Shown here piece by piece: positions 1-64,000 of a stretch of 64,000 bases of DNA. The notes beneath the pieces are model-generated. The model was not told where the DNA came from. It saw only the letters and a list, made by a program, of their open reading frames with translations, and did not search any database. A program made the position numbers and the translations under genes. Position 1 is the stretch's first letter. Each line of letters starts with the position of its first letter. The stretch spans positions 1,702 through 65,701 of the forward strand of contig CAYZVO010000004.1 of the NCBI GenBank assembly GCA_964481655.1, written 5' to 3'. The stretch is from an uncultured Enterobacterales bacterium. Its GTDB lineage: Bacteria; Myxococcota_A; UBA796; JAFGLY01.

Positions 1-1355
1 ATCACCTCGATGTGCTGCTCGAGACCCGGCATCATGCGGCTGGCGATGGAGATGAGCCGCTGGGCGACCCGTTCTTTCTCAGCCTGGTATGCAGCCCGGT
101 CCTCGGGCCAGTTCTCGATGTCGGCGTAGCTGTGGATCACCACCACCGACTTGCCCGGGGGCGCGTAGAAGTCGTCGCCCAGGTTCGAGTAGAGGGTCAG
201 CGTGATGGCGGCTTCGTCGTAGGAGCCGTCCATCATCGACTCGTAGACCCGGTTGGTGTCCAGGCTGGTGTTGTAGAAGATCTCGTGGTCGGTGATGCCC
301 CAGTGGGAGCTGTCGACGTCCAGGCCCATGTAGACGCCCACCAGGCCGTTGGAGGGGGTCATGCGCTCGAGCTTGCGCAGCAGGCTGGAGGGCAGGTGCT
401 CGGCACCCACGAGCTTGTGGAAGGTCTGGTAGGGATCGGCGTTGCTCACCACGTAGCGGGACGCGATCCGCTGGCCCTGATCCGTGGTGACGCCGGTGAC
501 CCGGCCCGCGACGACGTCGATGGAGTCCACGCGGGTGCCCGTGCGCACCTCGCCGCCCAGCTCGACGATGCGCTCGGCGTAGGCGTCGGCCAGGGCCTGG
601 GACGAGCCCCGGATGTGGAAGGCGCCGTGGGTGAGGTAGTGGTGGTTGGCCGAGTAGAAGATGATGGGCCAGAGCTGATCGGGCGGCGGCCCGTAGTAGA
701 CCCACAGCTGGGCCACGACGGCCTTGAGGCGCTCGTCCAGGAAGTAGCGGTCCAGGATCTCGCCCATGTTGCCGGTCATGTTGCGGACCACAGCCGGGGC
801 CTGGAAGGGGATGGCGGCCTTGGCCACGGCGGGGCGGCGCTGCATGTCCGCCAGCTTGCTGGCCTGCTCGCCCACGGCCCGCATCTCCTCGTGGAAGGCG
901 ATGATGGCGGGGCACTCCTCGGGCCAGGCCTCGCACAGGGCCACCACCGCATCGTCCCGGTCGCCGGGCATGGTGAAGTCCAGGCCCGGGGCCACGGAGC
1001 GGTACAGCTCGTGGATGGGGATCAGCTCGATCTTTTCGTCCACGCCGGTCTCGTGGAGCAGCTCGCCCAGGCGGGTGTCGGGGGTGCCGCCCACCATCTC
1101 GTGCAGGGCCGCGTCGAAGCGGAAGTCGCCGCGCTCGAAGCTCGAGGTGCAGCCACCGACCTTGTGGTGCTGCTCCAGGAGCAGGACCTCGAAGCCGTAG
1201 CTGGACAGCAGGGCCCCTGCGGCCAGCCCGCCCATGCCGCCGCCGACGACCACGACGTCGTACTCGGGCTCGGGAGGGGCGTCTGCTTCGGCCAAGGCGG
1301 TCCCAGACCACAGGCAGGTGAGCAGGAACGACAGCGCGACAAGACGCAGGATCAT
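1..1355 (-). CDS. FAD/NAD(P)-binding oxidoreductase, phytoene-desaturase (CrtI)/amine-oxidase-like family; C-terminus lies beyond the left window edge
   Basis: This frame is absent from the supplied track because it has no stop inside the window. Hand translation from ATG 1355 gives MILRLVALSFLLTCLWSGTALAEADAPPEPEYDVVVVGGGMGGLAAGALLSSYGFEVLLLEQHHKVGGC... It has a signal-like N-terminus, a GxGxxG Rossmann motif and an EQ..VGG second motif. It stays open for 451 codons with G/C-rich third positions. Confidence 0.75.
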   Translation of the reverse strand, partial: MILRLVALSFLLTCLWSGTALAEADAPPEPEYDVVVVGGGMGGLAAGALLSSYGFEVLLLEQHHKVGGCTSSFERGDFRFDAALHEMVGGTPDTRLGELLHETGVDEKIELIPIHELYRSVAPGLDFTMPGDRDDAVVALCEAWPEECPAIIAFHEEMRAVGEQASKLADMQRRPAVAKAAIPFQAPAVVRNMTGNMGEILDRYFLDERLKAVVAQLWVYYGPPPDQLWPIIFYSANHHYLTHGAFHIRGSSQALADAYAERIVELGGEVRTGTRVDSIDVVAGRVTGVTTDQGQRIASRYVVSNADPYQTFHKLVGAEHLPSSLLRKLERMTPSNGLVGVYMGLDVDSSHWGITDHEIFYNTSLDTNRVYESMMDGSYDEAAITLTLYSNLGDDFYAPPGKSVVVIHSYADIENWPEDRAAYQAEKERVAQRLISIASRMMPGLEQHIEV

Positions 1356-1503
1356 CGTGACTCCGAGCGGCGGACCATCGCCGAGCCTGCGCCTATCACG
1401 GGGTGGGCGGGTGCGGTGCTGCGATGGGGCGCATGGGCGAACAGCAGCGACGCACCGACGCCACGCACCACTCCGAGCCCCTCCCGAAGGCTCGACCGCC
1501 ACG

Positions 1504-3303
1504 CTAGTCGATATACCCCAACGCACGGAGCGCATCCTCGTTGCTCCCCTGCTCCTGGGCCCCCACCAGCCGCCGCTCGCCGACCAGCTCATCGTAGCTG
1601 GCGGGCGCCTCGGGCAGCGCCGGAGGCCGCAGGAACATGGCGGCCGGGGCCTGCCCGACCATGTCCAGGGCGGGGGCCAGCCCCACCAGGGACAGCAGCA
1701 CGGGGGTGATGTCCAGGTGGGTCATGGGATCGAGCCCGACCCCCGACGCCAGCTCGGGACCTGCGGCCACGAAGATGCCGTCGCGGGCGTGCATCCCGGA
1801 GTAGGCCTCGGTGAGCCGCACGAAGTCGGCCAGGGGCTCGCCAGCGACGGTGTCGCTCTCGATCCGGGCACGGTCCACCCGCTCGTCGGCCAGGGTCAGC
1901 CCGATGGAGCGCGGGTCGTCGGCCACAGGCTCCCAGCGGTAGAACGGCTCGCCGGTGCTGGCCTGGGTGAGGCCGCCGAGCAGGCCGCGGATGCGCTCGA
2001 GCTCCATCTCCGGGTCGTCGCCGGTGACCGTGACCACCACCTTGTGGCCGAGCTTGACGGTCTCCACCCCCTCGACCCGCTCCCCCAGCAGCTCGCGCAG
2101 GCGCTCGGTGCGCGGCGCGAAGAACATGCCGGCGTCGTCGCCATCCAGGGCCTGGAAGCCGTGGTCGCTGACCAGCACCACGTGGCCGTCGTCGGGGAGC
2201 AGGGCGAGCAGCTCGGCGAGGACGGCGTCGGCCTGCTGGTAGGCCCGGGGGATGCTGTCGCCCCAGCGCTCGATGCCCCCGGGCTGCACCCCCGAGAACA
2301 GCTCGGGCTGGTGGTACTTCCAGAAGCGGTGGCCGATGGCGTCGGTGGCGTAGTCGGTGAAGCTGGCCACTTCGGGGCGCTGCTCGTGCATCAGGAAGAC
2401 GAACAGGTCGCGATCCATCATCACCCGGATGAGCTGGCCGTCGCGGTGGGCGCGCTCGGGGTCCGGGCCCAGGATCTTCTCGCTCAGGGAGAAGCGGGCG
2501 GCGGCCACGATGGTGCCGAAGCGGAACCCGCGGGCGAGCCCCTCGAGGGCCAGGGTGGCGTTGGAGCGGGTGGCCTGGACCTGCTTGCGCTTGAGCCGCC
2601 GGGACAGCTCGATCTCCTTGATGAAGGAGATGTCCGACGGCCAGGTGTCGGGGGCCGGCGCGAGCCAGGCGGGGACCTGGAAGGTGGAGATCTCCTGGGG
2701 CGGGTAGGTCACCAGCCACTTGTAGATCCCCGTGCGCAGCCCGGCGTCCTCCATGATCTCCCAGAACCGGGCGGCGCGGCAGGCCTCGGCGTTGACGTTG
2801 AAGCCGTGGACGCCGTGCTCCTCGGGGGTCTTGCCCGTGGACATGGTGGTCCACAGCAGGGGCGAGAACATGGGCTCGGCCGCCTGCAGATCCGCGTGGA
2901 CGCCGCGCTCGAGCAGCGCGTCGAGGGTGGGCAGCTGGGGGCGCATGGGCTCGATGAGCTCGAAGGTGGCGCCGTCGATGCCCACCACCAGCAGCTGCAG
3001 GCCGTCGACCCGATCCGGGCGCGGCCAGATCACACCCACCACGGGGCTGGACGCCCAGCCCGCCAGCCACAGCAGCGCCGCGATGATGGTCGGGATCCGC
3101 CCGAACCAGCGGCTCAGGATCAGGCCGAGCAGGGCCCCGCAGATCCCGGCAGGCAGCACGGCGAGCAGCAGCCACAGCCCGGGCTGGTCCAGGAACCAGG
3201 GGTTCTTCAGCTGGGCCCACAGCAAGGGCGCCAGGGCGAGCAGGCCCCCGAGGCCCGCGCCCGTCAGCAGGGCCGCCACGCGAGAGGGGGAGCGCTGGCT
3301 CAT
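1504..3303 (-). CDS. membrane-anchored alkaline-phosphatase-superfamily protein (type I phosphodiesterase/nucleotide pyrophosphatase-like)
   Basis: Start trimmed to MSQRSPS (ATG 3303), which overlaps the upstream stop as ATGA. Three N-terminal hydrophobic helices. Motifs VVGIDGATFELI, TMSTGKTPEEHGV and VVLVSDHGF are typical of AlkP-fold metal and nucleophile sites. Confidence 0.7.
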   Translation of the reverse strand: MSQRSPSRVAALLTGAGLGGLLALAPLLWAQLKNPWFLDQPGLWLLLAVLPAGICGALLGLILSRWFGRIPTIIAALLWLAGWASSPVVGVIWPRPDRVDGLQLLVVGIDGATFELIEPMRPQLPTLDALLERGVHADLQAAEPMFSPLLWTTMSTGKTPEEHGVHGFNVNAEACRAARFWEIMEDAGLRTGIYKWLVTYPPQEISTFQVPAWLAPAPDTWPSDISFIKEIELSRRLKRKQVQATRSNATLALEGLARGFRFGTIVAAARFSLSEKILGPDPERAHRDGQLIRVMMDRDLFVFLMHEQRPEVASFTDYATDAIGHRFWKYHQPELFSGVQPGGIERWGDSIPRAYQQADAVLAELLALLPDDGHVVLVSDHGFQALDGDDAGMFFAPRTERLRELLGERVEGVETVKLGHKVVVTVTGDDPEMELERIRGLLGGLTQASTGEPFYRWEPVADDPRSIGLTLADERVDRARIESDTVAGEPLADFVRLTEAYSGMHARDGIFVAAGPELASGVGLDPMTHLDITPVLLSLVGLAPALDMVGQAPAAMFLRPPALPEAPASYDELVGERRLVGAQEQGSNEDALRALGYID

Positions 3304-4250
3304 GCGGGCTCCTGTGGGTCGGGCTCGAGGAAGCGGCCCGGCTCGAAGTGGTCCCAGAAGTGCCAGTCTTCCGGATGCTGGGTGAGGCAGTCGCTGAGGA
3401 AGCTCGCCACCAGATCCGCCCCCGCCTCGAGCACCCGCTGCCTGGGGAGCTCCCGAGGGAGCTCGAGGGGAGCGCCGATCTCGGTGACCCAGCGGGGACG
3501 CGCGCCCGCGCGGCGGTGGGTGCGCAGGGGCAGCAGCGGCGCACCAGCCTGCCAGGCGAGCCAGACGGGGCTGACCGGGACGCCCATGGGCTGGCCGCAG
3601 ACCTGGCGCACCAGCCGGCGTCCCAGCTCCTGGCCGCCCCCGGTGCCGTCGCAGGTGGCCATCACCACGCCGCCGTCGCGCAGGGCCCGCAGCACCGGCC
3701 GCAGGAAGCCCTTGCCGTCGTGGACGGTCACGGGCATGGAGGCCTCGAGGGCCCGGCGGCTGCCCGCGGCCCACTCCCCCACCCGGCTAAGGCCGGTGAC
3801 CACACCACCGCCCACCTGGTGCACGGGGTAGCCGAGCACGCCCATGCCGTGCAGGGGCAGCTGCACCGGGCCCATGTGGGGGTGCATCAGCAGCACCCCG
3901 CGGCCGTCCTCGAGGGCGCGGTCCACGTGGTCCAGGCCCCGGATCTCCACGTAGCGATCCAGGGTCTGCCGGGTCATGCGGGGGAAGCTGACGGGCAGGT
4001 ACTGGTGCTGGAAGTGGGTGCCGAAGGTGCGGGCGGCCACCCGAGCCAGGTCCTGGCGGGCGGGGAAGGCGCGGGCCAGGTTGCGCTCGATGCGCTCGAG
4101 GCTGCCGCTGGAGGCCAGGGCCACGAGGCGACCCAGGCGGCGGTTGGCGGACAGCTCCCAGCCGTGGGGCAGGCGGGCGATGGCCTGGCGGTAGGGGCCC
4201 CAGATGGCGAGGCGGTAGGCGTCCCGCAGGGGCGACTCGGCGAAGATCAC
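3300..4250 (-). CDS. LpxL/HtrB-family (lipid A biosynthesis-type) acyltransferase
   Basis: ERIERNLARAFP..., RGLDHVDRALEDGRGVLLMHPHMG and VMATCDGTGG resemble the lauroyl/myristoyl acyltransferase family layout. Translationally coupled to the downstream gene. Confidence 0.6.
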   Translation of the reverse strand: MIFAESPLRDAYRLAIWGPYRQAIARLPHGWELSANRRLGRLVALASSGSLERIERNLARAFPARQDLARVAARTFGTHFQHQYLPVSFPRMTRQTLDRYVEIRGLDHVDRALEDGRGVLLMHPHMGPVQLPLHGMGVLGYPVHQVGGGVVTGLSRVGEWAAGSRRALEASMPVTVHDGKGFLRPVLRALRDGGVVMATCDGTGGGQELGRRLVRQVCGQPMGVPVSPVWLAWQAGAPLLPLRTHRRAGARPRWVTEIGAPLELPRELPRQRVLEAGADLVASFLSDCLTQHPEDWHFWDHFEPGRFLEPDPQEPA

Positions 4251-4264
4251 TGCGCGTCCCCCCG

Positions 4265-6241
4265 CTAGTCGATGTAGCCGAGGGCCCGCAGCGCGTCCTC
4301 GGCTTCGCTGGACAGCTCCTGGTTGGAGCGCTCGACCATCTCGGTGCTCATGCCCTGCAGCAGCCGGTCGGACTGCTCGGCGAGCATGCCCATCAGCTGG
4401 CCACCCGCCGGGTCCTGCAGCTGGGCCTCGAGGGCGCAGACCTCCTGGGTGGGGTCCGCCTCCATGTCGTAGTACTCATCGGGATGGTCCGGGGACTCCC
4501 GGCGCACGAAGAGGCTGGTGGGGGCCCGCAGGCTGGCGAGGCGCCAGGTCGGGTCCGTGATCAGGCCAGCCTGGCGCGCCGCCTGGTTGGCGGGCCGATC
4601 GAAGCACAGGCCGCGGGCCTGGATGCGGTGGCCGGTGCCCTGGATGGTGTCCCTCAGGGAGCGGCCCTCCATGCCCTCGGCGCTCGGAAGCCCGATGAGA
4701 TCGAGGATGGTGGGGGCCAGGTCCACCAGCTCCACCGGGTCGCCCACGGTGACGCCGGCGTGCTCGCCACCGGGGAGCTTCATGGCCAGGGGGACCCAGG
4801 TGGAGGCGTCGTACAGGTCGTCGCCGTGGTCGAACCAGACCCCGTGCTCGCCGATGGACTCGCCGTGGTCGCCGTTGACCACCACCAGGGTGTTCTCCAG
4901 CTGACCCCGCTGCTCGAGCAGGTCCAGCAGGCGCCCGAGCTGGGCATCGGCGTAGCTGATCTCGCCGTCGTACTGGGCCACGACCCAGGGCACCGAGGTG
5001 ACGCCCTTCAGGCTCTTACGCAGGTAGGTGGCGACATCGTGCTGCTCGGTGACGAGGGTCCCGCCAGCCACGGAGGGCTGCAGGCCCTGGGTGTACAGCT
5101 CGTCGTAGGGCGCCGGGGGCTCGTAGGGGCCGTGGGGATCGAAGAGGTGGACCCAGAGGAACCAGGGATCGTCCTTGGTCTGCAGCCAGATGATGGCCTT
5201 GTCGGTGGTCTCGTCGCCGCGCCGCTCGACCTCCATCTCGGGGTCGAAGTGCCGGCGGACCATGGCCACGGAGCGGAAGAAGACCAGATCACCGAGGCCG
5301 GGGAAGATGCCCAGCTCGTCGTCGTAGGTGTCGAAGCCCCTGGAGAAGCCGTAGGAGCCGTCGAGCACGTAGGCCGAGACGAAGGCCGCGGTCCGGTAGC
5401 CCCGCTCCCGCAGCAGCACGGGCAGGGTGGGGAGCTCCTGGCGGATGGGCACGCCGTTGAGCAGGGTGCCGTGGGTCCAGGGCCCGGTGCCGGTGAGCAT
5501 GGTGGTGTGGGACGGCCCGGTGACCGCGATCTGGGCGAAGGCCTGGTCGAAGAGCACGCCGCCGTCGGCCAGGCGCTGGAAGGCCGGGGTCTCGGCCCGG
5601 CCACCGTAGGTGGACATGCGGTCGGCGCGGACGGTGTCGATGGTCACCAGCAGCACGTTGGGGGCGTCGGGGGCGGGCTCGCCCGGGGGATCGCCCATGG
5701 GCACGGCGGTGACGGTCCAGACCCCGATGAGCAGGCTGACCACTGCGACGGCGACCGAGCTGGCCCGGACACCGTCCAGCTTCCAGACCGCCAGGCCCCA
5801 CAGCCCGGCCACCACCGCCAGGAAGACGCCGAAGACGGCGTGGTTGCCCTGCATCCAGACGCCGTCGGTGAAGGGAGGCGGATCGGTGTACCAGAACACC
5901 GCCAGGCCCCAGCAGACCACCGCGAGAACGCCGGCGAGGAAGCCCGCGAGCAGGCGGCGGCTGCGGGAGGCGCCCCCCAGGGGCAGCCCCACGAGCAGGC
6001 CGGCGAACAGGCCCGCGGGCACCACGGTCAGCAGGCCGCCCAGCAGGAGCACGCCGGTGACCGCGCCCTCGTCGAGGAAGGTGGCCCCGAGATCCACGCG
6101 CAGGGCCTCGGCCAAGCCGAACAGACCAGCACCCACGGCGGCCGCGGCTACGGTGAGGCGGGCGCTCGACAGGGAGCCGGACAGCTTGCTGCGGATGGAG
6201 TCGACGAAGGACACGGGGCCTCCCGGGGTGAACGCGGGCAC
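4265..6241 (-). CDS. sulfatase-like hydrolase/transferase with N-terminal multi-TM domain (LtaS/EptA-like architecture)
   Basis: About 190 aa of hydrophobic helices precede LLVTIDTVRADRMSTYG, AVTGPSHTTMLTG (Thr/Ser in place of the Cys/Ser-x-P-x-R formylglycine motif) and VVVNGDHGES. GTG start at 6241. Confidence 0.75.
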   Translation of the reverse strand: MPAFTPGGPVSFVDSIRSKLSGSLSSARLTVAAAAVGAGLFGLAEALRVDLGATFLDEGAVTGVLLLGGLLTVVPAGLFAGLLVGLPLGGASRSRRLLAGFLAGVLAVVCWGLAVFWYTDPPPFTDGVWMQGNHAVFGVFLAVVAGLWGLAVWKLDGVRASSVAVAVVSLLIGVWTVTAVPMGDPPGEPAPDAPNVLLVTIDTVRADRMSTYGGRAETPAFQRLADGGVLFDQAFAQIAVTGPSHTTMLTGTGPWTHGTLLNGVPIRQELPTLPVLLRERGYRTAAFVSAYVLDGSYGFSRGFDTYDDELGIFPGLGDLVFFRSVAMVRRHFDPEMEVERRGDETTDKAIIWLQTKDDPWFLWVHLFDPHGPYEPPAPYDELYTQGLQPSVAGGTLVTEQHDVATYLRKSLKGVTSVPWVVAQYDGEISYADAQLGRLLDLLEQRGQLENTLVVVNGDHGESIGEHGVWFDHGDDLYDASTWVPLAMKLPGGEHAGVTVGDPVELVDLAPTILDLIGLPSAEGMEGRSLRDTIQGTGHRIQARGLCFDRPANQAARQAGLITDPTWRLASLRAPTSLFVRRESPDHPDEYYDMEADPTQEVCALEAQLQDPAGGQLMGMLAEQSDRLLQGMSTEMVERSNQELSSEAEDALRALGYID

Positions 6242-6298
6242 TCTATCTTCCTACGCAGGAAGCTCCACTGTGTTGCGCCACGAGCGTCAGCGCGAACA

Positions 6299-7405
6299 CT
6301 ACGGGGCGTCGCCAGCTTCCCAGATCTCGTCGAACCAGGCACGGAATTGGTCGGCCACGGCCGGCCGGGAGACCGCCACCGAGCTGCCGTTGTACAGCTC
6401 CATCGAGCTGTAGGACCAGTTGGCGTCTCCGACGATCACGGTGTCGTCACAGCGCAGCATCTTGGCGTGGGTGGTGACGTCCCGGTCCGCGAGCCGCAGG
6501 GGCACGCCGCGGGACTCGAGCAGATCGATGGCCTCGTCGTTGATGTCGTTGCTGGCGATCCAGTCGCTCTGGTCCAGCACCACCTTGACGTCGATGCCTC
6601 GTTCGTGGGCCGAGACCACCCGGTTGATGAGGCTGGTGACGTCGCCGCCCTCGCCGGACCGGTAGGACAGGGCGTACATCACCAGGCGGACCTCGTCCTG
6701 GGCGTCGTCGAGGCAGGACATGAGCGCCCCGCCGATCTCCTGGTTCACGTAGGGGACGATGTCGTCCACCGCGGGCTTGCTCAAGCTGGGCGTGTCGCTC
6801 GAGTCGGCCCACATGGCCTGGAAGTAGTCCTCGAAGTAGGCCGTGACCTCGGGCTCCGCGATGTACATGGAGGCCTCGTGGTTGTTGCCCAGGGCGCTCG
6901 AGCTCATGTTGTGGGAGCCGACCAGGGTGAGGTCGTCGATCACCATCAGCTTGTTGTGGGAGGTGGTGCTGCTCGAGTCGAGTTTGGCCTGCACCCCGCC
7001 CCCCGATGAGCTGTTGAGCCACGAGATGATGGAGGCCGTGTCGTCGACCTCTTCGTCCGCCAGCACCTTGACCTCCACACCCCGCTCGGCGGCGTCCACC
7101 AGCTCGAGCAGCAGCTGCTCCGCCAGCCCGGAGTCGTACAGCAGGTACTCGATGACGTGGACCCGGGTCTGGGCGGCCTCGATGGATTCCCGCGCGAACC
7201 AGAAGTAGTCGCCGTCGTTGGCGGCCTGGGTGCAGCGCAGATCCGGCAGGCCGGTGGAGGGGTCCTCGAAGCCCGACTCGCCGACACAGGCTTCGCCGGG
7301 GGTGCCGCTGTCGTCGGTGACCGGCTTGCTCACGGGACAACCCAGGGTGAGAGAGGCGAACGCCAGGGTCAGCGGGAGGGTGACGGTGGTGGGTGTGCGC
7401 ATCAT
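6299..7405 (-). CDS. phospholipase D-family lipoprotein (two HKD motifs)
   Basis: Lipobox LAFASLTLGC. HKD motifs TSHNKLMVIDDLTLVGSHNMS and TTHAKMLRCDDTVIVGDANWS. Confidence 0.85.
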   Translation of the reverse strand: MMRTPTTVTLPLTLAFASLTLGCPVSKPVTDDSGTPGEACVGESGFEDPSTGLPDLRCTQAANDGDYFWFARESIEAAQTRVHVIEYLLYDSGLAEQLLLELVDAAERGVEVKVLADEEVDDTASIISWLNSSSGGGVQAKLDSSSTTSHNKLMVIDDLTLVGSHNMSSSALGNNHEASMYIAEPEVTAYFEDYFQAMWADSSDTPSLSKPAVDDIVPYVNQEIGGALMSCLDDAQDEVRLVMYALSYRSGEGGDVTSLINRVVSAHERGIDVKVVLDQSDWIASNDINDEAIDLLESRGVPLRLADRDVTTHAKMLRCDDTVIVGDANWSYSSMELYNGSSVAVSRPAVADQFRAWFDEIWEAGDAP

Positions 7406-7531
7406 GGGCGCACCTTAGCGCCGGCCCCGCCGCTGTGCTGGGAGGATCCCGCCTTAGATGATCGAGCGCGCCCGCGGGCGCGAAGCGAGGCGGCTCGAGC
7501 TATGCTGGTGGTCTGACAGGGAGACCTCTGC

Positions 7532-8554
7532 ATGCGCGTCCAACTCGCCATCCTTTGTTGCATCCTGCCCAGCACGCTGGCCGCCTCCTGCTACCCCAAC
7601 GGCGCGACGGTCAAGGACGACACATCCTGGACCCCGGTGGACACCGAAGGCGACACCGACACCGACGCCGACACGGACACCGACACGGACACCGACGTGG
7701 TCGACACCGGGACACCCTGGGACGAACGCAGCTGGCCCAGCTCCCAGGAGATGTTCATCGCCTTCGCCTACCCGGCGTCCCAGGAGCAACTGTCGGTCGA
7801 GATGGGCCTGCACATCATGGGGGCCGATCAGGTCGACAGCACCACCTGGACCCTCGACTACGAGGGCACGGACTGGACCATCCACATCGAGCGCAGCGCC
7901 GAGAACATGAACGAAGGCCTGCGCACGCCGGGCGCCGTCGTGATCTACGCCGGCCACTCGAACTACGGCCTGGGCGGTGTGTTCTCCGATCTGCCCGACT
8001 TGAGCCCCATCGAGGAGATCACCACCGTCGAGGACTTCTACAACTTCGGCGGCCCCCACGCGGCGATCAACTACGCCTACCTGGTCCAGGAGCAGGCCTA
8101 CCCCAACCTCGTCATCCGGCCGGACGACATCGCCGAGGACCCCGAAAACTACCTGGTCCCGATCCTAGAGGAAGAGCGCTTCCCCAACTCCGCGGGCGTG
8201 GGCGTCGGCGACACCTTCCCGCTGCAGGGCAGCGGCTCGAGCGCCTACCACTACAGCAGCGACGGCAACGCCTACCTGATCGTCAACGCGGGCGCGGACG
8301 ACATCCCTCCGCCCGAGGAACAGCAGTACGACGTGCTCTTCGTCAAGAGCTGCAACTCGGGCCGCTACTACATCGAGAGCTTCCAGCGCGGCGACTTCTT
8401 CTACACCATCGACAACGTCTACGCCGAAGAGATGGTGGTCACGGTCGACCTGTTCGTGAAGCACATCATCATGCGGACCCCCTACTGGGAGATCCCCGAC
8501 CTGCTGGACGAGCGCGAAGGCAACGACGTCTACGAGTGGGTCAAGATCGATTGA
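7532..8554 (+). CDS. hypothetical lipoprotein with (Asp-Thr)n linker
   Basis: Signal and lipobox ILPSTLAASC, then DTEGDTDTDADTDTDTDTDVVDTG. The globular part has AVVIYAGHSNYG ... VLFVKSCNSGRYY (a possible His/Cys pair, see findings). High GC3. Confidence 0.6.
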   Translation: MRVQLAILCCILPSTLAASCYPNGATVKDDTSWTPVDTEGDTDTDADTDTDTDTDVVDTGTPWDERSWPSSQEMFIAFAYPASQEQLSVEMGLHIMGADQVDSTTWTLDYEGTDWTIHIERSAENMNEGLRTPGAVVIYAGHSNYGLGGVFSDLPDLSPIEEITTVEDFYNFGGPHAAINYAYLVQEQAYPNLVIRPDDIAEDPENYLVPILEEERFPNSAGVGVGDTFPLQGSGSSAYHYSSDGNAYLIVNAGADDIPPPEEQQYDVLFVKSCNSGRYYIESFQRGDFFYTIDNVYAEEMVVTVDLFVKHIIMRTPYWEIPDLLDEREGNDVYEWVKID

Positions 8555-8567
8555 TCCCGTTCGCGTT

Positions 8568-9380
8568 CTAGCGCAGGTAGTCGAAGCCCTCGAAGTCCAT
8601 CTGGAAGCTGTAGCCGTCGACCTGGCCGCCGGACTCGCCGCTGACGCAGTCCAGCCCGCGGGCGTCCATGAGGTCGTTCAGGGTCTCGTAGCCCCACTTC
8701 TGCCAGCCCTCGAGCACGATGGAGAGGGCCTCGGCCTCGGAGATGCAGCCGGTGATGGAGGCGGAGACCTCGGCGTCGTCCTCGAGGAACACGCCAGACA
8801 TCTGGGCCTGGTGCACCGAGAAGCCGAAGCCGAAGCCGCCGACGTTGCCGAAGTTCATGGTGATGCCGGAATCGGTCGAGCTGAAGCGGCCGCCGTCCAT
8901 CACGTTGCTCAGGGTCATCGGGGAGCCCGACGCCGAGAAGTCGTACTCGCCCGAGTCGTCCGGGCCCACCGGCTCGCCCACGCCGAAGGATGAGTCGAAG
9001 GTGGCGCCGATCTCGCCATCGACGTCGAACAGGATGACGATGGTGTCCGAGTAGGGCGGCATCAGCCCCTCGAAGAGCCCGTCGACCACGTCGTTGAGGT
9101 AGTCGGCCTCGAGGAACTCGGTGAAGTACAGGGCCGAGACCACGAAGGTGGGGGACTCACGGGTGGTGTAGTCCGGCCCCGGATCCGTGTCGGTGTCGCT
9201 GTCGGCGTCGGTGTCCGCGTCGGTGTCGCCGTCGGCGTCGGTGTCGGTGTCCGTGTCGGTGTCGGTGTCCGCGTCGCCGTCGGGCACGTCCGTGTCGTCG
9301 CCGATCACGAGGCCCTTGTGGCAGGTGCCCGCCAGGGCGATGGGCAGGGCGGCGGCGAGGGCGAGGATCCGGAGCTTCAT
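8568..9380 (-). CDS. hypothetical lipoprotein with long (Asp-Thr/Ala)n linker
   Basis: Start trimmed to MKLRILALAAALPIALAGTC (lipobox), followed by DGDADTDTDTDTDTDADGDTDADTDADSDTDTD. The track ORF extends upstream without support. Confidence 0.6.
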   Translation of the reverse strand: MKLRILALAAALPIALAGTCHKGLVIGDDTDVPDGDADTDTDTDTDTDADGDTDADTDADSDTDTDPGPDYTTRESPTFVVSALYFTEFLEADYLNDVVDGLFEGLMPPYSDTIVILFDVDGEIGATFDSSFGVGEPVGPDDSGEYDFSASGSPMTLSNVMDGGRFSSTDSGITMNFGNVGGFGFGFSVHQAQMSGVFLEDDAEVSASITGCISEAEALSIVLEGWQKWGYETLNDLMDARGLDCVSGESGGQVDGYSFQMDFEGFDYLR

Positions 9381-9489
9381 GATGTCACCAGTGCAAGGGA
9401 TGGAGGGAGCAGGGGATGGTGCATCCGACCGTGACCGTGGCCACTCTACCACGCGCTCGTAGCGGTCGGCATCTCGAAAACCGCATGAC

Positions 9490-10899
9490 TCAGCCCCCCT
9501 CGGGGAGGGCGATGACACGGCGCACCTTGCCCGCCTGGGGGTCCGGCTCGATGCGCTCGAGCGTCCGGACCTCGAGGTCCACCGCGCCCGCGGGGAGCAG
9601 CCCGTCGAGCTGTCCACCCAGCGCGGCCGACGCGGCCTCAGGGCCCGCGCCATCGGCGAGCACCAGGTCGAGCCGCAGGCGCAGGGGTGCGAGCTGGGTC
9701 AGCTGCCAGTCCAGGACCTCGGGGAGCTCGAGCAGGGTCTCGAGCACCAGGGTCGGGTGCAGGGCCGTGCGCCCACCGTCGGGGCGAGGCAACCAGATCA
9801 GCGCGTCGGAGCGCCCCCGCACGGCCATGAGCCGCGGGAGGGTCGAGCCGCAGGGGCAGGGCGAGCGGTCGATGGCGGCGATGTCGCCGAGCTCGTAGCG
9901 GATCAGCGGCAGCAGCGGGTTGAAGAGGTTGGTGATGAGCACCTTGCTGCCGAACTGCCCGTCGGGCACCGGCCGGTGCTGGTCGTCCACGATCTCGAGG
10001 GCCACCATGTCGATGTTGATGTGCAGGCCGTGGCCGTGCTCGCAGCTGCGGGCGATGGGCAGGCACTCCCCTGCCCCGTACAGGTCGTAGACGGGCACCC
10101 CGAAGGTCTCGGAGGCCAGCTGGCGCACCCGGGGCGACAGGGGCTCGCTCAAGGAGACCACCTTGGCCCGGGGCCCACCGAGGATGTCCAGCCGGCCCGC
10201 GCGGGCCTCCTCGACGAGCAGCTCGAGCACCGAGGGATAGGCGAACAGGATCTGCGGCTGCCCCCGCTGCAGGCGGTCGACGATCCCCTCGATGGGCTCC
10301 CGCAGGGAGATGCGGTCCACCGCGATGAACCAGCGGGAGGCCGCGGGCTGATGCAGGAAGTTGGCGTGGGAGGGCGCGAAGCCGCCGTCCATCAGGACGC
10401 AGGCGATCTTCAGGGCCTCGGGATCGAAGGCCCGCTTCAAGATGCGGGACCCGGAGGCGTCCACCATGGAGCCCCGGGCCAGGTTCACGGCCCGCACCTC
10501 GTCGAAGGCCTCGGCGGCATAGGCCACGACCACCGGCCGGCCCGAGGTCCCCGAGGTGCGGATGATCACGCGGCCGCCGTAGCGCAGGCCCTGGTTCGCC
10601 GGCTCGGCCATGAAGGCCTCGAGCTCGGAGAGCTTCAAGGAGTGGTCGGTGCTGATGTCGTCGAAACGATCCATCAGCGTGGCCTTGTCCATGGTGGGCA
10701 GCGAGGCCAGCTCGACGTCGCGGGGATCGATCCCCGCCAGCCGCTCCCTGTGGAAGGGGGAGCGCTGCTGGGCGAGCGCCACCAGCTCCTCGAGCCGCTG
10801 GCGCTGGACCCGCTCGAGCTGTTCGACGGGCAGGGTGGACTGGCGCCGATAGCGGCGGATCAGGCGCAGCATCCTGACGAGCTCGATCATGGAGTCCAC
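9490..10899 (-). CDS. adenylate-forming enzyme, phenylacetate-CoA ligase (PaaK)/coenzyme F390 synthetase-like family
   Basis: IIRTSGTSGRPVVV (AMP-binding P-loop-like), YGAGE, and ITNLFNPLLPLIRYELGDIA typical of the PaaK/CapK family. Confidence 0.7.
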   Translation of the reverse strand: MDSMIELVRMLRLIRRYRRQSTLPVEQLERVQRQRLEELVALAQQRSPFHRERLAGIDPRDVELASLPTMDKATLMDRFDDISTDHSLKLSELEAFMAEPANQGLRYGGRVIIRTSGTSGRPVVVAYAAEAFDEVRAVNLARGSMVDASGSRILKRAFDPEALKIACVLMDGGFAPSHANFLHQPAASRWFIAVDRISLREPIEGIVDRLQRGQPQILFAYPSVLELLVEEARAGRLDILGGPRAKVVSLSEPLSPRVRQLASETFGVPVYDLYGAGECLPIARSCEHGHGLHINIDMVALEIVDDQHRPVPDGQFGSKVLITNLFNPLLPLIRYELGDIAAIDRSPCPCGSTLPRLMAVRGRSDALIWLPRPDGGRTALHPTLVLETLLELPEVLDWQLTQLAPLRLRLDLVLADGAGPEAASAALGGQLDGLLPAGAVDLEVRTLERIEPDPQAGKVRRVIALPEGG

Positions 10900-10993
10900 T
10901 GGCGGGTGTTCCCCCCCACGTTACCGCTCCAGGGCAGGGACCACGAGACGAGCTTGTGAGATCCGAGTCAGAACCCGCCGCGGAGAGCCCCCG

Positions 10994-11620
10994 ATGGACG
11001 CACGCCACGCCATGGTCGACCGCCAGCTGGTGCCGCGGGGCATCACCGACGAGCGCGTGCTCGACGCCATGCGCAGCGTGCCGCGGGAGCGCTTCATGCC
11101 CGCGAGCAGCCGGGGCCTGGCCTACCAGGACGGCCCCGTACCCATCGGCCACGGACAGACCATCAGCCAGCCCTACATCGTGGCGCTGATGGTGGAGCTG
11201 CTCGAGCTGGGCCCCGAGGATCGCGTGCTCGAGGTGGGCGCCGGCATGGGCTACCAGGCGGCGGTCCTGGGCTGCCTGGCCGGGACCGTGCACAGCCTGG
11301 AGCGCCAGCCCGCGCTGGCCGAGATCGCGGCACGGACCCTCGGGGAGCTGGGCTACGACCGGGTCCAGGTGCACCACCGGGACGGCTTCGAGGGGCTGCC
11401 GGAGCACGGGCCCTTCGACGCCATCGTCGCCGCCGCGGCGCCGGACTCGGTGCCCCAGGCCCTGGTGGACCAGCTGGCCCCCGGAGGGCGCCTGGTGCTC
11501 CCGGTGGGACCCCGCTGGGCGGTGCAGGAGCTGGTGCGCATCAGGCGGACCCCCGGGGGGGTGCAGCGAGAGCGGATCCTGGGGGTGCGCTTCGTGCCTA
11601 TGGTGCCCTCGCTCGCGTAA
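10994..11620 (+). CDS. pcm: protein-L-isoaspartate O-methyltransferase
   Basis: GQTISQPYIVALM, VLEVGAGMGYQAAVL, and a 208-aa length typical of Pcm. Start trimmed to MDARHAM (ATG 10994). Confidence 0.9.
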   Translation: MDARHAMVDRQLVPRGITDERVLDAMRSVPRERFMPASSRGLAYQDGPVPIGHGQTISQPYIVALMVELLELGPEDRVLEVGAGMGYQAAVLGCLAGTVHSLERQPALAEIAARTLGELGYDRVQVHHRDGFEGLPEHGPFDAIVAAAAPDSVPQALVDQLAPGGRLVLPVGPRWAVQELVRIRRTPGGVQRERILGVRFVPMVPSLA

Positions 11621-11694
11621 GGCTCCGGTTTTCCACGCGCGGCCACTCTTTTTGCTCAAGGGTGCCCCCCTTGCTCCGATGAAGACGGGGACCG

Positions 11695-14600
11695 ATGTCG
11701 TGCACCCCGGCACCGGTCCGACCCATGCACATCCTCGCGCTCCCCCTCATCGCCACCCTGCAGGCCGCCACGATCACCGTGGGCTCGGGCTCGAGCTACG
11801 ACCACGCCAGCATCCAGGACGCCATCGACGACGCCAGCGACGGGGACACCATCACGGTGGCCACGGGCACCTACGCCGAGTCCATCGACCTGGCGGGCAA
11901 GGAGCTCACCATCGAGTCCTCGGGCTCCACCTCCCGCACGGTCATCGCGCCGACGGGGAGCTCGCCCGCGATCACGGTGGACCAGGGCGAGAGCGCCGTG
12001 ACGGTCGAGGGCTTCACCATCCAGCCCAGCGGCGGCCGGGCCATCTGGGTCGAGGACTCCAGCCCCTCGTTCGTGGACCTCGCCATCGACAGCGCGGGCA
12101 CGCCGTCCAGCGGTCAAGGCGGCGCCATCTACATCTCCGGCGGCGCCCCCAGCTTCGACCAGCTCGAGGTCTCGGGCAGCCGCGCGGCCTACGGCGGGGA
12201 CCTCTACCTGACCGATCACGCCGACGTGCTGATCACCGACAGCAGCTTCGACAGCTCCCAGGCCACCTTCGGAGGCAGCGTCTGGGCCGAGAACTCCACC
12301 CTCACCCTCATCTCCGTCAGCGCGGTGGACGCGCGCTCCTCCAACTCGGGGGGCTGGGGCTACTTCGACAACGCCGAGCTGTACGCCACGGACCTCGAGC
12401 TCGAGGACCCCAGCGGCGACACCTGCTTCGGCGCCGGGCTGTTCGCCCTGGACCACAGCCACGTGGAGTGGGACGGCGGGGGCGTCAGCGGCGCCGTCGC
12501 GGACGAGTACCGCTCCGGCTACACCGGCGGCGCGGTCCACCTGCGCGGCTCGTCGACCTTCGACGGCACCGACCTGCTCTTCGAGGACAACCTGGCCTAC
12601 GCCGGCGGCGCCATGGACGTGCAGGACAGCGCCAGCGCGACCCTGACGGACTGCAACTTCGACGACAACGAGGCCTACACCAAGGGCGGCGGCCTGCGGG
12701 CCTACGACAGCGGCTCGGCGGCCTGCGACGGCTGCGCCTTCGAGGGCAACGTCGCCGCTGAAGGCGGCGCGGTCGATGTGAGCGTGGACGCCAGCTACAC
12801 GGATCAGGACGGCAGCTACGACGACAACGAGGCCAGCTCCGGCGACGGCGGCGCCGTCCGCGTGGCCGACGACGCCGAGGTCTACATCGAGGGCGCCAGC
12901 TTCGAGGGCAACGCCGCCAGCGAGTCCGGCGGCGCCCTGGCGGTGGAGGACCCGGGCGACGAGGACGTCTACCTGGTCAGCGCTACCTTCACCTCGAACA
13001 CCGCCCAGACCGGCGACGGCGGCGCGGTGGCCATCACCTCCGACGCCAACCTGTGGCTGGATCTGTGCAGCTTCGACCTCAACGAGGCCTCTCTGGGCTG
13101 GGGCGGCGCGGTGGCCTTCGATCCCGACAGCCCGGGCTACACCCTCGAGGCCAGCGACTGCACCTTCGAGGAGAACCAGGCCGACGACGGCGGCGGCGCG
13201 CTGTGGGCCAACGAAGCGGACGAGATCACAGTCCTGGACTCCGCCTTCCTCCGCAACGAGTCGGCCGCTGACGGCGGCGCACTGTACCTCGAGGGCAACG
13301 ACGAGGTGCTGGCCCGCCGCAACCTGTTCCACGAGAACACCGCCGTCTCGGTGGGCGGCGCCTACTACGAGACGGGCACCGCCATCAGCGCCGAGGTCAC
13401 CAACTGCATCTTCTCCGAGAACATGGCGACGCTGGGCGCCGCCGTGGCCCTCGAGGACCAGACCATCCAGATGGAGCTGGTCAACAACAACCTCACCGGC
13501 AACGACGCCACCAGCGACGGCGCCCACCTCTACCTGAGCTCCGCGACCATCAGCTTCGTCAACAACATCGCCACCAACGGCGTGGACGGCGGCGGGCTGT
13601 ACGCGGCGGACAGCGCCTCGGCCTCGGGATCCGACTTCTACTACGACGACGTGTGGTCCAACTCCGGCGGAGACTACACCGGCACCCTGACCGACCCGGT
13701 GGGGACCAGCGGCAACATCTCCGAGGATCCCCAGCTGCGCTCCTACACCCAGGACGGGGACGAGACCAACGACGACCACCACCTGGAGCTCGACAGCCCC
13801 TGCCTGGACCAGGGCGACCCCAGCATCGTCGATCTGGACGGCACCCAGTCGGACATCGGCGTGTACGGCGGCCCCTACGCGGACGGCTCCGACGCCGACG
13901 GCGACGGCTACTGGGACATCACCGACTGCGACGACACCGACCCCACCATCCACCCCGGCGCCGAGGAGACCCCCTACGACGGGATCGACCAGGACTGCGA
14001 CGGGCACGATCTGATCGACGTGGACGGCGACGGCTACGAGGCCCCGGACGTGGGGGGCACCGACTGCGACGACGATGATGCGACCATCTATCCGGGCGCG
14101 CCGGACACCTGGTACGACGGCGTGGACAGCGACTGCGCCGGGGACGACGACTACGATCAGGACGGCGACGGCTACCAGTCCTCCGCCTACGGCGGCCAGG
14201 ACTGCGACGACACCGATCCCAACATCAACCCCGGCGTGCCCGACACCTGGTACGACGGCGTGGACAGCGACTGCGACGGCCACAGCGACTACGACGCCGA
14301 CTACGACGGCCGGGACGACGTCGGCTACGGCGGCGACGACTGCGACGACACCGACGGCAGCATCTACCCCGGCGCCACCGAGATCCCCTACGACGGCCTC
14401 GACCAGGACTGCGACGGCGAAGACATCACCGACGTGGACCAGGACGGCTACGACGCCGAGGTGGTGGGCGGCACCGACTGCGACGACGAGAACGCCGAGG
14501 CCTACCCCGGCGCCCCCGATGACCCCTACGACGGCGTGGACACCGACTGCGACGGCTTCCACGACTACGATCTGGACCACGACGGCTACATCCCGGTCAC

Positions 14601-16857
14601 CTTCGGCGGCGAGGACTGCGACGACACCGACCCGATGATCAGCCCCGAGGCCGACGAGATCTGGTACGACGGCGTGGACCAGGACTGCGACGAGCACAGC
14701 GACTACGACCAGGACTTCGACGGCTGGGACAGCGACCAGTACGGCGGCGAGGACTGCGACGACACCCACGCCGACGCCCACCCCGGCGCCACCGAGATCT
14801 GGTACGACGGCATCGACCAGGCCTGCGACGGCGGCGACGACTACGACCAGGACGGCGACGGCTGGCAGTGGTCGGCCTTCTACGGCCCCGAGGACGACTG
14901 CAACGACGAGAACGCCCACATCCACCCCGGGGCGGTGGAGCAGTTCAACGGGCTGGACGACGACTGCGACGGCTGGACGGAGCTGGACGACCGGGACCAG
15001 GACGGCATGGCCGACTGGTTCGAGTGGATGCACGGCACCGACTACGAGAACCCGGACACCGACGGCGACACCCTGCTGGACGGCGAGGAGATCGACAGCA
15101 CCCTCGACCCCGCTGACACCGACGCGGACACCATCATCGATCCCCTGGACGAGGACGACGACGGAGACGGCATCCCCAGCCGCACCGAGCTGACCACCGA
15201 CGTGGACGACGACCAGATCTGGGACCAGGACGTGGACGGCGACGGCCTGCTCAACTCCGTGGACAAGGACGCCGACGGCGACAGCTACCCCGACCGCACC
15301 GAGGGCACCGAGGATCGGGACCGCGACGGCGTGCCCGACTACCTGGACTACACCGGGGACTACGCCGGAGGCGGCTGCGCGGCCCTCAGCGGCTGCGGCG
15401 GCGGCAACGGCGGCCTGGCCGGCCTGCTGCTGCTCGGCGGCCTGTTCGGCTCCCGGCGCCGGCGTCGGGCCACCATCTGGGCCCCCCTCGCGGGCCTGGG
15501 CCTGCTGCTGGCGCTCGCGCTCCAGCCCGGCGCCGCCACGGCGGCGGAGGACTACGACGCCGTGGACGTGCGCGGGTTCTGGATGGCCGACACCTCCGGC
15601 GATCCCCACCGCCCCGTGCGCCTGGCCTACCCCTCCTCGGGCACCGGCTGGGACGCCGGCCTGCTGGTGGACGCCGCCCGCAATCCCCTGGTCGAGGTCA
15701 TGCCCGACGGCCGCGAGGCCATCGTCGACCTGATGACCAGCGCCCACGCCTTCGGCGGCATCTCCTGGCGGGGAATGCGCTTCGACATGGCGGTGCCGGT
15801 CACCCTCTACGGGCACGATCTGGCGGGCGGCTTCGCCGCCATGGGCGACCTGCGGGCCGGGATGCACGGGCCCGCCGTGGCCCCCCGGGGCAGCGGCCCC
15901 GGGGGGGGTGTGGCCGCCTGGGGCTGGCTGCCCACCGGAGGCGAGGCCCGCTGGTCCGGCAGCCCCGGGGCCGCCGCGGGCGCCGTGGCGACGGTGGCCC
16001 AGGAGATCGGCCCCATCGGCTGGACCGTCAACGCCGGCGTGCGCGTGGCCCGCGCCGACGACGCCCGCAACATCCGCTCCGGGCCCGGCCCCCTGGGGGG
16101 CGCGGACCTGCACTACAGCGTCACCGACGCCCTCGCCGGGGGCGTCGGCGCCGTGGTCCAGGGCACCACCGGCTGGAGCTCCTGGCCCCTCGTGGCCGAC
16201 GCCCGGGTCCGCTACCGGGTCCGCGGTGGCGGCTTCGCCATCGCCGGCCTGGCCACCGGCATCACCGACGGCGTCGGCGCCGCGGGAGCGCGGGCCTACG
16301 CCGGCGTCGGCTACGGCCGGCGGCGCTCGGACTGGAGCCCCGCGATCATCGAGGCGCCCGTGCCCACCCTGATCCACGAGGTCACGGTCCAGCCCGGTGA
16401 GCTGCCGCTGGTGGAGCAGCCCCTGGCCTTCCTGGCCGAGGACCGCATCGTGGTCGGCGAGCAGATCTTCTTCCGCGAGGCCCGCACCGCGATCCTGCCG
16501 GAGAGCGAAGAGGTGCTCGAGGCCGTCCGCGACGTGCTGATGGAGCATCCCGAGGTCACCTGGCTGCTGGTGGAGGGACACACCAACTCCCGCGGCAGCG
16601 AGGGCTACAACCTCGAGCTGTCCGAGGGCCGCGCCCAGGCCGTGGTCGACTGGCTGGTGGCCCACGGCGTCCCCTCCGAGCGCCTGCTGGCCAAGGGCCA
16701 CGGCGAGAACCAGCCCCTGCTCGAGGACAACCACCCCGACGCCATGGTGGTCAACCGCCGGGTGGAGTTCCTGGTCCTGCGCTCGGACGAGACCCCGGAC
16801 GACGTGGTGCGCCCGGACCAGAACGCCGTCCCCGATGAGGCGTGGAAGGATCGATAG
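11695..16857 (+). CDS. giant secreted repeat protein: Pmp-type parallel beta-helix, 8 MopE-like Cys/Asp repeats, TSP3-like Ca-binding repeats, internal MYXO-CTERM-like segment, C-terminal OmpA domain
   Basis: Signal-like MHILALPLIATLQA (alternative ATG 11725). Repeated FxxN...GGA(L/V) units. Eight copies of DCDDxDxxIxPGAxExxYDGxDxDCDG. DxDxDG runs. GGGCAALSGCGGGNGGLAGLLLLGGLFGSRRRRR. The C-terminus LLVEGHTNSRGSEGYNLELSEGRAQAV...NRRVEFLV matches the OmpA_C signature. Confidence 0.8.
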   Translation: MSCTPAPVRPMHILALPLIATLQAATITVGSGSSYDHASIQDAIDDASDGDTITVATGTYAESIDLAGKELTIESSGSTSRTVIAPTGSSPAITVDQGESAVTVEGFTIQPSGGRAIWVEDSSPSFVDLAIDSAGTPSSGQGGAIYISGGAPSFDQLEVSGSRAAYGGDLYLTDHADVLITDSSFDSSQATFGGSVWAENSTLTLISVSAVDARSSNSGGWGYFDNAELYATDLELEDPSGDTCFGAGLFALDHSHVEWDGGGVSGAVADEYRSGYTGGAVHLRGSSTFDGTDLLFEDNLAYAGGAMDVQDSASATLTDCNFDDNEAYTKGGGLRAYDSGSAACDGCAFEGNVAAEGGAVDVSVDASYTDQDGSYDDNEASSGDGGAVRVADDAEVYIEGASFEGNAASESGGALAVEDPGDEDVYLVSATFTSNTAQTGDGGAVAITSDANLWLDLCSFDLNEASLGWGGAVAFDPDSPGYTLEASDCTFEENQADDGGGALWANEADEITVLDSAFLRNESAADGGALYLEGNDEVLARRNLFHENTAVSVGGAYYETGTAISAEVTNCIFSENMATLGAAVALEDQTIQMELVNNNLTGNDATSDGAHLYLSSATISFVNNIATNGVDGGGLYAADSASASGSDFYYDDVWSNSGGDYTGTLTDPVGTSGNISEDPQLRSYTQDGDETNDDHHLELDSPCLDQGDPSIVDLDGTQSDIGVYGGPYADGSDADGDGYWDITDCDDTDPTIHPGAEETPYDGIDQDCDGHDLIDVDGDGYEAPDVGGTDCDDDDATIYPGAPDTWYDGVDSDCAGDDDYDQDGDGYQSSAYGGQDCDDTDPNINPGVPDTWYDGVDSDCDGHSDYDADYDGRDDVGYGGDDCDDTDGSIYPGATEIPYDGLDQDCDGEDITDVDQDGYDAEVVGGTDCDDENAEAYPGAPDDPYDGVDTDCDGFHDYDLDHDGYIPVTFGGEDCDDTDPMISPEADEIWYDGVDQDCDEHSDYDQDFDGWDSDQYGGEDCDDTHADAHPGATEIWYDGIDQACDGGDDYDQDGDGWQWSAFYGPEDDCNDENAHIHPGAVEQFNGLDDDCDGWTELDDRDQDGMADWFEWMHGTDYENPDTDGDTLLDGEEIDSTLDPADTDADTIIDPLDEDDDGDGIPSRTELTTDVDDDQIWDQDVDGDGLLNSVDKDADGDSYPDRTEGTEDRDRDGVPDYLDYTGDYAGGGCAALSGCGGGNGGLAGLLLLGGLFGSRRRRRATIWAPLAGLGLLLALALQPGAATAAEDYDAVDVRGFWMADTSGDPHRPVRLAYPSSGTGWDAGLLVDAARNPLVEVMPDGREAIVDLMTSAHAFGGISWRGMRFDMAVPVTLYGHDLAGGFAAMGDLRAGMHGPAVAPRGSGPGGGVAAWGWLPTGGEARWSGSPGAAAGAVATVAQEIGPIGWTVNAGVRVARADDARNIRSGPGPLGGADLHYSVTDALAGGVGAVVQGTTGWSSWPLVADARVRYRVRGGGFAIAGLATGITDGVGAAGARAYAGVGYGRRRSDWSPAIIEAPVPTLIHEVTVQPGELPLVEQPLAFLAEDRIVVGEQIFFREARTAILPESEEVLEAVRDVLMEHPEVTWLLVEGHTNSRGSEGYNLELSEGRAQAVVDWLVAHGVPSERLLAKGHGENQPLLEDNHPDAMVVNRRVEFLVLRSDETPDDVVRPDQNAVPDEAWKDR
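13890..14975 (+). repeat. coding tandem array of 8 MopE-like putative metal-binding repeats (~38-40 aa each)
   Basis: ITDCDDTDPTIHPGA, GTDCDDDDATIYPGA, GQDCDDTDPNINPGV, GDDCDDTDGSIYPGA, GTDCDDENAEAYPGA, GEDCDDTDPMISPEA, GEDCDDTHADAHPGA, EDDCNDENAHIHPGA. Each is followed by YDGxDxDCDG. Confidence 0.8.
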
Positions 16858-16890
16858 GGACAGGGCGACGCCTGGGCCCGGCCCGAGGGA

Positions 16891-16928
16891 GCTGATAGGC
16901 GACAGCTGACAGCTGACAGCTGACAGCT
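16891..16928. repeat. family A heptamer array (GCTGACA)n, solo arm
   Basis: GCTGATA GGCGACA GCTGACA GCTGACA GCTGACA GCT, lying between stop 16857 and start 16938. Confidence 0.85.
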
Positions 16929-16937
16929 CGGAGCCCC

Positions 16938-17831
16938 ATGCTCTCCTGGACCAAAGCCGGGGCCGTCAAGCGGCCCCCCCCCCTGCAGATCCGCGTGCAG
17001 CGCCGCTACCCGGACCGGGTGCGCGCGGGGGCTCCCCTGCCCACCCGCAGCCTGTCCCGGGCCGAGCTGCTCGCCAACCTGCGGCACTTCACCGAGGGCA
17101 AGCGGGGCCCGCGCACCGCGCCCTGCACCACCCTGGTGCTCTCGGGGGTCGGGCTGCTGGCCTCGCCGGACACCGCGCCGGTGCTCGAGGCCGCTCGCGA
17201 GCTCGGCATCGAGCACGTGGTGCTGCACGCTGGCACCGAGGACCTGGCCGGCTTCGACGCCGCCCCCTGGAGCGCGCTGGTGGACGTCCTGGTGGTCCCC
17301 CTGCAGCCGGGCCGGGGCGACGCGCTGCTGGAGCATGGCGCGCGAGCGGTCGCCGCCTGTCGGGAGGCGGGCATCGAGGTGGCCGCCAACACCGTGCTCC
17401 GCGCCGAGGCGGTAGACGCCCTGACAGCCCTCGTCGGCCTGGTGCAGCGCCTCGCCCCCCACAGCCTGACCCTGTCCTACCCCTTCCCCAGCGGCGGTCC
17501 CCAGCCCGCCCCGCCTCACCCTCGGGCGCTGCTGCCTGCGCTGCAGCGGGCCGTGGAACAGCTCGAGGCGGCCGGAGCCGACCCACGGCTCAAGGGCCTG
17601 CCCGCCTGCTGGCTGGGTCCCCTCGCCCACCGCCTCCGCCCGTCGTCCAACCGCTGGTACGTCGACGCCGATCACCAACTGGACGGCGCGCTGCTGTTCT
17701 TCCCGGACGTGCTGGCCTTCCACAAGGGCGACGCCTGCCGCTTCTGCGTCAGCGACGGACGCTGCGACGGCTTCTTCGCCGCCTGGCTGCGCCAGCCGGG
17801 CTTCCCCGGGCTGGAGCCGATGGACGCCTGA
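16938..17831 (+). CDS. hypothetical protein, possibly a radical-SAM/SPASM-derived fold lacking the CxxxCxxC triad
   Basis: High GC3. LVLSGVGLLASPDTAPVLEAARELGIEHVVLHAG resembles the GGEP/TIM-barrel core. The C-terminal CRFCVSDGRCDG is Cys-rich. No N-terminal Cys triad. Confidence 0.45.
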   Translation: MLSWTKAGAVKRPPPLQIRVQRRYPDRVRAGAPLPTRSLSRAELLANLRHFTEGKRGPRTAPCTTLVLSGVGLLASPDTAPVLEAARELGIEHVVLHAGTEDLAGFDAAPWSALVDVLVVPLQPGRGDALLEHGARAVAACREAGIEVAANTVLRAEAVDALTALVGLVQRLAPHSLTLSYPFPSGGPQPAPPHPRALLPALQRAVEQLEAAGADPRLKGLPACWLGPLAHRLRPSSNRWYVDADHQLDGALLFFPDVLAFHKGDACRFCVSDGRCDGFFAAWLRQPGFPGLEPMDA

Positions 17832-17834
17832 CGG

Positions 17835-19061
17835 TCAGTCGGCGGGCTCTTCGATGCGGGCGAGCTGGGCGCAGGCCTGCTGCACCCGCGCGCTGGTGCC
17901 GCCACACACGGCGCGCAGGCGCCGCTCTGCCAGCTCGACCCGACCGGCGGTGAGCGCGGCCTGAGCCTGGTACCAGCCGAGATCCCGCAGCTCGGGCTCG
18001 AGCTCGGCGACGCGGTCGAAGGCCTCCACGGCTTGGTCTCCCCTGCCCGCGCAGAGGGCGGCCAGGGCCTCCCAGGTCCAGGCCTGGACCAGGGCGGGAT
18101 CCCGCATACGGGCCAGCCGGAAGCGGTTGGCACCCATCGCGCAGTCCCCCAGCGCGAGCTCCTCGAAGGCTGGCTCGAGGGCGGGGGCCACGTCCCGGGG
18201 TGCTGGGAACGGAGGCAGCTCGCCTTCGGCCAGCTCGGCGAGGGCGGGGTCGATTGTCGGCGCGGCGAGCTCCCCACCGCAGCCGTGGTCCATGCGCGAG
18301 ATGATGAGCACGAGGGCCACCGCCAGGACCGCCAGGGGCAACACCCGCATCGGCCGCTCGCCCCGCTTGCGACGGCGCAGCCGGCGGCGCTTGGCGGCCT
18401 TGTCACCGCCGTCACGGGCGGCCTCCACCGCGTCGGCGGTCTCGAGCAGGCGCTGCAGCATGGCCTCGGCCGCGCTGGAGCTGTCGCTCTTGTCCTCGGC
18501 GCCCCCGCTGTAGCGGCCCGGGTGTTCGGGGCCACCGAGGAAGGCCACCTGGCGGGTGCCATCCAGGGCGGCGTCGATGTGGTGCTGGGCGGTGATCTCT
18601 TCCGGATCGTCGTCCTCTTCCTCGTCGAAGGTGGCCGACGCGGCCGCGTCGCGCACGGAGCGGGCCTGCTCGGTGCACTCGGCGCAGGAGCTCAGGTGTT
18701 GCTCCGCGGCGTTCCGACTGGCGCTGGCCAGGATCTGGGGCACGAGGGCCACCGAGACGAGGATCCCGGGGGGCAGGTGTCCCGCTCCCCGCTCGGACCC
18801 CTGCAGGCGCCGCAGGTGCTCCACGCCCCGCCGCGCCGCCGCCATCACGGCCGCGGCCAGCAGGGTGTCCATGGCTCGCAGCTCACGCTCGAGGGCTTCC
18901 GCCACCGCCGCGTTGGCCAGCACCCGCTGGGTGACCGGGTCGTCCACTCGCAGCGACGGATGGGACAGCAGCTGGCGCGCAGCCGAGCGGAGCTGATCCT
19001 CGACGGCCCGTGCGGCCTCTTGGTCGCCCTGGAGCGCGCGCTGCACGGTGCGGTTGTCCAT
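17835..19061 (-). CDS. membrane-spanning anti-sigma-factor-like protein (HxxxCxxC zinc motif)
   Basis: Start trimmed to MDNRTVQRAL (ATG 19061). HLSSCAEC fits the ZAS H-x3-C-x2-C motif. Basic stretch KRRRLRRRKR, then TM helix VLPLAVLAVALVLIIS, then a helical C-terminal domain. The upstream 280 codons of the track ORF overlap the divergent regulator and are rejected. Confidence 0.55.
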   Translation of the reverse strand: MDNRTVQRALQGDQEAARAVEDQLRSAARQLLSHPSLRVDDPVTQRVLANAAVAEALERELRAMDTLLAAAVMAAARRGVEHLRRLQGSERGAGHLPPGILVSVALVPQILASASRNAAEQHLSSCAECTEQARSVRDAAASATFDEEEDDDPEEITAQHHIDAALDGTRQVAFLGGPEHPGRYSGGAEDKSDSSSAAEAMLQRLLETADAVEAARDGGDKAAKRRRLRRRKRGERPMRVLPLAVLAVALVLIISRMDHGCGGELAAPTIDPALAELAEGELPPFPAPRDVAPALEPAFEELALGDCAMGANRFRLARMRDPALVQAWTWEALAALCAGRGDQAVEAFDRVAELEPELRDLGWYQAQAALTAGRVELAERRLRAVCGGTSARVQQACAQLARIEEPAD

Positions 19062-19154
19062 AGTGATCGACCAGCTGGAGTTCGGACAGGCTCTCTCAGA
19101 GGATAACCGAGTTAAGGAGCAAACCCACGGAACGAGCGAAGACGACGCCCCCCG

Positions 19155-20612
<1,458 letters not shown>

Positions 20613-20618
20613 CCCGGG

Positions 20619-20787
20619 AGCTATCAGCCGTCAGCTGTCAGCTATCAGCTCCGTTTCGCCAGCCGCAGCGCCCCTGGTGAGCCAGCGGCGTTGCGCCCCG
20701 TGGGCGTCGATCGGCTCGCGACGTCACTGGCCCACCGCCGGCGCGTCCGCCCGGCGTGACGAGGCTGACGGCTGACAGCTGACAGCT
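20619..20787. repeat. family A element: heptamer inverted-repeat arms flanking a ~110-bp conserved core
   Basis: Left arm AGCTATC AGCCGTC AGCTGTC AGCTATC AGCT. Right arm GCTGACG GCTGACA GCTGACA GCT. The core is homologous to the reverse complement of 36371-36482. Confidence 0.85.
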
Positions 20788-20789
20788 CC

Positions 20790-21584
20790 TCACTCCATCG
20801 CCAGCTTGGCTTCGTCGCCCTCGAAGGTGGCGCCGACCCAGTCCATGGGGGAGCTGGGGAGCTTGCGCACGAGGCGGGGGATGGTGCGCATGACCAGGCG
20901 CCGGTTGGCCTGGCTGTCGGCCTGCAGCTCGGGCTGGTGGGCGATGAAGCGCTCGCAGGCCTCGAGCTGGGCGGCGGTGGTCAGCGCGGTGGCCGCGAAG
21001 GCGCGATCCGAGGCGTCCAGCTCGATGTCGTCGATGCTGTCACGGAGCGGCTGCTCGGGGACCTCCACCGGCCGGAACAGCCGCGCCTCGACCCGGCCGA
21101 CGACCCGCGCCGCCCGGGGCTCGGTGGCCTCGAGGGTCAGGCGGTGGACCACCACGGCATGCCGCTGCCGGAACAGCCCATCCACGAAGATGGGCAGGTC
21201 GTAGTAGGCCCCCTCGACCTCGAGCTCGAGGGCGACCACCTGCACGAAGCCCTCCCGCTCGAGCAGCTCGAAGCGCACGGTGCCCAGGGCCACGTCCGAG
21301 GCCTCCGCCTGCATGCGGAGCAGCTGGGCCAGGTTCTCTTCTTCCCCAGGGAGCAGGGCCGGGCCGAGCTGGCCGCGGGCGGCGTTCAGCTGATCCGACA
21401 GCACGTCCGCGGCCCGGACCACGTCGATGGACTCCACCCGCTCCCGCAGGCTGGGCGGGGCCTCGGTGGGCTCGGGTGCGGCGGGCGCCAGCCACAGCGC
21501 CACGCCGCCCAGCGCCACGCAGACCGCGATCCCGGTCCAGATGAGGGGGGCGATGCGCGCGCGGGCGCTGCGGGGCGGGGCCAT
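20790..21584 (-). CDS. hypothetical membrane-anchored protein (PilO/GspM-like topology, weak)
   Basis: Single N-terminal TM helix IAPLIWTGIAVCVALGGVALWLA. High GC3. Starts 4 nt after the upstream lipoprotein gene. Confidence 0.5.
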   Translation of the reverse strand: MAPPRSARARIAPLIWTGIAVCVALGGVALWLAPAAPEPTEAPPSLRERVESIDVVRAADVLSDQLNAARGQLGPALLPGEEENLAQLLRMQAEASDVALGTVRFELLEREGFVQVVALELEVEGAYYDLPIFVDGLFRQRHAVVVHRLTLEATEPRAARVVGRVEARLFRPVEVPEQPLRDSIDDIELDASDRAFAATALTTAAQLEACERFIAHQPELQADSQANRRLVMRTIPRLVRKLPSSPMDWVGATFEGDEAKLAME

Positions 21585-21588
21585 GGGG

Positions 21589-22122
21589 CTAGTCGAGGTA
21601 GTAGGACGGCCCCGTGCTCATGACCCGGCCCTCGAGGATGTCGAGCACGTCCTCGAGGATCTGCCGCTCCTTGCGGGTGGAGCTGGGCACGTCCAGCCAC
21701 TCGTAGATGGCCCCCGTGAACTCGAGGTTGGCGGAGATGATGTCCTTCTCCACCTGCTCGTGGATCACCAGGCGCACCTCGACCCGTCCGGAGCGGTTGC
21801 GGATCTCCATCAAGACGCGGAAGCGGATCTTCTCGGGGATCCGCGTCCCCGCGAAGGTGTTGTAGACGTAGTCCGAGGTGCCGTGGACCCACTCGGTGGA
21901 GATCACGCCGCGCTCACGGTCGACCCGCGACACGGGGTAGCGGTCGCTCATCACCTGGAGCGAGGCGTCCCAGACGGACTGGAAGTCGGCGTTGAAGTTG
22001 CCGTAGACCGGACGCTCTTCGTAGGCCGGCAGCTTGTCTTCGGGGAACGGAGGCGGCACGCAGGCGACCGCGAGGAGCGTCCCCAGCAGGATGAGCTTGG
22101 TGAAGAGGCGGGCAGGGCGCAT
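21589..22122 (-). CDS. hypothetical lipoprotein
   Basis: Start trimmed to MRPARLFTKLILLGTLLAVAC (lipobox). Only the last 178 codons of the 1097-aa track ORF look coding. Confidence 0.6.
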   Translation of the reverse strand: MRPARLFTKLILLGTLLAVACVPPPFPEDKLPAYEERPVYGNFNADFQSVWDASLQVMSDRYPVSRVDRERGVISTEWVHGTSDYVYNTFAGTRIPEKIRFRVLMEIRNRSGRVEVRLVIHEQVEKDIISANLEFTGAIYEWLDVPSSTRKERQILEDVLDILEGRVMSTGPSYYLD

Positions 22123-22257
22123 GGAGACCTCGGCCGAGGTGAGCGGGAGCGCGACCCGCGGTCCAGACCAGGACTTGCGAGCCGACTCGAGTAGGAGAGA
22201 GGATAATGGAGGGCCCCGGTCGCGAGCAAGCGCCGAGCGCCACCCAACGGAGCACAC

Positions 22258-23088
22258 ATGGACATCCTGGTCGCCCTGGATGGCTCCCCCTGGAGCGACG
22301 CCGCCACCCGCACGGCCATCGAGCTGTGCCGGAACGCCCCCAGTCCACCGCGGCTCACGGCCATCCACGTGGTCAGCGTGGTGAAGCTCTCCGGCAAGCG
22401 CCTGCGCGATCTCGCGGGTTTCCTGGGGTTCGAGCCGGTCATCGTCCCGGAGAAGGTCGAGGCGTTCTACCAGCAGCGCGGCCGCGACATCCTCGACGCC
22501 TTCGCGCGCGCCTGCGAAGAGGCCGGCGTCCGGCACCGCGAGGTGCTGGAGCAGGGCAACGTGGTGGAGCGCCTGGTGCATCACGGTGACCAGGCCGACC
22601 TGGTGGTCATCGGCGCGCGGGGCGATCGGGAGATCGCCTGGCCCGGCATGGGGGGCACCACAGCCGAGCGCGTGGTCAAGCACCTCGAGACCCGCGCGCT
22701 GGTCATCCCCAAAGATCAGGGACCGCTCACGGGCATCCTGCTGAGCTACGACGGCAGCGCGGGCTCCGCCAAGGCCCTGCGCGCCACCCGCCACCTGCTC
22801 GAGTTCATCTCGCTGCCGGTGCACGCGGTGCACGTGGCCCACGGCGCCCTCGACCGGGATCCCCTGGTCGAGGTCGCGGCCCACCTCGAGGGCCTGAACG
22901 TGGAGCTCCACCTCCACCACCTGCGCGGCGAACCCCACGAGGCCCTGGTGGCGGCCGCGAGCGACCACGGCTGCAACCTGATCGCCCTGGGGTACCGCAA
23001 GCGGAGCATCATCGGGGATGTGTTCCTGGGACGGGTCACAGAGTGGCTGCTGCGCTATGTCCCCGTGGCCTTGCTCGTCTCCCGCTAG
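22258..23088 (+). CDS. universal stress protein, tandem UspA domains
   Basis: MDILVALDGSPWS ... LVVIGARG and a second unit ILLSYDGSAGS ... LIALGYRKRS. Confidence 0.8.
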   Translation: MDILVALDGSPWSDAATRTAIELCRNAPSPPRLTAIHVVSVVKLSGKRLRDLAGFLGFEPVIVPEKVEAFYQQRGRDILDAFARACEEAGVRHREVLEQGNVVERLVHHGDQADLVVIGARGDREIAWPGMGGTTAERVVKHLETRALVIPKDQGPLTGILLSYDGSAGSAKALRATRHLLEFISLPVHAVHVAHGALDRDPLVEVAAHLEGLNVELHLHHLRGEPHEALVAAASDHGCNLIALGYRKRSIIGDVFLGRVTEWLLRYVPVALLVSR

Positions 23089-23094
23089 CGCACC

Positions 23095-23349
23095 ATGAAC
23101 GCCCCCCGCTTCACCCGCATCATCGACCGCATCGCCCTGGTGGGACACCCCGCCGGCGAGGCCCTCGGCGAGTGGCTGCTGCGCTCCGCGAGCCGGAGCA
23201 TGGGCCGTGTCGTGGGGCGCGCCTCGACCTTGATCGCCCCCTGCTTCCCCCTGCAACGGCTGGGAGAGGCCTTCGACGAGGGCCTGGACGAGTCCCGCTG
23301 TGCCCCGGCCCCACGGGGACGGGTGCTCCACTTCCCCGACCGCGACTGA
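23095..23349 (+). CDS. small hypothetical protein (84 aa)
   Basis: G/C-rich third positions. Tightly packed between usp (6 nt) and the helicase gene (12 nt). No recognisable motif. Confidence 0.4.
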   Translation: MNAPRFTRIIDRIALVGHPAGEALGEWLLRSASRSMGRVVGRASTLIAPCFPLQRLGEAFDEGLDESRCAPAPRGRVLHFPDRD

Positions 23350-23361
23350 GCCGGAGCGTCG

Positions 23362-25890
23362 GTGCCCCCCACGCCCCCGGCACGCTTCCTCCCGCGGCCC
23401 GCGGAGGTGATGCGCGACGCCATCGCCGAAGCCGGCGGGATCGAGGTGTTCGCCATCGGCAACACCGACGGCTCGGGGCGGGTGAAGGACCTCGAGATCC
23501 ACGCCCGGGGCAACCAGCACGCCGTGACCGCGCTGTTCGAGCGCGTGCGGCCGGGCCAGGTGGTCATCCACAACCACCCCTCGGGCGTCCTGCAGGCCTC
23601 CGACGCCGACCTCAACCTCGCCGGGCACTACGGCGAGCAGGGCGTGGGCCTGGTGATCGTGGACAACGATGTGAGCCGAGAGCTGTGGGTGGTCGAGCCC
23701 CACCACCGCGAGGCCACCCCGGTGGACCAGGGCGCCGTGGAGGCCTTCTTCGAGCACGGCATGCACCAGGCCATCGCCGACTGCGAGATCCGCCCGGGCC
23801 AGCTCGAGATGGCGCGGGAGGTCGCGACGCGCCTGAACGAGGGTGGCATCCTGGCGGCCGAGGCGGGCACGGGCACCGGCAAGTCCCTGGCCTACCTGGT
23901 GCCCGCGGTGCTGTGGGCCACCGCCAACGACGAGCGGGTGGTGGTCTCCACCTACACCAAGGCCCTGCAGGACCAGCTGGCCAGCAGCGACATCCCTCTG
24001 GCTCAGGCCGGTGGGCTGCAGTTCGAGTGGGCCATGGTCAAGGGACGGGGCAACTACCTGTGCCGCCGCAAGCTCCAGGACGCCGTGCAAGAGGCCGCCA
24101 GCGGCGGCGACGACGACCCCGAGACCGCCCAGCTGAAGCGCGTCGCGGCCTGGGCCGAGGTCAGCCCCGAGGGTGACCGCGCCGACCTGACCTTCCCCAT
24201 CCCCGGGGAGCTGTGGGAGGCGGTGGCCTCGGATCGCAACCAATGCCTCGCGGCGCGCTGCCCCCACTTCGAGCGCTGCTTCTACTTCGAGGCCCGCCGA
24301 CGGGCCGCCGGAGCCCACCTGGTGATCGTCAACCACAGCCTGCTGCTGGCCGACCTGGCCATCAAGCGCGACGCGGGCGGCCGAGGCGTGCTGCCCTCCT
24401 ACGGGCGGGTGATCATGGACGAGGCCCACCACGCCGAGCAGGCGGCGACCTCGGCGGGCACCACCCGGGTCACGGCCCTCGCCATCCAGCGCGCCGTGGC
24501 GCCGCTGCTGGGCAGCAAGCGCAAACGACGCGGGGCCCTCGCCCGGCTCGCGGCCCGCTGGGGTGGTGTGGCCAACGAGGACGCCGGCCTGCGCGACGCC
24601 ATCGCCGCGGACTGCGAGGCCGTGGAGCACCTGGCCCGGGAGCTGCGCACCGCGGCCCCCTCCTGGCTGGAGGAGCTCGCCTTCGCCACCGAGCTGGACG
24701 GCCAGCCCATCGCGCTGGACATCCCCGCCGAGCGGCCCCCGCCCGCCGAGCACATCGACTGGGACGAGCCCCCGCCCCAGCCCGTCCCACAGGAGCTCCC
24801 GGGCCCATGGAAGGAGTCCCTGGGCCTGCTGGTGGAGCGCACCGCCGAGACCGCGCGCACCATCGGCAAGCTCGAGAAGCACTTCCTGGACCTCGAGGTC
24901 GCCTCAGACGAGCAGCAGCCCCTGTTGGACCTGCGCCAGGCCCGGCTGCGGCTGGCCTCCCAGGCCGCGGGAGCGCGTGCAGCCCTCGAGCACAGCCCGG
25001 ACTTCTGCCGCTGGGTGGAGCCCGACGGCCGGCGCATGCGCGCGGTGGTGTGCCGGGCCCCCATCGACGTAGGCCCCTTCCTCGCCTCCGCGCTCTACCC
25101 CTCGGCCCGCACCCTGGTGCTCACCTCGGCCACCCTGGCGGTGCGCAACTCCTTCGTGTTCACGCTCTCCAGGCTGGGCCTCGACCCGCCAGGCCCCGAC
25201 GTGCCCCCGGTGGAGCAGCGGCGCTGGACCTCGCCCTTCGACTTCGCCTCCCAGGTGCTGCTCGGCCTGCCCCGGGACCTGCCCCCGCCGGGCCACCCGC
25301 AGCACGACGACGCGGCGGCGCGGGTGATCGTCCAGTCCCTCGAGCACGCCGGCGGCGGTGCCTTCGTGCTGTGCACCAGCTTCGCCCAGATCCGCAGCCT
25401 CGGCGATCGGGTCGAGGCCGCGCTGGGCCAGCGCTTCACCATCCTGCGCCAGGGCGAAGGCGGCCGCTCCCAGCTGCTCGCCCGCTTCCGCCAGGACCCC
25501 GACAGCGTGCTGTTCGGCACCGACTCGTTCTGGGAGGGTGTGAGCGTCAAGGGCGACGCCCTGCGCCTGGTGATCATCCCCAAGCTGCCCTTCGGCGTCC
25601 CCACCGAGCCCATCACCGTGGCCCGCCACGCCCGCATGCGCGGCGTGGGGGTGGACCCCTTCAAGGCCGACACGCTGCCCCGGGCCGTGCTGCGGCTGCG
25701 CCAGGGCTTCGGCCGGCTGATCCGGGGCCACACCGACCGGGGCGTCGTGCTGATCCTGGACCGGCGGCTGCACGATCGCTGGTATGGCCGCCAGTTCCTG
25801 GCCAGCCTGCCCGCGGCCGCCCGGGCCACCGGCCCAGCCCAGCACGTGCTGCAGCGAGTCCAGCGCTTCTACCAGGCCCAGGACGCGTGA
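23362..25890 (+). CDS. dinG: JAMM/JAB-domain fused to DinG/XPD-family Fe-S ATP-dependent DNA helicase
   Basis: N-terminal VVIHNHPSGVLQASDAD matches the JAMM H-x-H-x7-S-x2-D motif. AEAGTGTGKSLAYLVPA (Walker A), four Cys (YLCRRK, QCLAARCPHFERCFY) for a 4Fe-4S cluster, VIMDEAHH (DEAH box). C-terminal helicase_C2-like VLCTSF...GTDSFWEGVS. GTG start at 23362 (alternative ATG 23410). Confidence 0.8.
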   Translation: MPPTPPARFLPRPAEVMRDAIAEAGGIEVFAIGNTDGSGRVKDLEIHARGNQHAVTALFERVRPGQVVIHNHPSGVLQASDADLNLAGHYGEQGVGLVIVDNDVSRELWVVEPHHREATPVDQGAVEAFFEHGMHQAIADCEIRPGQLEMAREVATRLNEGGILAAEAGTGTGKSLAYLVPAVLWATANDERVVVSTYTKALQDQLASSDIPLAQAGGLQFEWAMVKGRGNYLCRRKLQDAVQEAASGGDDDPETAQLKRVAAWAEVSPEGDRADLTFPIPGELWEAVASDRNQCLAARCPHFERCFYFEARRRAAGAHLVIVNHSLLLADLAIKRDAGGRGVLPSYGRVIMDEAHHAEQAATSAGTTRVTALAIQRAVAPLLGSKRKRRGALARLAARWGGVANEDAGLRDAIAADCEAVEHLARELRTAAPSWLEELAFATELDGQPIALDIPAERPPPAEHIDWDEPPPQPVPQELPGPWKESLGLLVERTAETARTIGKLEKHFLDLEVASDEQQPLLDLRQARLRLASQAAGARAALEHSPDFCRWVEPDGRRMRAVVCRAPIDVGPFLASALYPSARTLVLTSATLAVRNSFVFTLSRLGLDPPGPDVPPVEQRRWTSPFDFASQVLLGLPRDLPPPGHPQHDDAAARVIVQSLEHAGGGAFVLCTSFAQIRSLGDRVEAALGQRFTILRQGEGGRSQLLARFRQDPDSVLFGTDSFWEGVSVKGDALRLVIIPKLPFGVPTEPITVARHARMRGVGVDPFKADTLPRAVLRLRQGFGRLIRGHTDRGVVLILDRRLHDRWYGRQFLASLPAAARATGPAQHVLQRVQRFYQAQDA

Positions 25891-25925
25891 TAGAACGGGC
25901 TGTCCCCCCATCGAGCGAGGTTCCC

Positions 25926-26411
25926 ATGGCCAGCCACAAGCGCGACGACGAGACCACCGAGCGCGGCGAGGGTGACGGTCGGCGTGAGCGCCACGAGGGT
26001 CGCCTGAGGGACTTCGCCCGGCGCATCCTGGCCGAGCGCCCGCCCCGGGAGCGCGACCCCGACGACGACGTCGAGCGCGAGGGCTACGTGCCCCTCGAGG
26101 TCGCCAAGGACGCCATGGCCTCCATCCTCGAGACCGGCGATCGCGCCAAGACCGAGATGGTCCGCATGGTGGCCCGCGAGGTGCGCCACTACCTGGACGA
26201 GCTGCAGCTGGTCGAAGGCCTGGAGCACATGCTCCGCAACTACACCCTCGAGGTCCACGCGAGCCTGAGCCTCGAGCCCAAGGACGAGCGAGACCCGGAC
26301 GATCCGCCGGTCACCGTCGAGGCCAAGCCCAAGCGCAAGGCGAAGAAGGACGAGGACGAGGGGGAGGACGAGGTGGTCGACGCAGAGGTCGAGGAGCCCC
26401 AGGAGGACTGA
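25926..26411 (+). CDS. hypothetical highly charged protein (161 aa)
   Basis: Start at ATG 25926 (MASHKRDDETTERGE...). Central helical segment, acidic/Lys-rich tail. High GC3. Confidence 0.5.
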   Translation: MASHKRDDETTERGEGDGRRERHEGRLRDFARRILAERPPRERDPDDDVEREGYVPLEVAKDAMASILETGDRAKTEMVRMVAREVRHYLDELQLVEGLEHMLRNYTLEVHASLSLEPKDERDPDDPPVTVEAKPKRKAKKDEDEGEDEVVDAEVEEPQED

Positions 26412-26492
26412 GGAAGGTCGGGGGAGGCGAGAGGCGAGAGGCGAGTCGCGACCTACGACCGACGACACACGACTCGCGACCCACCTACGACC
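26412..26492. repeat. family B heptad-periodic palindromic element (short copy)
   Basis: GGCGAGA GGCGAGA GGCGAGT CGCGACC TACGACC GACGACA CACGACT CGCGACC. GCGAGTCG pairs with CGACTCGC. It fills the gap between stops 26411 and 26493. Confidence 0.8.
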
Positions 26493-27413
26493 TCACTCAT
26501 CCACCTTCGCAGGCTTGAGCCGCACCAGCACGCCATCCTCCCGCGCCAGCTTGCGCAGGGCGAGCATGTCGATCTCCGAGAGGTTGTTCAGGATCCCCTC
26601 GACCTGGCCGGTGCTGCCGTCGAGCTTGGCCACCAGCTCCCGGGCCTCGCCCATGGCGAGGGAGGCCTCGTCCACCAGACCCGGGGCCTGCTCGGCGGCG
26701 TCGGCCAGGGAGCCCGCGGCGCGCTCGAGCTCGCCCAGCAGGGTGTCGCCCCGCGCCAGCATGGGCTCGAGCTCGGCTGAGACCCGGCGCAGATCGGCGA
26801 CAGCCTGGCGGCCCTCGGTGACCAGGGCCGGGGCCTGCTCGCTGGCGACGCGCAGGTTGTGGAGCATGGCCTCGGTGTCGGCCAGCATACGCTCCACGCG
26901 CTCTGGGTCCTCGGCCAGGGCGTCGGACAGCACGCCCATCAGCTCAGCCATCTGCTCGGCGTCCATGGCGGCCACCAGGGGCCCCATGCCGTTGACCATC
27001 TCGTCGATCTCCATCTGGCCTTCGGTGACGACGATCCGGTCGCCTTCCGCCAGCAGAGTGCCCTTCGAGGGACCCGGCAGCAGCTGCACGTACTTCTCAC
27101 CCAGCACCGAGCGGGCGCGGATGGCGGCCCGGGTGTCCCGGGGGACCTGCAGCTCCTCGTCGATCAGCAGCTCCATCCAGGCCTGGTTGTCCTGGACCCA
27201 GATGCGCTCGACGGAGCCCACGTCCACGCCGGCCACCGAGACCACGGCGCCCTCGACCACGCCGCCGGCGTTGTCGAACACGGCCTGGACCCGGTAGGTG
27301 CCCGCCTGCATCCGGAAGGCCCCGACCTGGACCGCCAGGTAGGCCAGGATGAGCAAGGCCACCAACAGCAGCACGCCCACGGCGAGCTCGTGCTTGCGGT
27401 TGCGGGCGCTCAC
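26493..27413 (-). CDS. mlaD: MlaD/MCE-domain substrate-binding protein with long helical C-terminal extension
   Basis: GTG start at 27413 overlapping the mlaF stop (GTGA). N-terminal TM helix ELAVGVLLLVALLILAYLAV. MCE core YRVQAVFDNAGGVVEGAVVSVAGVDVGSV. Confidence 0.8.
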   Translation of the reverse strand: MSARNRKHELAVGVLLLVALLILAYLAVQVGAFRMQAGTYRVQAVFDNAGGVVEGAVVSVAGVDVGSVERIWVQDNQAWMELLIDEELQVPRDTRAAIRARSVLGEKYVQLLPGPSKGTLLAEGDRIVVTEGQMEIDEMVNGMGPLVAAMDAEQMAELMGVLSDALAEDPERVERMLADTEAMLHNLRVASEQAPALVTEGRQAVADLRRVSAELEPMLARGDTLLGELERAAGSLADAAEQAPGLVDEASLAMGEARELVAKLDGSTGQVEGILNNLSEIDMLALRKLAREDGVLVRLKPAKVDE

Positions 27414-28216
27414 GAGCCGGCCCTCGCGCCCGGGGCCGTGAGGCCCGCGAGCCAGGCGGTGTCGAGGTTGCGGCGCAGGAAGTTCTTCACGATCGGGTCG
27501 GTGGAGGCGAGCACCTGGCGGGTGGGCCCGAACTCCACGAGGCGGCCCTCGTATAGCATCCCGATGTGGTCCGCGACCTTGACCGTCCCGACGATGTCGT
27601 GGCTGATGACCACGAAGGTGATGCCCAGGCGGCGCTTCATGTCGATGATCAGCTGGTCGATGGCCTCGGAGGTCAGCGGATCGAGCCCGGAGTTGGGCTC
27701 GTCGAAGAGGATGATCTCGGGCTCCATGACGATGGCCCGCGCCAGCCCCACCCGCTTGCGCTGCCCCCCAGACAGCGAGGCGATGCCGCGACCGGAGAAG
27801 CCCGGCAGCCCCACCCACTCCAGCTTCTCGTCCACCAGGCGCTGGCGCTCGGTGGGGCCCAGAGCCTTGCGGTGGTGCTCGAGGGGGAAGCCGACGTTCT
27901 GCCCGACGGTCAACGAGTCGAACAGGGCGCCGTCCTGGAAGAGCATCCCCATGCGCCGCCGCAGGGCGTAGAGCTGGCGCTCCGAGGCGGCGGCCACGTC
28001 CTGGCCGAAGACCCGCACGGCGCCGCGGTCCGGCCGCAGCAGGCCGATGATGTGCTTGAGCAGCACCGACTTGCCCGTGCCGGACGCCCCGATGATGGCG
28101 GTGGTCTCGCCCGCGGGGATGCCGAGGCTGATGTCGTGGAGCACCTGGGTCTCGCCGAAGGACTTGTAGACGCCCTCCAGCTCGATCACGGGCGCAGGCG
28201 CGCTGGCCCTATCCAT
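27410..28216 (-). CDS. mlaF: ABC transporter ATP-binding protein, MlaF type
   Basis: GASGTGKSVLLKHI (Walker A), LSGGQRKRVGLARAI (signature), ILFDEPNSGLD (Walker B). Confidence 0.9.
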   Translation of the reverse strand: MDRASAPAPVIELEGVYKSFGETQVLHDISLGIPAGETTAIIGASGTGKSVLLKHIIGLLRPDRGAVRVFGQDVAAASERQLYALRRRMGMLFQDGALFDSLTVGQNVGFPLEHHRKALGPTERQRLVDEKLEWVGLPGFSGRGIASLSGGQRKRVGLARAIVMEPEIILFDEPNSGLDPLTSEAIDQLIIDMKRRLGITFVVISHDIVGTVKVADHIGMLYEGRLVEFGPTRQVLASTDPIVKNFLRRNLDTAWLAGLTAPGARAGS

Positions 28217-28949
28217 AGAACAGCTCCGACATGAAGTAGTTGAGGAAGACCACCACCACGCTCACGGTGACCACGGCGCCGTTGGTGGCCTTGCCCACAC
28301 CCTCGGGGCCGCGGCCGGCCTCGAAGCCGAAGAAGCAGGCCACCAGCGCGATGATGATCCCGAACACCAGGCCCTTGGTCATGCAGTACAGGAAGTCCAC
28401 GCCCTGGATGCCCTCGCGGGCGAACTCGAGGAAGACCGCGCCGTTGAGGCCCAGCTGCCAGATGGTGACCAGGTAGGCGCTGCACAGCGTGGCGAAGATC
28501 GCGACGATGGTCAGGGCCGGCAGCACGAGCACGATGCCCGCCAGCCGCGGCAGGATCAGGTACCACATGGGGTTGACCGCCATGGCCTCGAGGGCGTCGA
28601 TCTGCTCGCGGATGCGCATGACCGCGATGTGGGAGGCCATCTCGGTGCCGGCCTTGGCGGCGATCATGGCCGCGGCGATGACCGGCGCCATCTCGCGGAT
28701 CCCGGCGGTGGAGACGAACATGCCCACCAGCCGCGAGCCGCCGAGGGGCGCGAAGGCGTTGTAGCCCTGCAGGGCCAGGTTGGTGCCCACGAAGGCCGAG
28801 ATGATCAGCAGCACCGGCAGGCTCTTGACCCCGATCCGGTAGGCCTCGGCCATCACCATGCCGGGGGGAGGCGGACGCCGCCACGACGCCCGCGCGAAGG
28901 CTCCCAGGAAGAGCCCGAAGCGGCCGATGCCGGTGATGAAGGCGATCAT
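28209..28949 (-). CDS. mlaE: MlaE/YrbE-family ABC permease (copy 2)
   Basis: Start trimmed to MIAFITGIG (ATG 28949, ATGA overlap with the upstream gene). MRIREQIDALEAMAVNP and C-terminal GPEGVGKATNGAVV are typical of MlaE. Confidence 0.8.
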   Translation of the reverse strand: MIAFITGIGRFGLFLGAFARASWRRPPPPGMVMAEAYRIGVKSLPVLLIISAFVGTNLALQGYNAFAPLGGSRLVGMFVSTAGIREMAPVIAAAMIAAKAGTEMASHIAVMRIREQIDALEAMAVNPMWYLILPRLAGIVLVLPALTIVAIFATLCSAYLVTIWQLGLNGAVFLEFAREGIQGVDFLYCMTKGLVFGIIIALVACFFGFEAGRGPEGVGKATNGAVVTVSVVVVFLNYFMSELFYG

Positions 28950-29695
28950 CCGACGCTCCCGAAGAACGCCGAGGTGAGCAGGTAGTTCGCCGCGATGAAG
29001 ATCAGGATGGTGTAGACGACGGTGTCGTTGACAGCCCGGCCCACACCCGCCGCGCCGCCCCGGGTGTGGTAGCCCAGGTAGCAGCCGACCACGCCGATGA
29101 GGGCGCCGAAGACCGTGGTCTTGATGACCGTGCCCCACACGTCCGCGGGGCCGGTGAGGTTCCACAGCTCGGCCATGAAGATGCCGTGGGCCTCACCCTT
29201 CATGAGCACCGCCGTGATCCAGCCGCCGACGATACCCGAGACGCAGCCCATCAGGTTGAGCACCGGGCAGGCGATGGTCAGGGCCAGCACCCGCGGCGCC
29301 GCGTGGAAGGCCAGGCTGTCCACGCCCATGACGTCGGTGGCGTCCAGCTCTTCCTTGATGCGCATGGCGCCCAGCTCCGCGGCGAAGGAGGCGCCGCCCT
29401 GGGCCGCGACCAGGGTGCTGGCCATCACCGGGGACAGCTCGCGGATGATGGCGGCGGCCACGAAGGGTGAGAGCAGGCGCTGGCTGCCGTACATGGCGAA
29501 GATCTCGAGGCCCTGCAGCGACATGACCATGCCGAAGGGGAAGACCACCGCGATGACCGGCAGCATGCAGCGCATGATGACCGTGTCGAGCTGCGCCAGG
29601 AAGCTGCGCAGGGGGACGCGCAGGGTCACCGTGGCCCACGCCACCCGGGCTGCGAAGATGCCGATGCGGCCCATCAGCTCGAGCGTAGCGACCAT
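28946..29695 (-). CDS. MlaE/YrbE-family ABC permease (copy 1, paralogue)
   Basis: Start trimmed to MVATLELMGRIG (ATG 29695). MRIKEELDATDVMGVD and GAAGVGRAVNDTVV. Confidence 0.8.
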   Translation of the reverse strand: MVATLELMGRIGIFAARVAWATVTLRVPLRSFLAQLDTVIMRCMLPVIAVVFPFGMVMSLQGLEIFAMYGSQRLLSPFVAAAIIRELSPVMASTLVAAQGGASFAAELGAMRIKEELDATDVMGVDSLAFHAAPRVLALTIACPVLNLMGCVSGIVGGWITAVLMKGEAHGIFMAELWNLTGPADVWGTVIKTTVFGALIGVVGCYLGYHTRGGAAGVGRAVNDTVVYTILIFIAANYLLTSAFFGSVG

Positions 29696-29792
29696 CCTTC
29701 CTCGCGGCGGACGCGACCATGGGCGGTCACGCAGGCCCGCTCCGGTTAATCCCCCGGCTCGACCCGGGCGAGCCAGCCCGACCGGAGCTCCC

Positions 29793-30170
29793 ATGTCCCG
29801 TCACGCCATCATCACCCTCCTCTTCTCCGCGCTGCTGATCCCCTCCGTCGCCCAGGCCGAGGACGCCTGGATCCTCGAGGACATCGAGGCCCTGCGCTGG
29901 CCCGACGCCGAGCAGGTCTCCGTGGTGCTCGAGCCCGGTGACAAGGTCACCGTGGTCTACAAGGCCGACGGCATGGTGCGCGTGCGCAAGGGCGCCGAGT
30001 TCGGCTGGGTGCCCGAGGCCAAGCTGGGCGACAGCGATCCCAGCCCCGCGGCCGCCGAGGACGATCCCTGGGCCATCCCGGACATGCCCACCCTGGACAT
30101 CCCGGGCCTGGACGCCGAGCCCGCCGCCGAGCCCGCCCCGGAAGCCGCGCCCGAAGCGCCGGCGGAGTAG
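29793..30170 (+). CDS. small secreted protein, SH3-like core plus Pro/Ala/Glu-rich tail
   Basis: ATG 29793. Signal MSRHAIITLLFSALLIPSVAQA. GDKVTVVYKADGMVRVRKGAEFGWVPEAKL resembles bacterial SH3. Confidence 0.55.
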   Translation: MSRHAIITLLFSALLIPSVAQAEDAWILEDIEALRWPDAEQVSVVLEPGDKVTVVYKADGMVRVRKGAEFGWVPEAKLGDSDPSPAAAEDDPWAIPDMPTLDIPGLDAEPAAEPAPEAAPEAPAE

Positions 30171-30369
30171 GGCGGGAGGTCGAACGCGGGTCGCAGGAGG
30201 CGAGTCGTCGGAGGCGAGTCGCGAGTCGCGAGTCGATGAAGGTCAGAGGTGGGTCGACCTACGACCTACGACCATCCTCCATCGCCCCACCTTGCTCGAC
30301 TCGCGACTGGCGACTGGCGACTGGCGACCCACGACTCGCGTCCTCCCTCCCACCACGCTCCCGTCTGCG
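30171..30369. repeat. family B heptad-periodic palindromic element (full copy)
   Basis: Left half has AGTCGNN heptads, centre is CGAGTCGATGAAGGTCAGAGGTGGGTCGA, right half has NNNCGAC heptads (CTACGAC x2, TGGCGAC x3). It fills the gap between stops 30170 and 30370. Confidence 0.85.
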
Positions 30370-31017
30370 TCAGTACGCGACCGGCAGCGCCTCATCCAGC
30401 TCGAAGACCGTCACACCCACGGTGATGCTGCTGGCGCCGCGGCTGGTCCACACCACCATCAGCACCGGCACGCCGTCGGGCTCGGCCTCGGCCACCAGGC
30501 CGCGGCAGGGGACCGCGGGGACGGGCAGCACGCCGTGCCCGACCTCGTCGCCGTCGCGGGTGACGATGACGTCGGGGGCGGCCATCGGGGCCTTGCGCTC
30601 GACCCGGACCTGCTCGAGGCGGCCGTCGCCGCCCAGGTCGCCCCGGGCCAGGACCTCGCGGCTGATGACCGCGGGCTGGTGGGGTTGGCCCTGCTCGTCG
30701 AGGCAGCCGTCGCTCAAGACCTCGTAGTCGTCCAGCTGCTCCGGCACGGTCGCGAGGGAGTCACCCTCGAGGGGCCGCACGGCCGGCCGGCCCTGCAGCG
30801 AGGGGTGTCCCACCAGCAGCTGGCCCGGCTTGTACAACACCACACCGTCCACCGCGGTGACCGAGGCCCGCTGTCGCAGCTCGGGGGTGGCGGGCCCGGA
30901 CTCCTGGGCCCACACCGGCGCGCTGGCCAGGGAGAGCAGGATGGTGAGGACGGCGGCGGCCAGGGTCTGCAAGAGCGCTCCGTGTTCAGCGGGATCAACC
31001 CGCGAGCACGGCTGCAT
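30370..31017 (-). CDS. hypothetical secreted protein
   Basis: Signal-like LLQTLAAAVLTILLSLASAPVWAQE. High GC3. No recognisable family. Confidence 0.5.
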   Translation of the reverse strand: MQPCSRVDPAEHGALLQTLAAAVLTILLSLASAPVWAQESGPATPELRQRASVTAVDGVVLYKPGQLLVGHPSLQGRPAVRPLEGDSLATVPEQLDDYEVLSDGCLDEQGQPHQPAVISREVLARGDLGGDGRLEQVRVERKAPMAAPDVIVTRDGDEVGHGVLPVPAVPCRGLVAEAEPDGVPVLMVVWTSRGASSITVGVTVFELDEALPVAY

Positions 31018-31325
31018 ATCCCACGAAACTCGACCGGGCCTGCGAGGCCCAGCGGCGGCGGGAATCAGGCCGCAGAGCGGAACAGGGTCAAGGCGATCGC
31101 GAGCGCCACGACGGCGCCCACCGCCAGCTCGGTCATGCCGGGCATGGACTCTCCGGGGAAGGCTGGCTCACCTTGACATGGACCTGACAGAACCGCCACA
31201 GCTTTGTCACGGATTTTTTGTGCGTGGTCCTACACACCACAAGCCCGGAGGGTGAGCCCCCTCGCTTCCACGAAGGTCGAGCGCGGGATAGGGGGCCCGC
31301 CCCCCACGCAACGCCCGGAGAATCC

Positions 31326-32150
31326 GTGCCCGACGCCGCCCCCCAACAGCTGCGCTTCTGCGTGCTCGCGTCGGGCTCGAGCGGCAACTGCACCTACGTC
31401 GGAGATGGTGAGACCGGGCTGTTGATCGACGCCGGCATCAGCGCCAAGCAGGTGCTGGACCGCCTCGTGGCGGTCGGGCTCGGGGAGGCCCCCATCGACG
31501 CCGTCCTGCTGACCCACGAGCACCGGGACCACGTCCAGGGCGCGCGGGTGCTGTCCAACAAGCTCGAGCGGCGCCTGGGCCGGCGGATCCCCTTCCTGTC
31601 CACCTCGGGCACGGCGGGCCAGATCCCCAGCAAGCACCGCCCGGCGGGCATGACCTACCTGCAGCCCGAGCTCGCCCACAGCGTCGGCGCGTTCGAGATC
31701 CAGGCCTTCTCGATCCTCCACGACACCGCGCAGCCCGTGGGCTACCGGGTCGAGGCCAACGGCTGGTCCCTGGGGCTCGCCACCGACCTCGGCCGGCCCA
31801 CCACCACCGTCGAGCACCACCTGAGCGACGTGGACATCGCCATCGTGGAGTTCAACCACGAGCTCGAGATGCTCCTGCGAGGCCGCTACCCCTGGTGGCT
31901 CAAGCAGCGGGTCCAGTCGAGCCACGGCCACCTCTCCAACGAGCAGGCCGCCGATCTCGTCGAGCGGATCGCCTCCCCTCGGCTCAAGCACCTCGTCCTC
32001 GCTCACCTCTCCCACGAGAACAACCGCCCTGCCAGGGCGCGGGCAGCCGCCCACGCCGCCCTGGCGCGCAGCCGTGCACCGGACGACGTCCAGGTCACGG
32101 TGGGCAGCCAGACCCACCCCACCCAGGTGGTCACCTTGGAGTCAACATGA
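31326..32150 (+). CDS. metallo-beta-lactamase-fold hydrolase (YycJ/PhnP-like)
   Basis: Start trimmed to GTG 31326. FCVLASGSSGNC, LLTHEHRDHV (HxHxDH), SHGHLSN. The stop overlaps the next start (ATGA). Confidence 0.75.
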   Translation: MPDAAPQQLRFCVLASGSSGNCTYVGDGETGLLIDAGISAKQVLDRLVAVGLGEAPIDAVLLTHEHRDHVQGARVLSNKLERRLGRRIPFLSTSGTAGQIPSKHRPAGMTYLQPELAHSVGAFEIQAFSILHDTAQPVGYRVEANGWSLGLATDLGRPTTTVEHHLSDVDIAIVEFNHELEMLLRGRYPWWLKQRVQSSHGHLSNEQAADLVERIASPRLKHLVLAHLSHENNRPARARAAAHAALARSRAPDDVQVTVGSQTHPTQVVTLEST

Positions 32151-32635
32151 AGATCGTCGCCATCGTAGGCTCGCTGCGCGAGAACTCCACCTCGCGCAAC
32201 GCCCTCCGCCTCGCCGCGTCAGGAGCCGAGAAGGCCGGCGCCACCGTCGAGTGGCTCGAGCTCAACGAGCTCGACCTGCCCTTCTGCGACGGCCGCAAGG
32301 ACCGCGCCAGCTACGGCGCGGACGCCCGGCGCATGGTCACCATGGTCCAGCAGGCCGACGCGCTGCTGGTGGGCTCCCCCGAGTACTACGGCTCCATGAC
32401 CGGGGCGCTCAAGAACGCCCTGGACCTGCTCGGCGAAGAGTCCGTCCGCGGCAAACTGGTGGGCCTCATCGCGGTGGCTCGCGGCGACGCGGGCGCGATG
32501 AACACCCTCAACCACCTCCGCCACGTCTTCCGCTGGATGGGCGCCTGGGTGCTGCCCACCCAGGTCTCCCTCCCGCGGGCCAAGGAGGCCTTCGGCGCCG
32601 ATGGTCAACCCCTCCGCGAGGGGGGGGCCGACTAA
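32147..32635 (+). CDS. NAD(P)H-dependent FMN reductase
   Basis: MKIVAIVGSLRENSTSR and LVGSPEYYGSMTGALKNALD are typical of the flavodoxin-like FMN reductase family. Confidence 0.8.
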   Translation: MKIVAIVGSLRENSTSRNALRLAASGAEKAGATVEWLELNELDLPFCDGRKDRASYGADARRMVTMVQQADALLVGSPEYYGSMTGALKNALDLLGEESVRGKLVGLIAVARGDAGAMNTLNHLRHVFRWMGAWVLPTQVSLPRAKEAFGADGQPLREGGAD

Positions 32636-32731
32636 CTGCCCGCCCGGGGAACCGACACGTGGGGCTCCCCCGGCCGGCTGCCCGGGGGCGCCCTCTGATC
32701 CCACCCACCCGGCGTCTCCACGGAGTCCGAC

Positions 32732-34546
32732 ATGGACGAAACCCAGCGCGACAAGCAGAACACCATCGCCCAGTGGGCCTTCGACACCCGCCCCATCCTC
32801 GGGCGCTTCCACCTCTGGCTCGAGGACGTCGAGGTCCAGTGGGTCCGCGGCGAGCCCGTGGCGGAGTTCACCCGTGAGATCTCGTTCCTGAACGGACAGA
32901 TCGAGCGCCTGATGGTCATGATGGGGGCGGTCACCGCCCTGGGCACCAAGCTCTTCGGCCGCCACGGCGAGGGCGCCGACCAGCCCAAGGCCTTCCTCAA
33001 CCAGGTCAAGAAGGACGCCGACGCCATCTCGGCCTACGCCATGTCCGAGTGCCTGTGGTACCTCACCCGCCACCTGCCCGAGAACCACGCCATCATGGTC
33101 AGCCTCGGCGAGGGCCTGATGCCCAAGGCCGGTGAGACCCCCGAGATGGGCTCCAACCCGCAGCTGGGCTTCGGCCGCGTCTACGCCCGGCCGGAAGTGG
33201 CCCGCAAGCTCGACCGCTGGGTGGTCCGCCTGCTCAACGACGACAGCTACGGCTGGGACGAGTTCTACGGGCAGCTCAAGCGCTCCGGCATCACCGTCTG
33301 GGGCGCCGCCATCGACACCCTGGAGAACACCTCGCGCTTCGCCAAGGGCCGCGACACCGGCCCGATGACCGTGATCCACCTGTTCGATCAGCCGCTGCAG
33401 GTCTCCCGCCCCTACGAGGGCTACATGGGCAACCTGCTGCTGCCCAACGAGGTCGTCGCCCGCGCGGCCGAGCGCTCGGTGCTCATCAACTTCCGCACCC
33501 CGCGCGCCAAGGTCATGGAGTCCATCCAGGACACCTACCCGGGCGTGAAGCCCGAGAACGTGCACGTCTGGTGCCTGCGGGGCAAGAGCCGCGTCGCGCG
33601 CGTGGGCGGCCTGTGGAAGGAGTGGACCGACGCCGGCGCCCACGTCATCGACCCCGGCTGGACCCTGCCCACCGGCGAGGCCGCCTTCACCGAGTCCGGC
33701 ACCTACGCCCCCACCTTCCTGATCGGAGAGTGGCAGGACGACGACGGCGACACCCACCTGTTCCTCTGCGACGGCTACGCGGCCTCTGCCGAGGCCATGC
33801 AGGCCGCCAGCCTGGCCCCCATGCTCGGCCTGGACGCCTCCATCGGCGTCTTCACCTCGAAGTTCAGCCTGCCCTACGACAAGGAGAGCCAGGTCATGGG
33901 CCTCGATCCCGAGGATCCGGACCTGGGCGAGCGCCTCGCCGCGCTCATGGACCACACCCCGGACGAGGACGAGGTCGCCCGCTACCGCGCGATGATCCTC
34001 GAGGGTGCCGAGGCCGGGCTGGTGCTGGACAAGACCACCATCAACGCCGACGACTTCTTCCCCGAGAAGCGCTGGGATGTGCTGGCCATCAACGGCTACA
34101 TGAGCCCCGACCCCTACTCGGGCGCCCCCGGTGTGGAGCAGATCTCCGACGACACCTGGAAGGTCACCGTGCGCATGGCCACCCCCCGTGGCGACAAGCG
34201 CATCACCTTCAGCCTGCGCATGATGGAGTCCTTCGAGCAGAGCCGCCTGGTCTTCAACCCGCTGCTCATCCGCTTCTTCTCCGGCGAAGACCACACCACC
34301 CGCGCCGTCAAGATCTCGGACTCCGGCCGCATCCGCAACGAGCTGCAGACCCTCTGCCTCGAGGCCATCGAGTTCATCGGATCGGACAAGATGCGGGTCC
34401 ACTTCGACCGCATCCTCCCGGAAGTCATCAGCAGCGGCAACCAGCGCACCCTCCTCGAGGTGCTCACCTGGTACAAGGCCCACCACCCGCGCTGGTTCGC
34501 GTGGCTGGAGATCGAGCCTCCCGCCGGGGGAACCGGCTCCGCGTGA
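32732..34546 (+). CDS. 604-aa protein with distant resemblance to class II fructose-1,6-bisphosphatase (GlpX)/sugar-phosphatase fold, with N- and C-terminal extensions
   Basis: Segments alignable by eye to E. coli GlpX: SLGEGLM (GEGE), AAIDTLENTSRF (VDPIEGT), YMGNLLL (YMEKLIV), CDGYAASAEAMQAASL (GIGGAPEGVVSAAV). GGAG RBS. The family call is unverified. Confidence 0.4.
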   Translation: MDETQRDKQNTIAQWAFDTRPILGRFHLWLEDVEVQWVRGEPVAEFTREISFLNGQIERLMVMMGAVTALGTKLFGRHGEGADQPKAFLNQVKKDADAISAYAMSECLWYLTRHLPENHAIMVSLGEGLMPKAGETPEMGSNPQLGFGRVYARPEVARKLDRWVVRLLNDDSYGWDEFYGQLKRSGITVWGAAIDTLENTSRFAKGRDTGPMTVIHLFDQPLQVSRPYEGYMGNLLLPNEVVARAAERSVLINFRTPRAKVMESIQDTYPGVKPENVHVWCLRGKSRVARVGGLWKEWTDAGAHVIDPGWTLPTGEAAFTESGTYAPTFLIGEWQDDDGDTHLFLCDGYAASAEAMQAASLAPMLGLDASIGVFTSKFSLPYDKESQVMGLDPEDPDLGERLAALMDHTPDEDEVARYRAMILEGAEAGLVLDKTTINADDFFPEKRWDVLAINGYMSPDPYSGAPGVEQISDDTWKVTVRMATPRGDKRITFSLRMMESFEQSRLVFNPLLIRFFSGEDHTTRAVKISDSGRIRNELQTLCLEAIEFIGSDKMRVHFDRILPEVISSGNQRTLLEVLTWYKAHHPRWFAWLEIEPPAGGTGSA

Positions 34547-34661
34547 GTCCGCCTGGCAGGGTAGCTTCCCGCGCCTGACGCGATAGAAGGCCGTTGTCCG
34601 GTGGCTGTCCGGTCGTTCTGAGGATCGGCCCGGCGGCGACCCGAGCACCAGGAGGCTGCTG

Positions 34662-36344
<1,683 letters not shown>

Positions 36345-36345
36345 A

Positions 36346-36506
36346 AGCTGTCAGCCGTCAGCTGTCAGCCTCGTCCCGCTGGTCCGCGGCGCCGGCGGTG
36401 GGCCGGTGATGCAGTGGCGGTGCGAGCGTCCGCGGGGCGCAGCGCTGCTGGCTCACCGCGACGTTGAACCCGGCACAACGGAGCTGACAGCTGAGAGCTG
36501 AGAGCT
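36346..36506. repeat. family A element, second full copy in inverted orientation
   Basis: Left arm AGCTGTC AGCCGTC AGCTGTC AGCC. Right arm GCTGACA GCTGAGA GCTGAGA GCT. The reverse complement of the core shares GGTGAGCCAGCRGCGYTGCGCCCCG and GGCCCACCGCCGGCGC with 20651-20763. Confidence 0.85.
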
Positions 36507-36508
36507 CG

Positions 36509-39500
36509 CTAGTGGAAGTCCCGGCTCCGGGGTGAGACGTCCGGGGCCTGCTCGAGCTCGGCGACGTGGTAGGCGACGAGGCTCAGGGCCTCGTTCTCGC
36601 GCTGCAGCTTGCCGCGGATGACCACCAGGGTCGCGGTGCGCACGATGCGGCGCTGCCGCTGGTAGAGCTTGGGCCAGATGACCACGTTGAGCTGACCGGT
36701 CTCGTCCTCGAGGGTCAGGAACACCACCCCCGAGGCGGTGCCGGGCCGCTGCCGGCACGAGATGAGCCCCGCGACCCGCACGACCCGCCCGGCCTTGACC
36801 TCGGACAGCGCGGCCACCGGGTGCACGCCCTCGCGCTCGAGGCGGGCACGCTCGAGGCCGATGGGGTGCTGGTGCACGCTCAGGCCCACCGCCGCATAGT
36901 CCGACTCCAGGCGCTCGCGAGCGGTGGCCTCGGGCAGCTGGGGTGGTGGAGACCGGCGGGAGATGCCCGCGAACAGCGGGTTGTCCCACAGCCCCGCCAC
37001 GGCCCACAGGGCATGGCGCCGGGACAGGCCCAGGGCCTGGAAGGCGTCGGCCCGGGCCAGCAGCTCGAGGGCGGCCCGGGGGAGCTGGCTGCGGGCGGCC
37101 AGATCGTTCAGGTCGCGGAAGCGGTCTTCGGCCCGGGCCCGTTCGAGCTGCTCGGCCCACTGCTGGCCGAAGCCCCGGATCAGCCGCAGCCCCAGCCGGA
37201 CCGCGGGCTGGTCCGGGTCGTCGCTGGAAGGCTCCAGGCTGCAGTCCCAGCTGGACCGGGTGGCGTCGATGGGGCGCACCTCGACGTCGTGGCGCTGCAC
37301 ATCGGCCACCAGAGCCCTCGGGGTGTAGAAGCCCATGGGCTGGCTGTTGATCAGCGCCGCGCAGAAGGCCGCCGGGTAGTGGTGCTTGAGCCAACAGGAG
37401 ACGTAGACCAGCAGGGCGAAGGAGGCGGCGTGGGACTCGGGGAAGCCGTACTCGCCGAAGCCCTTGATCTGTTCCACCATGCGATCGGCGTAGGTTCCGG
37501 TGATGCCGTTGGCCTCGAGGCCCTTGCGGAACTCCTCGGCGATGGGCCCCAGGGCGCCCTTGCGGCGCCAGGCGGCCATGGAGCGCCGCAGGCGGTCGGC
37601 CTGGCCCGCCGAGAAGCCCGCCACCGCCATGGCCGCCGCCATGACCTGCTCCTGGAAGATGGGCACCCCCAGGGTGCGCTCGAGGATGGGCTCGAGGGCC
37701 GGGTGGGGGTAGCGCACGGGCTCGAGCCCCTGGCGGCGCTTCAGGTAGGGGTGCACCATGCCCCCCTGGATGGGGCCGGGGCGCACGATGGCCACCTCGA
37801 TGACCAGATCGTAGAAACAGCGGGGGCGCAGCCGGGGCAGCATGGACATCTGGGCCCGGCTCTCGATCTGGAACACGCCGACCGTGTCGGCACGACAGAT
37901 CATGTCGTAGACAGCGGGATCCTCGGCGGGGACCGAGGCCAGGGTCCAGCGCCGCCCCCAGGGGGGCGTGGGGTGGGGTGGTGACTCATCACCCGGGCCG
38001 GCGGGGGTGGTGAACTGGCGGGCGTCGGCGGGATCGTCGGGGATGGCGCCGTGGGGGGCGAAACCGGAGACCAGGTCGAAGGCCTTGCGGATGGCGGTGA
38101 GCATCCCCAGCGACAGCAGATCGACCTTGACGAAGCCCACGTCGTCGATGTCGTCCTTGTCCCACTGGATGACCGTGCGACCCTGCATGGTGGCGGGCTC
38201 GATGGGCACCCGGCCGCTCAGGTCGTCGTCGGTGAGCACGAAGCCCCCGACGTGGATGCCCACATGGCGCGGGAAGCCCCTCAGCTCGCCGGACAGCTCG
38301 ACCGTGAGCTTCACCCGGTCCTCGGCGGGATCGAGGCCGGCGGCCTGGAGCTGATCGTCGGTGATGGGCTCCCGGCCCCAGTAGTCGGCCTGGCGGGCCA
38401 TGGCGTCGATCTGGTCGAGGCCCAGGCCCAGGGCCTTGCCCACGTCGCGCACGGCGGAGCGGCGCCGGTAGGCGATGACCTCGTTGACCATGGCGGCCCG
38501 GTGGCGGCCGTATTTTTCATAGAGGTATTGGATGAGCTCCTCGCGCCGCTCGTGCTCGAAGTCCACGTCGATGTCGGGGGGCTCGCCCCGCTCGGCGCTG
38601 ATGAAGCGCTCGAAGAGCAGGGTGGAGCGCGAGGGGTCCACCGCCGTGATCCCCAGAGCGAAGCAGACCGCGCTGTTGGCCGCCGAGCCCCGGCCCTGGC
38701 AGAGGATGCCCCGGGAGCGGGCGAACTGCACGGCGTCGTGGACGGTGAGGAAGTAGGCGGCGAAGCCCAGCTGCTCGATGATGCCCAGCTCGTGGTCGAC
38801 CTGGGCCTGGACCGTCGCGGGGACCCCCGCGGGGTAGCGCTCCGCCAGGCCCTGGCGCACCAGCTGCACGAGCCAGGACATGGGGCTGTGGCCGTCGGGC
38901 ACCACCTCGCGGGGGTAGCGGTAGTCCAGCTGGGCCAGGGAGAAGCTGTGCTCGGCGGCGATGGCGGCGCTGGTGCGCACCGCGTCGGCGAGGCGCCCCG
39001 GCGCGTCACCCCCGATGGCGCGCCCCACAGCCTGGAAGAGGGCGTGGGCCTGGGCTGGGGAGCGCAGCACCCGGGCGGCGTTGGGGGCCAGGGCGCGCCC
39101 GGCCGCGTCGATGGTTGTGCGGCGGCGGATGCAGGTGATCACGTCCAACAGGCGCTTGCGATCCGGGTGGTGCTGCTGCACGTCGCCCACCGCGACCAGA
39201 GGCAAGCCGGCCCAGCGGGCCAGGCGCAGGCTGGCGCCGATGTGCGCGGCATCGCCCGGCTGGAGGGCGCAGCTGACCGCCAGGGCGATGCGATCGCCGA
39301 AGGCCTCTCGCAGGGGCGAGAGCTGGGCCACGGACCAGGGCCCGTGCAGCAAGGCGGTGAGGCCGGTGGCGTGCTCGAGCAGATCGGGCAGCTGGTGCAG
39401 GGCCTGACCCTTGGGCTGATCCCGACGGCCGATGGTGAGCAGTCGGCAGAGGCTGGCCCAGCCGGCGCGATCCCGCACCAGCACCACGACGCTGGGGAGG

Positions 39501-39724
39501 TCCTGCAGGGTGAGCAGCGCGCCGACCACCAGCTTCACCCCGTGCTCACGGGCCGCCCGGTGGGCCCGAACCATGCCGTAGACACCGTCGCGATCGGTGA
39601 TGGCGACGGACGACAGGCCCAGCTCGGCGGCCTGGGCGACCAGCTCTTCGGGCGACGAGGCCCCCTCGAGGAACGAGAAGTAGGAGCGGCAGAACAGCTC
39701 GGCGTAGGGGGGCGGCGCGCTCAC
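36509..39724 (-). CDS. dnaE2: error-prone DNA polymerase III alpha-like subunit DnaE2 (ImuC)
   Basis: GTG start at 39724 overlapping the imuB stop (GTGA). N-terminus YAELFCRSYFSFLEGASSPEELV (PHP domain). 1071 aa. Co-located with imuB. Confidence 0.9.
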   Translation of the reverse strand: MSAPPPYAELFCRSYFSFLEGASSPEELVAQAAELGLSSVAITDRDGVYGMVRAHRAAREHGVKLVVGALLTLQDLPSVVVLVRDRAGWASLCRLLTIGRRDQPKGQALHQLPDLLEHATGLTALLHGPWSVAQLSPLREAFGDRIALAVSCALQPGDAAHIGASLRLARWAGLPLVAVGDVQQHHPDRKRLLDVITCIRRRTTIDAAGRALAPNAARVLRSPAQAHALFQAVGRAIGGDAPGRLADAVRTSAAIAAEHSFSLAQLDYRYPREVVPDGHSPMSWLVQLVRQGLAERYPAGVPATVQAQVDHELGIIEQLGFAAYFLTVHDAVQFARSRGILCQGRGSAANSAVCFALGITAVDPSRSTLLFERFISAERGEPPDIDVDFEHERREELIQYLYEKYGRHRAAMVNEVIAYRRRSAVRDVGKALGLGLDQIDAMARQADYWGREPITDDQLQAAGLDPAEDRVKLTVELSGELRGFPRHVGIHVGGFVLTDDDLSGRVPIEPATMQGRTVIQWDKDDIDDVGFVKVDLLSLGMLTAIRKAFDLVSGFAPHGAIPDDPADARQFTTPAGPGDESPPHPTPPWGRRWTLASVPAEDPAVYDMICRADTVGVFQIESRAQMSMLPRLRPRCFYDLVIEVAIVRPGPIQGGMVHPYLKRRQGLEPVRYPHPALEPILERTLGVPIFQEQVMAAAMAVAGFSAGQADRLRRSMAAWRRKGALGPIAEEFRKGLEANGITGTYADRMVEQIKGFGEYGFPESHAASFALLVYVSCWLKHHYPAAFCAALINSQPMGFYTPRALVADVQRHDVEVRPIDATRSSWDCSLEPSSDDPDQPAVRLGLRLIRGFGQQWAEQLERARAEDRFRDLNDLAARSQLPRAALELLARADAFQALGLSRRHALWAVAGLWDNPLFAGISRRSPPPQLPEATARERLESDYAAVGLSVHQHPIGLERARLEREGVHPVAALSEVKAGRVVRVAGLISCRQRPGTASGVVFLTLEDETGQLNVVIWPKLYQRQRRIVRTATLVVIRGKLQRENEALSLVAYHVAELEQAPDVSPRSRDFH

Positions 39725-41337
39725 GCGGACACCGCGGGGGTGGGGGAGCCCTGGTCGAAGAGGCCGTGCAGGAAGGCGTGCCCGAGCTCGCGGAAGACCC
39801 ACAGCCCGCGGCCGTCCTGCAGCTCGAGGGACCAGTAGCGGCGGTCGAGCCCGGCGGCCCACCACTCGACGTTGAGCAGCTCGGGCCCCCAGCAGCGCCG
39901 CACCGGCAGCCAGCGACCCTCGAGCTGGACCCGCCGCGGTGGGCCGAGGCGTGGCTCGAGCTGCACGGGCTTGGGCTCGGACAGCATCAAGGCCGGGCGC
40001 GGCAGGGGCAGGGAGAAGCGCCAGGCTTCGTGGGGCCAGGCCGGGTCCAGGTCCTTGGCGCCCTGCTTGGTGGAGGCGGGGGGCGCAGCCTGGGCGGCCT
40101 GCTGGAGGCCGGGCTCCACGAAGCGGCCCTGCGCGTCGAAGCTGGAGCCAGGGGCCCAGGCGGCCTCGGGTCGCCAGCGATCCCGGGGCTGGGGGGTGAA
40201 CATGGCCGCCGGCCCGAGGCTGTCGGCCAGCCGCGCGGCGACACCGGCCAGGGACTCGAGGGGCTCGCCCCCGGCGAGCAGGGGGGCCTGCGCCCCCGCG
40301 AAGGGGACCGGGCTGAGCTCCAGGGTCAGGCCGAGCACCGGGGCCGCCAGCTGCAGGCCCTCGAGGCGGCGGCGCAGCAGGCGGACGAGGCGCTCGGGAT
40401 CGCGCACGGGGCGGCCTGTGCGCAGGGAGAGGCGCAAGCTGCCGGCGTCCTCGAGGGTCAGGATCAGCACCAGGCCCACCAGGCCCTGGGCCCCCGCCTC
40501 GAGCTGCGCGCAGAGATCCCCGCAGAGCCGCTTGAGCACGAACAGCAGCGGCTCGACGGCGCTGACGGGGGCCGGGAGCTCCCAGCCGACGCGCATGCGC
40601 TCACCCTCGACCCGCGCGGCCATGGGCAGGCTGCCCAGCCCCCCGCGGGCCAGGCGCTGCAGGCGCACGGCTTCGGCCCCGAAGCGACCCGCCACATCGG
40701 CCGGCGCGAGGACGGCCAGCTCCCCCACCCGACGCAGGCCGAGATCATGCAGCAGCCGGGCGAGACGCGGGCTGGGCTCGAGGGCGCGCAGGGGCAGCGG
40801 AGCCAGGGCCTGGGCAAGACCGGCGGGGGGGACCACCACATCGCGGGGGGCCCAAGCCGCCAGCACCCGCGCGGCGAAGAGATCATCGGCGATCACGACC
40901 CGCGCGTCGTGCCCCAGCAGCTGCAGGCGGTCGGCCGCCCCGGCCAGCAGCGCGGGCTCGGGCGTGGGTGGGCGCGCGCCACCGCCGGGGGGGACCAGCT
41001 CGGCCGCCAGGCCGTCGGGGGGCAGCGGCGCCACGGCGGGGGCGAAGCGCGACAGCTGCCAGGCGAGCTCGGCGAGATCCAGGGACTCGTCATCGGGCTC
41101 GAGCAGCTCGATGGCCAGATCCGGCAGCAGGGCGCGGGCCGCCGCCAGGGTCATGCCGTGCTCGATGCCGGCCCGTGCAGCGCGCGAGGTGCAGGCCTGC
41201 ACCCGCAGGGCGCTCTTCTGTTCGGCCACCAGCACCACGGCCTGGCGCGGATCCCAGCCGCAACGGTCCAGCCGGAAGCCCGGCAGGTGGCAGACCAGGT
41301 AGCGGGGCCCTGTGGCCGCGGGTGGTGAGGGACTCAT
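39721..41337 (-). CDS. imuB: ImuB, Y-family-polymerase-like mutasome protein
   Basis: N-terminus RYLVCHLPGFRLDRCGW...EHGMTLAAARALLPDL is typical of ImuB. Translationally coupled to dnaE2. Confidence 0.8.
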   Translation of the reverse strand: MSPSPPAATGPRYLVCHLPGFRLDRCGWDPRQAVVLVAEQKSALRVQACTSRAARAGIEHGMTLAAARALLPDLAIELLEPDDESLDLAELAWQLSRFAPAVAPLPPDGLAAELVPPGGGARPPTPEPALLAGAADRLQLLGHDARVVIADDLFAARVLAAWAPRDVVVPPAGLAQALAPLPLRALEPSPRLARLLHDLGLRRVGELAVLAPADVAGRFGAEAVRLQRLARGGLGSLPMAARVEGERMRVGWELPAPVSAVEPLLFVLKRLCGDLCAQLEAGAQGLVGLVLILTLEDAGSLRLSLRTGRPVRDPERLVRLLRRRLEGLQLAAPVLGLTLELSPVPFAGAQAPLLAGGEPLESLAGVAARLADSLGPAAMFTPQPRDRWRPEAAWAPGSSFDAQGRFVEPGLQQAAQAAPPASTKQGAKDLDPAWPHEAWRFSLPLPRPALMLSEPKPVQLEPRLGPPRRVQLEGRWLPVRRCWGPELLNVEWWAAGLDRRYWSLELQDGRGLWVFRELGHAFLHGLFDQGSPTPAVSA

Positions 41338-41340
41338 TCA

Positions 41341-41356
41341 TTGAACATATGTTCAA
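41341..41356. promoter_or_regulatory. candidate LexA (SOS) operator, perfect palindrome TTGAACATATGTTCAA
   Basis: 16-bp perfect dyad with a GAAC-N4-GTTC core, 3 nt upstream of the imuB ATG (41337). Confidence 0.6.
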
Positions 41357-41426
41357 TCCGCCCGGGGCTCAAGTCATACTATCGCCAATTGCGGTCATGT
41401 TCTGTCCGCAACACCCCATCCCCTGG

Positions 41427-41461
41427 ACACAAAACGACCCGAGCGGCGAACCGCCCGGGTC
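41427..41461 (-). terminator. Rho-independent terminator of cysC
   Basis: On the minus strand GACCCGGGCGG-TTCG-CCGCTCGGGTC is followed by GTTTTGTGT, about 20 nt after the cysC stop. Confidence 0.7.
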
Positions 41462-41482
41462 GTCGTGCTGGAAGAACCGCTG

Positions 41483-42091
41483 CTAGGCGGAGATCAGACC
41501 GCGCTCGATGAGCTGGTCGATGACCTGCTGGGCGGACTCCTCGACGGTGCAGTCGGTGGTGACCTTCAGCTCGGGGTTCTCGGGGTACTCGTAAGGAGCG
41601 CTCACGCCGGTGAACTGGGGGATGATGCCCGCGCGGGCCTTCTTGTACAGACCCTTGGGATCACGGCCCTCGCAGACCTCGAGGGAGCTGTCGACCAGGC
41701 ACTCGAGGAAGCGGCCCTCGGCCACGCGGCCGCGCGCGATGTCGCGGTCGGCGATGTAGGGGCTGATGAAGGCGGTCAGGGTGACGACGCCGGCGTTGGA
41801 GAACAGGGCCGCGACCTCGCCGATGCGGCGGATGTTCTCGGCGCGGTCCTCGGGGGAGAAGCCGAGGTCCTTGTTGAGACCGAAGCGGATGTTGTCGCCA
41901 TCGAGCACGAAGGCGTGGACGCCGCGCTGGATGAGCATCTGCTCGACCTTCACCGCCACGGTGCTCTTGCCCGAGCCGGACAGGCCGGTGAGCCAGATGA
42001 CGCAGCCCTTCTGGTTGAAGGTGCTCTCGCGCTCCTCGGGGCTGACGAGACCGATGTGCTTGGTGATGTTGGTGGCCTTCTGCTCGACCAT
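41483..42091 (-). CDS. cysC: adenylyl-sulfate (APS) kinase
   Basis: Start trimmed to MVEQKAT (ATG 42091, GAGGAG RBS). GCVIWLTGLSGSGKSTVA P-loop, LDGDNIRFGLNKDLGFS, FISPY. Confidence 0.9.
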   Translation of the reverse strand: MVEQKATNITKHIGLVSPEERESTFNQKGCVIWLTGLSGSGKSTVAVKVEQMLIQRGVHAFVLDGDNIRFGLNKDLGFSPEDRAENIRRIGEVAALFSNAGVVTLTAFISPYIADRDIARGRVAEGRFLECLVDSSLEVCEGRDPKGLYKKARAGIIPQFTGVSAPYEYPENPELKVTTDCTVEESAQQVIDQLIERGLISA

Positions 42092-42249
42092 GATTCGCTC
42101 CTCGATGGGGGGGAAAGGTTGGAAAGGGGCCGCCCCTATCGCAGCCCCCCCGCCCGGGCAACCGAGGCATCTCCGGAACAGGACACAGGCCACACAGGGA
42201 CCGCACTGCACTGCTGCGCGGGGGCGGGGCCACGCGATAGCAGGGGGCG

Positions 42250-43272
42250 ATGCACGCCTCCCCTCCACCACCCGACGCCCTCGCCCGCCGCTTCCCGGAG
42301 CTGGGCATCCCCCGCCTCGCGCTGGGCTGCTTCCCCACCCCGGTGGAGCGTCTGCCCATCGCCCCCGGCGGCGTGGAGCTGTGGGTGAAGCGCGACGACC
42401 TCGCCGGCGAGCACTACGGCGGCAACAAGGTCCGCAAGCTCGAGTACCTCCTGGCGGCCCACCAGGGGCAGCCCCTGCTGACCATCGGGGCCGACGGCTC
42501 CCACCACATCCTCGCCACCGCTCTGTACGGCCGCATGGTGGGCTGTGAGACCTACGGGGTCATGGCCCCCCAGCCCTCCAACCCCCATGTCCGCGAGAAC
42601 CGGGCGCTCATCGAGGGCCTGCTCGCCGACTGGGTGGACGTGCCCACCCGCCTGCTGATCCCCGCCGGGATGCTGCGCCTGCGCCTGCGCCTGGCCAAGG
42701 CGGGCCTCCCCTCCCCCGTGGACATCCCCGCCGGCGGCTCCAACCCCACCGGCTCCCTGGGCTGGGTCGCCGGGGGTCTCGAGCTCGCCGAGCAGGTCCG
42801 CGACGGCCTGCTCCCCGAGCCCGATCAGGTCTGGCTGCCCCTGGGCAGCGGCGGCAACGCCGCGGGCCTGCTGGTGGGGCTGCGCCTGGGCGGCCTGCGC
42901 ACCCGGGTCATGGCGGTGCGGGTGGTGGAGCGTCCCCTCACCAGCGGCACCGCCACCCGCCTGCTGGCCCACCGCACCCTTCGCCTGCTGCGCGCCCACG
43001 GCCTGAGCGAGCCCGTGAGCCTGGGGGGCTTCGAGGTGATCGAGGGCTACCTCGGCGGTGGCTACGGCCACGACACCCCCGACGCAGCCCGGGCGGCCCA
43101 CATCGCCCGCACCGAGCTGGGCCTGGCCCTCGAAGGAACCTACACCGCCAAGGCCATGGCGGGCTGCCTGGACCACCTGCGCACCGCGCGGGGTGTGCGC
43201 ACCGCCCTGTTCCTCGACACCGTCTCCTCCCGGCCCCTGCCGGACCCCGCCAGCGTCCCGGAGCCGGCGTGA
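42250..43272 (+). CDS. PLP-dependent ACC deaminase/D-cysteine desulfhydrase family protein
   Basis: LWVKRDDLAGEHYGGNKVRKLEYLL (PLP-lysine signature) and GGSNPTGSLG. Confidence 0.8.
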   Translation: MHASPPPPDALARRFPELGIPRLALGCFPTPVERLPIAPGGVELWVKRDDLAGEHYGGNKVRKLEYLLAAHQGQPLLTIGADGSHHILATALYGRMVGCETYGVMAPQPSNPHVRENRALIEGLLADWVDVPTRLLIPAGMLRLRLRLAKAGLPSPVDIPAGGSNPTGSLGWVAGGLELAEQVRDGLLPEPDQVWLPLGSGGNAAGLLVGLRLGGLRTRVMAVRVVERPLTSGTATRLLAHRTLRLLRAHGLSEPVSLGGFEVIEGYLGGGYGHDTPDAARAAHIARTELGLALEGTYTAKAMAGCLDHLRTARGVRTALFLDTVSSRPLPDPASVPEPA

Positions 43273-44150
43273 GCCTCCACACCCTCACCCTGCTGCGGCT
43301 GCTGCTCGCCAGAGATCCGGCGGCGCTGATGGCGGCCTTCTACCGCTTCGCCGATCCGATCTTCGAGGCGGTCACCCGTGACAGCGGGCTGATCAACGTG
43401 GGCATGGCCGCCGACCCCGCCACCGCCGACCTGGCGGAGGCCCAGCGGGACCTGGTGCGCCACACCGTCCGAGCGCTGCCGCGGACGAGCCGGGACGGTG
43501 GCCCGGCGCGCTGGCTCGAGACGGGCTGCGGCTGGGGCGGACCCGCCGCGCTGCTGGCCGCGGAGCACCCCGACCTGCGCATCCACGCCCTCGACATCAG
43601 CCCCGAGCACGCCGCCGCGACCCGCGCGCGGGTCGCGCCCTTCGGCTCGCGGGTGCGGGTGCACCTGGCGGACGCCCAGCACGTCCCCTTCCACGCCGCC
43701 AGCTTCGACGGCGTCTACGCCATCGAGTCCGCCTTCCACTACCCCCGCAAGGAAGAATGGGTGCACGAGGTCCACCGCCTGCTGCGCCCCGGTGGCCGGG
43801 TCGCCATCGCCGACTTCGTCCTCCATCCCCAGCACACCCGCCCCCTCGAGCGCGCCGCCATGGCCCCGAACATGCGCATCGGCGCCATGCCCGGCCTCTT
43901 CACACCCGAGCGCTGGGTGGACGCCTTCGAGGCCGGGGGGCTGGTGGATGTGGAGCTCGAGGACGTCACCCCCGCCGTGATCGGGTTGCTGGGCCGCTGG
44001 GCCGACCGCATGCGGCAGGAGCACGCCCAGCTGCGGCGCCGCTACCCGCGGGCGCTGCTGGCCTACTACGCCCTGGGCCTGGAACGACTCGCCGCCCGCG
44101 GGGCCGAGGCGCCCGTGGGCTACGTGATTGTGCGGGGGCAGCGTCCCTGA
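43269..44150 (+). CDS. class I SAM-dependent methyltransferase
   Basis: LETGCGWGGPA (motif I), LLRPGGRVAIADF. GTGA overlap with the upstream gene. Confidence 0.75.
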   Translation: MSLHTLTLLRLLLARDPAALMAAFYRFADPIFEAVTRDSGLINVGMAADPATADLAEAQRDLVRHTVRALPRTSRDGGPARWLETGCGWGGPAALLAAEHPDLRIHALDISPEHAAATRARVAPFGSRVRVHLADAQHVPFHAASFDGVYAIESAFHYPRKEEWVHEVHRLLRPGGRVAIADFVLHPQHTRPLERAAMAPNMRIGAMPGLFTPERWVDAFEAGGLVDVELEDVTPAVIGLLGRWADRMRQEHAQLRRRYPRALLAYYALGLERLAARGAEAPVGYVIVRGQRP

Positions 44151-44233
44151 CAGCGAAGGGCGGCGTTGTGCTGCGGCGACACGCCGACAGCAGGAACGTC
44201 GTCGCTCGAGGACGCCGTAGGTCGGCCTCGAGC

Positions 44234-44575
44234 CTACTTGCGGCGGGCTTCCCGCACGCGCAGGGCGAGGACGCCGCGCTCCTGCTCGAGCTCCGGGTCC
44301 CATTCATCCAGGCCGCGGATGCTGGCCACAGCTTCGTCGCCGGTCTCGGCGGTGGGGACCAGGTTGCGGTGACCTTCGGTCTCGATCAGGGCTTCGAGGC
44401 TGGGGTAGCGCCGGACCATGCCGACCATGATGCTGCCGAAGCTGCCGAACTCGAGCCGGTCGCCGGAGGAGATGAACATGTAGTCGTCGCTGGACAGCAA
44501 GACGTAGACCGTCTTGAGGCCCTGTTCCATCTCGAGAAATGCCTCCTCGTACAGCGGGGCGTCGTAGGTGGCCAT
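44234..44575 (-). CDS. ASCH-domain (PUA-like) protein
   Basis: GLKTVYVLL...GDRLEF...VGMVRRYPSLEALIETEG...ERGVLALRV matches the ASCH family pattern. 113 aa. Confidence 0.55.
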   Translation of the reverse strand: MATYDAPLYEEAFLEMEQGLKTVYVLLSSDDYMFISSGDRLEFGSFGSIMVGMVRRYPSLEALIETEGHRNLVPTAETGDEAVASIRGLDEWDPELEQERGVLALRVREARRK

Positions 44576-44670
44576 GGCTCATTCCCTGTCGGCTGGGGGG
44601 TTCAACGCTGAGCAAACGACATGAGTCAGCGGCGTCTCTAGCACGATCGTGGACAGTTCGCCCACCTTGG

Positions 44671-45012
44671 CTAGCCGGGTGGCCAGCCCAGCCGGCGCCC
44701 CGACAGCAGGTGGACATGGAGGTGTTCGACCTCCTGCCCGGCGTCTCGCCCGTTGTTCAGCACGAGGCGGTAGCCGCTGTCCGTCAGGCCCAGGGCCGCC
44801 GCGGCCTGCCGCGCGCCCCAGAACAGGCGGCCCAGCAGCTCGACCTGCTCAGGCTCCGCGTCCTCGAGGCGCGGGATGGGCTCCCGCGGCACGATCAGCA
44901 GGTGCGTGGGCGCCTGGGGTGAGATGTCGCGGAACGCGACGACGTGCTCGTCCTGATAGACGATGTCGGCGGGGATCTCCCCCGCCATGATCCGCTCGAA
45001 GATGGTGGGCAT
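44671..45012 (-). CDS. HIT-family (histidine triad) nucleotide hydrolase
   Basis: MPTIFERIMAGEIPADIVYQDE and the histidine triad HLHVHLL. Confidence 0.9.
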   Translation of the reverse strand: MPTIFERIMAGEIPADIVYQDEHVVAFRDISPQAPTHLLIVPREPIPRLEDAEPEQVELLGRLFWGARQAAAALGLTDSGYRLVLNNGRDAGQEVEHLHVHLLSGRRLGWPPG

Positions 45013-45028
45013 GGCGCCTCTGGATGGG

Positions 45029-45523
45029 TCAGTAGCGCGCCTGCAGCGGCAGGATCAGGATGCCGTCTTCGTGCTTGGGGCCAGCGACGATCACGGTGCC
45101 GTTGCGGTTCACGCTGAGGGTCGTGTCCAGCAGCTTGTTGTCCTGGCGTCCGAAGAACTGGATCCGGAACTGGGCCCGCTGGGCGTCCCGGGACTTGAGG
45201 GTCACGGTGACCTTGCGGTTGCCCACCAGCTGGAAGGTGCTGGTGCCGCCGGGGGACAGCTCTGCCTGGTAGGTGTCCAGCAGGCTGTAGCCGCTGTAGC
45301 GGAGGAAGCTGAGGTGGCGCTGCAGGTGCTGCAGCTGGGGGTCGATGCCGCTGTGGCTGTCGGAGGCGGCCACCACCAGCATCTGCAGGTTCACCTTGCC
45401 GGGGGCGGCGGCCCGCGCCGGCTGCCGGCCCTGGGCCCAGGCGTCGCCCGCGGGCAGACCCATGACGAGCACGAGCAGCGCGGCGAGCAGCCAGATGGGA
45501 AGGCGAAGGCGGGCGCAGGTCAC
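45029..45523 (-). CDS. hypothetical secreted protein
   Basis: Signal LRLPIWLLAALLVLVMGLPAGDAWA. High GC3. Last structural gene of the ECF sigma operon. Confidence 0.5.
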   Translation of the reverse strand: MTCARLRLPIWLLAALLVLVMGLPAGDAWAQGRQPARAAAPGKVNLQMLVVAASDSHSGIDPQLQHLQRHLSFLRYSGYSLLDTYQAELSPGGTSTFQLVGNRKVTVTLKSRDAQRAQFRIQFFGRQDNKLLDTTLSVNRNGTVIVAGPKHEDGILILPLQARY

Positions 45524-45527
45524 GGCA

Positions 45528-46829
45528 TCACCCCTCGACCGAGTCGGACTCGAGGCCTTCGTCGATGAAGATCACCATGGGGGCACCATCCTCGAGCTGG
45601 AAGACCTGAACCATAGCGTCTTCGGCCACCTCGAGCTGTTCGATCTCGATGGTGTTGACGTCGGCGATCTCGAAGATGGCCTCGGCCAGCTGGGGGCCGG
45701 GCTCGGTCGGCAGCTCGGGATCGGGGGTCTCGGGGCCGATGGCGTTGAGCACGAAGAGCAGGGCCGCGGCCGACGCGGCGAAGCTGAACAGGGGCAGCCG
45801 GCGCAGCCAGCGGGGGGTCGGGCGGGGCGCGGGCTCGACGCTGGGCTCCGGCGCGAGCGCGGGCTCGACGGCGTCCTGGGCCTGCTCGCTGGCGGCCACG
45901 GGCACCGCCGCGGGCAGGATGCTGTCCATGACCATGTCGGCGATGTCGATCTCGCCGGCCTCGGCCTGGATGCCCTGGGCCACCGCCGCCCAGGCGGCCT
46001 GCTCGCCGATGCCCAGCTCGTCGCGGACGGCGGGCCAGATGGCGGAGAGATCGTGGCCGGCGGTCTCGTGGGCGACGGCGTGGCGCAGCTGACGGCCGAG
46101 CTCGGCCATGGCGGTGATGGCGCGCCGGCCGGCGGGGTCGTCGGCCAGACGGGCCGCGACGGCGCGGCGGGCGTCGGGGCCCAGCTCGCCGTCGGCCATC
46201 GCGCAGAGCTCGAGCTGCTGGGCGTGGACGGTCTGGACGGCGTCCATGACCGGCTCGGTGAGCGCGACGCTGCGGGCCTCGACCGCCAGCTCGTGGGCCA
46301 TGGCCTGCAGGGCCTGCTCGAGGCTTCGGTCCCGCGCGGGCTCGACCCGATCGAGCACCGCGCCCGCCAGGTCGGCGGGGAGGTGCAGCCGGGCCTCGCG
46401 CCGCAGGCCGTCGGCCAGGGCGGAGAGGTGTCGCTCGAGCCGAGGCTGGGGGCTGGGCTCCACGAAGTGCATCACGGCGTCCGCGAGATCGGCCTGGGCC
46501 GCCTCGCGCTCCAGCCCACCCCGCAGGGCCTCGAAGGCCTGGGCGGTGGGCTCGGGCTCCACCGGGACCTGCGCCAGCACGTCGGGTGCGAGATCGACGA
46601 GATCGCTCTCGCGCTGCAGGCCGCGCTGCAGGCCGCCGCGGATGCTGCACCAGGCCTCGCTGGTCTCCTGCTCGGACAGCAGCGCCTCGAGGGCCTGGAG
46701 GTCGGCCGGGGCTGCGGCGGCGCGGGCACCGCGCTGGAGCAGCTCCACCAGCGCGCGGGGCGCGTGGGTGGGGGGCACGGCGGCTGTACGCACGGGGCGG
46801 GGGGAATCGACCGCGGGCTCTGACGGCAC
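45528..46829 (-). CDS. anti-sigma factor-like membrane protein
   Basis: Immediately downstream of the ECF sigma gene. Internal LCAMADGELGPDARRAVAARL (anti-sigma N-domain-like). TM helix RRLPLFSFAASAAALLFVLNAIG. GTG start. Confidence 0.55.
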   Translation of the reverse strand: MPSEPAVDSPRPVRTAAVPPTHAPRALVELLQRGARAAAAPADLQALEALLSEQETSEAWCSIRGGLQRGLQRESDLVDLAPDVLAQVPVEPEPTAQAFEALRGGLEREAAQADLADAVMHFVEPSPQPRLERHLSALADGLRREARLHLPADLAGAVLDRVEPARDRSLEQALQAMAHELAVEARSVALTEPVMDAVQTVHAQQLELCAMADGELGPDARRAVAARLADDPAGRRAITAMAELGRQLRHAVAHETAGHDLSAIWPAVRDELGIGEQAAWAAVAQGIQAEAGEIDIADMVMDSILPAAVPVAASEQAQDAVEPALAPEPSVEPAPRPTPRWLRRLPLFSFAASAAALLFVLNAIGPETPDPELPTEPGPQLAEAIFEIADVNTIEIEQLEVAEDAMVQVFQLEDGAPMVIFIDEGLESDSVEG

Positions 46830-46856
46830 CCGGAGCCGAACATTCGAGGAAAGGGG

Positions 46857-47573
46857 CTATTTTTTTCGAGGATCGTCGGTTTCTTCGAGGAGGGCCTGCA
46901 GCTTCTTGCGCGCGTAGAACAACCGCGACATGACCGTTCCCTCGGGAATGCCCATGGTCTCTGCGATCTCGCGGTAGGAGAAGCCCTCGATCTCCCGCAG
47001 CAGGACCACCTGCCGCTGGTCGTCGGACAGCTTCTGCATGGCGTCCATGATGCGCCCGTACAGCTGCGCGCGCTCGAGGTCCTTGGCGGGGCTGCGGCGC
47101 AGGTGATCCGGATCCCAGACCTCGTCGCCCTGATCCTGGTGCCCGATGCGCTCGTCGAACTCCGACATGCGCACCCGCCGGTGCTTGCGGATGTGGTCGA
47201 TCGTGACGTTCGAGGCGATGCGGTACAGCCAGGTGGTGAAGCTGGCCTCGCGGCGGAAGCCGGCCATGTTGCGGTAGGCCTTGACGAAGGCCTCCTGGGT
47301 GAGGTCGCGGGCTTCTTCGCGGTTGCGGATCATGCCGTAGATGTGGGCGTAGATGCGGCCCTGGAAGCGCTCGACCAGCCCGCGGAAGGCGGTGGCGTCT
47401 CCGCCCTGGACCAGATCGACGAGATCGGTGTCGGAGAGCTCCCGCTCGGCCTCGCGGGTGCGGGCGGGTGCCCCGCCTCCGCCGCCCGACGGGCCGGCCA
47501 TGGCGGACAGGCCCCAGGCGAGGGTGCCCGCCCAGGCGGACCCGCCTCCGAAGCCGTTGCTTGCCATCGACAT
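46857..47573 (-). CDS. ECF (sigma-70 family) RNA polymerase sigma factor with Gly-rich N-terminal extension
   Basis: Start at ATG 47573 with a GGGAGG RBS. Region 2 DLTQEAFVKAYRNMAGFRREASFTTWLYRIA. Region 4 GFSYREIAETMGIPEGTVMSRLFYARKKL. Confidence 0.85.
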   Translation of the reverse strand: MSMASNGFGGGSAWAGTLAWGLSAMAGPSGGGGGAPARTREAERELSDTDLVDLVQGGDATAFRGLVERFQGRIYAHIYGMIRNREEARDLTQEAFVKAYRNMAGFRREASFTTWLYRIASNVTIDHIRKHRRVRMSEFDERIGHQDQGDEVWDPDHLRRSPAKDLERAQLYGRIMDAMQKLSDDQRQVVLLREIEGFSYREIAETMGIPEGTVMSRLFYARKKLQALLEETDDPRKK

Positions 47574-47658
47574 GTGGAGACCTCCCTGGGGGTGCTCGTG
47601 GGCGAGTGCTCCGTGTGTGGAACCCTCGGCGAGCACCATCATATCCCGTGGGGGCCGA

Positions 47659-50340
47659 TCAGTGGGCCTCGTCCCAGCTCCGGCCGGTCCCCGTCTCCAC
47701 CACCAGCGGCACCGCGAGCTCGGCGGCGCCCGCCATCTCCTGGACCACCGCGTCGCGCACCGCGTCGAGCTGATCCTCGGGCAGCTCGATGAGCAGCTCA
47801 TCGTGCACCTGCAGCAGCAGCCGCGCGTCGGGATGCTCGGCGAGCAGCCGGGCCTGGACTCGCACCATGGCGATCTTCATGATGTCGGCAGCCGTCCCCT
47901 GGATGGGTGTGTTCACCGCGATGCGCTCAGCGGCCTCGCGCACGTGACGGATCCGGGCGCCGAGGTCGGGCACCATGCGGCGCCGTCCGAAGCGGGTGGT
48001 GGCCACCCCGTGCTCCTTGGCGTCGGCGATGGCCTGCTCCACGTAGGCCTTCACCTGCGGATAGTGCACGAAGTAGTCGTCGATGATGCGCTGGGCGCGG
48101 CGGCGGTTGATCCCCAGCTCGTTGGACAGGCGGAACGCCGACATGCCGTAGATGATACCGAAGTTCACGGCCTTGGCCGCGCGGCGCTGGTCCGGGGTGA
48201 CGAACAGCGGGGCGACCCCGAAGACCTCGGCGGCGGTGCGCTTGTGGATGTCCTCGCCCGTGCGGAAGGCCTCCACCAGGGGGCCCGACCCACAGTAGTC
48301 GGCCAGCACCCGCAGCTCGATCTGGCTGTAGTCGGCGGAGAGGAAGACCTGGCCGGGCCTGGCCACGAAGCAGTGCCGGATGCGGCGCCCCTCTTCCGTG
48401 CGGATGGGGATGTTCTGCAGGTTGGGGTCCATGGAGGACAGGCGCCCGGTGGCCGCCACCGCCTGGTGGAACGAGGTGTGGATGCGCCCGTCGCGGGGGC
48501 TCACGGCGGTGGGCAGCGCCTCCACGTAGGTGCCCAGCAGCTTGGTGACAGCCCGGAACTCCAGCAGGGCCGAGGGCAGGCGCCGTTCGGGGTGCCGGGA
48601 CGCGAGGGCCTCGAGGGTCGCCGCGTTGGTGGAGCGCCCCGTCTTGGTCTTCTTGATGGGCTCGAAGCCCTGCTCGTCGAAGAGCACCGCGGCCAGCTGC
48701 TTGGGGGAGGCTACGTTGAACTCCCGGCCCGCGAGCTCGTGGATCTCCGCCACCAGCTCCTCGATCCGGGCGGACAGCTCCACCGCCATGCCCTCGAGGG
48801 CCGGCACGTCGACGCCGATGCCCTCGAGCTCCATCTGTGCCAGCACCGGGATGACGGGCAGCTCGATGTCGCGGTACAGCGCGCCGAGGTCCTCCTCGCC
48901 GATGCGCTCCTCGAAGCGCTGGTCGAGCAGCCAGGCCACGTGGGCGTCCTCGGCGGCGTAGGCGGTGGCGTCCTCGATGGCCACGTCGGCGAAGCCTTGC
49001 TCGTCGGACAGACCGTCGGTGACTTCCTTGTAGGAGATCATGCGGTGTCCCAGGACCCGCATGGCGATGTCGTCGAGCTTGCGGCTCGTCCGCCCTGTCT
49101 CGAGCAGGTAGTCGGCGAGCATGGTGTCGCCGGCGATGCCCTCGAGGCGGTGACCGAGGGCCAGCAGGACCTGCAGGTCGTACTTGAGGTTCTGGCCCGT
49201 CTTGCCCACGGAGGGGTCCTCGAGCAGGGGGCCGAGGATGGCCAGGGCTCGATCCACCGGGAGCTGCTCACCGGCGCTGTGGCCGACGGGCACGTAGACC
49301 GCGTCGTCGGCGGACCAGCACAGGGCGAAGCCCACCAGCGCCGCCTCGAGGGGATCGAGGGAGGTGGTCTCGAGGTCGAAGGCGAAGCGACCCGCCGCCC
49401 GGCAGCCGGCCACCACCGCCTCGAGCTCGCCCTCGCTGCGGACCGTGCGGTAGCGGCCGCGATCGATGCCCGACGCGGCCTCGGCGCCGCCCTCGGACTG
49501 CAGCTCCTTCATGTGGTTGCGCATCTGGTAGCGGAGGAAGAGCTCGTGGAGGGCCTCCACATCCCGCTCGCGGCGGGCGAGGTCCTCGAGGGTGACCCCC
49601 GTGTCCATGTCGCGGACGATGGTGACCAGGGTCTTGGAGAGCCGCGCCTGATCGGCGAACTCCCGCAGGTTCTGGCCCATCTTGCCCTTGATGCCCGGCG
49701 CCGCGGCCAGCACGGCCTCGAGATCGCCGTGGGCTTTGACCAGCTTGGTGGCGGTCTTCTCCCCGATGCGGGGCACGCCCGGCACGTTGTCGGAGCTGTC
49801 ACCCCACAGGGCCAGGATGTCGATGATGCGGTCCGGGGGGACGCCGAAGCGCTCCAGCACCGCGTCGGCGTCCATCACCGTGGGCTTGCCGCCCTTGAGG
49901 TTCAGGATGCGCACGTGATCGCCCACCATCTGGGCGAAGTCCTTGTCGCCGGAGACGATCCAGACCTCGAGCTCCTCGCCGGCGTGCTGGGCGGCCAGGG
50001 TGCCGATGACGTCGTCGGCTTCGTAGCCGACAGGCGTGATGGTGGTGTAGCCCCAGGCCTCGATGAGCTCCGGCAGCTTGCCCCACTGCTCGCGGAGCTC
50101 TTCGGGCATCGACGGACGGTGGCCCTTGTAGTCGGGGAACAGGTCCACGCGGAAGCTCGGGCCCTTGTCGAAGACCACCGCGCAGTAGTCGGGCTTCGCC
50201 TCCCGATCGAGCCAGCGCAGCAGGTTGGCGAAGCCCATCAGGGCGCCGGTGTGCTGGCCCCCCGCGGTGAGCCGGGGCATCGCGTGAAAGACCCGGAAGG
50301 CATGGTTGGATCCGTCGATCAGGTAGAGCGTGCGTGACAT
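47659..50340 (-). CDS. polA: DNA polymerase I
   Basis: Start trimmed to MSRTLYLIDGSNHAFRVFHA (5'-nuclease). RRAAKAVNFGIIYGMS (motif B), LLLQVHDELLIE (motif C). 893 aa. Confidence 0.95.
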   Translation of the reverse strand: MSRTLYLIDGSNHAFRVFHAMPRLTAGGQHTGALMGFANLLRWLDREAKPDYCAVVFDKGPSFRVDLFPDYKGHRPSMPEELREQWGKLPELIEAWGYTTITPVGYEADDVIGTLAAQHAGEELEVWIVSGDKDFAQMVGDHVRILNLKGGKPTVMDADAVLERFGVPPDRIIDILALWGDSSDNVPGVPRIGEKTATKLVKAHGDLEAVLAAAPGIKGKMGQNLREFADQARLSKTLVTIVRDMDTGVTLEDLARRERDVEALHELFLRYQMRNHMKELQSEGGAEAASGIDRGRYRTVRSEGELEAVVAGCRAAGRFAFDLETTSLDPLEAALVGFALCWSADDAVYVPVGHSAGEQLPVDRALAILGPLLEDPSVGKTGQNLKYDLQVLLALGHRLEGIAGDTMLADYLLETGRTSRKLDDIAMRVLGHRMISYKEVTDGLSDEQGFADVAIEDATAYAAEDAHVAWLLDQRFEERIGEEDLGALYRDIELPVIPVLAQMELEGIGVDVPALEGMAVELSARIEELVAEIHELAGREFNVASPKQLAAVLFDEQGFEPIKKTKTGRSTNAATLEALASRHPERRLPSALLEFRAVTKLLGTYVEALPTAVSPRDGRIHTSFHQAVAATGRLSSMDPNLQNIPIRTEEGRRIRHCFVARPGQVFLSADYSQIELRVLADYCGSGPLVEAFRTGEDIHKRTAAEVFGVAPLFVTPDQRRAAKAVNFGIIYGMSAFRLSNELGINRRRAQRIIDDYFVHYPQVKAYVEQAIADAKEHGVATTRFGRRRMVPDLGARIRHVREAAERIAVNTPIQGTAADIMKIAMVRVQARLLAEHPDARLLLQVHDELLIELPEDQLDAVRDAVVQEMAGAAELAVPLVVETGTGRSWDEAH

Positions 50341-50407
50341 GGGCCTCTCGATGCGGGGAGTGCTATCTTCCACCCCTTCGTAACCCCCCTCCCCCCTGGA
50401 GAGCGCC

Positions 50408-51562
<1,155 letters not shown>

Positions 51563-51605
51563 CATCCGCACGACAGCGCCCCGGCGAGGGCGTCGAGACA
51601 CCGTG

Positions 51606-51627
51606 GGTCACGCCGTCCGGCGTGGCC
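51606..51627. promoter_or_regulatory. imperfect palindrome GGTCACGCC-GTCC-GGCGTGGCC; candidate enhancer (UAS) or ivd 3' hairpin
   Basis: About 95 bp upstream of the sigma-54-type -24 element and about 45 nt after the ivd stop. No U-tract. Confidence 0.25.
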
Positions 51628-51709
51628 CGCGCGCGCTCAGGAACGAGCGCCTGGCGGGCCGCGCTGTGTAGACAGCGTTCGAAGTGGGATTTCGCGACCC
51701 CGAAACCCT

Positions 51710-51725
51710 TGGCACGTCAAGTGCA
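51710..51725 (+). promoter_or_regulatory. candidate sigma-54 (-24/-12) promoter TGGCACG-TCAA-GTGCA
   Basis: Matches TGGCACG-N4-TTGC with correct GG/GC spacing and one mismatch (GTGC). 155 nt upstream of the 51880 lipoprotein gene, in a 317-bp lower-GC intergenic region. Confidence 0.5.
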
Positions 51726-51879
51726 TGACCTGAAATCGAACCTAGCAAACGTCGCTTTTCTGCCTTCATCCCTTGACGCGGCGGTCCTACCATGCGAGAT
51801 CGCCATCACCGGCTCGGATCCCAATACAGGTGGGGAACCACCGGTTTCTACACAACCCCCCCCTTTTCGGGAGAAAACG

Positions 51880-52197
51880 ATGAAGCGCCTTCCGGCCCTG
51901 CTCGCCCTCGCCACCCTCGTCGGCTGTGGCTACGACTACGACACCTTCGGCGATGACACGCTCCAGACCTCCTGCGACAAGATGCAGGAGTGCGAGTTCT
52001 TCACCGACTACTTCACCTACGATGACTGCCTGGCCCTCGGCGATGTCGAGGACACCGGCGGTGAGGAGTGGGTCTGTGAGGACTACGACTCTGGCGCCGC
52101 CAAGGAGTGCGTGGACGCTTGGGCCGCCGTCTCCTGCGACGACTTCCTGACCGGCACCGGTCTCGAGATCTGCGACGACGTCTGCAGCAACGACTAG
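51880..52197 (+). CDS. small Cys-rich lipoprotein (105 aa)
   Basis: MKRLPALLALATLVGC lipobox. Eight further Cys. Acidic. Confidence 0.65.
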   Translation: MKRLPALLALATLVGCGYDYDTFGDDTLQTSCDKMQECEFFTDYFTYDDCLALGDVEDTGGEEWVCEDYDSGAAKECVDAWAAVSCDDFLTGTGLEICDDVCSND

Positions 52198-52239
52198 TTC
52201 CGCTTCGGTGTGGTGCCTCTGGCACCACGCTGGACCAAC

Positions 52240-52299
52240 GGAGGTCGATGGCCCGCACACCAGTGGGTCTTGACCTCCGTTCTTCGTTGTGGAGGTCGA
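52240..52299 (+). promoter_or_regulatory. SD / anti-SD / SD-mimic triplet upstream of the second lipoprotein gene
   Basis: GGAGGTCGA (52240-52248), TTGACCTCC (52270-52278), GGAGGTCGA (52291-52299, the RBS), then ATG at 52302. Confidence 0.3.
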
Positions 52300-52301
52300 C
52301 G

Positions 52302-52613
52302 ATGAACCATCGCACCTGGGCCGTCCTGCTCCTGGCCGCGACGGGGTGCTACCCCGCCGAAGACTTCCAGGAGGACTCCGCCCTCGCCCGCTGCGCCCTG
52401 TACGAGGAGTGCGGCTACCTCAGCTTCATCGGAGTCGAGGACTACGACGGATGCCTGGAGCTGCTTCGCTCCGAGGCCTACGCCTGCGTCGAGTACGACG
52501 CCACGGCCGCCGAGGCCTGCGTCACCGCACTCGAAGAGCTGAGCTGTGATGAGTACAGCTCCGGCTCCTTCCCGATGGAGTGTGTCGACGCCTGCACCAT
52601 CGCCGACGACTAG
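52302..52613 (+). CDS. small Cys-rich lipoprotein (103 aa), paralogue of 51880-52197
   Basis: MNHRTWAVLLLAATGC lipobox. The Cys pattern is alignable with the upstream gene (C..ECxY...DYDxCL...C.EYDxxAAxxCV....LSCDEY....C.DAC). Confidence 0.65.
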   Translation: MNHRTWAVLLLAATGCYPAEDFQEDSALARCALYEECGYLSFIGVEDYDGCLELLRSEAYACVEYDATAAEACVTALEELSCDEYSSGSFPMECVDACTIADD

Positions 52614-52681
52614 CGGTCCAGCGACCGTCGTCGGCGTGGAGTGCCCGGCCCGCCTAGGTGGGCCGCGCCGTCATGCGCCCC

Positions 52682-53005
52682 TTAGAGGGCCTCTTCGACG
52701 AAGGCCTGCAGCTTGTCGCGGGACAGCGCGCCCACGCGCTGGCCGACCACCTGACCGCCCTTGAAGAGCAGCAGGGTGGGGATGGAGCGCACGCCGTAGG
52801 TCATGGCGACCTGGGGGGCGTTGTCGACGTCGACCTTGCAGACCGCGAGGCGGCCTTCGTACTCACCGGCCATGTCGTCGACGAGGGGGGCGATGGCCTT
52901 GCAGGGCCCGCACCAGACGGCCCAGAAGTCCACGAGCACGGGGACTTCGGACTTCAGCACGACGGCGTCGAAGTCGGCCTGGGAGACGTGGTTGGCTTTG
53001 GACAT
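52682..53005 (-). CDS. trxA: thioredoxin
   Basis: Start trimmed to MSKANHV (GAGGAG RBS). VLVDFWAVWCGPCK active site. 107 aa. Confidence 0.95.
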   Translation of the reverse strand: MSKANHVSQADFDAVVLKSEVPVLVDFWAVWCGPCKAIAPLVDDMAGEYEGRLAVCKVDVDNAPQVAMTYGVRSIPTLLLFKGGQVVGQRVGALSRDKLQAFVEEAL

Positions 53006-53196
53006 GGGGATCTCCTCGGGGTGCACGCGCGGGGGTGAAGGCGTCCGGCGCGCCGCGTTGAACAGGGCTGGAATATGCCACCCAGGAGGGCAGGGGCAAG
53101 CCCTGTGCGAAACCTCTCACAATGAGCGCACCGAGCCACGATTCCCGTCTTGTCGATGCCTGAGGGGTGATTCTCTTTTGAAATTGTAATAAAAAC

Positions 53197-54867
53197 GTGG
53201 TTCGGCATCTGCAGCGAGACATCACCCTGTTCACCTCCACCCTCCCCTCCGGCATCGACTGGCACGACGCGCGTACGCTCGAGCCCCTCGACGGTCCCCT
53301 CGCGCGCTACCCGCTCGCCAGGGTGGTCCTGCTCGCGCACCGCACCAAGGCCAGCGGGCTGCTGCGCGTCTTCGATGGCGAGACCAGCCACGGCTTCGGC
53401 CTGCGGGACGGCAAGGTGGTCAGCGTCACGGGTGTCGAGGCCCTGCTGCGGGACCTGCTGCCCGACGACCAGGGCGAGCTCGAGCTCGAGGCCGCCGTGG
53501 GCAAGGCCATGGCCGGCGGTCACGCCCTCGAGGCCGTCCTCGACGAGGCCGGCAAGAGCGTGGGCCGGGCCCTGGCGGGCTGGTGCCTGACCGACATCGG
53601 CATCCTCTCGTTCAAGCCGGACCCCTCCCCCTCGAACAAGGGCTTCCCTCTCCCCAAGAGCCTCATCGCCCTGCTCTCCCACGGCCTGTACTCCCTGGGC
53701 TCCCCCGCCCAGGGTCAGAAGCTGCTGCAGGCTCAGCCCGGGGACCCCATCGCGGTGCTCCTGCCGTCGGGTACCGGTGAGGATCGGCCGGGCCTCGACG
53801 CGCTGTCGCTGCGGGTGCTCAACCTGGCCCGCGCCCGCCCCCCGTCCCCGCAGCGGGGCGCGCCCCCCCCCCGCGCAACCCGCGCGCGCCGCCGCGAGGT
53901 ACTTCATCGCGTCTATCTGCTGCACCGCATGGGGCTGCTGCATCTGCCCGAACCGGCCCTGCAGACCGACGAGGAGACCCAGCGGGTTCCCCGCCGGCGA
54001 CAGCGGAAGCGCCGCACCCCGTCGCGCTCACCCGAGCTGTCCCGCACCCCCGAGCGCAGGCCCGGCGGCGAACGGCGCAGCTCCAAGCCCGAAGGCCCCA
54101 CCCCCGAACAGCAGGTGGCCAAGCTGCGCAAGCGGACCGAGATGCTCCGCGCGCAGAACTTCTACCAGCGCCTGGGCCTGGGTGAGGCCGAGTCCAAGCC
54201 CACCCCCAAGGACTGCGACGAGGCCTTCCACAAGCTCTCCCGGCGCTACCACCCCGACGCCCAGGGCGACAGCACCACCGAGGTCCGCGACGCCGCCGAG
54301 GACGTCTTCGCGCTGCTGAGCGAGGCCATCGAGGGCCTGCGCAAGAAGCGGGTGGCCGAAGAGCAGTGGGAGCGCACCCGCTGCGCGCAGCAGGGCAGGC
54401 CGTACGTCACCGACCGCGATCGCACCAAGGCCAAGATGTCCTTCAAGAAGGGCGAGCGGCTCTTCAGGAACCGGGACTACGCCATCGCGGAGGCCTGCTT
54501 CCACGAGGCCAAGACCAAGGATCCGGAGACGCCCACCTACGCCTTCTGGCACGCCTACTCGGCCTACCTGGCCAAGCAGATGCCCGCGGACGAGGCCCTG
54601 AAGATCCTCACCGCGCTCAAGCCCGAGACCCAGCAGCAGTCCTCCGAGTTCCACTTCACCATCGGCCGCATCCTGCGTCTGTCCGGTGGCGACGAGACCA
54701 AGGCCATCGAACACTTCGAGAAGGCCGTCGCGGCCAACCCCGACAACCGCGACGCTCAGCGGGAGCTGCGCCTGGTGGCCATGCGCACCGACACCAAGGC
54801 CAAGGCGAGCGGCACCACCTTCGGCTCCTTCCTGGACCGCTTCCGCCGCAAGTCCAAGGACGACTAG
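53197..54867 (+). CDS. J-domain protein with N-terminal DUF4388-like region and C-terminal TPR-like repeats
   Basis: NFYQRLGLGEAESKPTPKDCDEAFHKLSRRYHPDAQ (HPD motif). C-terminal helical repeats FKKGERLFRNRDYAIAEACFHEA... GTG start, uncertain. Confidence 0.7.
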   Translation: MVRHLQRDITLFTSTLPSGIDWHDARTLEPLDGPLARYPLARVVLLAHRTKASGLLRVFDGETSHGFGLRDGKVVSVTGVEALLRDLLPDDQGELELEAAVGKAMAGGHALEAVLDEAGKSVGRALAGWCLTDIGILSFKPDPSPSNKGFPLPKSLIALLSHGLYSLGSPAQGQKLLQAQPGDPIAVLLPSGTGEDRPGLDALSLRVLNLARARPPSPQRGAPPPRATRARRREVLHRVYLLHRMGLLHLPEPALQTDEETQRVPRRRQRKRRTPSRSPELSRTPERRPGGERRSSKPEGPTPEQQVAKLRKRTEMLRAQNFYQRLGLGEAESKPTPKDCDEAFHKLSRRYHPDAQGDSTTEVRDAAEDVFALLSEAIEGLRKKRVAEEQWERTRCAQQGRPYVTDRDRTKAKMSFKKGERLFRNRDYAIAEACFHEAKTKDPETPTYAFWHAYSAYLAKQMPADEALKILTALKPETQQQSSEFHFTIGRILRLSGGDETKAIEHFEKAVAANPDNRDAQRELRLVAMRTDTKAKASGTTFGSFLDRFRRKSKDD

Positions 54868-54883
54868 CCCGCCAGCGGCCCAG

Positions 54884-55915
54884 CTAGCTCAGGAACAACC
54901 CGCCCAGCTCGTCCACGCGCTCGAGGGCTGTGGCGGCGCCCTGGACGGTGGTGGAGAACGGATCCTCGGCCAGGACCACGGGCAGCTGGGTGCGGCGGCC
55001 GATGGCCTCGTCCATGCCGGCCAGCAGCGCGCCGCCGCCGGTGAGCAGGATGCCGGTGTCCACGATGTCGCTGGCCAGCTCCGGCGGGGTGCGCTCGAGG
55101 GTCGCCACGATGGCGGAGACGATGTCGTCCACGCCGGGTGCCAGGGCCTCGACCACCTGCTCGGAGCGCAGGTCCACCCGCCGGGGGAAGCCGCGGGCCT
55201 TGTCGCGCCCAGCCACGGCCATGGAGGCCTGGCGGGCGCCGGCGATGGCGCCGCCGATGCGCTGCTTGATCTCTTCCGCGGTGCACGGGCCGATGAGCAG
55301 GCCGTGCTCGGCTTCGACCATGCGGGTGATGGCGGCGTCCATGCGGTCGCCGCCGGCGGCGATGGTCTTGGCGTGCACGATGCCGCCCAGGGAGATCACG
55401 GCGATCTCAGTGGTGCCACCGCCCACATCGACCACCATGTTGCCCTCGGGGGCGGCCAGGGGGAGGCCGGCGCCCAGGGCGGCCGCCAGGGGCTGCTCCA
55501 TGAGCTGGACCTGGCGCACCCCCGCGGACTCGGCGCACTCGCGCACGGCGCGCTTCTCGACCTCGGTGGTCCCGAACGGGATGCAGATGACGGCCTGGGG
55601 TCCCACCAGCGGCTTGCGGCCCAGGGCGCGCAGGAGCAGGTAGCGCAGGAGCTCTTCGGTGGCCTGGAAGTCGGAGATCACGCCGTCGCGCAGAGGGCGG
55701 ACGACGGAGACCGCGCCGGGGGCGCGCCCCAGCATGGCCCGGGCCTCGGTGCCGATGGCCAGGGGCACCCGCGCCCCCGTGTCGTCCTCGCGGAACGCCA
55801 CCACCGTCGGCTCCCGGCAGACGTCGCCTCGGCCAGCGAGGCAGAACAGCGTGTTCGAGGTGCCGAGATCGATGGCCAGGTCCTGGGACAGGAGGCCTGA
55901 GACGGAGTCGAGCAT
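54884..55915 (-). CDS. mreB: MreB-family actin-like protein
   Basis: Start trimmed to MLDSVSGLLSQDLAIDLGTSNT. RPLRDGVISDF, VVDVGGGTTEIAVISLGG, ILLTGGGALL. Confidence 0.85.
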   Translation of the reverse strand: MLDSVSGLLSQDLAIDLGTSNTLFCLAGRGDVCREPTVVAFREDDTGARVPLAIGTEARAMLGRAPGAVSVVRPLRDGVISDFQATEELLRYLLLRALGRKPLVGPQAVICIPFGTTEVEKRAVRECAESAGVRQVQLMEQPLAAALGAGLPLAAPEGNMVVDVGGGTTEIAVISLGGIVHAKTIAAGGDRMDAAITRMVEAEHGLLIGPCTAEEIKQRIGGAIAGARQASMAVAGRDKARGFPRRVDLRSEQVVEALAPGVDDIVSAIVATLERTPPELASDIVDTGILLTGGGALLAGMDEAIGRRTQLPVVLAEDPFSTTVQGAATALERVDELGGLFLS

Positions 55916-56004
55916 GGCGGGGCTTCCGTGGTATAGAGCCGGGGTCCTCGCAACATAGCACCCCCGGCTCCCCGCGGGAGGCGCCACAGCAACCTGGAGT
56001 GCCC

Positions 56005-56829
56005 ATGCGTCGCTCGTTGATCTGGTCCCTCGCCATCGTCCTCTGCGGCTACGTGGTGCTGGCCTGTTCCAAGGTGCCGATCCTGGGTCGCCGCCAGCTC
56101 AACCTCATCCCCGACGCCATCATGCTGCCCATCGGCTCGAGCGCCTACAGCAGCACCCTGGCCACGCTCAAGGTGGCCCACCGGGGTGAGAAACACGAGA
56201 CCGTCCAGCAGGTGGGCGAGCGCATCGCCAAGATCGCGGGCGCCAACAAGTACGAGTGGGAGTTCGCGCTGGTCCGCGACGACGAGACCGTGAACGCCTG
56301 GGCCCTGCCCGGCGGCAAGATCGCCATCTACACGGGGGTCCTGCCCGTCTGCAAGCACGAGGCGGGGCTGGCCTTCATCATGGGCCACGAGGCCGGCCAC
56401 GTGGTCGCCCGCCACGGCTCCGAGCGCCTCTCCCAGCAGCTGACCGTCCTCGGCGGCCTGGCGGGGCTCTACCTGTACATGGACAACAAGACCGAGCTGT
56501 CCCAGGAGCAGCAGGCCATCATCCTGGCCGCCGCGGGTGTGGGCAGCGAGGTGGGGCTGGTGCTGCCCTTCTCCCGCAAGCACGAGCGCGAGGCCGACGT
56601 CATCGGCATGATGTACATGGCCGGAGCTGGCTACCCACCGGAAGAGGCCATCGACATCTGGGGTCGCATGGAGTCCGCCGGCTCCGGCGCGGCCCTGCCG
56701 GCCTTCCTCTCGACCCACCCCTCCTACGACGATCGCGAAGAGAACCTGCGGGAGTGGCTGTCCAAGGCCGAGCGCCGCTACGAGCGCAACAAGCGCGCCG
56801 GGGACAGCACCGAGACCCTCTGGCGCTGA
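56005..56829 (+). CDS. M48-family zinc metallopeptidase lipoprotein
   Basis: GGAG RBS before ATG 56005. Lipobox VVLAC. VNAWALPGGKIAIYTG and HEAGHVVARH (HExxH). Confidence 0.85.
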   Translation: MRRSLIWSLAIVLCGYVVLACSKVPILGRRQLNLIPDAIMLPIGSSAYSSTLATLKVAHRGEKHETVQQVGERIAKIAGANKYEWEFALVRDDETVNAWALPGGKIAIYTGVLPVCKHEAGLAFIMGHEAGHVVARHGSERLSQQLTVLGGLAGLYLYMDNKTELSQEQQAIILAAAGVGSEVGLVLPFSRKHEREADVIGMMYMAGAGYPPEEAIDIWGRMESAGSGAALPAFLSTHPSYDDREENLREWLSKAERRYERNKRAGDSTETLWR

Positions 56830-56883
56830 GCGGCCCTCCGGAGCGTCGACCATCAGCGCTGAACGCGCTATGAGGCGCCACCT

Positions 56884-56917
56884 CCGGATCCGCGCGCGCG
56901 GATCCGGCTCACTTTTG
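56884..56917 (+). terminator. Rho-independent terminator
   Basis: 24-bp perfect palindrome CCGGATCCGCGCGCGCGGATCCGG followed by CTCACTTTTG, 55 nt after the M48 stop. Confidence 0.75.
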
Positions 56918-56934
56918 ATCGATCAGGAGCTCCC

Positions 56935-58425
56935 ATGTCCCTCATGGAGAAGATCCGAGGCGGAACCGAAAGCGGGGCCATGCGGCTGGTGCTGGGCATC
57001 ATCGTGGTGGTCTTCGTGTTCTGGGGCATCGGTACCGGCGGCATGAACACCTCGCAGGTGGTGGCCACCGTCGATGGCAAGCGCATCACGGACACCAAGT
57101 ACCACCAGGCCATGAAGCGCAACCCGCGGGCCCACGACAACTCCCTCACCGAAGAGCAGAATCGGCAGCTGGCGCGGGACGTGGTCCGGCAGCTGATCAC
57201 CCAGGAGGTCCTCCTCCAGGAAGCAGACCGGCTGGGCATCGAGATCTCGGGCGAGGAAGTCGCGCGCACCATCCTGGGCATCGACGCCTTCTCCGACGAA
57301 GACGGCGAGTACTCCCAGGAGCTCTACACCCGGCACCTCAAGCGCTACGGCACCACCCAGGCCCAGTTCGAGGTGGACATCCGCAACGAGCTGATCCTCT
57401 CCCGCCTGCGCGACGTCGCCATGCAGGCGACCACCGTGGACGAAGACGAGATCCGCGAGAGCTGGTTCGCCGAGATGACCTCCTTCGAGCTCGATCTGGT
57501 CGCGGTCCGCGCCCTGTCGTTCTACGACGACGTGGAGCCGGGCGAGGCCGAGATCGAGACCTTCATCGCCGAGAACCGCCCCGAGATCCGCTCCTGGTAC
57601 GACGAGCACTTCGAGTCGCGCTTCCACAAGCCCACCCGGGCCAAGGTCCGCATGATCCTGCTGCAGGCGGGCGAGGGCGAGGACGACGATACCCTGCTCA
57701 GCGAGCGCATGACCGCCATCCGCGCCGAGCTCGACGCTGGCGGCGACTTCGCCATGCTGGCCAAGAAGTACAGCGAGGACCTCAGCGCCGAGAACGGCGG
57801 CCTGCTGGGCGAGGTCCGCTACGACCAGCTGGACTCCAGCCTCGGCAACGCCATCTTCGGCGGCCCCGACACCCCCAACACCGACATCGGCCTGCGCCTC
57901 CCCGCCCGCACCTCCCGCGGCCTGCACCTGCTGAACGTGGAAGAGATCCTCCCCGAGGAGACCACCGAAGAGCAGGACGCCCGCGCCGAGATCGCCGTGG
58001 TGCTCATGAAGGAGCGCCAGGCCCCGACCCTGGCCGAGGCCTACGCCGCCAAGCTGCACGCCGCCTGGAACGAGGCCGGCGTGGCTCCGATGGAGCTGCT
58101 GGCCGAGCAGGGCATGCGGGTCGAGCCTGCTGGGCCCATCACCCTGGCCAACCCCAGCCTGTCCCAGTTCGGCACCATCGACGAGCTGCGCGAAGCCCTC
58201 GAGACGGCCCAGGCCGGCGAGCTGCTGCCCGCCGTCATCGACGTGCCCGGCGCCTGGCTGGTGGCCGAAGTCGCCACCCGCAACGAGCCGGACGCCGCGC
58301 GCCTCGAGACCGAGCTCCCCAGCCTCGCCCCCCAGATCGAGGCCATGCGCCGCATGGAGTTCCTCAACAGCTGGGTCGAGGACCTGGTCGCCCAGGCCAA
58401 GGTCAAGGAGTACCACAGCTTCTAG
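56935..58425 (+). CDS. ppiD: PpiD-like periplasmic chaperone/peptidyl-prolyl isomerase (SurA_N + parvulin-like)
   Basis: AGGAG RBS. N-terminal TM helix LVLGIIVVVFVFWGI. VATVDGKRITDTKY. Parvulin-like FAMLAKKYSEDLSAENGGLLGEV. Confidence 0.7.
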   Translation: MSLMEKIRGGTESGAMRLVLGIIVVVFVFWGIGTGGMNTSQVVATVDGKRITDTKYHQAMKRNPRAHDNSLTEEQNRQLARDVVRQLITQEVLLQEADRLGIEISGEEVARTILGIDAFSDEDGEYSQELYTRHLKRYGTTQAQFEVDIRNELILSRLRDVAMQATTVDEDEIRESWFAEMTSFELDLVAVRALSFYDDVEPGEAEIETFIAENRPEIRSWYDEHFESRFHKPTRAKVRMILLQAGEGEDDDTLLSERMTAIRAELDAGGDFAMLAKKYSEDLSAENGGLLGEVRYDQLDSSLGNAIFGGPDTPNTDIGLRLPARTSRGLHLLNVEEILPEETTEEQDARAEIAVVLMKERQAPTLAEAYAAKLHAAWNEAGVAPMELLAEQGMRVEPAGPITLANPSLSQFGTIDELREALETAQAGELLPAVIDVPGAWLVAEVATRNEPDAARLETELPSLAPQIEAMRRMEFLNSWVEDLVAQAKVKEYHSF

Positions 58426-58872
58426 CGCGGACGTCGCCTGGAACGAGGGGCCCTGCGGGGCCCCTTCGTCGCTTCAGGTGCCCCCGAAGCACCCGCCGCG
58501 CCGCGGTACGACCGACGCCCGAGAGCCCGTCTCCCGGGGGAAAAAAAATGTGTCGGAAAAAACGTTGACAAGTCAAGGCTTTACCGTGAATCCACCTTTA
58601 TAGTTGCTTCCAAGACCTTGAAATTGTCCGCGTATTTGGTGAGACTCCTACCCGAATGGTGCTGCGGACCCGCGCCGTGGCCCGACCCTCTCCACCCGGA
58701 GGTTGGACAGACTGGACTGGCTGCCGTTCCTGAGCCGCCGTTCCCGCCCCTTTGCTGGCGTTCTCGCTCGTTCCTCGCCTGGCTTGGGTGAAGCCATCCC
58801 GAGGATTGCCGCCGCTGTCACCCCCAGTCCTTCTGTCCTTCCTCCGGCCCCTTCCCCCGCCCTCAGCGCTTC

Positions 58873-59988
58873 ATGGGTTCACCCGCCCTTCAGCTCCCGG
58901 ATCTGCGCCGTGGCCACCTGCCGGCCCGCCCCTCGGCCCCCGTGGGCGCGCGAACGCTGAAGCTGGCCCTGACGGTCGCCCACAAGTGCCTCGAGCCCCG
59001 CAGCCGGGAGCGCTTCGTCGAAGAGCCCGCGCCGCGGGCGGTGGAGCGCATCCCGTACCGCACCGAAGACGGCTGGCAGTGCTTCCTGTTCCGCTGCCCG
59101 CCCCCCCCGGGCGCCCCCGGTGAGCCGGTCATCCTGGCCCACGGGCTGGGGCTGAACCGGCTGAGCATGGACTACGCGCAGGAGGGCCTCATCGCCCTGC
59201 TGCACGCCTGGGGCTTCGACGTCTACCTGCTGGAGCACCGGGCCGACGCCTCGGCCTTCCCGCCCCGTCACCCCCGCAGCTTCGACGCCGACACCATCGC
59301 CGCCCAGGACGTGCCCGCCGCCATCCAGGCGGTGCTGGACCGCACCGGGCACCGCCAGGTGGGCTGGATCGGCCACGGCTTCGGCGGCCAGCTGCTCTAC
59401 ATCCACCTGGCCCAGGATCCCTACGCGCCGGTCTACGCCGCGGCCTGCCTGGGCTCGGCCGTGCGCTTCGCCCCCCCCGGCAGCACCGCCCGGGCCGCCG
59501 CACTGGTGGCCCGCCTGCTGCCCTCCCGCATCGGCCTGCCCGCGCGCCAGGTCATGCGCCTGCTGTCACCGAGCGCCAGTGTGAGCCGCTCCCTCGGCCA
59601 CCATGCGAGCCACGGCGCCATCGACGGCCCCGTGCTGCGGGGCGTGCTCAACCACGGCGTCGAGGACCTGCGGGGCGGGCTGGTGCGCCAGGTCTCCCGC
59701 TGGGTCTCCAGCGGCGTGCTCTGCGATCGCGACGACCGCATCGACTACCTCGAGGCCATCCGCGACCACGCCCTGCCCCTGCTGGTGGTCGCCTCCCCCG
59801 GCGACCGCGTCTGCGAGCCCGAGGCCGCCCTGAGGGTCCTGGACTACATGGGCGAGGGCAACAAGCGTTCCCTGGTCCTGGCGGAGCCCTGCGGCCACCT
59901 GGATCTGGTGCAGGGCAGGCTGGCAGAGACGGCGACAGGGCCCGCGGTGGCGTCGTGGCTGGATGCGCACCGCCGGAGGGCCTGGTAG
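58873..59988 (+). CDS. alpha/beta-hydrolase-fold protein with Gly in the nucleophile position
   Basis: VILAHGLGLNR. Nucleophile elbow reads WIGHGFGGQ (G-H-G-F-G instead of G-x-S-x-G). Start uncertain. Confidence 0.6.
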   Translation: MGSPALQLPDLRRGHLPARPSAPVGARTLKLALTVAHKCLEPRSRERFVEEPAPRAVERIPYRTEDGWQCFLFRCPPPPGAPGEPVILAHGLGLNRLSMDYAQEGLIALLHAWGFDVYLLEHRADASAFPPRHPRSFDADTIAAQDVPAAIQAVLDRTGHRQVGWIGHGFGGQLLYIHLAQDPYAPVYAAACLGSAVRFAPPGSTARAAALVARLLPSRIGLPARQVMRLLSPSASVSRSLGHHASHGAIDGPVLRGVLNHGVEDLRGGLVRQVSRWVSSGVLCDRDDRIDYLEAIRDHALPLLVVASPGDRVCEPEAALRVLDYMGEGNKRSLVLAEPCGHLDLVQGRLAETATGPAVASWLDAHRRRAW

Positions 59989-60211
59989 CGGGCTGAGGGG
60001 TCGTGGGTCGCAGGTCGTAGGTCGTAGGTCGTAGGTCGCCAGCCGTGGGAGGCGAGTCGCCAGTCGCGAGTCGATGAAGGTCCGAGGATGGTCGAAGGAC
60101 GATCTACGACCCACCTCCTACGAGTTCCTCCATCCTCCCACCTACATCCTCTGGCGATTCACCTCTCGCCTCCCACGACTCGCCTCCCACCTCCAACGTC
60201 CAACCTCCTAC
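59989..60211. repeat. family B heptad-periodic palindromic element (second full copy)
   Basis: CGTAGGT x3. GTGGGAGGCGAGTCG (60045-60059) pairs with CGACTCGCCTCCCAC (60176-60190). The centre CGAGTCGATGAAGGTCCGAGGATGGTCGA is shared with 30171-30369. It fills the gap between stops 59988 and 60212. Confidence 0.85.
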
Positions 60212-61462
60212 CTAGTACGGCAACCAGTCCTCGGGCATCCACGCCCGCCCCACGAACAGATAGCCGGGATCGATGGATGAGCTGCCCGACCCGAAGTACT
60301 CGCTGACATAGCCGAGGCCATCGGTGCTGCCCTGGCAGGACCAGTAGTAGATGCCGTCGATGTCGCCGTCGCCGTTGCGCTCCCAGTCGATGAAGACCAC
60401 CGAGTGGCCGCTGCCTGAGTTGCGCCAGAACTGCACGAAGTCGCCGGGCTGCACGTCCTCGAGGTCGGTGACCTCTTCGCCCAGGCCCCTCAGCTCCATG
60501 GCCTCCGACGCGCCCGCGCCCCACAAGTCGCGCACGTACCAGTCCGTGCGGAACTCGTAGAGCTCGTCCACGTCCATGTCGTTCAGGTACGCGTCCGATC
60601 CACCCAGGATGCGCTGGTAGGCGCGCATGTACAGCTCCCAGGTGATGCCGACGCAGTAGCAGGAGCGGGCGGCGTTGGCCTCGGCCACCAGGGTGTCCAG
60701 GTACCAGATGTCCTGGGTGGTGCCCGCGTAGCTGCCGTCCCAGGCGTAGTCGTGGGTGCCGTCGGTGGGGTAGGCCTCGAGCAGGTTCATGGTGGTGGTG
60801 TTGAAGTCCGAGTCCACCGGGTCGGTGCCCTCGAGGACCGTGATGGTCACATCGTCGGTGGCCACCAATTCGCCGCCGTCGTAGGCCCGGGCCTGGATGT
60901 CCCGCTCGTAGCCAGTGCCCTCGAACTCGTAGCGCAGCATCCCGCCGGGCTCGGTGGTGCCCAGCTCCCAGTCGTCGGCGTACAGGGCGATCTCGTCGAC
61001 GTCGCTCGAGCCGTCCACGACGAAGCGCACCGGGTTGTCCACCTCGGCGCCGTCGGCTGGGCTGACGATGGTGACCCAGGACGCATCCTCGCCCGCCACC
61101 CGCACCGTGAGCTCGTGCCGGGACAGCTCGCTGCTGTCGCTGTCGGCGCCCACCAGGGCCAGGCGATGCCGGCCCTCGTCCAGGGTGACCCGCATGCTGC
61201 CGTCCAGGCGACCCACCGGCTGGTCCTCGACCACGACGTCGCCGTTGGACTCGAGCCAGACCCGAGCCACATCGTCGCCAGCGGTGAAGGCCAGGTCGAA
61301 GGGGGAGCCGGTGGTCTCGCCGTTGCTGGGTGAGGTGACCCGCACGTCGGTGTCCCGCTGGAAGTCCTCTCCCGGAAGCTCCGTGCGAGCATCGCTGTCG
61401 TCACCACAGGCGGACGCCCCGAAGAGCAACGCGACGAGGATGAATGGGGAGCTGGCTCGCAT
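60212..61462 (-). CDS. lipoprotein with two Ig-like modules and a C-terminal papain-like (NlpC/P60- or CHAP-like) domain
   Basis: Start trimmed to MRASSPFILVALLFGASAC (lipobox). Repeated V(T/R)(I)VSPxxGxxxxxP modules. C-terminal SCYCVGITWELY and PGDFVQFWRNSGSGHSVVFI suggest a Cys/His pair. Confidence 0.6.
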   Translation of the reverse strand: MRASSPFILVALLFGASACGDDSDARTELPGEDFQRDTDVRVTSPSNGETTGSPFDLAFTAGDDVARVWLESNGDVVVEDQPVGRLDGSMRVTLDEGRHRLALVGADSDSSELSRHELTVRVAGEDASWVTIVSPADGAEVDNPVRFVVDGSSDVDEIALYADDWELGTTEPGGMLRYEFEGTGYERDIQARAYDGGELVATDDVTITVLEGTDPVDSDFNTTTMNLLEAYPTDGTHDYAWDGSYAGTTQDIWYLDTLVAEANAARSCYCVGITWELYMRAYQRILGGSDAYLNDMDVDELYEFRTDWYVRDLWGAGASEAMELRGLGEEVTDLEDVQPGDFVQFWRNSGSGHSVVFIDWERNGDGDIDGIYYWSCQGSTDGLGYVSEYFGSGSSSIDPGYLFVGRAWMPEDWLPY

Positions 61463-61590
61463 GGGGACCCTCCTGTCGAGCGGTCGGCGACGGACAGGGC
61501 AGGCTGACACGAACTGGACCCGGCGGCAAGCGGTGAATAGTTCCATGGGCACGACAAGTACGCGGCCCCCGGTGGTCGCCGGGAGCCTCC

Positions 61591-63324
61591 ATGGCCATGA
61601 AGAAGAGTACCCGCCTGCTGCTCTGGACCTCCATCCTGGGCTTCCTGCTGGCCATCGCCATGGCCATCGCCGTGCTCCTGATCGTCTCCTTCGAGGGCGG
61701 CCTGCCCACCTCCGGGCCGGCGACCCTGGTGCTCGAGCTCGAGGGCTCGCTGCCGGATGGCCCCGTCCAAGGAGCCTTCATCCTCGACGAGGCCGACTTC
61801 CCTCCCCTGCTCACCGAGCTCACCCAGGTCATCCGCACCGCGGCGGACGACGAAGACATCGACGGCCTCTACATCGAGCTGGCCCCCATCGGGCTGGGCC
61901 TGGCCGGGGTCCAGGAGCTGGCCGACGCCTTGCACGTCTTCCGGGAGTCCGGCAAGCCCTGCACGGTCCAGGCCGATCAGCTGGGCAACAAGGAGTTCCT
62001 GCTCGCGGCCGCCTGCGGCGAGATCCACATGGCCCCCGCCGGCCTGGTGCTGGTGAACGGCCTGGCCGTGGAGCACACCTACTACGCCGAGACCCTCGAG
62101 AAGATCGGGGTCAGCCCCAACTTCGAGCACGTGGGCGACTTCAAGACCGCGGTGGAGCCCTTCGAGCGCACCGGGCCGTCCGAGGCGGCCATGGAAGCCA
62201 CCGACGCCATGCTCGACAGCCTCTACGGGCAGTTCGTCACCCTGGCCGCCCGCGGCCGTGGGCTCGACGAGGACGCCATGCGCGCCATCGTGGACCAGCT
62301 CCCCATCACCCCCGAGGCCGCCCAGGAGGCGGGCCTGGTGGACGGCCTGGCCTACGCCGGTGAGCTGCGCCCGGACGACGACGCCAGCATCGACCTGGAT
62401 CGCTACCTCTCCCGGGTGCGCCGGGACAACCGCGCCGATCCCAAGGTCGCGGTGGTCCACGCCGAGGGCTCCATCGTCTCTGGCGACAGCGGCGCGGGCA
62501 TGTTCGGCGGCAGCTACGTCGGCGACGTGGACCTCATCGCCGATCTCGAGCAAGCCCGGGACGACGACGACGTGGTGGCCGTGGTGCTGCGCGTCAACTC
62601 CCCGGGCGGATCGGGCCTGGCCTCGGACAACATCTGGCACGCCATCCAGGCCGTCCGCGAGGTCAAGCCGGTGGTGGTCTCCATGGGCGACTACGCCGCC
62701 AGCGGCGGGTACTACATCGCCATGGGGAGCGACCGCATCGTGGCCCAGCCCGGCACCCTGACCGGCTCCATCGGTGTGTTCGGCGGCAAGATGAACGTGC
62801 GCGGCGTCTACGAGAAGCTCGGCTTCCACCTGCACGGCTACAAGCGCGGCGAGCTGGCCGACATCTTCTCCTCCACCTCGGACTTCTCCGAGGCGGGCCG
62901 GGCCCGCTTCTCGGACTACCTCGAGACCTTCTACCAGCTGTTCATCGGCCGGGCGGCCGAGGGCCGCAGCATGACCGTGGACCAGATGCACGCCGTGGCC
63001 CAGGGCCGGGTCTGGACCGGCGCCCAGGCCCTCGAGCGCGGCCTGGTGGACGACCTTGGCGGCATCGACGTGGCCATCTCCCACGCCCGCGACCTGGCCG
63101 GCGTCACCGAAGAGACCGGCATCCTGCGCCTGCCCGCCCAGCGCACCTTCGTGGACGAGCTGCTCGCCGACCTCGAGTCCGCCAGCATCCACCAGCCCGA
63201 GCGCGAGCTGCTGAGCCTGCTGGGCGCCGAGCGCCCGCTGCAGGTCCTCGAGACCACGGCCCGCGTGCTGGGTCCCCAGGGTGGCGTGGCGGCGATGCCG
63301 CCCTACCTGATCGAGGTGCGCTAG
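61591..63324 (+). CDS. sppA: signal peptide peptidase SppA (S49, two-domain 67K type)
   Basis: N-terminal TM helix. VLRVNSPGGSGLASD, MGDYAASGGYYIAMG (Ser nucleophile), GRVWTGAQALERGLVDDLG. Confidence 0.9.
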   Translation: MAMKKSTRLLLWTSILGFLLAIAMAIAVLLIVSFEGGLPTSGPATLVLELEGSLPDGPVQGAFILDEADFPPLLTELTQVIRTAADDEDIDGLYIELAPIGLGLAGVQELADALHVFRESGKPCTVQADQLGNKEFLLAAACGEIHMAPAGLVLVNGLAVEHTYYAETLEKIGVSPNFEHVGDFKTAVEPFERTGPSEAAMEATDAMLDSLYGQFVTLAARGRGLDEDAMRAIVDQLPITPEAAQEAGLVDGLAYAGELRPDDDASIDLDRYLSRVRRDNRADPKVAVVHAEGSIVSGDSGAGMFGGSYVGDVDLIADLEQARDDDDVVAVVLRVNSPGGSGLASDNIWHAIQAVREVKPVVVSMGDYAASGGYYIAMGSDRIVAQPGTLTGSIGVFGGKMNVRGVYEKLGFHLHGYKRGELADIFSSTSDFSEAGRARFSDYLETFYQLFIGRAAEGRSMTVDQMHAVAQGRVWTGAQALERGLVDDLGGIDVAISHARDLAGVTEETGILRLPAQRTFVDELLADLESASIHQPERELLSLLGAERPLQVLETTARVLGPQGGVAAMPPYLIEVR

Positions 63325-64000
63325 CTACATCGCCTGGACCGCGTAGAAGCGCATCTGGCCGACCATGTACGACGACAGGCCGGTGTTCAGATCGGTGTAG
63401 TCATCCACCGTGGCGTTGCGCATGCCGGCCACACCCACCGCGTAGACCGACTGGCTGGCGAAGGCCGAGCCGGGGATCTCGTGGCGCTTCACCTCGGCGC
63501 CGGTGTGGGTGAACTCGTACATCTCCTGGATGCCTTCCGGCTCGTTGGAGTAGGTGATCTCGCCCGACATCACGTCGAGCACCGCCACCAGCACGGCGTC
63601 GTAGTCGTACTCGGTCAGGTCGATGAGCAGCTTGTCGCCCGCGGCGTGCTGCTGGGGCACCTCGATGTCCACCGGCTGGGGCGCGACGACGCCCACCTTG
63701 TGCTCGCTGTCCACGTTGGTGACGTCGATGACGTACTCCTCGCCCGCCACGTACTCGAGGCCGTCGTCGCCGTTGGCCGTGTACAGGCCGCCGCCCTCGT
63801 CGACCAGCTCGAGGTTGCCCAGGGTCGGCGACTTCAGCTCCACGAACATGCCGTCCAGCGCGCCGGCCTCGAGGTCGTCGATGCTGGTCGCGTCGGCCAC
63901 GAACACCTTGATGGCGGTGCCGTCGGCGAAGTCGGTCTCCGACAGGTCGATCAGATCCGACTCCGGCTCCACGGCGCCGATGAGCACGGCCTCCACCACC
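63325..64000 (-). CDS. hypothetical protein, N-terminus probably beyond the right window edge
   Basis: High-GC3 open frame running to the window end. The stop codon directly abuts the sppA stop. No recognisable motif. Confidence 0.5.
   Translation of the reverse strand, partial: VVEAVLIGAVEPESDLIDLSETDFADGTAIKVFVADATSIDDLEAGALDGMFVELKSPTLGNLELVDEGGGLYTANGDDGLEYVAGEEYVIDVTNVDSEHKVGVVAPQPVDIEVPQQHAAGDKLLIDLTEYDYDAVLVAVLDVMSGEITYSNEPEGIQEMYEFTHTGAEVKRHEIPGSAFASQSVYAVGVAGMRNATVDDYTDLNTGLSSYMVGQMRFYAVQAM

Follow-up and report, generated by a model that had tools for sequence, protein, structure and literature searches.

The window, a stretch of DNA of 64 000 nucleotides, contains a gene in which a surface adhesin and an outer-membrane barrel–OmpA protein are encoded in one open reading frame. 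Judged from its comparison with related loci, this gene is a real, conserved fusion and no artefact. Our analysis confirms that an internal MYXO-CTERM-like tag is followed in frame by a second signal-peptide-like segment. The architecture is conserved among the relatives, and its fused and split forms interconvert. It is likely that the gene represents a TraA/TraB-like pair in one polypeptide, composed of a tagged surface adhesin and then the signal peptide, outer-membrane barrel and OmpA domain of its partner. Such a layout is already known from MXAN_5598, as described in PMC11980579, and no new kind of system is present here.

The open reading frame (11695..16857, plus strand) codes for 1720 amino acids when counted from the first ATG, the length originally reported. 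The true start is more probably Met-11 (ATG 11725), since the N-termini of the relatives (including P0031) begin at the equivalent residue, and the protein would then have 1710 amino acids. The features of the gene are as follows.

11695..16857, plus strand: whole fused open reading frame (GC3 0.97; probable start ATG 11725).
11725..11766, plus strand: putative N-terminal signal peptide MHILALPLIATLQA|A, short and uncharged (by reading the sequence, without a predictor).
11767..13890, plus strand: right-handed beta-helix/PMP-repeat passenger, the predicted adhesin head (Pfam Beta_helix 5.5e-23, Chlam_PMP 9.8e-15; NCBIfam POMP_repeat).
13891..14991, plus strand: eight Cys-rich MopE-type repeats, the predicted stalk (Pfam Cu-binding_MopE 1e-59, eight stretches; positions by regular expression).
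14992..15366, plus strand: Asp-rich TSP3-like region, ending with the conserved ...PDYLDYTGDYA motif (by reading the sequence).
15367..15468, plus strand: internal MYXO-CTERM-like tag, with the GGGC...GC motif, helix and RRRRR (TIGR03901 11.6 bits, below the cutoff of 20).
15469..15543, plus strand: internal signal-peptide-like segment ATIWAPLAGLGLLLALALQPGAATA, with a predicted signal peptidase I site ATA|AE between 15543 and 15544 (conservation).
15544..16338, plus strand: predicted outer-membrane beta-barrel of about 12-13 strands, distantly TraB-barrel-like (AF2 model, Foldseek and profile search).
16339..16440, plus strand: low-confidence linker (pLDDT <50, module residues 286-316).
16441..16788, plus strand: OmpA-type peptidoglycan-binding domain (Pfam OmpA 1.1e-17, residues 1592-1688).

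The in-frame translation of 15364-15545 reads A-GGGCAALSGCGGGNGGLAGLLLLGGLFGSRRRRR-ATIWAPLAGLGLLLALALQPGAATA-AE and is uninterrupted by a stop codon, so the predicted read-through from the tag into the second segment is correct. The order of elements is a Gly/Cys motif, a hydrophobic helix, RRRRR and the signal-peptide-like segment with ATA|AE. The Gly-rich Cys motif GGGCAALSGCGGG (15367-15405) carries the invariant-Cys signature, and all relatives share its GGGC at the equivalent position. The helix GLAGLLLLGGLFG (15412-15450) is short, with 13 residues, and together with RRRRR (15454-15468) it provides the helix and short Arg cluster of a MYXO-CTERM tag. The tag of the window scores 9.2-11.6 bits with TIGR03901 (curated cutoff 20) and 10.9-12.6 bits with TIGR03382 (cutoff 15.85), below the cutoff in both cases. 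The homologous tags of several relatives, internal as well as terminal ones, are above it, for example those of L008 (21.3/17.3 bits with TIGR03901/TIGR03382; terminal), L005 (28.1/21.9 bits), P0003 (22.0 bits with TIGR03901) and P0013 (22.1 bits with TIGR03901). The MYXO-CTERM layout attributed to this segment is thus borne out, although the copy in the window remains below the cutoff. This copy is not at the extreme C-terminus, with 462 residues behind it. The original prediction of about 430 further residues after the junction, including an OmpA domain, also holds, as 436 residues lie downstream of 15364-15545. A regular-expression scan of the window for further MYXO-CTERM-tailed open reading frames gave only two matches, both implausible, and no myxosortase (CPBP/MrtX) or type II secretion system (T2SS) gene was found among the open reading frames scanned.

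The RRRRR cluster is predicted to serve as the n-region of the second segment, and the signal peptidase I site was judged by eye and by conservation. In all relatives, fused or split, the conserved mature N-terminus is directly preceded by a small-x-small site, and in the split ones a separate gene has the equivalent of ATIWAPLAGLGLLLALALQPGAATA as its N-terminal signal peptide; both observations support the reading of this stretch as signal-peptide-like with an AxA site. The segment is short in the relatives, often with 10-14 hydrophobic residues, and always has small-x-small at its end. Among the fused representatives, 21 of 22 show the Cys motif, transmembrane helix and Arg cluster and, behind them, a short hydrophobic stretch with this site, and the same layout is retained despite unrelated passengers in P0013, P0050, P0115, P0130 and P0146. 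In P0056, the second hydrophobic segment is missing, and this case is unexplained by a model with two cuts. More than 20 independent lineages carry the complete junction at this very position, and it is therefore not due to chance.

The orthologous loci, found in MAGs labelled Myxococcota/Deltaproteobacteria, were compared for the presence of one gene or two, and both forms exist. There is a single fused open reading frame in 15 of the 18 informative GTDB species loci (Myxococcota MAGs, 35-84% identity); L005, P0003 and the window itself are further single open reading frames beyond these. The nearest relatives (L009-L012, 79-84% identity) preserve the reading frame despite indels. The two-gene form is present in six other lineages (L001, L003/4, L008, L013, L023 and L024). 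Here, the adhesin ends with ...GGGC..TM..RRRR and a stop codon, and its gene overlaps by 4 bp (ATGA/GTGA) with that for the signal peptide, barrel and OmpA domain. The tag forms the C-terminal end in the split orthologues L001, L003, L008, L013, L023, L024 and L028. Split forms occur in at least three separate places in the module tree, and in the NJ tree fusion and fission are equally parsimonious. In the loci compared, adhesin and barrel are always genetically linked.

These orthologues, occurring as one open reading frame and as two overlapping genes, support the leading option of the original prediction, in which an adhesin gene and a gene of the OmpA family have fused naturally. They also support its view of the downstream part as a complete OmpA-family protein, since the split orthologues encode a separate OmpA protein with its own signal peptide. 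A lost stop codon, another of the options, applies in the evolutionary sense only and not as an event peculiar to the window genome. The uniform picture that was set against the prediction, with every relative in a single open reading frame and no MYXO-CTERM HMM match, is not the one found: split relatives exist and several tags score above the cutoff.

The adhesin part matches only POMP_repeat, NosD/beta-helix and Pfam MopE profiles in HMM searches. Of the module order initially described, Beta_helix and MopE are recovered by Pfam, whereas TSP_3 is not detected at E<=0.01 in the Asp-rich stretch; this region is nevertheless colinear and conserved in all relatives. The short form of the N-terminal signal peptide is kept in L010, L012, L018, L019, L022, P0031 and P0037-P0044. 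The two marks of TraA, a PA14-like variable domain and TIGR04201 Cys-rich repeats, were absent from the adhesin part in the HMM search, and membership in TraA was rejected for lack of a match to the TraA-type HMMs.

The C-terminal module appears to consist of an outer-membrane beta-barrel, as modelled, and an OmpA domain, and to be a distant relative of TraB. Its AF2 model, built on an alignment of eight sequences and of moderate confidence only, has a mean pLDDT of 65, with 70-80 in the strands. In Foldseek, the barrel of this moderate-confidence model matches FapF and the COG4313 12-stranded barrels (TMt 0.55-0.66), and the OmpA domain matches the C-domains of OmpA, Pal and OprF with 28-36% identity. 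The profile A2, based on the window, retrieves 1423 representatives. Signal-peptide-like segment, N-terminal outer-membrane barrel (AF2 and Foldseek) and C-terminal OmpA domain (Pfam) follow each other as in the TraB-type architecture. The TraB profile NF033763 scores 101.8-105.8 bits against the window, covering only the OmpA part (profile positions 379-509), and membership in TraB was rejected as this is far under the cutoff of 700 bits. The window barrel alone has no match to the TraB HMM, so its putative homology to TraB is transitive only: barrel-only segments of P0115, P0060, P0130 and P0046, which profile A2 retrieves, match TraB profile positions 5-314 with E from 1e-7 to 7e-10. No named TraB was among the homologues retrieved with P0046 as the seed. 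TSP3 repeats, present in TraB and in many members of the family, are absent from the linker 16339..16440.

The window gene shares with TraA/TraB a tagged MYXO-CTERM adhesin with a Cys-rich repeat stalk and a partner in which an outer-membrane barrel and an OmpA domain follow a signal peptide (PMC3325183; PMC12045341). The traA and traB genes overlap by four bases (PMC3325183), the same overlap as in the split relatives, and the TraA:TraB complex is 1:1 (PMC12045341). The barrel of TraB is probably distantly homologous, as judged via the family members. There are also clear differences. The head of TraA is a PA14-like variable domain and its repeats are TIGR04201, whereas the head in the window is a beta-helix/PMP domain and the repeats are of MopE type; the window subfamily lacks the TSP3 linker that PMC12045341 describes for TraB; and TraA/TraB are two genes while the window has one open reading frame.

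From these comparisons, we infer a topology, two cleavages and a function in adhesion or outer-membrane contact. The N-terminal signal peptide would direct Sec export of the adhesin, and the hydrophobic helix of the tag would act as a stop-transfer sequence, leaving RRRRR in the cytoplasm. The next hydrophobic segment, with the same Arg cluster as its n-region, would re-start translocation and bring the barrel–OmpA part into the periplasm, where a cut by signal peptidase I after ATA would free it for insertion by BAM and binding to the wall. The conserved Cys would be lipidated and the tag cut by myxosortase (MrtX), the enzyme that cleaves MYXO-CTERM tags (PMC11980579). A small membrane hairpin peptide would remain. 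The outcome would be two proteins at a fixed 1:1 ratio, the same as that given by the two translationally coupled genes of the relatives.

An uncleaved inner-membrane hairpin, with both large domains periplasmic and the OmpA domain tying the protein to the wall, is unlikely. Two hydrophobic segments around an Arg cluster are the classic positive-inside hairpin, and the tag of the window is under the HMM cutoff. However, the orthologues produce both halves as separate proteins, and a barrel of the outer-membrane type, probably related to that of TraB, would be unable to insert in the outer membrane when tethered to the inner one. A short second segment with a constant small-x-small site is moreover typical of a cleaved signal peptide, not of a stable transmembrane helix. 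The permanent helical hairpin of the original prediction, tying a surface module to a wall anchor, is less likely for the same reasons, as the second segment keeps its signal peptidase features and the outer-membrane barrel must leave the inner membrane. If processing is as proposed above, the barrel might, rather than being a TraB-like partner, serve its own adhesin as a dedicated translocon or dock in the outer membrane (autotransporter-, two-partner- or FapF-like), which we consider rather improbable. The beta-helix passenger with PMP repeats, typical of type V passengers, the approximately 12-stranded barrel model closest to the FapF polypeptide transporter and the constant linkage of adhesin and barrel would fit such a role, but the fold similarity (TMt about 0.6) and the confidence of the model are moderate. 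No Pfam Autotransporter (PF03797) or POTRA domain was found in the window protein. The stop-transfer helix, RRRRR and second signal peptide between passenger and barrel are incompatible with classical type Va export, and the OmpA domain follows the barrel. In M. xanthus, MYXO-CTERM proteins reach the surface via the T2SS (PMC11980579).

That one open reading frame gives two products without any proteolysis, by internal initiation or by reinitiation at the second signal peptide, is very unlikely. In some fused relatives the second segment does begin with a Met (L005 RRRDEP-M, L022/L025 RRKR-M), but most fused relatives have no start at the right place, and the codon scan found no in-frame ATG, GTG or TTG between 15364 and 15561 of the window, so the downstream module and its signal peptide could not be made from a conventional internal start. 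The chance that two genes were joined in the window genome only, through a recent stop loss or an error of sequencing or assembly, is smaller still, close to nil. A single indel would suffice to fuse the two genes in those relatives that have the 4-bp overlap; yet the fusion is common to the 15 of 18 independently assembled species-level genomes and to many metagenome contigs at 35-84% identity, their indels keep the reading frame and their domains are intact, and the artefact included in the original prediction is thereby excluded.

To our knowledge, sortase, exosortase and myxosortase sorting tags are treated as strictly C-terminal. Internal tags are overlooked by automated annotation, as exemplified by the window copy under the HMM cutoff. 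The orthologous adhesin/barrel pairs, repeatedly switching between one gene and two overlapping genes, constitute a natural experiment. This neutral-looking switching argues that the end products are equivalent, that the internal tag and the signal peptide behind it are functional, and that the adhesin and the barrel–OmpA protein act together at 1:1, like TraA/TraB. The family also supplies myxosortase and signal peptidase substrates that are compact and open to testing. It is conceivable, although we hold it only tentatively, that the fused proteins are true envelope polyproteins, cut during or after translocation by myxosortase at a lipidated Cys and by signal peptidase I at an internal signal peptide to which the Arg cluster of the tag is lent, marking a large uncharted TraAB-like superfamily in uncultured Myxococcota. 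The heads of this superfamily would then be swappable (beta-helix, DUF3494 and giant TSP3 arrays), and such pairs might mediate cell–cell recognition or outer-membrane contact well beyond Myxococcus TraAB.

No usable precedent for internal signal peptides in bacteria came out of a literature search. FbcH, the cytochrome b/c1 precursor of Bradyrhizobium, is a membrane polyprotein from which two functional proteins arise by a cut at an internal sequence resembling a signal peptide; its proteins and pathway are unrelated and it has no sorting tag, so that it is a mechanistic precedent for internal signal-peptidase cleavage only. In an ArtA substrate of Haloferax volcanii (Abdul Halim et al. 2017, J Bacteriol 199:e00802-16, known by its title), a tripartite tag away from the C terminus is reportedly still processed. 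This substrate shares with the window gene a sortase-type tripartite signal inside the protein, but it is archaeal, carries an archaeosortase/PGF-type signal and is a Tat substrate; we know of no second signal peptide or barrel partner for it.

The closest known case is MXAN_5598 of M. xanthus, with a large N-terminal adhesin, an internal MYXO-CTERM tag and a C-terminal outer-membrane beta-barrel with OmpA; in the passage that describes it, this protein is read as a two-gene fusion resembling TraA and TraB, with processing proposed for the N-terminal part (PMC11980579, mBio 2025). The window gene has all parts of this architecture in one open reading frame. The MXAN_5598 passage makes no mention of a second signal peptide, and PMC11980579 offers no split orthologues. 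Internal tags are called rare or atypical there, whereas in the uncultured clade of the window the fusion is the majority state; the M. xanthus case is thus the common state in some uncultured lineages. The genomic contexts also differ: MXAN_5598 belongs to a cell-division cluster adjoining ftsA/ftsZ (PMC11980579), whereas the open reading frames scanned in the window include no fts genes, and the neighbours of the fused gene code for PCMT, an AMP-binding enzyme, a sigma-54 activator and others.

Within the window (G+C about 72%), the ORF at 11695..16857 is the only one in its region whose G+C content by codon position is of the coding type (GC3 0.97). Its translation matches exactly the peptide originally claimed at the junction and runs through it without a stop (the solidus marks a putative cleavage site here and below).

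11695..16857, + strand: ORF encoding the adhesin and barrel-OmpA halves
15364-15545, + strand: junction peptide, A-GGGCAALSGCGGGNGGLAGLLLLGGLFGSRRRRR, then ATIWAPLAGLGLLLALALQPGAATA/AEDYD; 436 residues follow

By Pfam, the ORF has Beta_helix and Chlam_PMP matches, then eight Cys repeats of the MopE type, and OmpA as its C-terminal domain. The predicted beta-helix, MopE-like and OmpA modules are thus recovered; the supposed TSP3-like stretch is Asp-rich and receives no Pfam TSP3 call. The single long ORF also stands, but its claimed length of 1720 aa probably does not: because of the relatives' N-termini, the likely start is Met-11 (ATG 11725), giving a protein of 1710 aa whose signal peptide, MHILALPLIATLQA/A, is short and carries no charge. 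Unusually short signal peptides without a charged n-region (e.g. MLILALPLIASLQA/A and MIAALLGAALA/SEP) are the rule in this family, as seen at 11725-11766 of the window and at the N-termini encoded in relatives' loci L010, L012, L018, L019 and L022 and in homologues P0031-P0049, in adhesins and split barrel genes alike.

Seven close homologues of the junction and C-terminal part (39-52% identity) were identified, and their DNA contexts were read in all frames. In three lineages (loci L001, L003/L004 and L008) the pair is split between two genes. The first of these is colinear with the window adhesin and closes with a true C-terminal tag (e.g. ...GGGCSTAPTGQTRSMLWLLGLLLLGRRRGEGA and a stop); its stop overlaps by 4 bp (ATGA or GTGA) the start of an OmpA-family gene, which opens with its own short signal peptide. 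The C-terminal part of the window protein, said to resemble a complete stand-alone OmpA-family protein, has its counterpart in a separate gene in these relatives. Homologue P0003 and locus L005 are in-frame fusions, as in the window. A GTDB scan with one genome per species gave 19 loci, 18 of them informative; all come from MAGs labelled Myxococcota or Deltaproteobacteria, barring some generic or implausible labels ('uncultured Enterobacterales'). There are 15 fused loci among the 18 and three split ones (L013, L023 and L024). Fusion is seen in each of the four closest relatives (L009-L012, 79-84% identity), and their junction indels relative to the window keep the frame. This excludes an assembly artefact, one of the original alternatives, and likewise an error confined to this genome. 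Both forms exist, the fused one being the majority, and the architecture and its evolution are directly visible in these loci; the observation is confirmed, and fused and split orthologues support its reading as a natural fusion of an adhesin gene with an OmpA gene.

In the barrel-OmpA module tree (neighbour joining), split forms fall at no fewer than three separate places among the fused ones; several transitions must, on this tree, have occurred, and their direction is ambiguous. A one-base indel at the ATGA overlap suffices to turn one form into the other, and three fused loci (L022, L025 and L005) keep a Met exactly at the position of the split gene's start.

The tag between the halves, described as MYXO-CTERM-like, occupies a position homologous to that of relatives' tags that pass the MYXO-CTERM models. 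Its own scores lie below both curated cutoffs (11.6 bits on TIGR03901, cutoff 20; 12.6 bits on TIGR03382, cutoff 15.85), and it is not C-terminal. The low score is probably due to inserted residues that include a second Cys (AALSGCGGGNGG), and we treat the segment as a divergent MYXO-CTERM.

Scores (bits) of relatives' tags on the two MYXO-CTERM models.
L008, terminal tag: TIGR03901 21.3; TIGR03382 17.3
P0003, internal tag: TIGR03901 22.0; TIGR03382 below cutoff
P0013, internal tag: TIGR03901 22.1; TIGR03382 below cutoff
L005, internal tag: TIGR03901 28.1; TIGR03382 21.9

Two independent metagenome contigs of identical sequence (L006, at 138-140, and L007) have a TAG codon in frame within the tag, which reads GGGGCGGG-stop-SSAAGFLLLL...RRRGWA-VLGL...ALAQ. 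The site is GAG (Glu) in P0035, of the same lineage but another sample, and Gln (presumably CAG) in fused L018. The TAG looks like a nonsense allele of the fused gene, or a stop that is read through; a nonsense allele would leave the adhesin without an anchor and deprive the barrel gene of a proper start. The fused, otherwise colinear orthologue L016 has an in-frame TAA in its MopE repeats (codon 535, frame 1, nt 1603-1605), which could reflect a pseudogene or an assembly error.

The prediction of a second signal-peptide-like segment with an AxA site holds: the site is ATA/A in the window, and in split forms the second gene starts with this segment as its signal peptide. In fused members other than P0056, the 14-35 residues after the Arg cluster hold a short hydrophobic core, then a small-x-small site (ATA/A, ALA/D, AQA/A, AHA/Q, ALA/Q, FAG/G and others), just ahead of a conserved mature N-terminus, [VLI]D[AV][RH]G... 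Minimal arrangements in several members, such as LLRRKR-MLGLLLLSGTSFAG/G, suggest that the tag's Arg cluster doubles as the n-region of this signal peptide.

The predicted beta-rich region and OmpA domain are borne out by an AF2 model of the module (8-sequence alignment, mean pLDDT 65, strands 70-80), in which about 13 beta-strands (module residues 59-286) are joined by a disordered linker to an alpha/beta domain of OmpA type. Foldseek matches in the PDB are, for the barrel, the 12-stranded outer-membrane barrels FapF (TMt 0.55-0.66) and the COG4313 channel 4rl8 (0.66) and, for the C-terminal domain, the peptidoglycan-binding domains of OmpA, Pal and OprF (28-36% identity). The best NCBIfam match is TraB (NF033763), over the OmpA part only (102-106 bits, cutoff 700). 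Barrel-only segments of four family members found with the barrel-only profile A2 (P0115, P0060, P0130 and P0046) match the barrel region of the TraB model (E 1e-7 to 7e-10) and nothing else significantly (E<=0.01); the window's own barrel has no match to it. The module is TraB-like in architecture and appears to be a distant homologue through transitive links; it is not TraB itself. Many family members (P0038, P0039, P0042, P0046) resemble TraB in joining barrel and OmpA by a TSP3-type linker that contains Cys (...DGFxDxDGCPE...); in the window subfamily a short, non-repetitive linker (16339-16440) takes its place.

The best-supported reading of the window gene product is an envelope polyprotein, whose topology, two cuts and function we infer as follows. 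The adhesin would be exported through Sec until the tag helix stops transfer, leaving RRRRR in the cytoplasm; the second segment would re-initiate translocation, signal peptidase I would cut after ATA, the Cys would be lipidated and myxosortase would cut the tag. This would yield the adhesin at the surface and its barrel partner anchored in outer membrane and peptidoglycan, at 1:1. The strongest, though indirect, argument that fused and split forms end in the same pair of mature proteins is their repeated interchange. Alternatively, the two hydrophobic segments could form a permanent hairpin anchor, or the adhesin could use the barrel as its translocon. Translation initiated internally would also give two products, but the window has no in-frame ATG, GTG or TTG in 15364-15561, and the downstream module is therefore not separately translatable with its signal peptide. 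In the fused protein P0056 (1317 aa), at residues ~870-910, a single hydrophobic segment separates Cys motif and barrel, and the Arg cluster is missing (GGGGGCQGGSQSGGLLFLALLLLRPAKA/EDADM); the hairpin/two-cut model gives no account of how this barrel would reach the periplasm.

In Myxococcus xanthus, a four-base overlap joins traA, whose product has Cys-rich repeats and a MYXO-CTERM tag, to traB, whose product has an OmpA domain (PMC3325183). TraB is described as an outer-membrane barrel preceded by a signal peptide and joined to OmpA by a TSP3 linker, and it binds TraA 1:1 (PMC12045341). PMC11980579 reports MYXO-CTERM cleavage by the myxosortase MrtX, and proposes Cys lipidation with T2SS-dependent surface display of MYXO-CTERM proteins. 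Its authors read M. xanthus MXAN_5598, in which a large N-terminal adhesin and an internal MYXO-CTERM motif precede an outer-membrane barrel and OmpA domain, as two TraA- and TraB-like genes fused into one, and propose processing of its N-terminal portion. Given this literature, MXAN_5598 included, the window gene belongs to a known, barely studied kind. Added here are fusion as the majority state in an uncultured clade, the interconversion of fused and split orthologues, and a cleavable-looking signal peptide kept directly after the tag.

An exhaustive search with the barrel-only profile A2 gave 1423 representatives at E<=1e-3. Among the best 150, the barrel lies far from the N-terminus in 21; of these and P0013, 21/22 have the full junction (Cys motif, TM, Arg cluster, signal peptide), including proteins with unrelated passengers.

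Passengers of selected barrel-OmpA fusions.
P0013: DUF3494/Ice_binding
P0050: beta-helix, MopE repeats absent
P0115, P0146: different Asp-rich N-terminal regions
P0130: 3448 aa of repeats

Stand-alone barrel-OmpA homologues are many, some directly 3' of a MYXO-CTERM adhesin gene. In L028 a MopE protein ending ...GGGCGTGWAGAMTPGLLLLAMRRRP and a stop lies 46 nt ahead of the barrel gene, and a 1407-aa gene lies 24 nt upstream of P0042. MYXO-CTERM adhesin and barrel-OmpA partner thus form a recurrent module, encoded by two genes or one. At 6001-9497 of its contig (L002), P0013 reads DUF3494(Ice_binding)-tag-signal peptide-barrel-OmpA, with a second, stand-alone Ice_binding gene immediately 3'; two Ser/Thr kinase genes lie upstream.

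The neighbours of the window ORF are ordinary chromosomal genes (PCMT, AMP-binding enzyme, sigma-54 activator, Usp, helicase, Mla components, DnaE-type polymerase, APS kinase), with no myxosortase, T2SS or fts genes among those scanned. The flanking PCMT gene and the 297-aa gene directly downstream (16938-17831, + strand; no Pfam or NCBIfam family) are common to the closest relatives only, the latter in synteny in L009-L012 (66-78% identity). On the minus strand, 27410-29794 encodes an MlaF-like ABC ATPase and, after it, a pair of neighbouring MlaE permease paralogues (each Pfam MlaE ~1e-62); tandem duplicates of a lipid-transport permease are unusual. Also on the minus strand, at 36509-41337, a DnaE-type DNA polymerase III alpha gene (1118 aa) adjoins a 538-aa ORF that lacks a family match and overlaps an antisense ORF of similar length; the region could be an error-prone dnaE2/imuB-type cassette.

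Follow-up and report, generated by a model that had tools for sequence, protein, structure and literature searches.

A dispersed palindromic repeat with heptamer arms, apparently inserted between convergent genes in an uncultured marine, probably myxococcotal bacterium

Introduction

Several classes of small intergenic repeats resemble the element described here. Bacterial MITEs (for example, Correia, ERIC, RUP and Nezha) are non-coding elements of less than 300 bp, whose inverted ends allow a long hairpin to form and which are dispersed to unrelated intergenic sites and present or absent among related genomes (PMC10969869). REP/BIME elements and REPINs are extragenic palindromes located at gene 3' ends or between convergent genes and are considered to influence RNA 3' ends and DNA topology; REPs are 20-40 nt long, with a conserved head motif and an associated RAYT (PMC2817692, PMC3116915). 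The pneumococcal SPRITE is a mobile terminator-like hairpin repeat (PMC10969869). Heptamer repeats, on the other hand, are over-represented among the long intergenic simple repeats of bacteria; polymerase slippage has been put forward as an explanation, and Xanthomonas has been noted to contain inverted pairs (PMC4692102). TAACTGA repeats (which fit NNRCTGA) occur in Beggiatoaceae, cyanobacteria and Bacteroidetes in forward orientation, a few nucleotides upstream of the start codon, and their function is still unknown (PMC4679880).

In this study, we analyzed a 64-kb stretch of DNA from an uncultured bacterium (the window, 64,000 nucleotides in full), in which an original prediction made from the sequence alone had singled out an element present in two copies, here called A1 and A2 (family A). 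Like bacterial MITEs, these copies are short, non-coding and able to form a long hairpin, and they occupy unrelated intergenic sites that are empty in related genomes (three relatives for A1 and five for A2). Terminal inverted repeats are present in both, though they are atypical tandem heptamer arrays of variable length and not a fixed sequence; also unlike MITEs, family A has no target-site duplication and no known parent insertion sequence, and two copies have been seen. As with REP/BIME elements and REPINs, the palindromes are extragenic and lie at gene 3' ends between convergent genes, but they are ∼170 nt long and lack a GTAG-type head, and no RAYT is present in the window. A repeated hairpin where a terminator would sit is reminiscent of an intrinsic terminator or SPRITE, whereas the absence of a U-tract and a far longer stem are not. 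Finally, family A resembles the heptamer SSRs (cyanobacterial STRR, Xanthomonas GGGAATC and TAACTGA; PMC4692102, PMC4679880) in being intergenic and in varying by whole units; its NNGCTGA unit is close to TAACTGA, and a solo array in the window lies just upstream of a start codon in the TAACTGA orientation. In contrast to these SSRs, the arrays of family A are short and are paired as hairpin arms around a 113-nt core that is copied between sites. At least three tandem intergenic units, the definition of a heptamer SSR, were found in the arms and not in the core, and TRF reported a period of 7 at the solo array and at all four arms. Family A thus works like a MITE or a REP and is a member of neither.

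Results and discussion

Two copies of family A in the window

A1 (20619-20787) fills the entire convergent stop-to-stop gap of 177 bp, bounded by a TAG ending at 20612 on the plus strand and by a minus-strand stop at 20790-20792. The sequence agrees with the original prediction that the whole gap between the stops of the regulator gene and the next gene is one element with heptamer arms. Its parts and neighbors are as follows.

19155-20612, plus strand: left flank gene, sigma-54-dependent response regulator (Pfam Response_reg, Sigma54_activat and HTH_8)
20616-20789, no strand assigned: A1 hairpin, imperfect, ∼174 nt, its base 3 nt and 0-2 nt from the two stops
20619-20650, plus strand: 5' arm, AGCTATC AGCCGTC AGCTGTC AGCTATC AGCT, 4.6 units of AGCYRTC (TCAGCNN in another register)
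20651-20763, plus strand: core, 113 nt, non-repetitive
20764-20787, plus strand: 3' arm, GCTGACG GCTGACA GCTGACA GCT, 3.4 units of GCTGAYR, inverse complement of the 5' arm
20790-21584, minus strand: right flank gene, 264-aa protein of unknown function

A2 (36346-36506) fills the 164-bp gap between the stop of a kinase-like gene (36344) and that of dnaE2 (36509).

34662-36344, plus strand: left flank gene, 560-aa protein with a weak protein-kinase match
36343-36509, no strand assigned: A2 hairpin, core inverted relative to A1, both stop codons drawn into the stem
36346-36370, plus strand: 5' arm as read on this strand, AGCTGTC AGCCGTC AGCTGTC AGCC
36481-36506, plus strand: 3' arm as read on this strand, GAGCTGA CAGCTGA GAGCTGA GAGCT
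36509-39724, minus strand: right flank gene, error-prone DNA polymerase DnaE2

Although separated by 16 kb and located at unrelated loci, the two copies are clearly akin. A1 and the reverse complement of A2 have a mean column identity of about 83% over the whole element, and corresponding halves are 78% identical. The predicted alignment of the A1 core with the reverse complement of 36371-36482 was recovered (76% identity over 124 columns for the cores alone, E 1e-17), and the shared blocks named at that time (CCGTT, GGTGAGCCAGCRGCGYTGCGCCCCG and GGCCCACCGCCGGCGC) are all present in both copies. Alignment and folding showed that the arms differ by whole heptamer units, both between A1 and A2 and within one copy. 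The window has a G+C content of 71%, and the heptamer pattern has 20 matches in it, compared with 0.29 expected.

The element had also been described as having no ORF. A 61-aa ORF is in fact present at 20590-20775, but it is not conserved in A2, so that the original statement holds for conserved coding capacity: no conserved small ORF was found in the two copies, which differ by indels, the ORFs of A2 being only 31-37 aa long. In the flanking coding sequence, the kinase-like protein contains, close to its C-terminus, a Pro-Glu repeat encoded by an array of ∼19 CCCGAG units (35934-36045).

The window matches contigs of marine metagenomes. Among these, an independent ENA assembly (ERZ23498660, L001) has A1 without any difference, and three JGI assemblies (3300009008, 3300007510 and 3300007511; L125-L127) have the same A2 sequence as the window. 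Agreement of independent same-species assemblies from four samples indicates that both copies are real sequences and not assembly artefacts. Elsewhere in the window, differences from these assemblies were tightly clustered and one-sided (18527-18586, 32619-32686, 35658-35751, 36102-36177 and 46717-46799, the last with 13 G-to-T changes) and could reflect either misassembly of G+C-rich stretches or hypervariability of these local regions. The hairpin elements contain none of these differences.

One long hairpin on either strand

The original prediction distinguished two repeat arms from a separate structured core. Folding did not bear this out: the whole element forms one continuous imperfect hairpin of ∼170 nt. 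The minimum free energy (MFE) of A1 RNA was -111.8 kcal/mol for the plus strand (z -8.2) and -117.1 kcal/mol for the minus strand (z -7.0), and that of A2 was -95.9 (z -5.2) and -102.6 kcal/mol (z -4.4), respectively; none of 200 shuffles equalled these values for either copy on either strand. From the heptamer arms, the stem continues through CCGTT/GACGAGG into GGTGAGCCAG/CYGGCCCACC, the last of these helices being invariant between A1 and A2. In A1, the outer two thirds of the core thus prolong the stem, including the pairing of GGTGAGCCAG with CTGGCCCACC that had been proposed from the sequence and that appeared in the MFE fold at 9 out of 10 positions, with one A.C mismatch. The apical ∼40 nt of the core, on the other hand, are divergent between the copies and fold inconsistently. 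A surplus heptamer in the 5' arm of A1 is accommodated as a 7-nt bulge, which indicates that the arms change by whole units. When DNA parameters were used, the arms of A1 still paired (z -5.2) and the long-range pairing of the core was lost, because the core relies on G-U pairs. Both strands fold about equally well in A1, A2 and the two long hairpins of a second family (see below). Each arm unit of family A consists of the palindrome CAGCTG and a single spacer base, which is T in 5' arms and A in 3' arms, and this palindromic unit explains why the two strands look so alike.

It was further proposed that compensatory changes might reveal a maintained structure. Four pairs are altered on both sides between A1 and A2; however, 43 out of 500 shuffles reached the observed score, so the double changes are within the shuffle range, and two sequences are too few to be informative about covariation. 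Complementarity of the arms was 73-74% within a copy and 71% between copies, and no concerted evolution of the arms was seen in this comparison of two copies. Since complementarity within copies is not above that between copies and the double changes are not significant, nothing shows selection on structure.

These data bear on the possibility that the element is the gene of a small structured RNA, as the original prediction had allowed, or a cis-regulatory RNA of one of the flanking genes. The very stable fold and the four doubly altered pairs would be expected of such an RNA. However, neither strand folds better than the other, conservation does not extend to the apical region, and the double changes do not exceed those of the shuffles. 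Rfam gave no match in the window at the gathering score and only noise in 20560-20840 (E 3.8-7.8 in a search up to E 10), and it had no match for similar hairpins at 14 other loci. In addition, no promoter-like site was seen, and the element is lineage-specific, being absent from relatives that keep the flanking genes (see below). We consider an RNA of this kind very improbable, and that part of the original prediction was not supported.

Hairpins in convergent gaps of the window

To place family A in its genomic context, all gaps of the window were tallied from public gene tables together with our own gene calls. There are 11 convergent gaps, of 13, 3, 177, 81, 199, 164, 83, 68, 16, 223 and 0 bp, and five of them contain long heptamer-armed hairpins: A1, A2, 26412-26492, 30171-30369 and 59989-60211. 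None was found in the ∼45 tandem or divergent gaps of the window, where the solo array is the only array. This bias toward convergent gaps corresponds to a P-value of ∼1e-4 by Fisher's exact test done by hand. In the tabulation of location called for by the original prediction, all five long heptamer hairpins of the window thus lie in convergent gaps. Each of them extends up to, or takes in, both stop codons.

The three other hairpins constitute a second family (B), built from the heptamers GCGAGTC, GGTCGTA, CGACTGG and CCTCCMA. Two stretches of it, 30172-30280 and 60010-60118, are 78% identical, and the two long hairpins have z-scores of -4 to -6.5 on both strands about equally. The gap orthologous to 30171-30369 is 4-81 bp in relatives; in place of 26412-26492, three relatives have 5-8 bp and a further one has 110 bp.

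Repeats of other kinds were observed in coding regions of the window. A 138-bp tandem repeat (414-bp super-unit) at 13923-14863 lies inside a gene (11725-16857) for a protein of ∼1,711 aa that has Cys/Asp-rich MopE-type repeats, a beta-helix and an OmpA domain. Two hexamer arrays, (GACACC)n at 7640-7696 and (GTGTCG)n at 9187-9283, are 1.5 kb apart and 86-90% mutually complementary; they are located in two facing genes (7532-8554, plus strand, and 8568-9380, minus strand) and apparently encode Asp/Thr-rich repeats in both.

The position of the hairpins raises the question of termination, and a bidirectional terminator module was among the original suggestions. The location between convergent stops agrees with it, as does the restriction of all five long heptamer hairpins of the window to such gaps, whereas the canonical U-tract is absent: A1 is followed by CCTCACTCC on the plus strand and by CCCGGGCTAC on the minus strand. 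Lacking a U-tract on either strand, the element is not a canonical intrinsic terminator. A scan of 16000-31000 revealed no terminator-like or promoter-like consensus sites.

Empty sites in related genomes

We compared the window with a graded series of relatives that carry DnaE2 homologs and have conserved gene order (more distant named DnaE2 homologs were labelled Myxococcota or Deltaproteobacteria). The lengths of the gap between dnaE2 and the kinase-like gene are listed below, by identity of DnaE2 to that of the window.

The window itself: 164 bp
Relative with 90% identical DnaE2: 35 bp
Relative with 89% identical DnaE2: 7 bp
Relative with 88% identical DnaE2: 7 bp
Relative with 86% identical DnaE2: 10 bp
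Relative with 83% identical DnaE2: 33 bp

The short spacers of the five relatives have nothing in common with A2. Similarly, the gap between the regulator gene and the gene for the 264-aa protein is 65, 71 and 75 bp in three relatives, with unrelated sequence, versus 177 bp in the window. Only one out of six orthologous gaps was even mildly structured. No match to family A and no period-7 array was found in ∼142 kb of the relatives' syntenic DNA, as opposed to six heptamer loci in the 64-kb window. The occurrence of the 113-nt core at two unrelated sites, both of which are empty in relatives, indicates that the element was copied between sites in this lineage. On the basis of these sequence comparisons, the view that family A represents lineage-specific insertions, which would have spread to at least two sites, is well supported. 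It should be noted that no target-site duplication was found at A1 (flanked by CCCGGG and CCTCAC) or A2 (flanked by CTAGCG and TCTAAA), nor when these were set against the relatives' empty sites. Among the genes of the window there is no transposase domain and no RAYT gene.

A further heptamer locus, missed by the original prediction, consists of an array alone.

16890-16928, plus strand: solo array (AGCTGAC)n, arm-only, without core or inverted partner, in a tandem gap

The distance from its end to the ATG at 16938 is 10 nt, and this interval contains GGAG; the sense strand is the one that carries GCTGA. Relatives have shorter gaps without an array at this site and read GCTGTGG...GCCTATC where the window has (GCTGTCA)n GCTGTC GCCTATC; to judge from this alignment, the solo array may be the product of expansion in place. 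On the strand that carries GCTGA, an array of at least three GCTGANN units has a TGA in every one of the three frames.

It could be argued that family A itself arose in this manner, that is, by in-place growth of local terminator hairpins through heptamer slippage and quasi-palindrome correction, without any transposition, the similarity of the cores being due to gene conversion or chance. The apparent expansion at the site of the solo array offers a precedent, and both the variation of the arms by whole units and the lack of a target-site duplication would be natural outcomes. Nevertheless, two unrelated loci have cores with 76% identity over 113 nt, the gap at A2 measures no more than 7-35 bp in relatives and has no sequence in common with the core, and the second family is likewise dispersed (30172-30280 and 60010-60118, 78% identical). 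In view of these facts, growth in place appears an improbable origin for A1 and A2, and dispersal by insertion is the explanation that we prefer.

Search for further copies

Only the two full copies are known, with ∼83 kb of the source genome covered, and no further copy was present in ∼10 kb beyond the right end of the window. A pattern of the core had no match in metagenome contigs or in viral contigs. The arm-core junction pattern had 17 metagenome matches, all of which were chance matches or bare arrays without the core, and a conserved 16-mer gave 49 chance matches in viral contigs, none of them fitting the element profile. When the element was compared with 320 loci by blastn and nhmmer, only same-species assemblies were retrieved. 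Plasmid and phage collections contained no match to the element, and our literature search found no paper with the arm sequence. The original prediction had recognized no described family in this element. For the core this still holds, on the evidence of Rfam, the plasmid and phage collections, the scanned metagenome and viral contigs and the literature search; it does not hold for the arms, since intergenic heptamer repeats have already been described (PMC4692102, PMC4679880). As far as these sequence searches reach, the core would therefore define an undescribed family, and the arms belong to a known class of intergenic heptamer repeats.

Heptamer arms in other genomes and in viruses

Scanning genome contigs and viral contigs with three tandem copies of AGCYRTC revealed at least 119 genome loci (L002-L120) and at least 120 viral contigs (L132-L251). 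The genome loci listed, which do not extend to the source genome, include Acidobacteriota, Gemmatimonadota, Planctomycetota, Chloroflexota, Cyanobacteria, Poribacteria, Streptomyces and Myxococcota. A looser array rule yielded at least 519 arrays at the listed loci, and neighboring arrays were paired when no more than 300 nt apart. Among the listed loci, 110 pairs had (AGCNNTC)n as their 5' member and (GANNGCT)n as their 3' member, versus only seven pairs in the reversed order, several of which were merely adjacent elements. The loops between the arms ranged from 0 to ∼250 nt at these loci, with family A at the long end, and the cores enclosed by TCAGCNN/NNGCTGA arms were unrelated to each other. 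What is conserved in the unit is the pentamer TCAGC/GCTGA, accompanied by two free positions. Unpaired arrays located no more than 150 nt upstream of gene starts had GCTGA on the sense strand in 81 cases and on the other strand in 45 (listed loci, with crude gene calls). The solo array of the window and this bias have the same orientation as that reported for TAACTGA; the rule does not apply to A1 and A2, which follow stop codons.

No preference for convergent gaps was seen among the listed loci across phyla with these crude gene calls. The flanks were generally AT-enriched on both sides, with no directional signal of U-tracts or A-tracts across loci, and a T-run followed the hairpin at some loci only.

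On some viral contigs, a stretch of 10 kb contains three or four such hairpins, which often immediately precede an AGGAG and a start codon. Examples are L144 (2619-2743, 4006-4097, 6439-6522 and 8382-8512), L138 (3958-4048, 4860-4949 and 9327-9416) and L242 (4244-4324 and 6438-6524), in which the hairpins have short GC-rich apical hairpins, such as CCGGAATTCCGG, many of them just before AGGAG and the start codon. A few viral hairpins are followed by T runs, as in L242 (...GACAGCTTTTTTAGCC). L210, a viral contig of 55% G+C from the JGI sample of the window, has intergenic arrays of several unrelated heptamers, namely AATAACR, GGATGCA, CGATGCA and AGCYATC (6057-6638, 8053-8160 and 8300-8450), one of which forms a heptamer-armed hairpin just upstream of AAAGGAG-ATG.

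Taken at face value, the fact that this pentamer recurs with a period of 7 nt, in at least 119 genome loci as well as at least 120 viral contigs, raises the possibility that the arms themselves are the functional part. Arrays of GCTGA spaced by 7 nt in RNA, or of TCAGC/GCTGA in DNA, might be bound by a conserved sequence-specific factor, to which the hairpin would sequester or present the sites, and family A would then be the local version of a cross-phylum regulatory device that includes the TAACTGA repeats. The polarity of 110 versus seven pairs among the listed loci, which slippage alone does not predict, points in this direction, as do the unrelated cores between the arms, the bias of GCTGA to the sense strand (81 versus 45), again not expected from slippage alone, the conforming solo array and the orientation rule of TAACTGA (PMC4679880). 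In a broader form, TCAGCNN/NNGCTGA hairpins and TAACTGA repeats might reflect one undescribed sequence-specific machinery and not mere slippage, for example, an RNA- or DNA-binding factor or a mobilizing enzyme that recognizes 7-nt-spaced GCTGA, with family A as its mobile carrier; we offer this idea tentatively. On the other hand, no such factor has been identified, the gene calls behind the figure of 81 versus 45 are crude, and the flanks carry no consistent signal. The window also has hairpins made of quite different heptamers, which argues for a general process of heptamer slippage, and A1 and A2 conserve their core as well as their arms. A functional role of the arms in their own right thus seems to us rather unlikely, though less so than growth in place or an RNA gene, and is the main alternative to the explanation given below.

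Proposed origin and role of family A

Considering all of the above, we favor the view that family A is a non-autonomous, dispersed palindromic repeat of MITE/REP/SPRITE-like nature, which was recently inserted in this lineage and which, as a 3'-end hairpin between convergent genes, is either tolerated or of use, and assign it a probability of roughly 0.55. The original label of a MITE/REP-like element is appropriate in so far as the copies are dispersed, absent from the relatives' gaps, non-coding and equipped with inverted arms, and inappropriate with regard to the missing target-site duplication and to the size and motif of REPs. Of the two components of this explanation, the dispersed and inserted palindrome is well supported, and the 3'-end function is one that the hairpins would plausibly have.

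Each copy is an imperfect inverted repeat of ∼170 bp, in which the outer 25-30 bp of the arms are arrays of TCAGCNN (5') and NNGCTGA (3') that would gain or lose whole units by slippage. The element probably entered an uncultured marine, probably myxococcotal lineage after its split from the sequenced relatives and would then have been copied to at least two unrelated sites. Those that persisted are situated exactly between convergent stops, where an insertion would destroy no promoter or ORF. Whichever flanking gene is transcribed, the RNA would close into the same very stable hairpin, most plausibly a 3'-end structure that could hinder read-through into the antisense of the facing gene, attack by 3' exonucleases, or both. 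The sequences show the anatomy, the hairpin potential of both strands, the shared origin of the copies, their absence from orthologous sites and the positional bias within the window, whereas the mode of mobilization and any effect on termination or RNA stability are inferred. The case for a 3'-end function is weakened by the missing U-tract and by the relatives, in which the convergent genes that flank A2 are only 7-35 bp apart and need no hairpin.

Such insertions would explain why several convergent pairs of the window are spaced by 80-220 bp, compared with 4-35 bp in relatives, and our finding flags a recent, lineage-specific burst of hairpin repeats in this organism. If these hairpins stop or stabilize convergent transcripts without a U-tract, they would offer a handle on termination in high-GC bacteria, in which intrinsic terminators are poorly defined. 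More generally, the results join the over-represented intergenic heptamer repeats, a class whose role has been in question since 2007, with the small mobile palindromes, from which they are usually kept apart. The fixed polarity of TCAGCNN/NNGCTGA across phyla is a simple and testable regularity, not predicted by a neutral slippage model, and is the part of the present findings that is most worth following up.

Follow-up and report, generated by a model that had tools for sequence, protein, structure and literature searches.

What kind of DNA fills the whole of a 199-bp gap between two convergent genes with units of seven nucleotides, and does the cell depend on it? The question is raised by positions 30171-30369 of the 64,000-nucleotide stretch analyzed here (the window). 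A preliminary description, made from the sequence alone, had placed a long heptad-periodic palindrome at this site between convergent stops, and the gap does run from a TAG (30168-30170) to a TCA (30370-30372). The element starts immediately 3' of the TAG ending at 30170 and occupies the gap wholly, so that it abuts the stop codon of the facing gene with 0 nt between them. The upstream gene (29793-30170, plus strand) encodes 125 aa of no Pfam family and is a database gene call on the identical contig L121 (20639-21016; window position = L121 position + 9154). Its orthologues in relatives are 130-135 aa long and end in the same GAG TAG; a 357-aa open reading frame (29097-30170) was rejected as an over-extension with no homologue. 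The downstream gene (30370-30972, minus strand), also a database gene call on L121 (from 21216), encodes 200 aa, has orthologues of 200-210 aa in relatives and gave no hit in a Pfam search. Judged against the relatives, the two stop codons are ancestral. The sequence of the element is identical in four metagenome assemblies, which possibly sample one population, and an assembly artefact is unlikely because all four agree exactly. The contig, Ga0115649_1001522, stems from a metagenome (JGI sample 3300009008) that also has ENA re-assemblies (SUTE22-1). Named homologues, 50-70% identical, all belong to MAGs that carry the label Myxococcota or Pseudomonadota.

Some 22 heptads, all keeping one register, make up the element; the register is unbroken from 30196 to 30349, and the preliminary description had written the heptads correctly. 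The palindrome's outermost 5' stretch, GGCGGGAGGTCGAACGCGGGTCGCA (30171-30195), pairs in the predicted folds with CCTCCCTCCC...GCGTCC on the right and contains one GTCG out of register (30179) and one in register (30190). The left, G-rich arm (30196-30258) is made of nine heptads (GGAGGCG AGTCGTC GGAGGCG AGTCGCG AGTCGCG AGTCGAT GAAGGTC AGAGGTG GGTCGAC), evident from the sequence, from TRF periods of 7 and 14 and from the GTCG phase. Sequence, fold and phase likewise define the centre (30259-30293), where five in-register heptads (CTACGAC CTACGAC CATCCTC CATCGCC CCACCTT) contain the inner pairings and the loop. The right, C-rich arm (30294-30349) comprises eight heptads (GCTCGAC, TCGCGAC, three of TGGCGAC, CCACGAC, TCGCGTC and CTCCCTC), with a TRF period of 7 (4.6 copies, 96% matches) and the inverted-repeat pairs I1-I6. 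A short non-heptad tail, CCACCACGCTCCCGTCTGCG (30350-30369), forms only a small terminal hairpin before the stop codon of the minus-strand gene. Between 30190 and 30253 every GTCG lies in phase 6, except one at 30207 that overlaps its neighbour, and between 30255 and 30332 every CGAC lies in phase 1, the offset predicted by the junction GTCGAC at 30253.

Autocorrelation, proposed in the preliminary description as a check on the period, gives an identity of 0.57 at lag 7 (z 8.8 against 1000 dinucleotide-preserving shuffles), with z 8.1 at lag 14 and z 5.9 at lag 21; lags neighbouring 7 are at or below chance in the element. Across the 64-kb window, 7 is the sole period other than multiples of 3 to have strong arrays, and the pattern (GTCGNNN)x5 has 5 matches, compared with 0 in 100 shuffles. 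The repeat unit joins a single extra base to a hexameric palindrome (TCGCGA or GTCGAC, with N). Thus the reverse complement of an array is the same array save for the odd base, and a single array is able to fold with itself. A tandem array built in this manner can turn into its own inverted partner, hence the hairpin.

The predicted minimum free energy is -119.4 kcal/mol on the plus strand (z -5.95) and -119.2 on the minus strand (z -5.37), and 0 of 200 shuffles are as stable. The fold contains 69-71 base pairs on both strands, so that the earlier estimate of a hairpin of more than 40 bp was conservative. It is imperfect, its longest uninterrupted helix measuring 11-13 bp, and arms of 65 nt are complementary at 72%. 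Attempts to read the transcribed strand from G-U asymmetry were uninformative, the z-scores being equal on both strands. Neither strand of 30171-30369 carries a U-tract or T-run, as had been noted before. The element has the hairpin of a canonical intrinsic terminator without its T-run, and a consensus scan was silent there; in the whole window such hairpin-plus-T-run terminators are not enriched (2 found vs. 2.5 expected). An Rfam 15 search of the window returned 0 matches at the gathering score, and below that threshold only eukaryotic miRNA-precursor models, which amount to generic long hairpins.

Two further copies of the same family (Family B) confirm that the element belongs to a small family within the window. 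The second long copy (59989-60211) lies between a hydrolase gene (plus) and a Big_7 gene (minus), again convergent, and has a folding energy of -103/-114 with z -4.1 on both strands and a lag-7 z of 10.5. The short copy (26412-26492; lag-7 z 6.5) separates the convergent genes for a 161-aa protein (plus) and mlaD (minus). The two long copies have a block in common (30189-30280 and 60027-60118) in which 76 of 92 positions are identical (BLAST 82.6%, E 3e-22), whereas nulls that preserve heptad composition average 42-45 and, in 20,000 trials, reach 68 at most. Thirteen variant heptads occur in the same order in both copies, which accordingly arose by copying of an already diversified array and not by separate growth at each site; whole arrays are thus copied between loci. 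The central block of 30171-30369 recurs with 3 changes, at 60067-60095 and not at 60060-60090 as first reported. The right arm of the 59989 copy is partly decayed and, by inspection, strongly C-rich and G-poor. Between the two long copies the right arms are rearranged, and the predicted folds give the inner stems different pairings; a test of covariation needs more than these two sequences. An additional 9.3 kb beyond the window, a stretch with no open convergent gaps, contains no further heptad elements, giving three Family B copies in 73 kb (window plus flanks).

A sister family, Family A, has the same architecture with AGCTGNC arms. One element (20613-20789) combines AGCTGTC/AGCTGAC heptad arms with a non-heptad core of about 110 nt, between convergent genes for a sigma-54 activator (plus) and a 264-aa protein (minus). 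A second (36345-36508), between a Ser/Thr kinase gene (plus) and dnaE (minus), also convergent, is 78% identical to the first over 158 bp and has the opposite orientation. A lone arm, (AGCTGAC)n, on the plus strand at 16880-16930, sits in a gap between co-directional genes and closely precedes the start codon at 16938. Overall, copies of the heptad families have diverged by 17-22%. A restriction-site or decoy origin of the units was considered and dropped: outside the elements, CAGCTG and TCGCGA show just a slight deficit (observed/expected 0.71 and 0.67), one that many palindromes share. The sequence at 30171-30369 is thus a real copy of a species-specific dispersed repeat made of 7-nt units and folds into a very long hairpin.

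The placement of these elements is strongly biased. Convergent stop-to-stop gaps account for about 3% of the intergenic DNA (about 2.8% once the elements are set aside), and five of the six elements lie in them (P about 1e-7); the enrichment at convergent 3' ends that the preliminary description asked about is therefore present within the window. Of seven convergent gaps longer than 20 bp, five hold a heptad element and the other two hold simple hairpins. Several large co-directional gaps (300-960 bp) lack heptad elements, a bias that exceeds what tolerance alone explains.

Comparison with relatives indicates a recent gain. The 64-kb window has 8 period-7 arrays; 136.7 kb of syntenic sequence, drawn from four or more related species, has none. 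The gaps orthologous to 30171-30369 measure 13, 40, and 5 bp and hold no heptad element, those orthologous to the 26412 copy 5, 15, and 7 bp, and those orthologous to the 59989 copy 13, 15, and 22 bp. The site of 20613-20789 is a 4-bp gap in L127, an overlap in L131 and home to a different element in L125 and L130, and at the site of 16880-16930 relatives have 45-50 bp with no heptads. Relatives' gaps at the heptad-element sites are thus mostly 4-40 bp, and none of the window's heptad elements is conserved there. The heptad family arose after the species split from its sequenced relatives and is lineage-specific and recent. Five orthologous positions, of which four are convergent stop-to-stop gaps, accordingly allow filled sites in this species to be set against empty ones in four or more relatives. 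Filled and empty sites show no recognizable target-site duplication, the relatives being too diverged for exact breakpoints. Since relatives do without the element, with gaps of 4-15 bp, any function it has is dispensable.

The preliminary description had regarded a 7-nt period as unusual and knew of no such family, a view contradicted by repeats already described in other bacteria. Cyanobacterial heptanucleotide repeats (STRR) reportedly go back to Mazel et al. in 1990. Heptamers are reported as the over-represented long SSR unit in bacteria (PMC4692102, PMC2670836), and Rehm et al. (2015) described heptameric intergenic repeats in Xanthomonas (GGGAATC) and Nostoc (GGGGA(C/T)T) (PMC4692102). 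Those of Xanthomonas are intergenic in 89-93% of cases, lie some 28 nt past the ORF upstream, include 70-75 inverted pairs and for the most part are transcribed, with no function assigned (PMC4692102). The element at 30171-30369 likewise has tandem 7-nt units in non-coding DNA close behind an ORF, as do the repeats of Rehm et al., about 90% of which are intergenic and start a few tens of nucleotides after an ORF (PMC4692102). It also has inverted paired arrays with stem-loop potential, a feature of a large subset of the Xanthomonas repeats; many of the latter form inverted stem-loop pairs, and they too are depleted between divergent genes and differ in length and sequence among related species (PMC4692102). 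In contrast, the units of Rehm et al. are G-tract motifs forming G-quadruplexes, while those described here are a palindromic hexamer plus one and have no G4 potential. Convergent placement accounts for 16% of the Xanthomonas and Nostoc repeats (PMC4692102), compared with five of six elements here, where moreover the whole element of about 155 nt, loop included, keeps one register and copies have the same order of variant heptads. Hairpins of STRR 7-bp units, for which no function has been assigned, may play a role in transcript stability (PMC2670836). STRR are similarly tandem, intergenic and hairpin-forming, as between hupS and hupL (PMC2670836), yet they belong to another phylum, have AT-richer units and usually occur as single arrays between co-transcribed genes, not as convergent stop-to-stop fillers. 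The element belongs to this poorly understood bacterial heptamer-repeat phenomenon and is probably either tolerated or used as a transcript-end hairpin.

Dispersed palindromes offer a second set of relatives in architecture. REP, BIME, and REPIN elements are also extragenic imperfect palindromes that occur as inverted pairs forming long hairpins, are enriched at 3' ends and convergent junctions and come in lineage-specific families. These proteobacterial elements, on which Higgins (1982), Bertels and Rainey (2011) and Nunvar (2010) are said to have reported, protect mRNA 3' ends and bind gyrase or IHF, and REP are mobilized by RAYT transposases. However, a REP unit is 20-40 nt long with a GTAG-type head and no 7-nt period, while the present element is a palindrome of about 180 nt made of 7-nt units with only three copies in 73 kb. 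MITEs and small palindromic repeats (Correia/NEMIS, ERIC, RUP) come closer in size (100-250 bp), terminal inverted repeats, dispersed and diverged intergenic copies in either orientation and long RNA hairpins that affect transcript ends (PMC3184786, PMC10969869). Both heptad families have inverted arms and Family A occurs in both orientations. Unlike in MITEs, where the inverted terminal repeats are unique, the arms here are tandem heptads and the period runs through the whole of Family B; neither a target-site duplication nor a parent IS was recognized. Intrinsic and bidirectional terminators, reportedly the subject of Ju, Li and Liu (2019), likewise have a GC-rich hairpin that comes straight after the stop codons and whose symmetry holds for the two convergent transcripts alike; the present hairpin differs in having neither U-tract nor A-tract, in a stem of about 70 bp as opposed to 5-15 bp and in not being conserved at orthologous junctions. 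The element is a lineage-specific, REP/MITE-like heptad palindrome, for which a terminator or 3'-stabilizer role is plausible and would be dispensable.

The reading favored here, which we hold to be somewhat likelier true than false, is that of a species-specific dispersed heptad repeat that is copied between loci, persists at convergent junctions and ends both mRNAs in a barrier hairpin, while remaining dispensable. Arrays would lengthen by slippage of units or by hairpin-templated copying, an instance of the general bacterial bias toward heptamer SSRs. Slippage predicts variation in unit number, and the lack of any variation in heptad copy number among the four assemblies counts against it, as far as these represent independent populations. 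Dispersal may follow a REP/REPIN- or MITE-like copy process; no transposase or RAYT is found among the proteins of the window and flanks. Persistence at convergent junctions would follow from the lack of a promoter or ribosome-binding site that could be disrupted there. Both convergent mRNAs are then predicted to end in a very stable hairpin, which even without a U-tract may act as a barrier to read-through transcription and to 3' exonucleases and insulate both genes, an effect perhaps useful and not required. The missing U-tract counts against such a barrier, and RNA polymerases of high-GC bacteria tested so far are not known to do without one at intrinsic terminators. The terminator or 3'-stabilizer role first proposed thus survives in part: position and structure fit a barrier or stabilizer, but relatives with gaps of 4-40 bp do without one.

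An alternative is selfish or neutral DNA, a self-expanding or mobile palindrome that survives where it is harmless and on no effect of which the cell relies. Its absence from all relatives at five orthologous sites, where gaps are tiny, the different lineage-specific fillers that the same gaps hold in relatives and the divergence of copies by 17-22% with partial decay of arms, such as the right arm at 59989, all suit this proposal, as does the failure to find a function for comparable Xanthomonas repeats (PMC4692102). Nevertheless, the element is fixed and identical in the four assemblies, every long copy keeps its hairpin stability on either strand (z -4 to -6), and several large co-directional gaps in which insertion should be equally harmless remain free of such elements. 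A strong hairpin in two 3' UTRs also affects transcripts, selected or not, and the proposal, while a serious contender, is on balance doubtful. If instead the element had evolved and were maintained as a dedicated bidirectional intrinsic terminator of the "I-shaped" kind, which lacks a U-tract, its occupation of convergent stop-to-stop gaps, its hairpin on both strands, the rarity of canonical terminators in the window and the simple hairpins in the other convergent gaps longer than 20 bp would be accounted for. Such terminators are said to stem from work by Unniraman (2001) and to have been contested by Czyz et al. (2014). Termination lacking a U-tract is in dispute, the stem (about 70 bp, spread over 180 nt) far exceeds what a terminator requires, relatives' gaps of 4-40 bp hold no hairpin element and a lone Family A arm precedes a start codon; a dedicated terminator, the first role named in the preliminary description, seems unlikely.

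Less probable still is an array of 7-nt-spaced sites for a protein, be it a nucleoid protein, gyrase (as at REP/BIME), a REP-type transposase or an RNA binder (S1 or cold-shock domain) that covers about 7 nt. Strict register across the whole element, loop included, and palindromic hexamer cores, typical of sites for dimeric proteins, are in keeping with such an array; convergent junctions gather positive supercoils, and BIMEs are said to bind gyrase. Binders have also been proposed for other heptamer repeats (PMC4679880; bioRxiv 2022.06.06.494920). Yet heptad sequences vary between Families A and B and among organisms while the period stays at 7, which points to a copying mechanism and not to one sequence-specific binder; variable positions within arrays are not conserved, and no candidate protein gene lies nearby. 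We regard as very improbable a Rho-dependent terminator, with the 3' arm of each transcript, rich in C and poor in G, serving as a rut site. In its favor, the right arm of the 59989 copy has the composition noted above, and each transcript runs from a G-rich into a C-rich segment, but once made the C-rich arm is predicted to pair with the G-rich arm, whereas Rho reportedly requires unstructured RNA, and the period and the palindrome would be left unexplained.

A wider reading, which at present must count as speculative and rather unlikely, would see in heptad palindromes a distinct, widespread, self-propagating class that colonizes, or is generated at, convergent junctions and forms bidirectional U-tract-free barriers, with the 7-nt unit as the footprint of copying by slippage or hairpin-templated synthesis. 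Were it true, filled and empty sites would provide a natural experiment on why heptamers dominate long bacterial repeats, an excess noted since 1990 and 2007 with no accepted function or mechanism. Should the hairpins stop or stabilize transcripts, they would reveal how convergent genes are insulated in high-GC bacteria that have no U-tract terminators; should they do neither, they would be a clean case of selfish DNA limited to the single type of gap where it does no harm. In metagenomes, the 20-nt Family B core had a single match, which lies within an unrelated organism's gene and is due to chance; the Family B signature was not found in viral contigs, and BLAST against plasmids and phages returned nothing. 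The looser pattern (GTCGNNN)x5 occurs in genome contigs of many phyla, with at least 120 loci, and the same architecture is seen in L055 (a Deltaproteobacteria MAG) and L117 (Sediminibacterium). Such scans were rejected as evidence for a special status of period 7, since a control pattern of period 8 likewise matches viral contigs abundantly; from them it follows only that arrays of heptads are both common and widespread, and over-representation rests on the literature and on the period analysis within the window. Among the matches listed, 12-21 of 101 arrays from other phyla have an inverted partner, compared with 2-7 in controls. By crude ORF calling, again among the matches listed, arrays from other phyla are biased toward gene 3' ends, with 34 in convergent, 37 in co-directional, and 4 in divergent positions.

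The element at 30171-30369 is a heptad array serving as its own inverted repeat. It fills the 199 bp that separate the stop codons of two convergent genes in a window of ~71% G+C: a plus-strand gene encoding 125 aa (29793-30170, TAG stop at 30168-30170) and a minus-strand gene encoding 200 aa, read in reverse from 30370 (TCA at 30370-30372). Both are stored gene calls on L121, the public contig identical to the window (window position = L121 + 9154). A 357-aa ORF from a mechanical ORF list (29097-30170), without homologues among 5.8 billion proteins, was rejected as an over-extension across mlaE genes on the minus strand, the real call being the one of 125 aa.

The heptads were read correctly in the preliminary description: 22 follow each other in one register (30196-30349). 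The GTCG occurrences from 30190 to 30253 are all in phase 6, except for one at 30207 that overlaps its neighbor, and the CGAC occurrences from 30255 to 30332 are all in phase 1, due to a +2 offset from the junction GTCGAC at 30253. Compared with 1000 dinucleotide-preserving shuffles, identity reaches 0.57 at lag 7 (z = 8.8) and is also raised at lags 14 (z = 8.1) and 21 (z = 5.9); at lags 5, 6, 8, and 9 it is no higher than expected. According to Tandem Repeats Finder, both arms contain arrays of periods 7 and 14, and in the whole 64 kb the only periods with strong arrays are 7 and multiples of 3, the latter being coding repeats. The pattern (GTCGNNN)x5 matches five times in the window and never in 100 shuffles. 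The feature is genuine and has solid statistical support.

The imperfect hairpin of more than 40 bp proposed earlier is borne out by arms of 65 nt with 72% complementarity. The predicted RNA folds have energies of -119.4 kcal/mol (plus strand, z -5.95) and -119.2 kcal/mol (minus strand, z -5.37), a stability attained by none of 200 shuffles, and the DNA fold reaches -61.8 kcal/mol (z = -4.6). The predicted fold comprises 69-71 base pairs, with a longest unbroken helix of just 11-13 bp, and no T-run follows the stem on either strand, as had been noted. The common units are a palindromic hexamer plus one base, both in the GTCG/CGAC arrays to which the element belongs (Family B: TCGCGA+G in the left arm, TCGCGA+C in the right arm, GTCGAC as the joint) and in a sister family (Family A: CAGCTG+T left, CAGCTG+A right). 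Reverse-complementing such an array gives it back with only the odd base changed, so one tandem run is able to diverge into two halves that complement each other. We infer this history for the two arms, and it fits the register being unbroken through the loop. Outside the elements, the core hexamers are mildly depleted across the window (O/E 0.71 for CAGCTG, 0.67 for TCGCGA), but comparable values for other palindromes led us to discard this as a distinctive signal.

The element is one copy of a family. Six heptad sites were found in the window: three of Family B (26412-26492, 30171-30369, and 59989-60211) and three of Family A. The latter include two full copies in opposite orientations (20613-20789, with AGCTGTC/AGCTGAC arms around a conserved ~110-nt non-heptad core, and 36345-36508), which are 78% identical across 158 bp, core included, and a single arm at 16880-16930, directly upstream of a start codon at 16938. 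The Family A core may represent a structured RNA or a MITE body. The reported second copy of the central block of 30171-30369 exists, although at 60067-60095 rather than 60060-60090, and with 3 changes instead of 3-4. The two long Family B copies share 82.6% identity across 92 bp. Since periodic sequences resemble each other trivially, two nulls preserving heptad composition were applied. With phase-specific composition, matches average 42 and peak at 58 (5000 trials), and with the intact heptads put in random order they average 45 and peak at 68 (20,000 trials), against 76/92 observed for the full block and 75/91 in the heptad-order test (13 whole heptads), a count that 0/20,000 order shuffles reached. 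Both copies have the 13 variant heptads in the same order and so derive from one already diversified array.

Placement was assessed on a gene map combining stored database gene calls with a GC3-based map for the remainder of the window. The elements are enriched at convergent 3' ends: five of the six elements lie in convergent gaps, which make up ~2.8% of element-free intergenic DNA (P ~1e-7 under random intergenic placement, gene starts being approximate). The window has ~11 convergent junctions, five with heptad elements, two with simple hairpins, and four with gaps no longer than 16 bp. No heptad element lies in the large co-directional and divergent gaps of the window (300-960 bp), and the 9.3 kb past the window end contain neither an element nor an open convergent gap. 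Hairpin-plus-T-run terminators are not enriched in the window (2 found, 2.5 expected). The two heptad-free convergent gaps of more than 20 bp (44151-44233 and 52614-52681) each carry a simple 8-9-bp GC hairpin (GCTCGAGG...CCTCGAGC and CGGCCCGCC..GGTGGGCCG, respectively), neither with a U-tract.

Comparison with related species was decisive. On contigs of public metagenomes (JGI 3300009008, JGI 3300007510, ENA SUTE22-1), the sigma-54 activator and SppA of the window have 100% matches as well as orthologs in related uncultured bacteria (64-77% and 81-87% identity, respectively), and these contigs show full synteny to the window. The elements are identical in four assemblies of the species. In the relatives, the gap orthologous to 30171-30369 measures, stop to stop, 13 bp (contig L125), 40 bp (L127-129), or 5 bp (L131). 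The gaps orthologous to 26412 span 5, 15, and 7 bp, with an unrelated element in its place in L131/132; those orthologous to 59989 span 13, 15, and 22 bp, and at 20613 the relatives have a 4-bp gap, overlapping genes, or some other hairpin or repeat. No period-7 array occurs in the 136.7 kb of relatives' DNA scanned, vs. eight in the 64-kb window. The elements were therefore gained in this lineage and are not a conserved regulatory device. Every species compared has identical flanking stop codons, so the elements were added between intact ancestral stops. The gain of 30171-30369 is recent. The unrelated element at the 26412 position (L131 16992-17119, L132 16992-17127; sigma-54 activator 65% identical) has 8-nt units (GGACTAGG), differs by one copy between the two samples, and adjoins a 27-bp perfect AT-rich palindrome. 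At the 20613 position, L125 (11462-11526) and L130 (5947-6087), another relative's contig, have in common the motif GGCGCTCGCT[GA]CGCTCGGC, which in L130 sits inside a 42-bp direct repeat (x2) with short heptad-like runs (GCTGACAGCTAC, CCGTAGCCGTAGCC). Convergent gaps seem to have their own filler in each lineage.

Similar arrays exist elsewhere. A scan for (GTCGNNN)x5, with each species represented by a single genome, returned at least 120 loci, the matches listed including Acidobacteriota, Gemmatimonadota, Bacteroidota, Verrucomicrobiota, Planctomycetota, Chloroflexota, Cyanobacteria, Streptomyces, Myxococcota, and others. Viral contigs are also rich in matches, and likewise in matches to a period-8 control (both counts being lower bounds), so the scans show ubiquity rather than a preference for 7. 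A reverse-complement partner lies within 400 nt of 12-21 of the 101 arrays with full flanks, vs. 2-7 in controls. By crude ORF-based classes, arrays of other organisms are biased to gene 3' ends (88 classified: 34 convergent, 37 co-directional, 4 divergent, 9 intragenic). The two-arm architecture recurs across phyla. In a groundwater Deltaproteobacteria MAG (L055, 600-1060), nested heptad hairpins behind a stop codon consist of outer arms (AGTCGTC)5/(GACGACT)7 around two inner hairpins (GGTCGAA/TTCGACC), and in a Sediminibacterium MAG (L117, 2195-2385) a ~200-bp palindrome (GTCGTAA)n/(TTACGAC)n, which also matches the Family B profile, lies between co-directional genes at a locus of 46% GC.

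The earlier statement that no such family had been described does not stand, as heptamer repeats are on record in several bacteria: Xanthomonas (PMC4692102), Beggiatoaceae (PMC4679880), Geobacter (PMC2700814), and Nostoc (bioRxiv 2022.06.06.494920). A passage in Rehm et al. (PMC4692102) citing Mrazek et al. (2007) names heptamers as the long SSR unit that is over-represented across many bacteria, and relays the 2007 paper's suggestion that this excess stems from the stretch of DNA that the polymerase holds. The about 185 GGGAATC arrays of Xanthomonas are 89-93% intergenic, lie on average 28 nt behind the upstream ORF, form 70-75 inverted pairs (potential stem-loops), are mostly transcribed, differ between sister species, and have no assigned function (PMC4692102). 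The element falls within this class of heptamer repeats in bacterial intergenic DNA, which is known but unexplained. Unlike in these published descriptions, the arrays here show their particular units, a single register, the hexamer+1 logic, a shared heptad order, and near-exclusive convergent placement.

The element is a palindromic repeat built of heptads and specific to this lineage; it lies at a convergent junction and shows REP/MITE-like behavior. We lean modestly toward a composite explanation: slippage of units or copying templated by hairpins may lengthen the arrays, a REP/MITE-like process may move them whole, and they would persist at harmless sites, where promoters and ribosome-binding sites are spared. 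Both convergent mRNAs would then end in a very stable hairpin, a barrier expected to hinder read-through and 3' exonucleases. Neutral or purely selfish DNA is a possible but clearly weaker contender; all the readings weighed here and below partly overlap, and their likelihoods need not sum to one.

The predicted hairpin could also mark a dedicated bidirectional terminator without a U-tract. Such a role is improbable, since the element is excessively large and is not a conserved terminator. Slightly less probable still is an array bound by protein, because the unit sequences vary at a constant period. As a Rho rut site the element is very doubtful, the C-rich arm being predicted to be paired.

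Proteins encoded in the window include sigma-54 activators, a Ser/Thr kinase, and MopE repeats; together with the labels on distant homologs, they tentatively suggest a marine bacterium resembling Myxococcota. The MopE repeats derive from 138-nt and 414-nt repeats at 13923-14863, coding for MopE-type metal-binding motifs in a 1710-aa Beta_helix/Cu-binding_MopE/OmpA protein conserved in all relatives. Hexamer arrays (GACACC x9.5, GTGTCG x14, CCCGAG x19) and a C-rich tract at 7640-7696, 9187-9283, 35934-36045, and 35694-35770, the last two inside the ORF of the Ser/Thr kinase (34587-36344), probably encode protein linkers of low complexity, with no relation to the heptad elements. A GC-rich hairpin without a U-tract, just behind the surA stop codon, precedes a local AT-rich island at ~58540-58640 (4700-4800 on contig L134), which includes a promoter-like stretch with TTGACA and lies in the 516-bp gap upstream of a hydrolase gene.

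Follow-up and report, generated by a model that had tools for sequence, protein, structure and literature searches.

The window, that is, the whole 64-kb stretch of DNA that was analysed, has a GC content of about 71% and comes from an uncultured marine bacterium that is present in several JGI and ENA metagenome assemblies. The nearest named homologues of its DnaE2 protein (55–66% identity) belong to metagenome-assembled genomes labelled Myxococcota or Deltaproteobacteria, and the host phylum is probably Myxococcota. Two genes of the window converge on the locus described here. The first is a 560-aa ORF (34662–36344) with a weak protein-kinase match (Pkinase, E 5.7e-5, below Pfam's cut-off), referred to below as kinase-like; it carries a long Pro-Glu (PEPEPE) low-complexity tract (window 35915–36049), and its C-terminus is unlike those of all relatives (531–585 aa) in both length and sequence. 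The facing gene on the minus strand (ORF 36509–39865; 1118 aa, called as 1071 aa in JGI) encodes a polymerase III alpha subunit of the DnaE2 type. Between the two stop codons lies a long imperfect palindrome, element B, with the following layout.

36342..36344, plus strand: TAG stop of the 560-aa kinase-like ORF
36346–36506: element B, 161 nt, a long imperfect palindrome between the facing stop codons of two convergent genes
36346..36369: left arm, AGCTGTC AGCCGTC AGCTGTC AGC, 3.4 heptamers (period-7 run 36346–36369)
36370..36482: core, 113 nt
36483..36506: right arm, GCTGACA GCTGAGA GCTGAGA GCT (period-7 run 36481–36507)
36509..36511, minus strand: TAG stop (CTA on the plus strand) of the DnaE2-type polymerase gene

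A single base, A (36345), separates the stop of the kinase-like ORF from the element, and two bases (CG) lie between its right end and the stop of the DnaE2-type gene; the coordinates, the arm sequences and the distances of 1 and 2 nt are all as the earlier note on this DNA had read them. The unit of the left arm is of the type AGCNNTC (equivalently TCAGCNN), and the right arm mirrors the left, with variable NN positions that are not complementary. The core is itself an imperfect palindrome, in which the block GGTGAGCC pairs with GGCCCACC, and both blocks are conserved. Element B and its flanks are identical across three independent JGI assemblies, and the element is therefore not an assembly artefact.

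Other heptamer loci are found elsewhere in the window.

20619..20787: copy A, of the same family as element B but in the opposite orientation, at a convergent junction
16897..16930: solo array, (GCTGACA)x4.5, in a co-directional spacer, 8 nt upstream of the ATG at 16938
30171–30369, 60010–60210 and 26412–26492: further long palindromes with other heptamers (GCGAGTC/GACTGGC, GGTCGTA, GGCGAGA)

Copy A lies between a sigma-54 activator (stop 20610–20612) and a 264-aa ORF (stop 20790–20792), and its sequence is identical in five assemblies. Element B had been taken for a second, inverted member of the same family, and the alignments bear this out: the reverse complement of element B matches 20612–20795 at 84% mean column identity, and the cores alone (113 and 114 nt, without arms) share 74% global identity. 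In local alignment the cores score 49, versus 12.1 ± 2.1 (maximum 22) for 2000 dinucleotide shuffles (z ~18), so that they clearly exceed the shuffled controls that the earlier note had proposed as the yardstick; in the wrong orientation the score is only 16. Since copy A stands at another convergent junction and the flanks of the two copies are unrelated, the arms and the core were copied together. The family A copies are non-coding and 161–169 bp long with arms of 24–28 bp, and the arms in the window contain 3.4–4.4 units each. The 10-mer AGCTGTCAGC, with at most one mismatch, occurs 25 times in the window (6.7 ± 2.6 expected), nearly always at 16904–16928, 20619–20787 or 36346–36506. We found no further family A copies in the relatives' loci or in the 9 kb beyond the window. 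The 26 matches to the family A core pattern in the genome collection are all due to chance and come from unrelated taxa, and the three among them from Myxococcota/Kofleriaceae are coding sequence without arms.

In total, the window contains nine period-7 arrays at six loci, five of which are at convergent junctions; the remaining convergent junctions of the window measure 0–83 nt. The palindromes at 30171–30369, 60010–60210 and 26412–26492 each fill a convergent junction from stop to stop, and the first two are 72–78% alike. Another kind of repeat is found at 11695–16857, which encodes an OmpA-anchored protein of 1720 aa that contains beta-helix/PMP repeats as well as eight metal-binding motifs of the MopE type, partly from 138-nt tandem repeats at 13875–14864.

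The history of the locus can be read from five relatives with the same gene order and with DnaE2 proteins 83–90% identical to that of the window. The shared order runs from an imuB-like gene through dnaE2, the convergent kinase-like gene and a 601–604-aa gene to an FMN reductase and a metallo-beta-lactamase. In the window 164 nt separate the two stops, versus 35, 7, 7, 10 and 33 nt in relatives whose DnaE2 identities are 90, 89, 89, 85 and 83%, respectively; the empty-site alleles that the earlier note had named as evidence for mobility are thus present in all five. These sites read TAG CGGGGCG TCA (L155), TAG CGCAGCG CTA (L156) and TGA CCGCGGCCGG TCA (L152), and the 33-nt spacer of L153 begins with TAG CG. 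The filled site of the window reads TAG CG, then the element, then T CTA. The TAGCG at the dnaE2 stop is conserved, and element B begins directly after it. Element B is an insertion, added in this organism's lineage only, to a spacer of 7–35 nt. Its span from stop to stop, which had been presented as a trait of the element, is real as a span, but it is explained by an ancestral spacer of only a few bases rather than by a special property.

The other loci can be compared in the same relatives. The junction of copy A measures 177 nt, versus 65–75 nt of unrelated sequence in the relatives. At the site of the 30171–30369 palindrome, three relatives have 4–13 nt and a fourth has 81 nt; that of the 26412–26492 palindrome is 5–8 nt in three and 110 nt in one. 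No period-7 array was found in approximately 130 kb of the relatives' syntenic DNA; with nine arrays in the window and none in the relatives, the wave of insertion is confined to this lineage and postdates its separation from relatives at about 90% DnaE2 identity. The spacer of the solo array is 80 nt in the window versus 45–62 nt in the relatives and is exactly 35 nt (5 × 7) longer than in L157. The relatives' spacers align around this array as if (GCTGACA)n had arisen from an ancestral ...ACCACAGCGAGG... with an ACAGC seed. The solo array thus seems to have grown in place, so that a non-transpositional route to such arrays exists. CAGCG is also present in the L156 empty site for element B. 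Elsewhere, the convergent spacer at 44151–44233 is 83 nt long, whereas every one of the five relatives has 6–12 nt there. Two small hairpins but no heptamers occur in it, and it may represent a further insertion, of a different kind, that is specific to this lineage.

The insertion left no target-site duplication at element B when its flanks (TAGCG on one side, TCTA on the other) were compared with the L155 and L156 empty sites. Among 116 metagenome copies set against shuffled controls, direct repeats are not in excess and the inverted repeat does not extend into the flanks. Neither a transposase gene nor a REP-associated transposase gene was found in the 64-kb window or in the 9 kb beyond it.

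Arms of the same type extend far beyond this genome. Metagenome contigs were scanned for AGCTGTCAGC followed, after a gap of 110–140 nt, by GCTGACAGCT. At least 120 loci with the same arms were recovered (L032–L151), mostly from soil and peat and with GC contents of 37–71%, and in nearly all of them the matched 10-mers sit in tandem arrays of the form (TCAGCNN)n...(NNGCTGA)n. Arms most often have four units (64 of 120 and 58 of 120 arms among the matches listed), and in the NN of the 120 loci listed the first position is mostly T and the second is free. Among the matches listed, the cores are unrelated except at orthologous loci, and copies A and B of the window are the sole clear paralogous pair among the loci compared. 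The arm type is common to many unrelated bacteria. The arms that had been ascribed to family A are therefore not specific to it, but are one instance of a widespread class of heptamer arrays with unrelated cores. Where arrays were not forced by the search pattern, five pairs run TCAGC...GCTGA and none runs in the reverse order; most apparent solo arrays in the metagenome contigs have a degenerate partner.

The position of the arms relative to genes was also recorded. Among the matches listed, 85 of the 213 arm ends with enough flank (40%) lie between −2 and +7 nt from the stop that closes an ORF of 80 codons or more, and in 31 of these 85 the stop is a TAG built from a T and the first AG of the arm. 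The junctions among the matches listed are co-directional in 61 cases (69%), convergent in 14 (16%) and divergent in 13. The class thus occupies ordinary intergenic junctions, and the strong convergent bias belongs to this genome and not to the class.

Some of the metagenome loci have unusual arrangements. In the rRNA operon of a soil bacterium (L053 1–757, L144 1–672), a TCAGCNN array lies 29 nt after the 23S gene and a full two-armed element ends 8 nt before the 5S rRNA. Of the elements at L150 (2938–3109) and L041 (2883–3035), one lies in the spc operon and extends from the stop of rpsE (S5) to 10 nt before the start of rpmD (L30), and the other is a pair of arms that encloses a tRNA gene on the opposite strand. 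Nested palindromes, with outer TCAGCNN arms around inner TCAGTNN/NNACTGA arms, occur in L122 (4841–5010), L063 and L124; the inner unit is of the type known from the published TAACTGA repeats. The only match in the viral collection is L162, an IMG/VR contig classed as viral (348–2650, 3641–3788), which has four arrays of other heptamers (GGCGACA, GTCGAAA and others) and one TCAGCNN pair. In L045 (7505–7772), the whole element has been tandemly duplicated together with 25 nt of its right flank.

Element B is real and was recently inserted. As to how it arrived, we lean, with slightly better than even confidence, towards the view that such elements spread as DNA through a putative trans-acting function that reads the phased arms, and that they are tolerated at gene 3' ends. 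This putative function would recognise the phased pentamers of the arms, and the element would spread in the manner of a MITE or a REPIN and insert next to gene ends with no visible target duplication. Once inserted, it would be tolerated and possibly even useful at gene 3' ends, because transcripts from either gene would fold into the same very stable hairpin. Such a structure could halt both convergent mRNAs at their 3' ends or make those ends more stable, in a place that formerly offered almost no spacer; an orientation-independent 3'-end hairpin for both convergent transcripts is plausible as a putative secondary role. The similarity of the A and B cores despite their different flanks argues for spread as DNA, as does the fixed order of the arms, with the TCAGC type first and the GCTGA type second. 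On the other hand, only two full family A copies are available, and transposons rarely end in repeats that consist of a simple tandem unit.

Alternatively, the element could be a selected bidirectional terminator or RNA 3'-end stabiliser, maintained mainly because its hairpin ends both convergent transcripts. We regard this as possible but rather unlikely. As RNA, element B folds at −102.6 kcal/mol on the plus strand (z −4.4) and −95.9 kcal/mol on the minus strand (z −5.2), and as DNA at −52.3 kcal/mol (z −3.2), so that the hairpin is indeed very stable and symmetric between strands. Such palindromes occupy five of the approximately 11 convergent junctions of the window, the arms begin a few bases from stop codons both here and at the 40% of listed metagenome arm ends noted above, and the heptamer repeats of Xanthomonas are mostly transcribed (Rehm et al., 2015; PMC4692102). 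Nevertheless, a scan of both strands over 35800–37000 revealed no U-tract terminator and no promoter-like site. Pairing of the arms is limited to pentamer helices, and the NN positions, which are free to mismatch, mostly do so: their complementarity between arms is in weak excess (61 versus 46 ± 6 and 111 versus 81 ± 7), and the mismatches, read on the sense strand of the gene next to the arm, show no excess of the G.U type over the A.C type (50 versus 66). This lack of a G.U-over-A.C asymmetry leads us to reject RNA-stem selection for the arms, and together with the weak NN complementarity it indicates that what is kept is the phased pentamer and not a continuous RNA stem. Moreover, the same junctions in close relatives do without the element, the listed metagenome junctions resemble random intergenic regions, and some elements lie within an rRNA operon or separate rpsE from rpmD, positions at which termination would do harm. 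The earlier proposal that the element works or inserts symmetrically therefore stands in part. The mirrored arms and the equivalent long hairpins on both strands make orientation-independent insertion or action plausible, but a terminator signature, an RNA-strand bias and a target-site duplication are all lacking; a symmetric function of element B is what we infer from the former.

The conservation of the arms in place bears on a different alternative, in which the TCAGC pentamers form a phased array that is bound by a conserved nucleic-acid-binding protein and the hairpin is incidental. Over five orthologous locus pairs, pentamer positions diverge by 4.6% (7.7% without the bases forced by the search pattern) and NN positions by 26% (35% without the pattern-forced bases), with values of 13.9% for flanks and 27% for cores; the arms at these loci also differ by 7-nt indels. 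The phased pentamer is kept in situ, and NN and core drift. A protein-binding array would account for a pentamer that is 3–6 times more conserved than NN, core and flanks in these pairs, for the mode of four units per arm, for mismatches that show no strand bias and for the fixed polarity of the two arms, and the GGGANTN repeats of Xanthomonas share the 5 + 2 unit and the four-unit mode (PMC4692102). Yet there is no candidate protein, and with a spacing of 7 bp neighbouring sites would not share one face of the DNA duplex. The same genome also contains at least three other heptamers (GCGAGTC, GGTCGTA and GGCGAGA), so that either several factors or a cause independent of sequence would be needed. 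Finally, homogenisation by slippage could mimic the conservation of the pentamer, which is kept by either selection or repeat homogenisation. We consider the protein-binding array unlikely as the primary explanation.

Growth in place, in which polymerase slippage expands the arms beside a pre-existing hairpin and the similarity between loci reflects convergence or gene conversion, is more doubtful still. The solo array, which looks as if it was generated from ancestral sequence, speaks for it, as do the 7-nt arm indels between orthologous metagenome loci and the unrelated cores of the others. Slippage is also the explanation for heptamer repeats offered in literature as cited in both MacGregor (2015; PMC4679880) and Rehm et al. 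(2015; PMC4692102). However, the ancestral spacer at element B, of only 7–35 nt, held no core to build on, slippage cannot yield a 113-nt core shared by copies A and B at 74% identity between unrelated flanks, and no copy-number polymorphism is seen across three to five assemblies.

The least probable reading, to which we give very little credence, is that the core encodes a structured small RNA gene or a cis-regulatory RNA: the fold is significantly more stable than those of shuffles and four of 54 RNAalifold pairs are changed on both sides between A and B, but this comparison comprises two sequences only, both strands fold equally well, there is no promoter-like site, cores are unrelated between loci and drift by about 27% in orthologues, and Rfam gave no match in the window at the gathering threshold, only a chance, sub-threshold S10-leader match at E ≤ 1 and no family over arms or cores in 20 metagenome loci. 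Two further candidates, an invertible segment and an integron attC site, were rejected, as the element is flanked by the convergent 3' ends of housekeeping genes, there is no promoter and the heptamer does not match GTTRRRY.

Among mobile elements of known type, REPINs or BIMEs consist of two inverted short repeats around a more variable spacer, form a hairpin and are mobilised by REP-associated tyrosine transposases. Their copies are dispersed through intergenic DNA, mostly near the 3' ends of genes and at convergent junctions, and are not known to carry a target-site duplication. Element B differs from them in that its arms are tandem direct repeats instead of imperfect palindromes of 20–40 nt and in that it has no conserved tetranucleotide of the GTAG type; no REP-associated transposase gene was seen in the window or the 9 kb beyond. 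With MITEs such as Correia and ERIC it shares a length of 100–200 bp, a non-coding sequence, terminal inverted repeats of about 25 bp and a long hairpin when transcribed, as well as presence/absence polymorphism between relatives, family A comprising two copies and a solo arm. It differs from MITEs in the lack of a target-site duplication and in terminal repeats that are low-complexity heptamer arrays, found across phyla around unrelated cores; no parent insertion sequence was identified, and the window contains no transposase. In comparison with an intrinsic (Rho-independent) terminator, element B has the GC-rich hairpin but not the T run.

A literature search with the literal repeat strings gave no relevant match; the closest systems are heptamer repeats of other sequence. 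In Nostoc as well as in Xanthomonas campestris and X. axonopodis, Rehm et al. (2015; PMC4692102) described arrays of (GGGAATC)n/(GGGANTN)n heptamers, in which five positions are conserved and two vary. Four is clearly the commonest number of units, and each genome has 70–75 pairs that face each other in convergent (inverted) orientation. About 90% of the arrays lie between genes, where the mean distance is 28 nt to the upstream ORF and 160 nt to the downstream one; some overlap stop codons, and they are rare between divergent genes (PMC4692102). Their lengths vary widely between related species, and no function was found for them, the four units being linked to G-quadruplex formation (PMC4692102). 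Element B resembles these repeats in its tandem heptamers with a conserved pentamer and two variable positions, in the pairing of its arrays in inverted orientation, in the preference of its class for about four units per array and in its intergenic location, 1 and 2 nt from two stop codons. Nevertheless, its AGCTGTC/GACAGCT unit has no G-tract and cannot form a G-quadruplex, and for this reason we regard it as a variant of that group and not as a member. It also differs in that the pair and the 113-nt core have been duplicated as one unit at two loci here, and in that the TCAGCNN type occurs in another phylum and in many soil metagenome lineages.

A second system comprises the TAACTGA direct repeats of Beggiatoaceae, cyanobacteria and Bacteroidetes, which are mainly direct and lie just upstream of start codons, with one 'indirect' repeat in the Maribeggiatoa genome (MacGregor, 2015; PMC4679880). 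Among the long simple repeats of many bacterial genomes, heptamers are the most frequent according to Mrazek (2007), as cited there. Both TAACTGA and the cyanobacterial STRR heptamers share with the present arms the intergenic arrays and the indels in steps of 7 nt between strains, and TAACTGA repeats are likewise found in ribosomal-protein operons, next to starts or after stops. The CTGA of TAACTGA is common to the NNGCTGA unit (compare TAGCTGA), and arrays of the ACTGA type are nested beside GCTGA arrays in L122. A hairpin of paired arms around a core has not, however, been described for the TAACTGA repeats.

The locus provides a clean and dated case, in which a syntenic region is filled in one lineage and empty in relatives at 83–90% protein identity. 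It is new in two respects: the four-unit rule and the abutment on stop codons hold for a unit that is unable to form a quadruplex, and the arm pair has been copied together with its core to a second locus in this genome. In genome annotation, many palindromes that run from stop to stop are accounted for by such elements, as are some TAG stop codons that take in the first two bases of an arm. A broader reading, which we offer as speculation and think improbable, is that hairpins with TCAGCNN arms or arms of other heptamers form a single cross-phylum class that docks at gene ends (stop codons, the 5S rRNA start and start codons) and whose pentamers are under selection. If this were true, a conserved trans-acting factor that reads motifs phased at 7 nt would be implied, being either a new mobile system that targets gene ends or a general 3'-end or insulator module, and the published G-quadruplex explanation of the four-unit rule would be wrong. 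In any case, the four units, the 5 + 2 design, the inverted pairs and the abutment on stop codons extend from a G-rich to a non-G-rich unit in very different genomes. The four-unit mode of a heptamer that is not G-rich contradicts the G-quadruplex explanation given for Xanthomonas and Nostoc, and the features that the two kinds of unit share point away from G-quadruplexes and towards a common mechanism.
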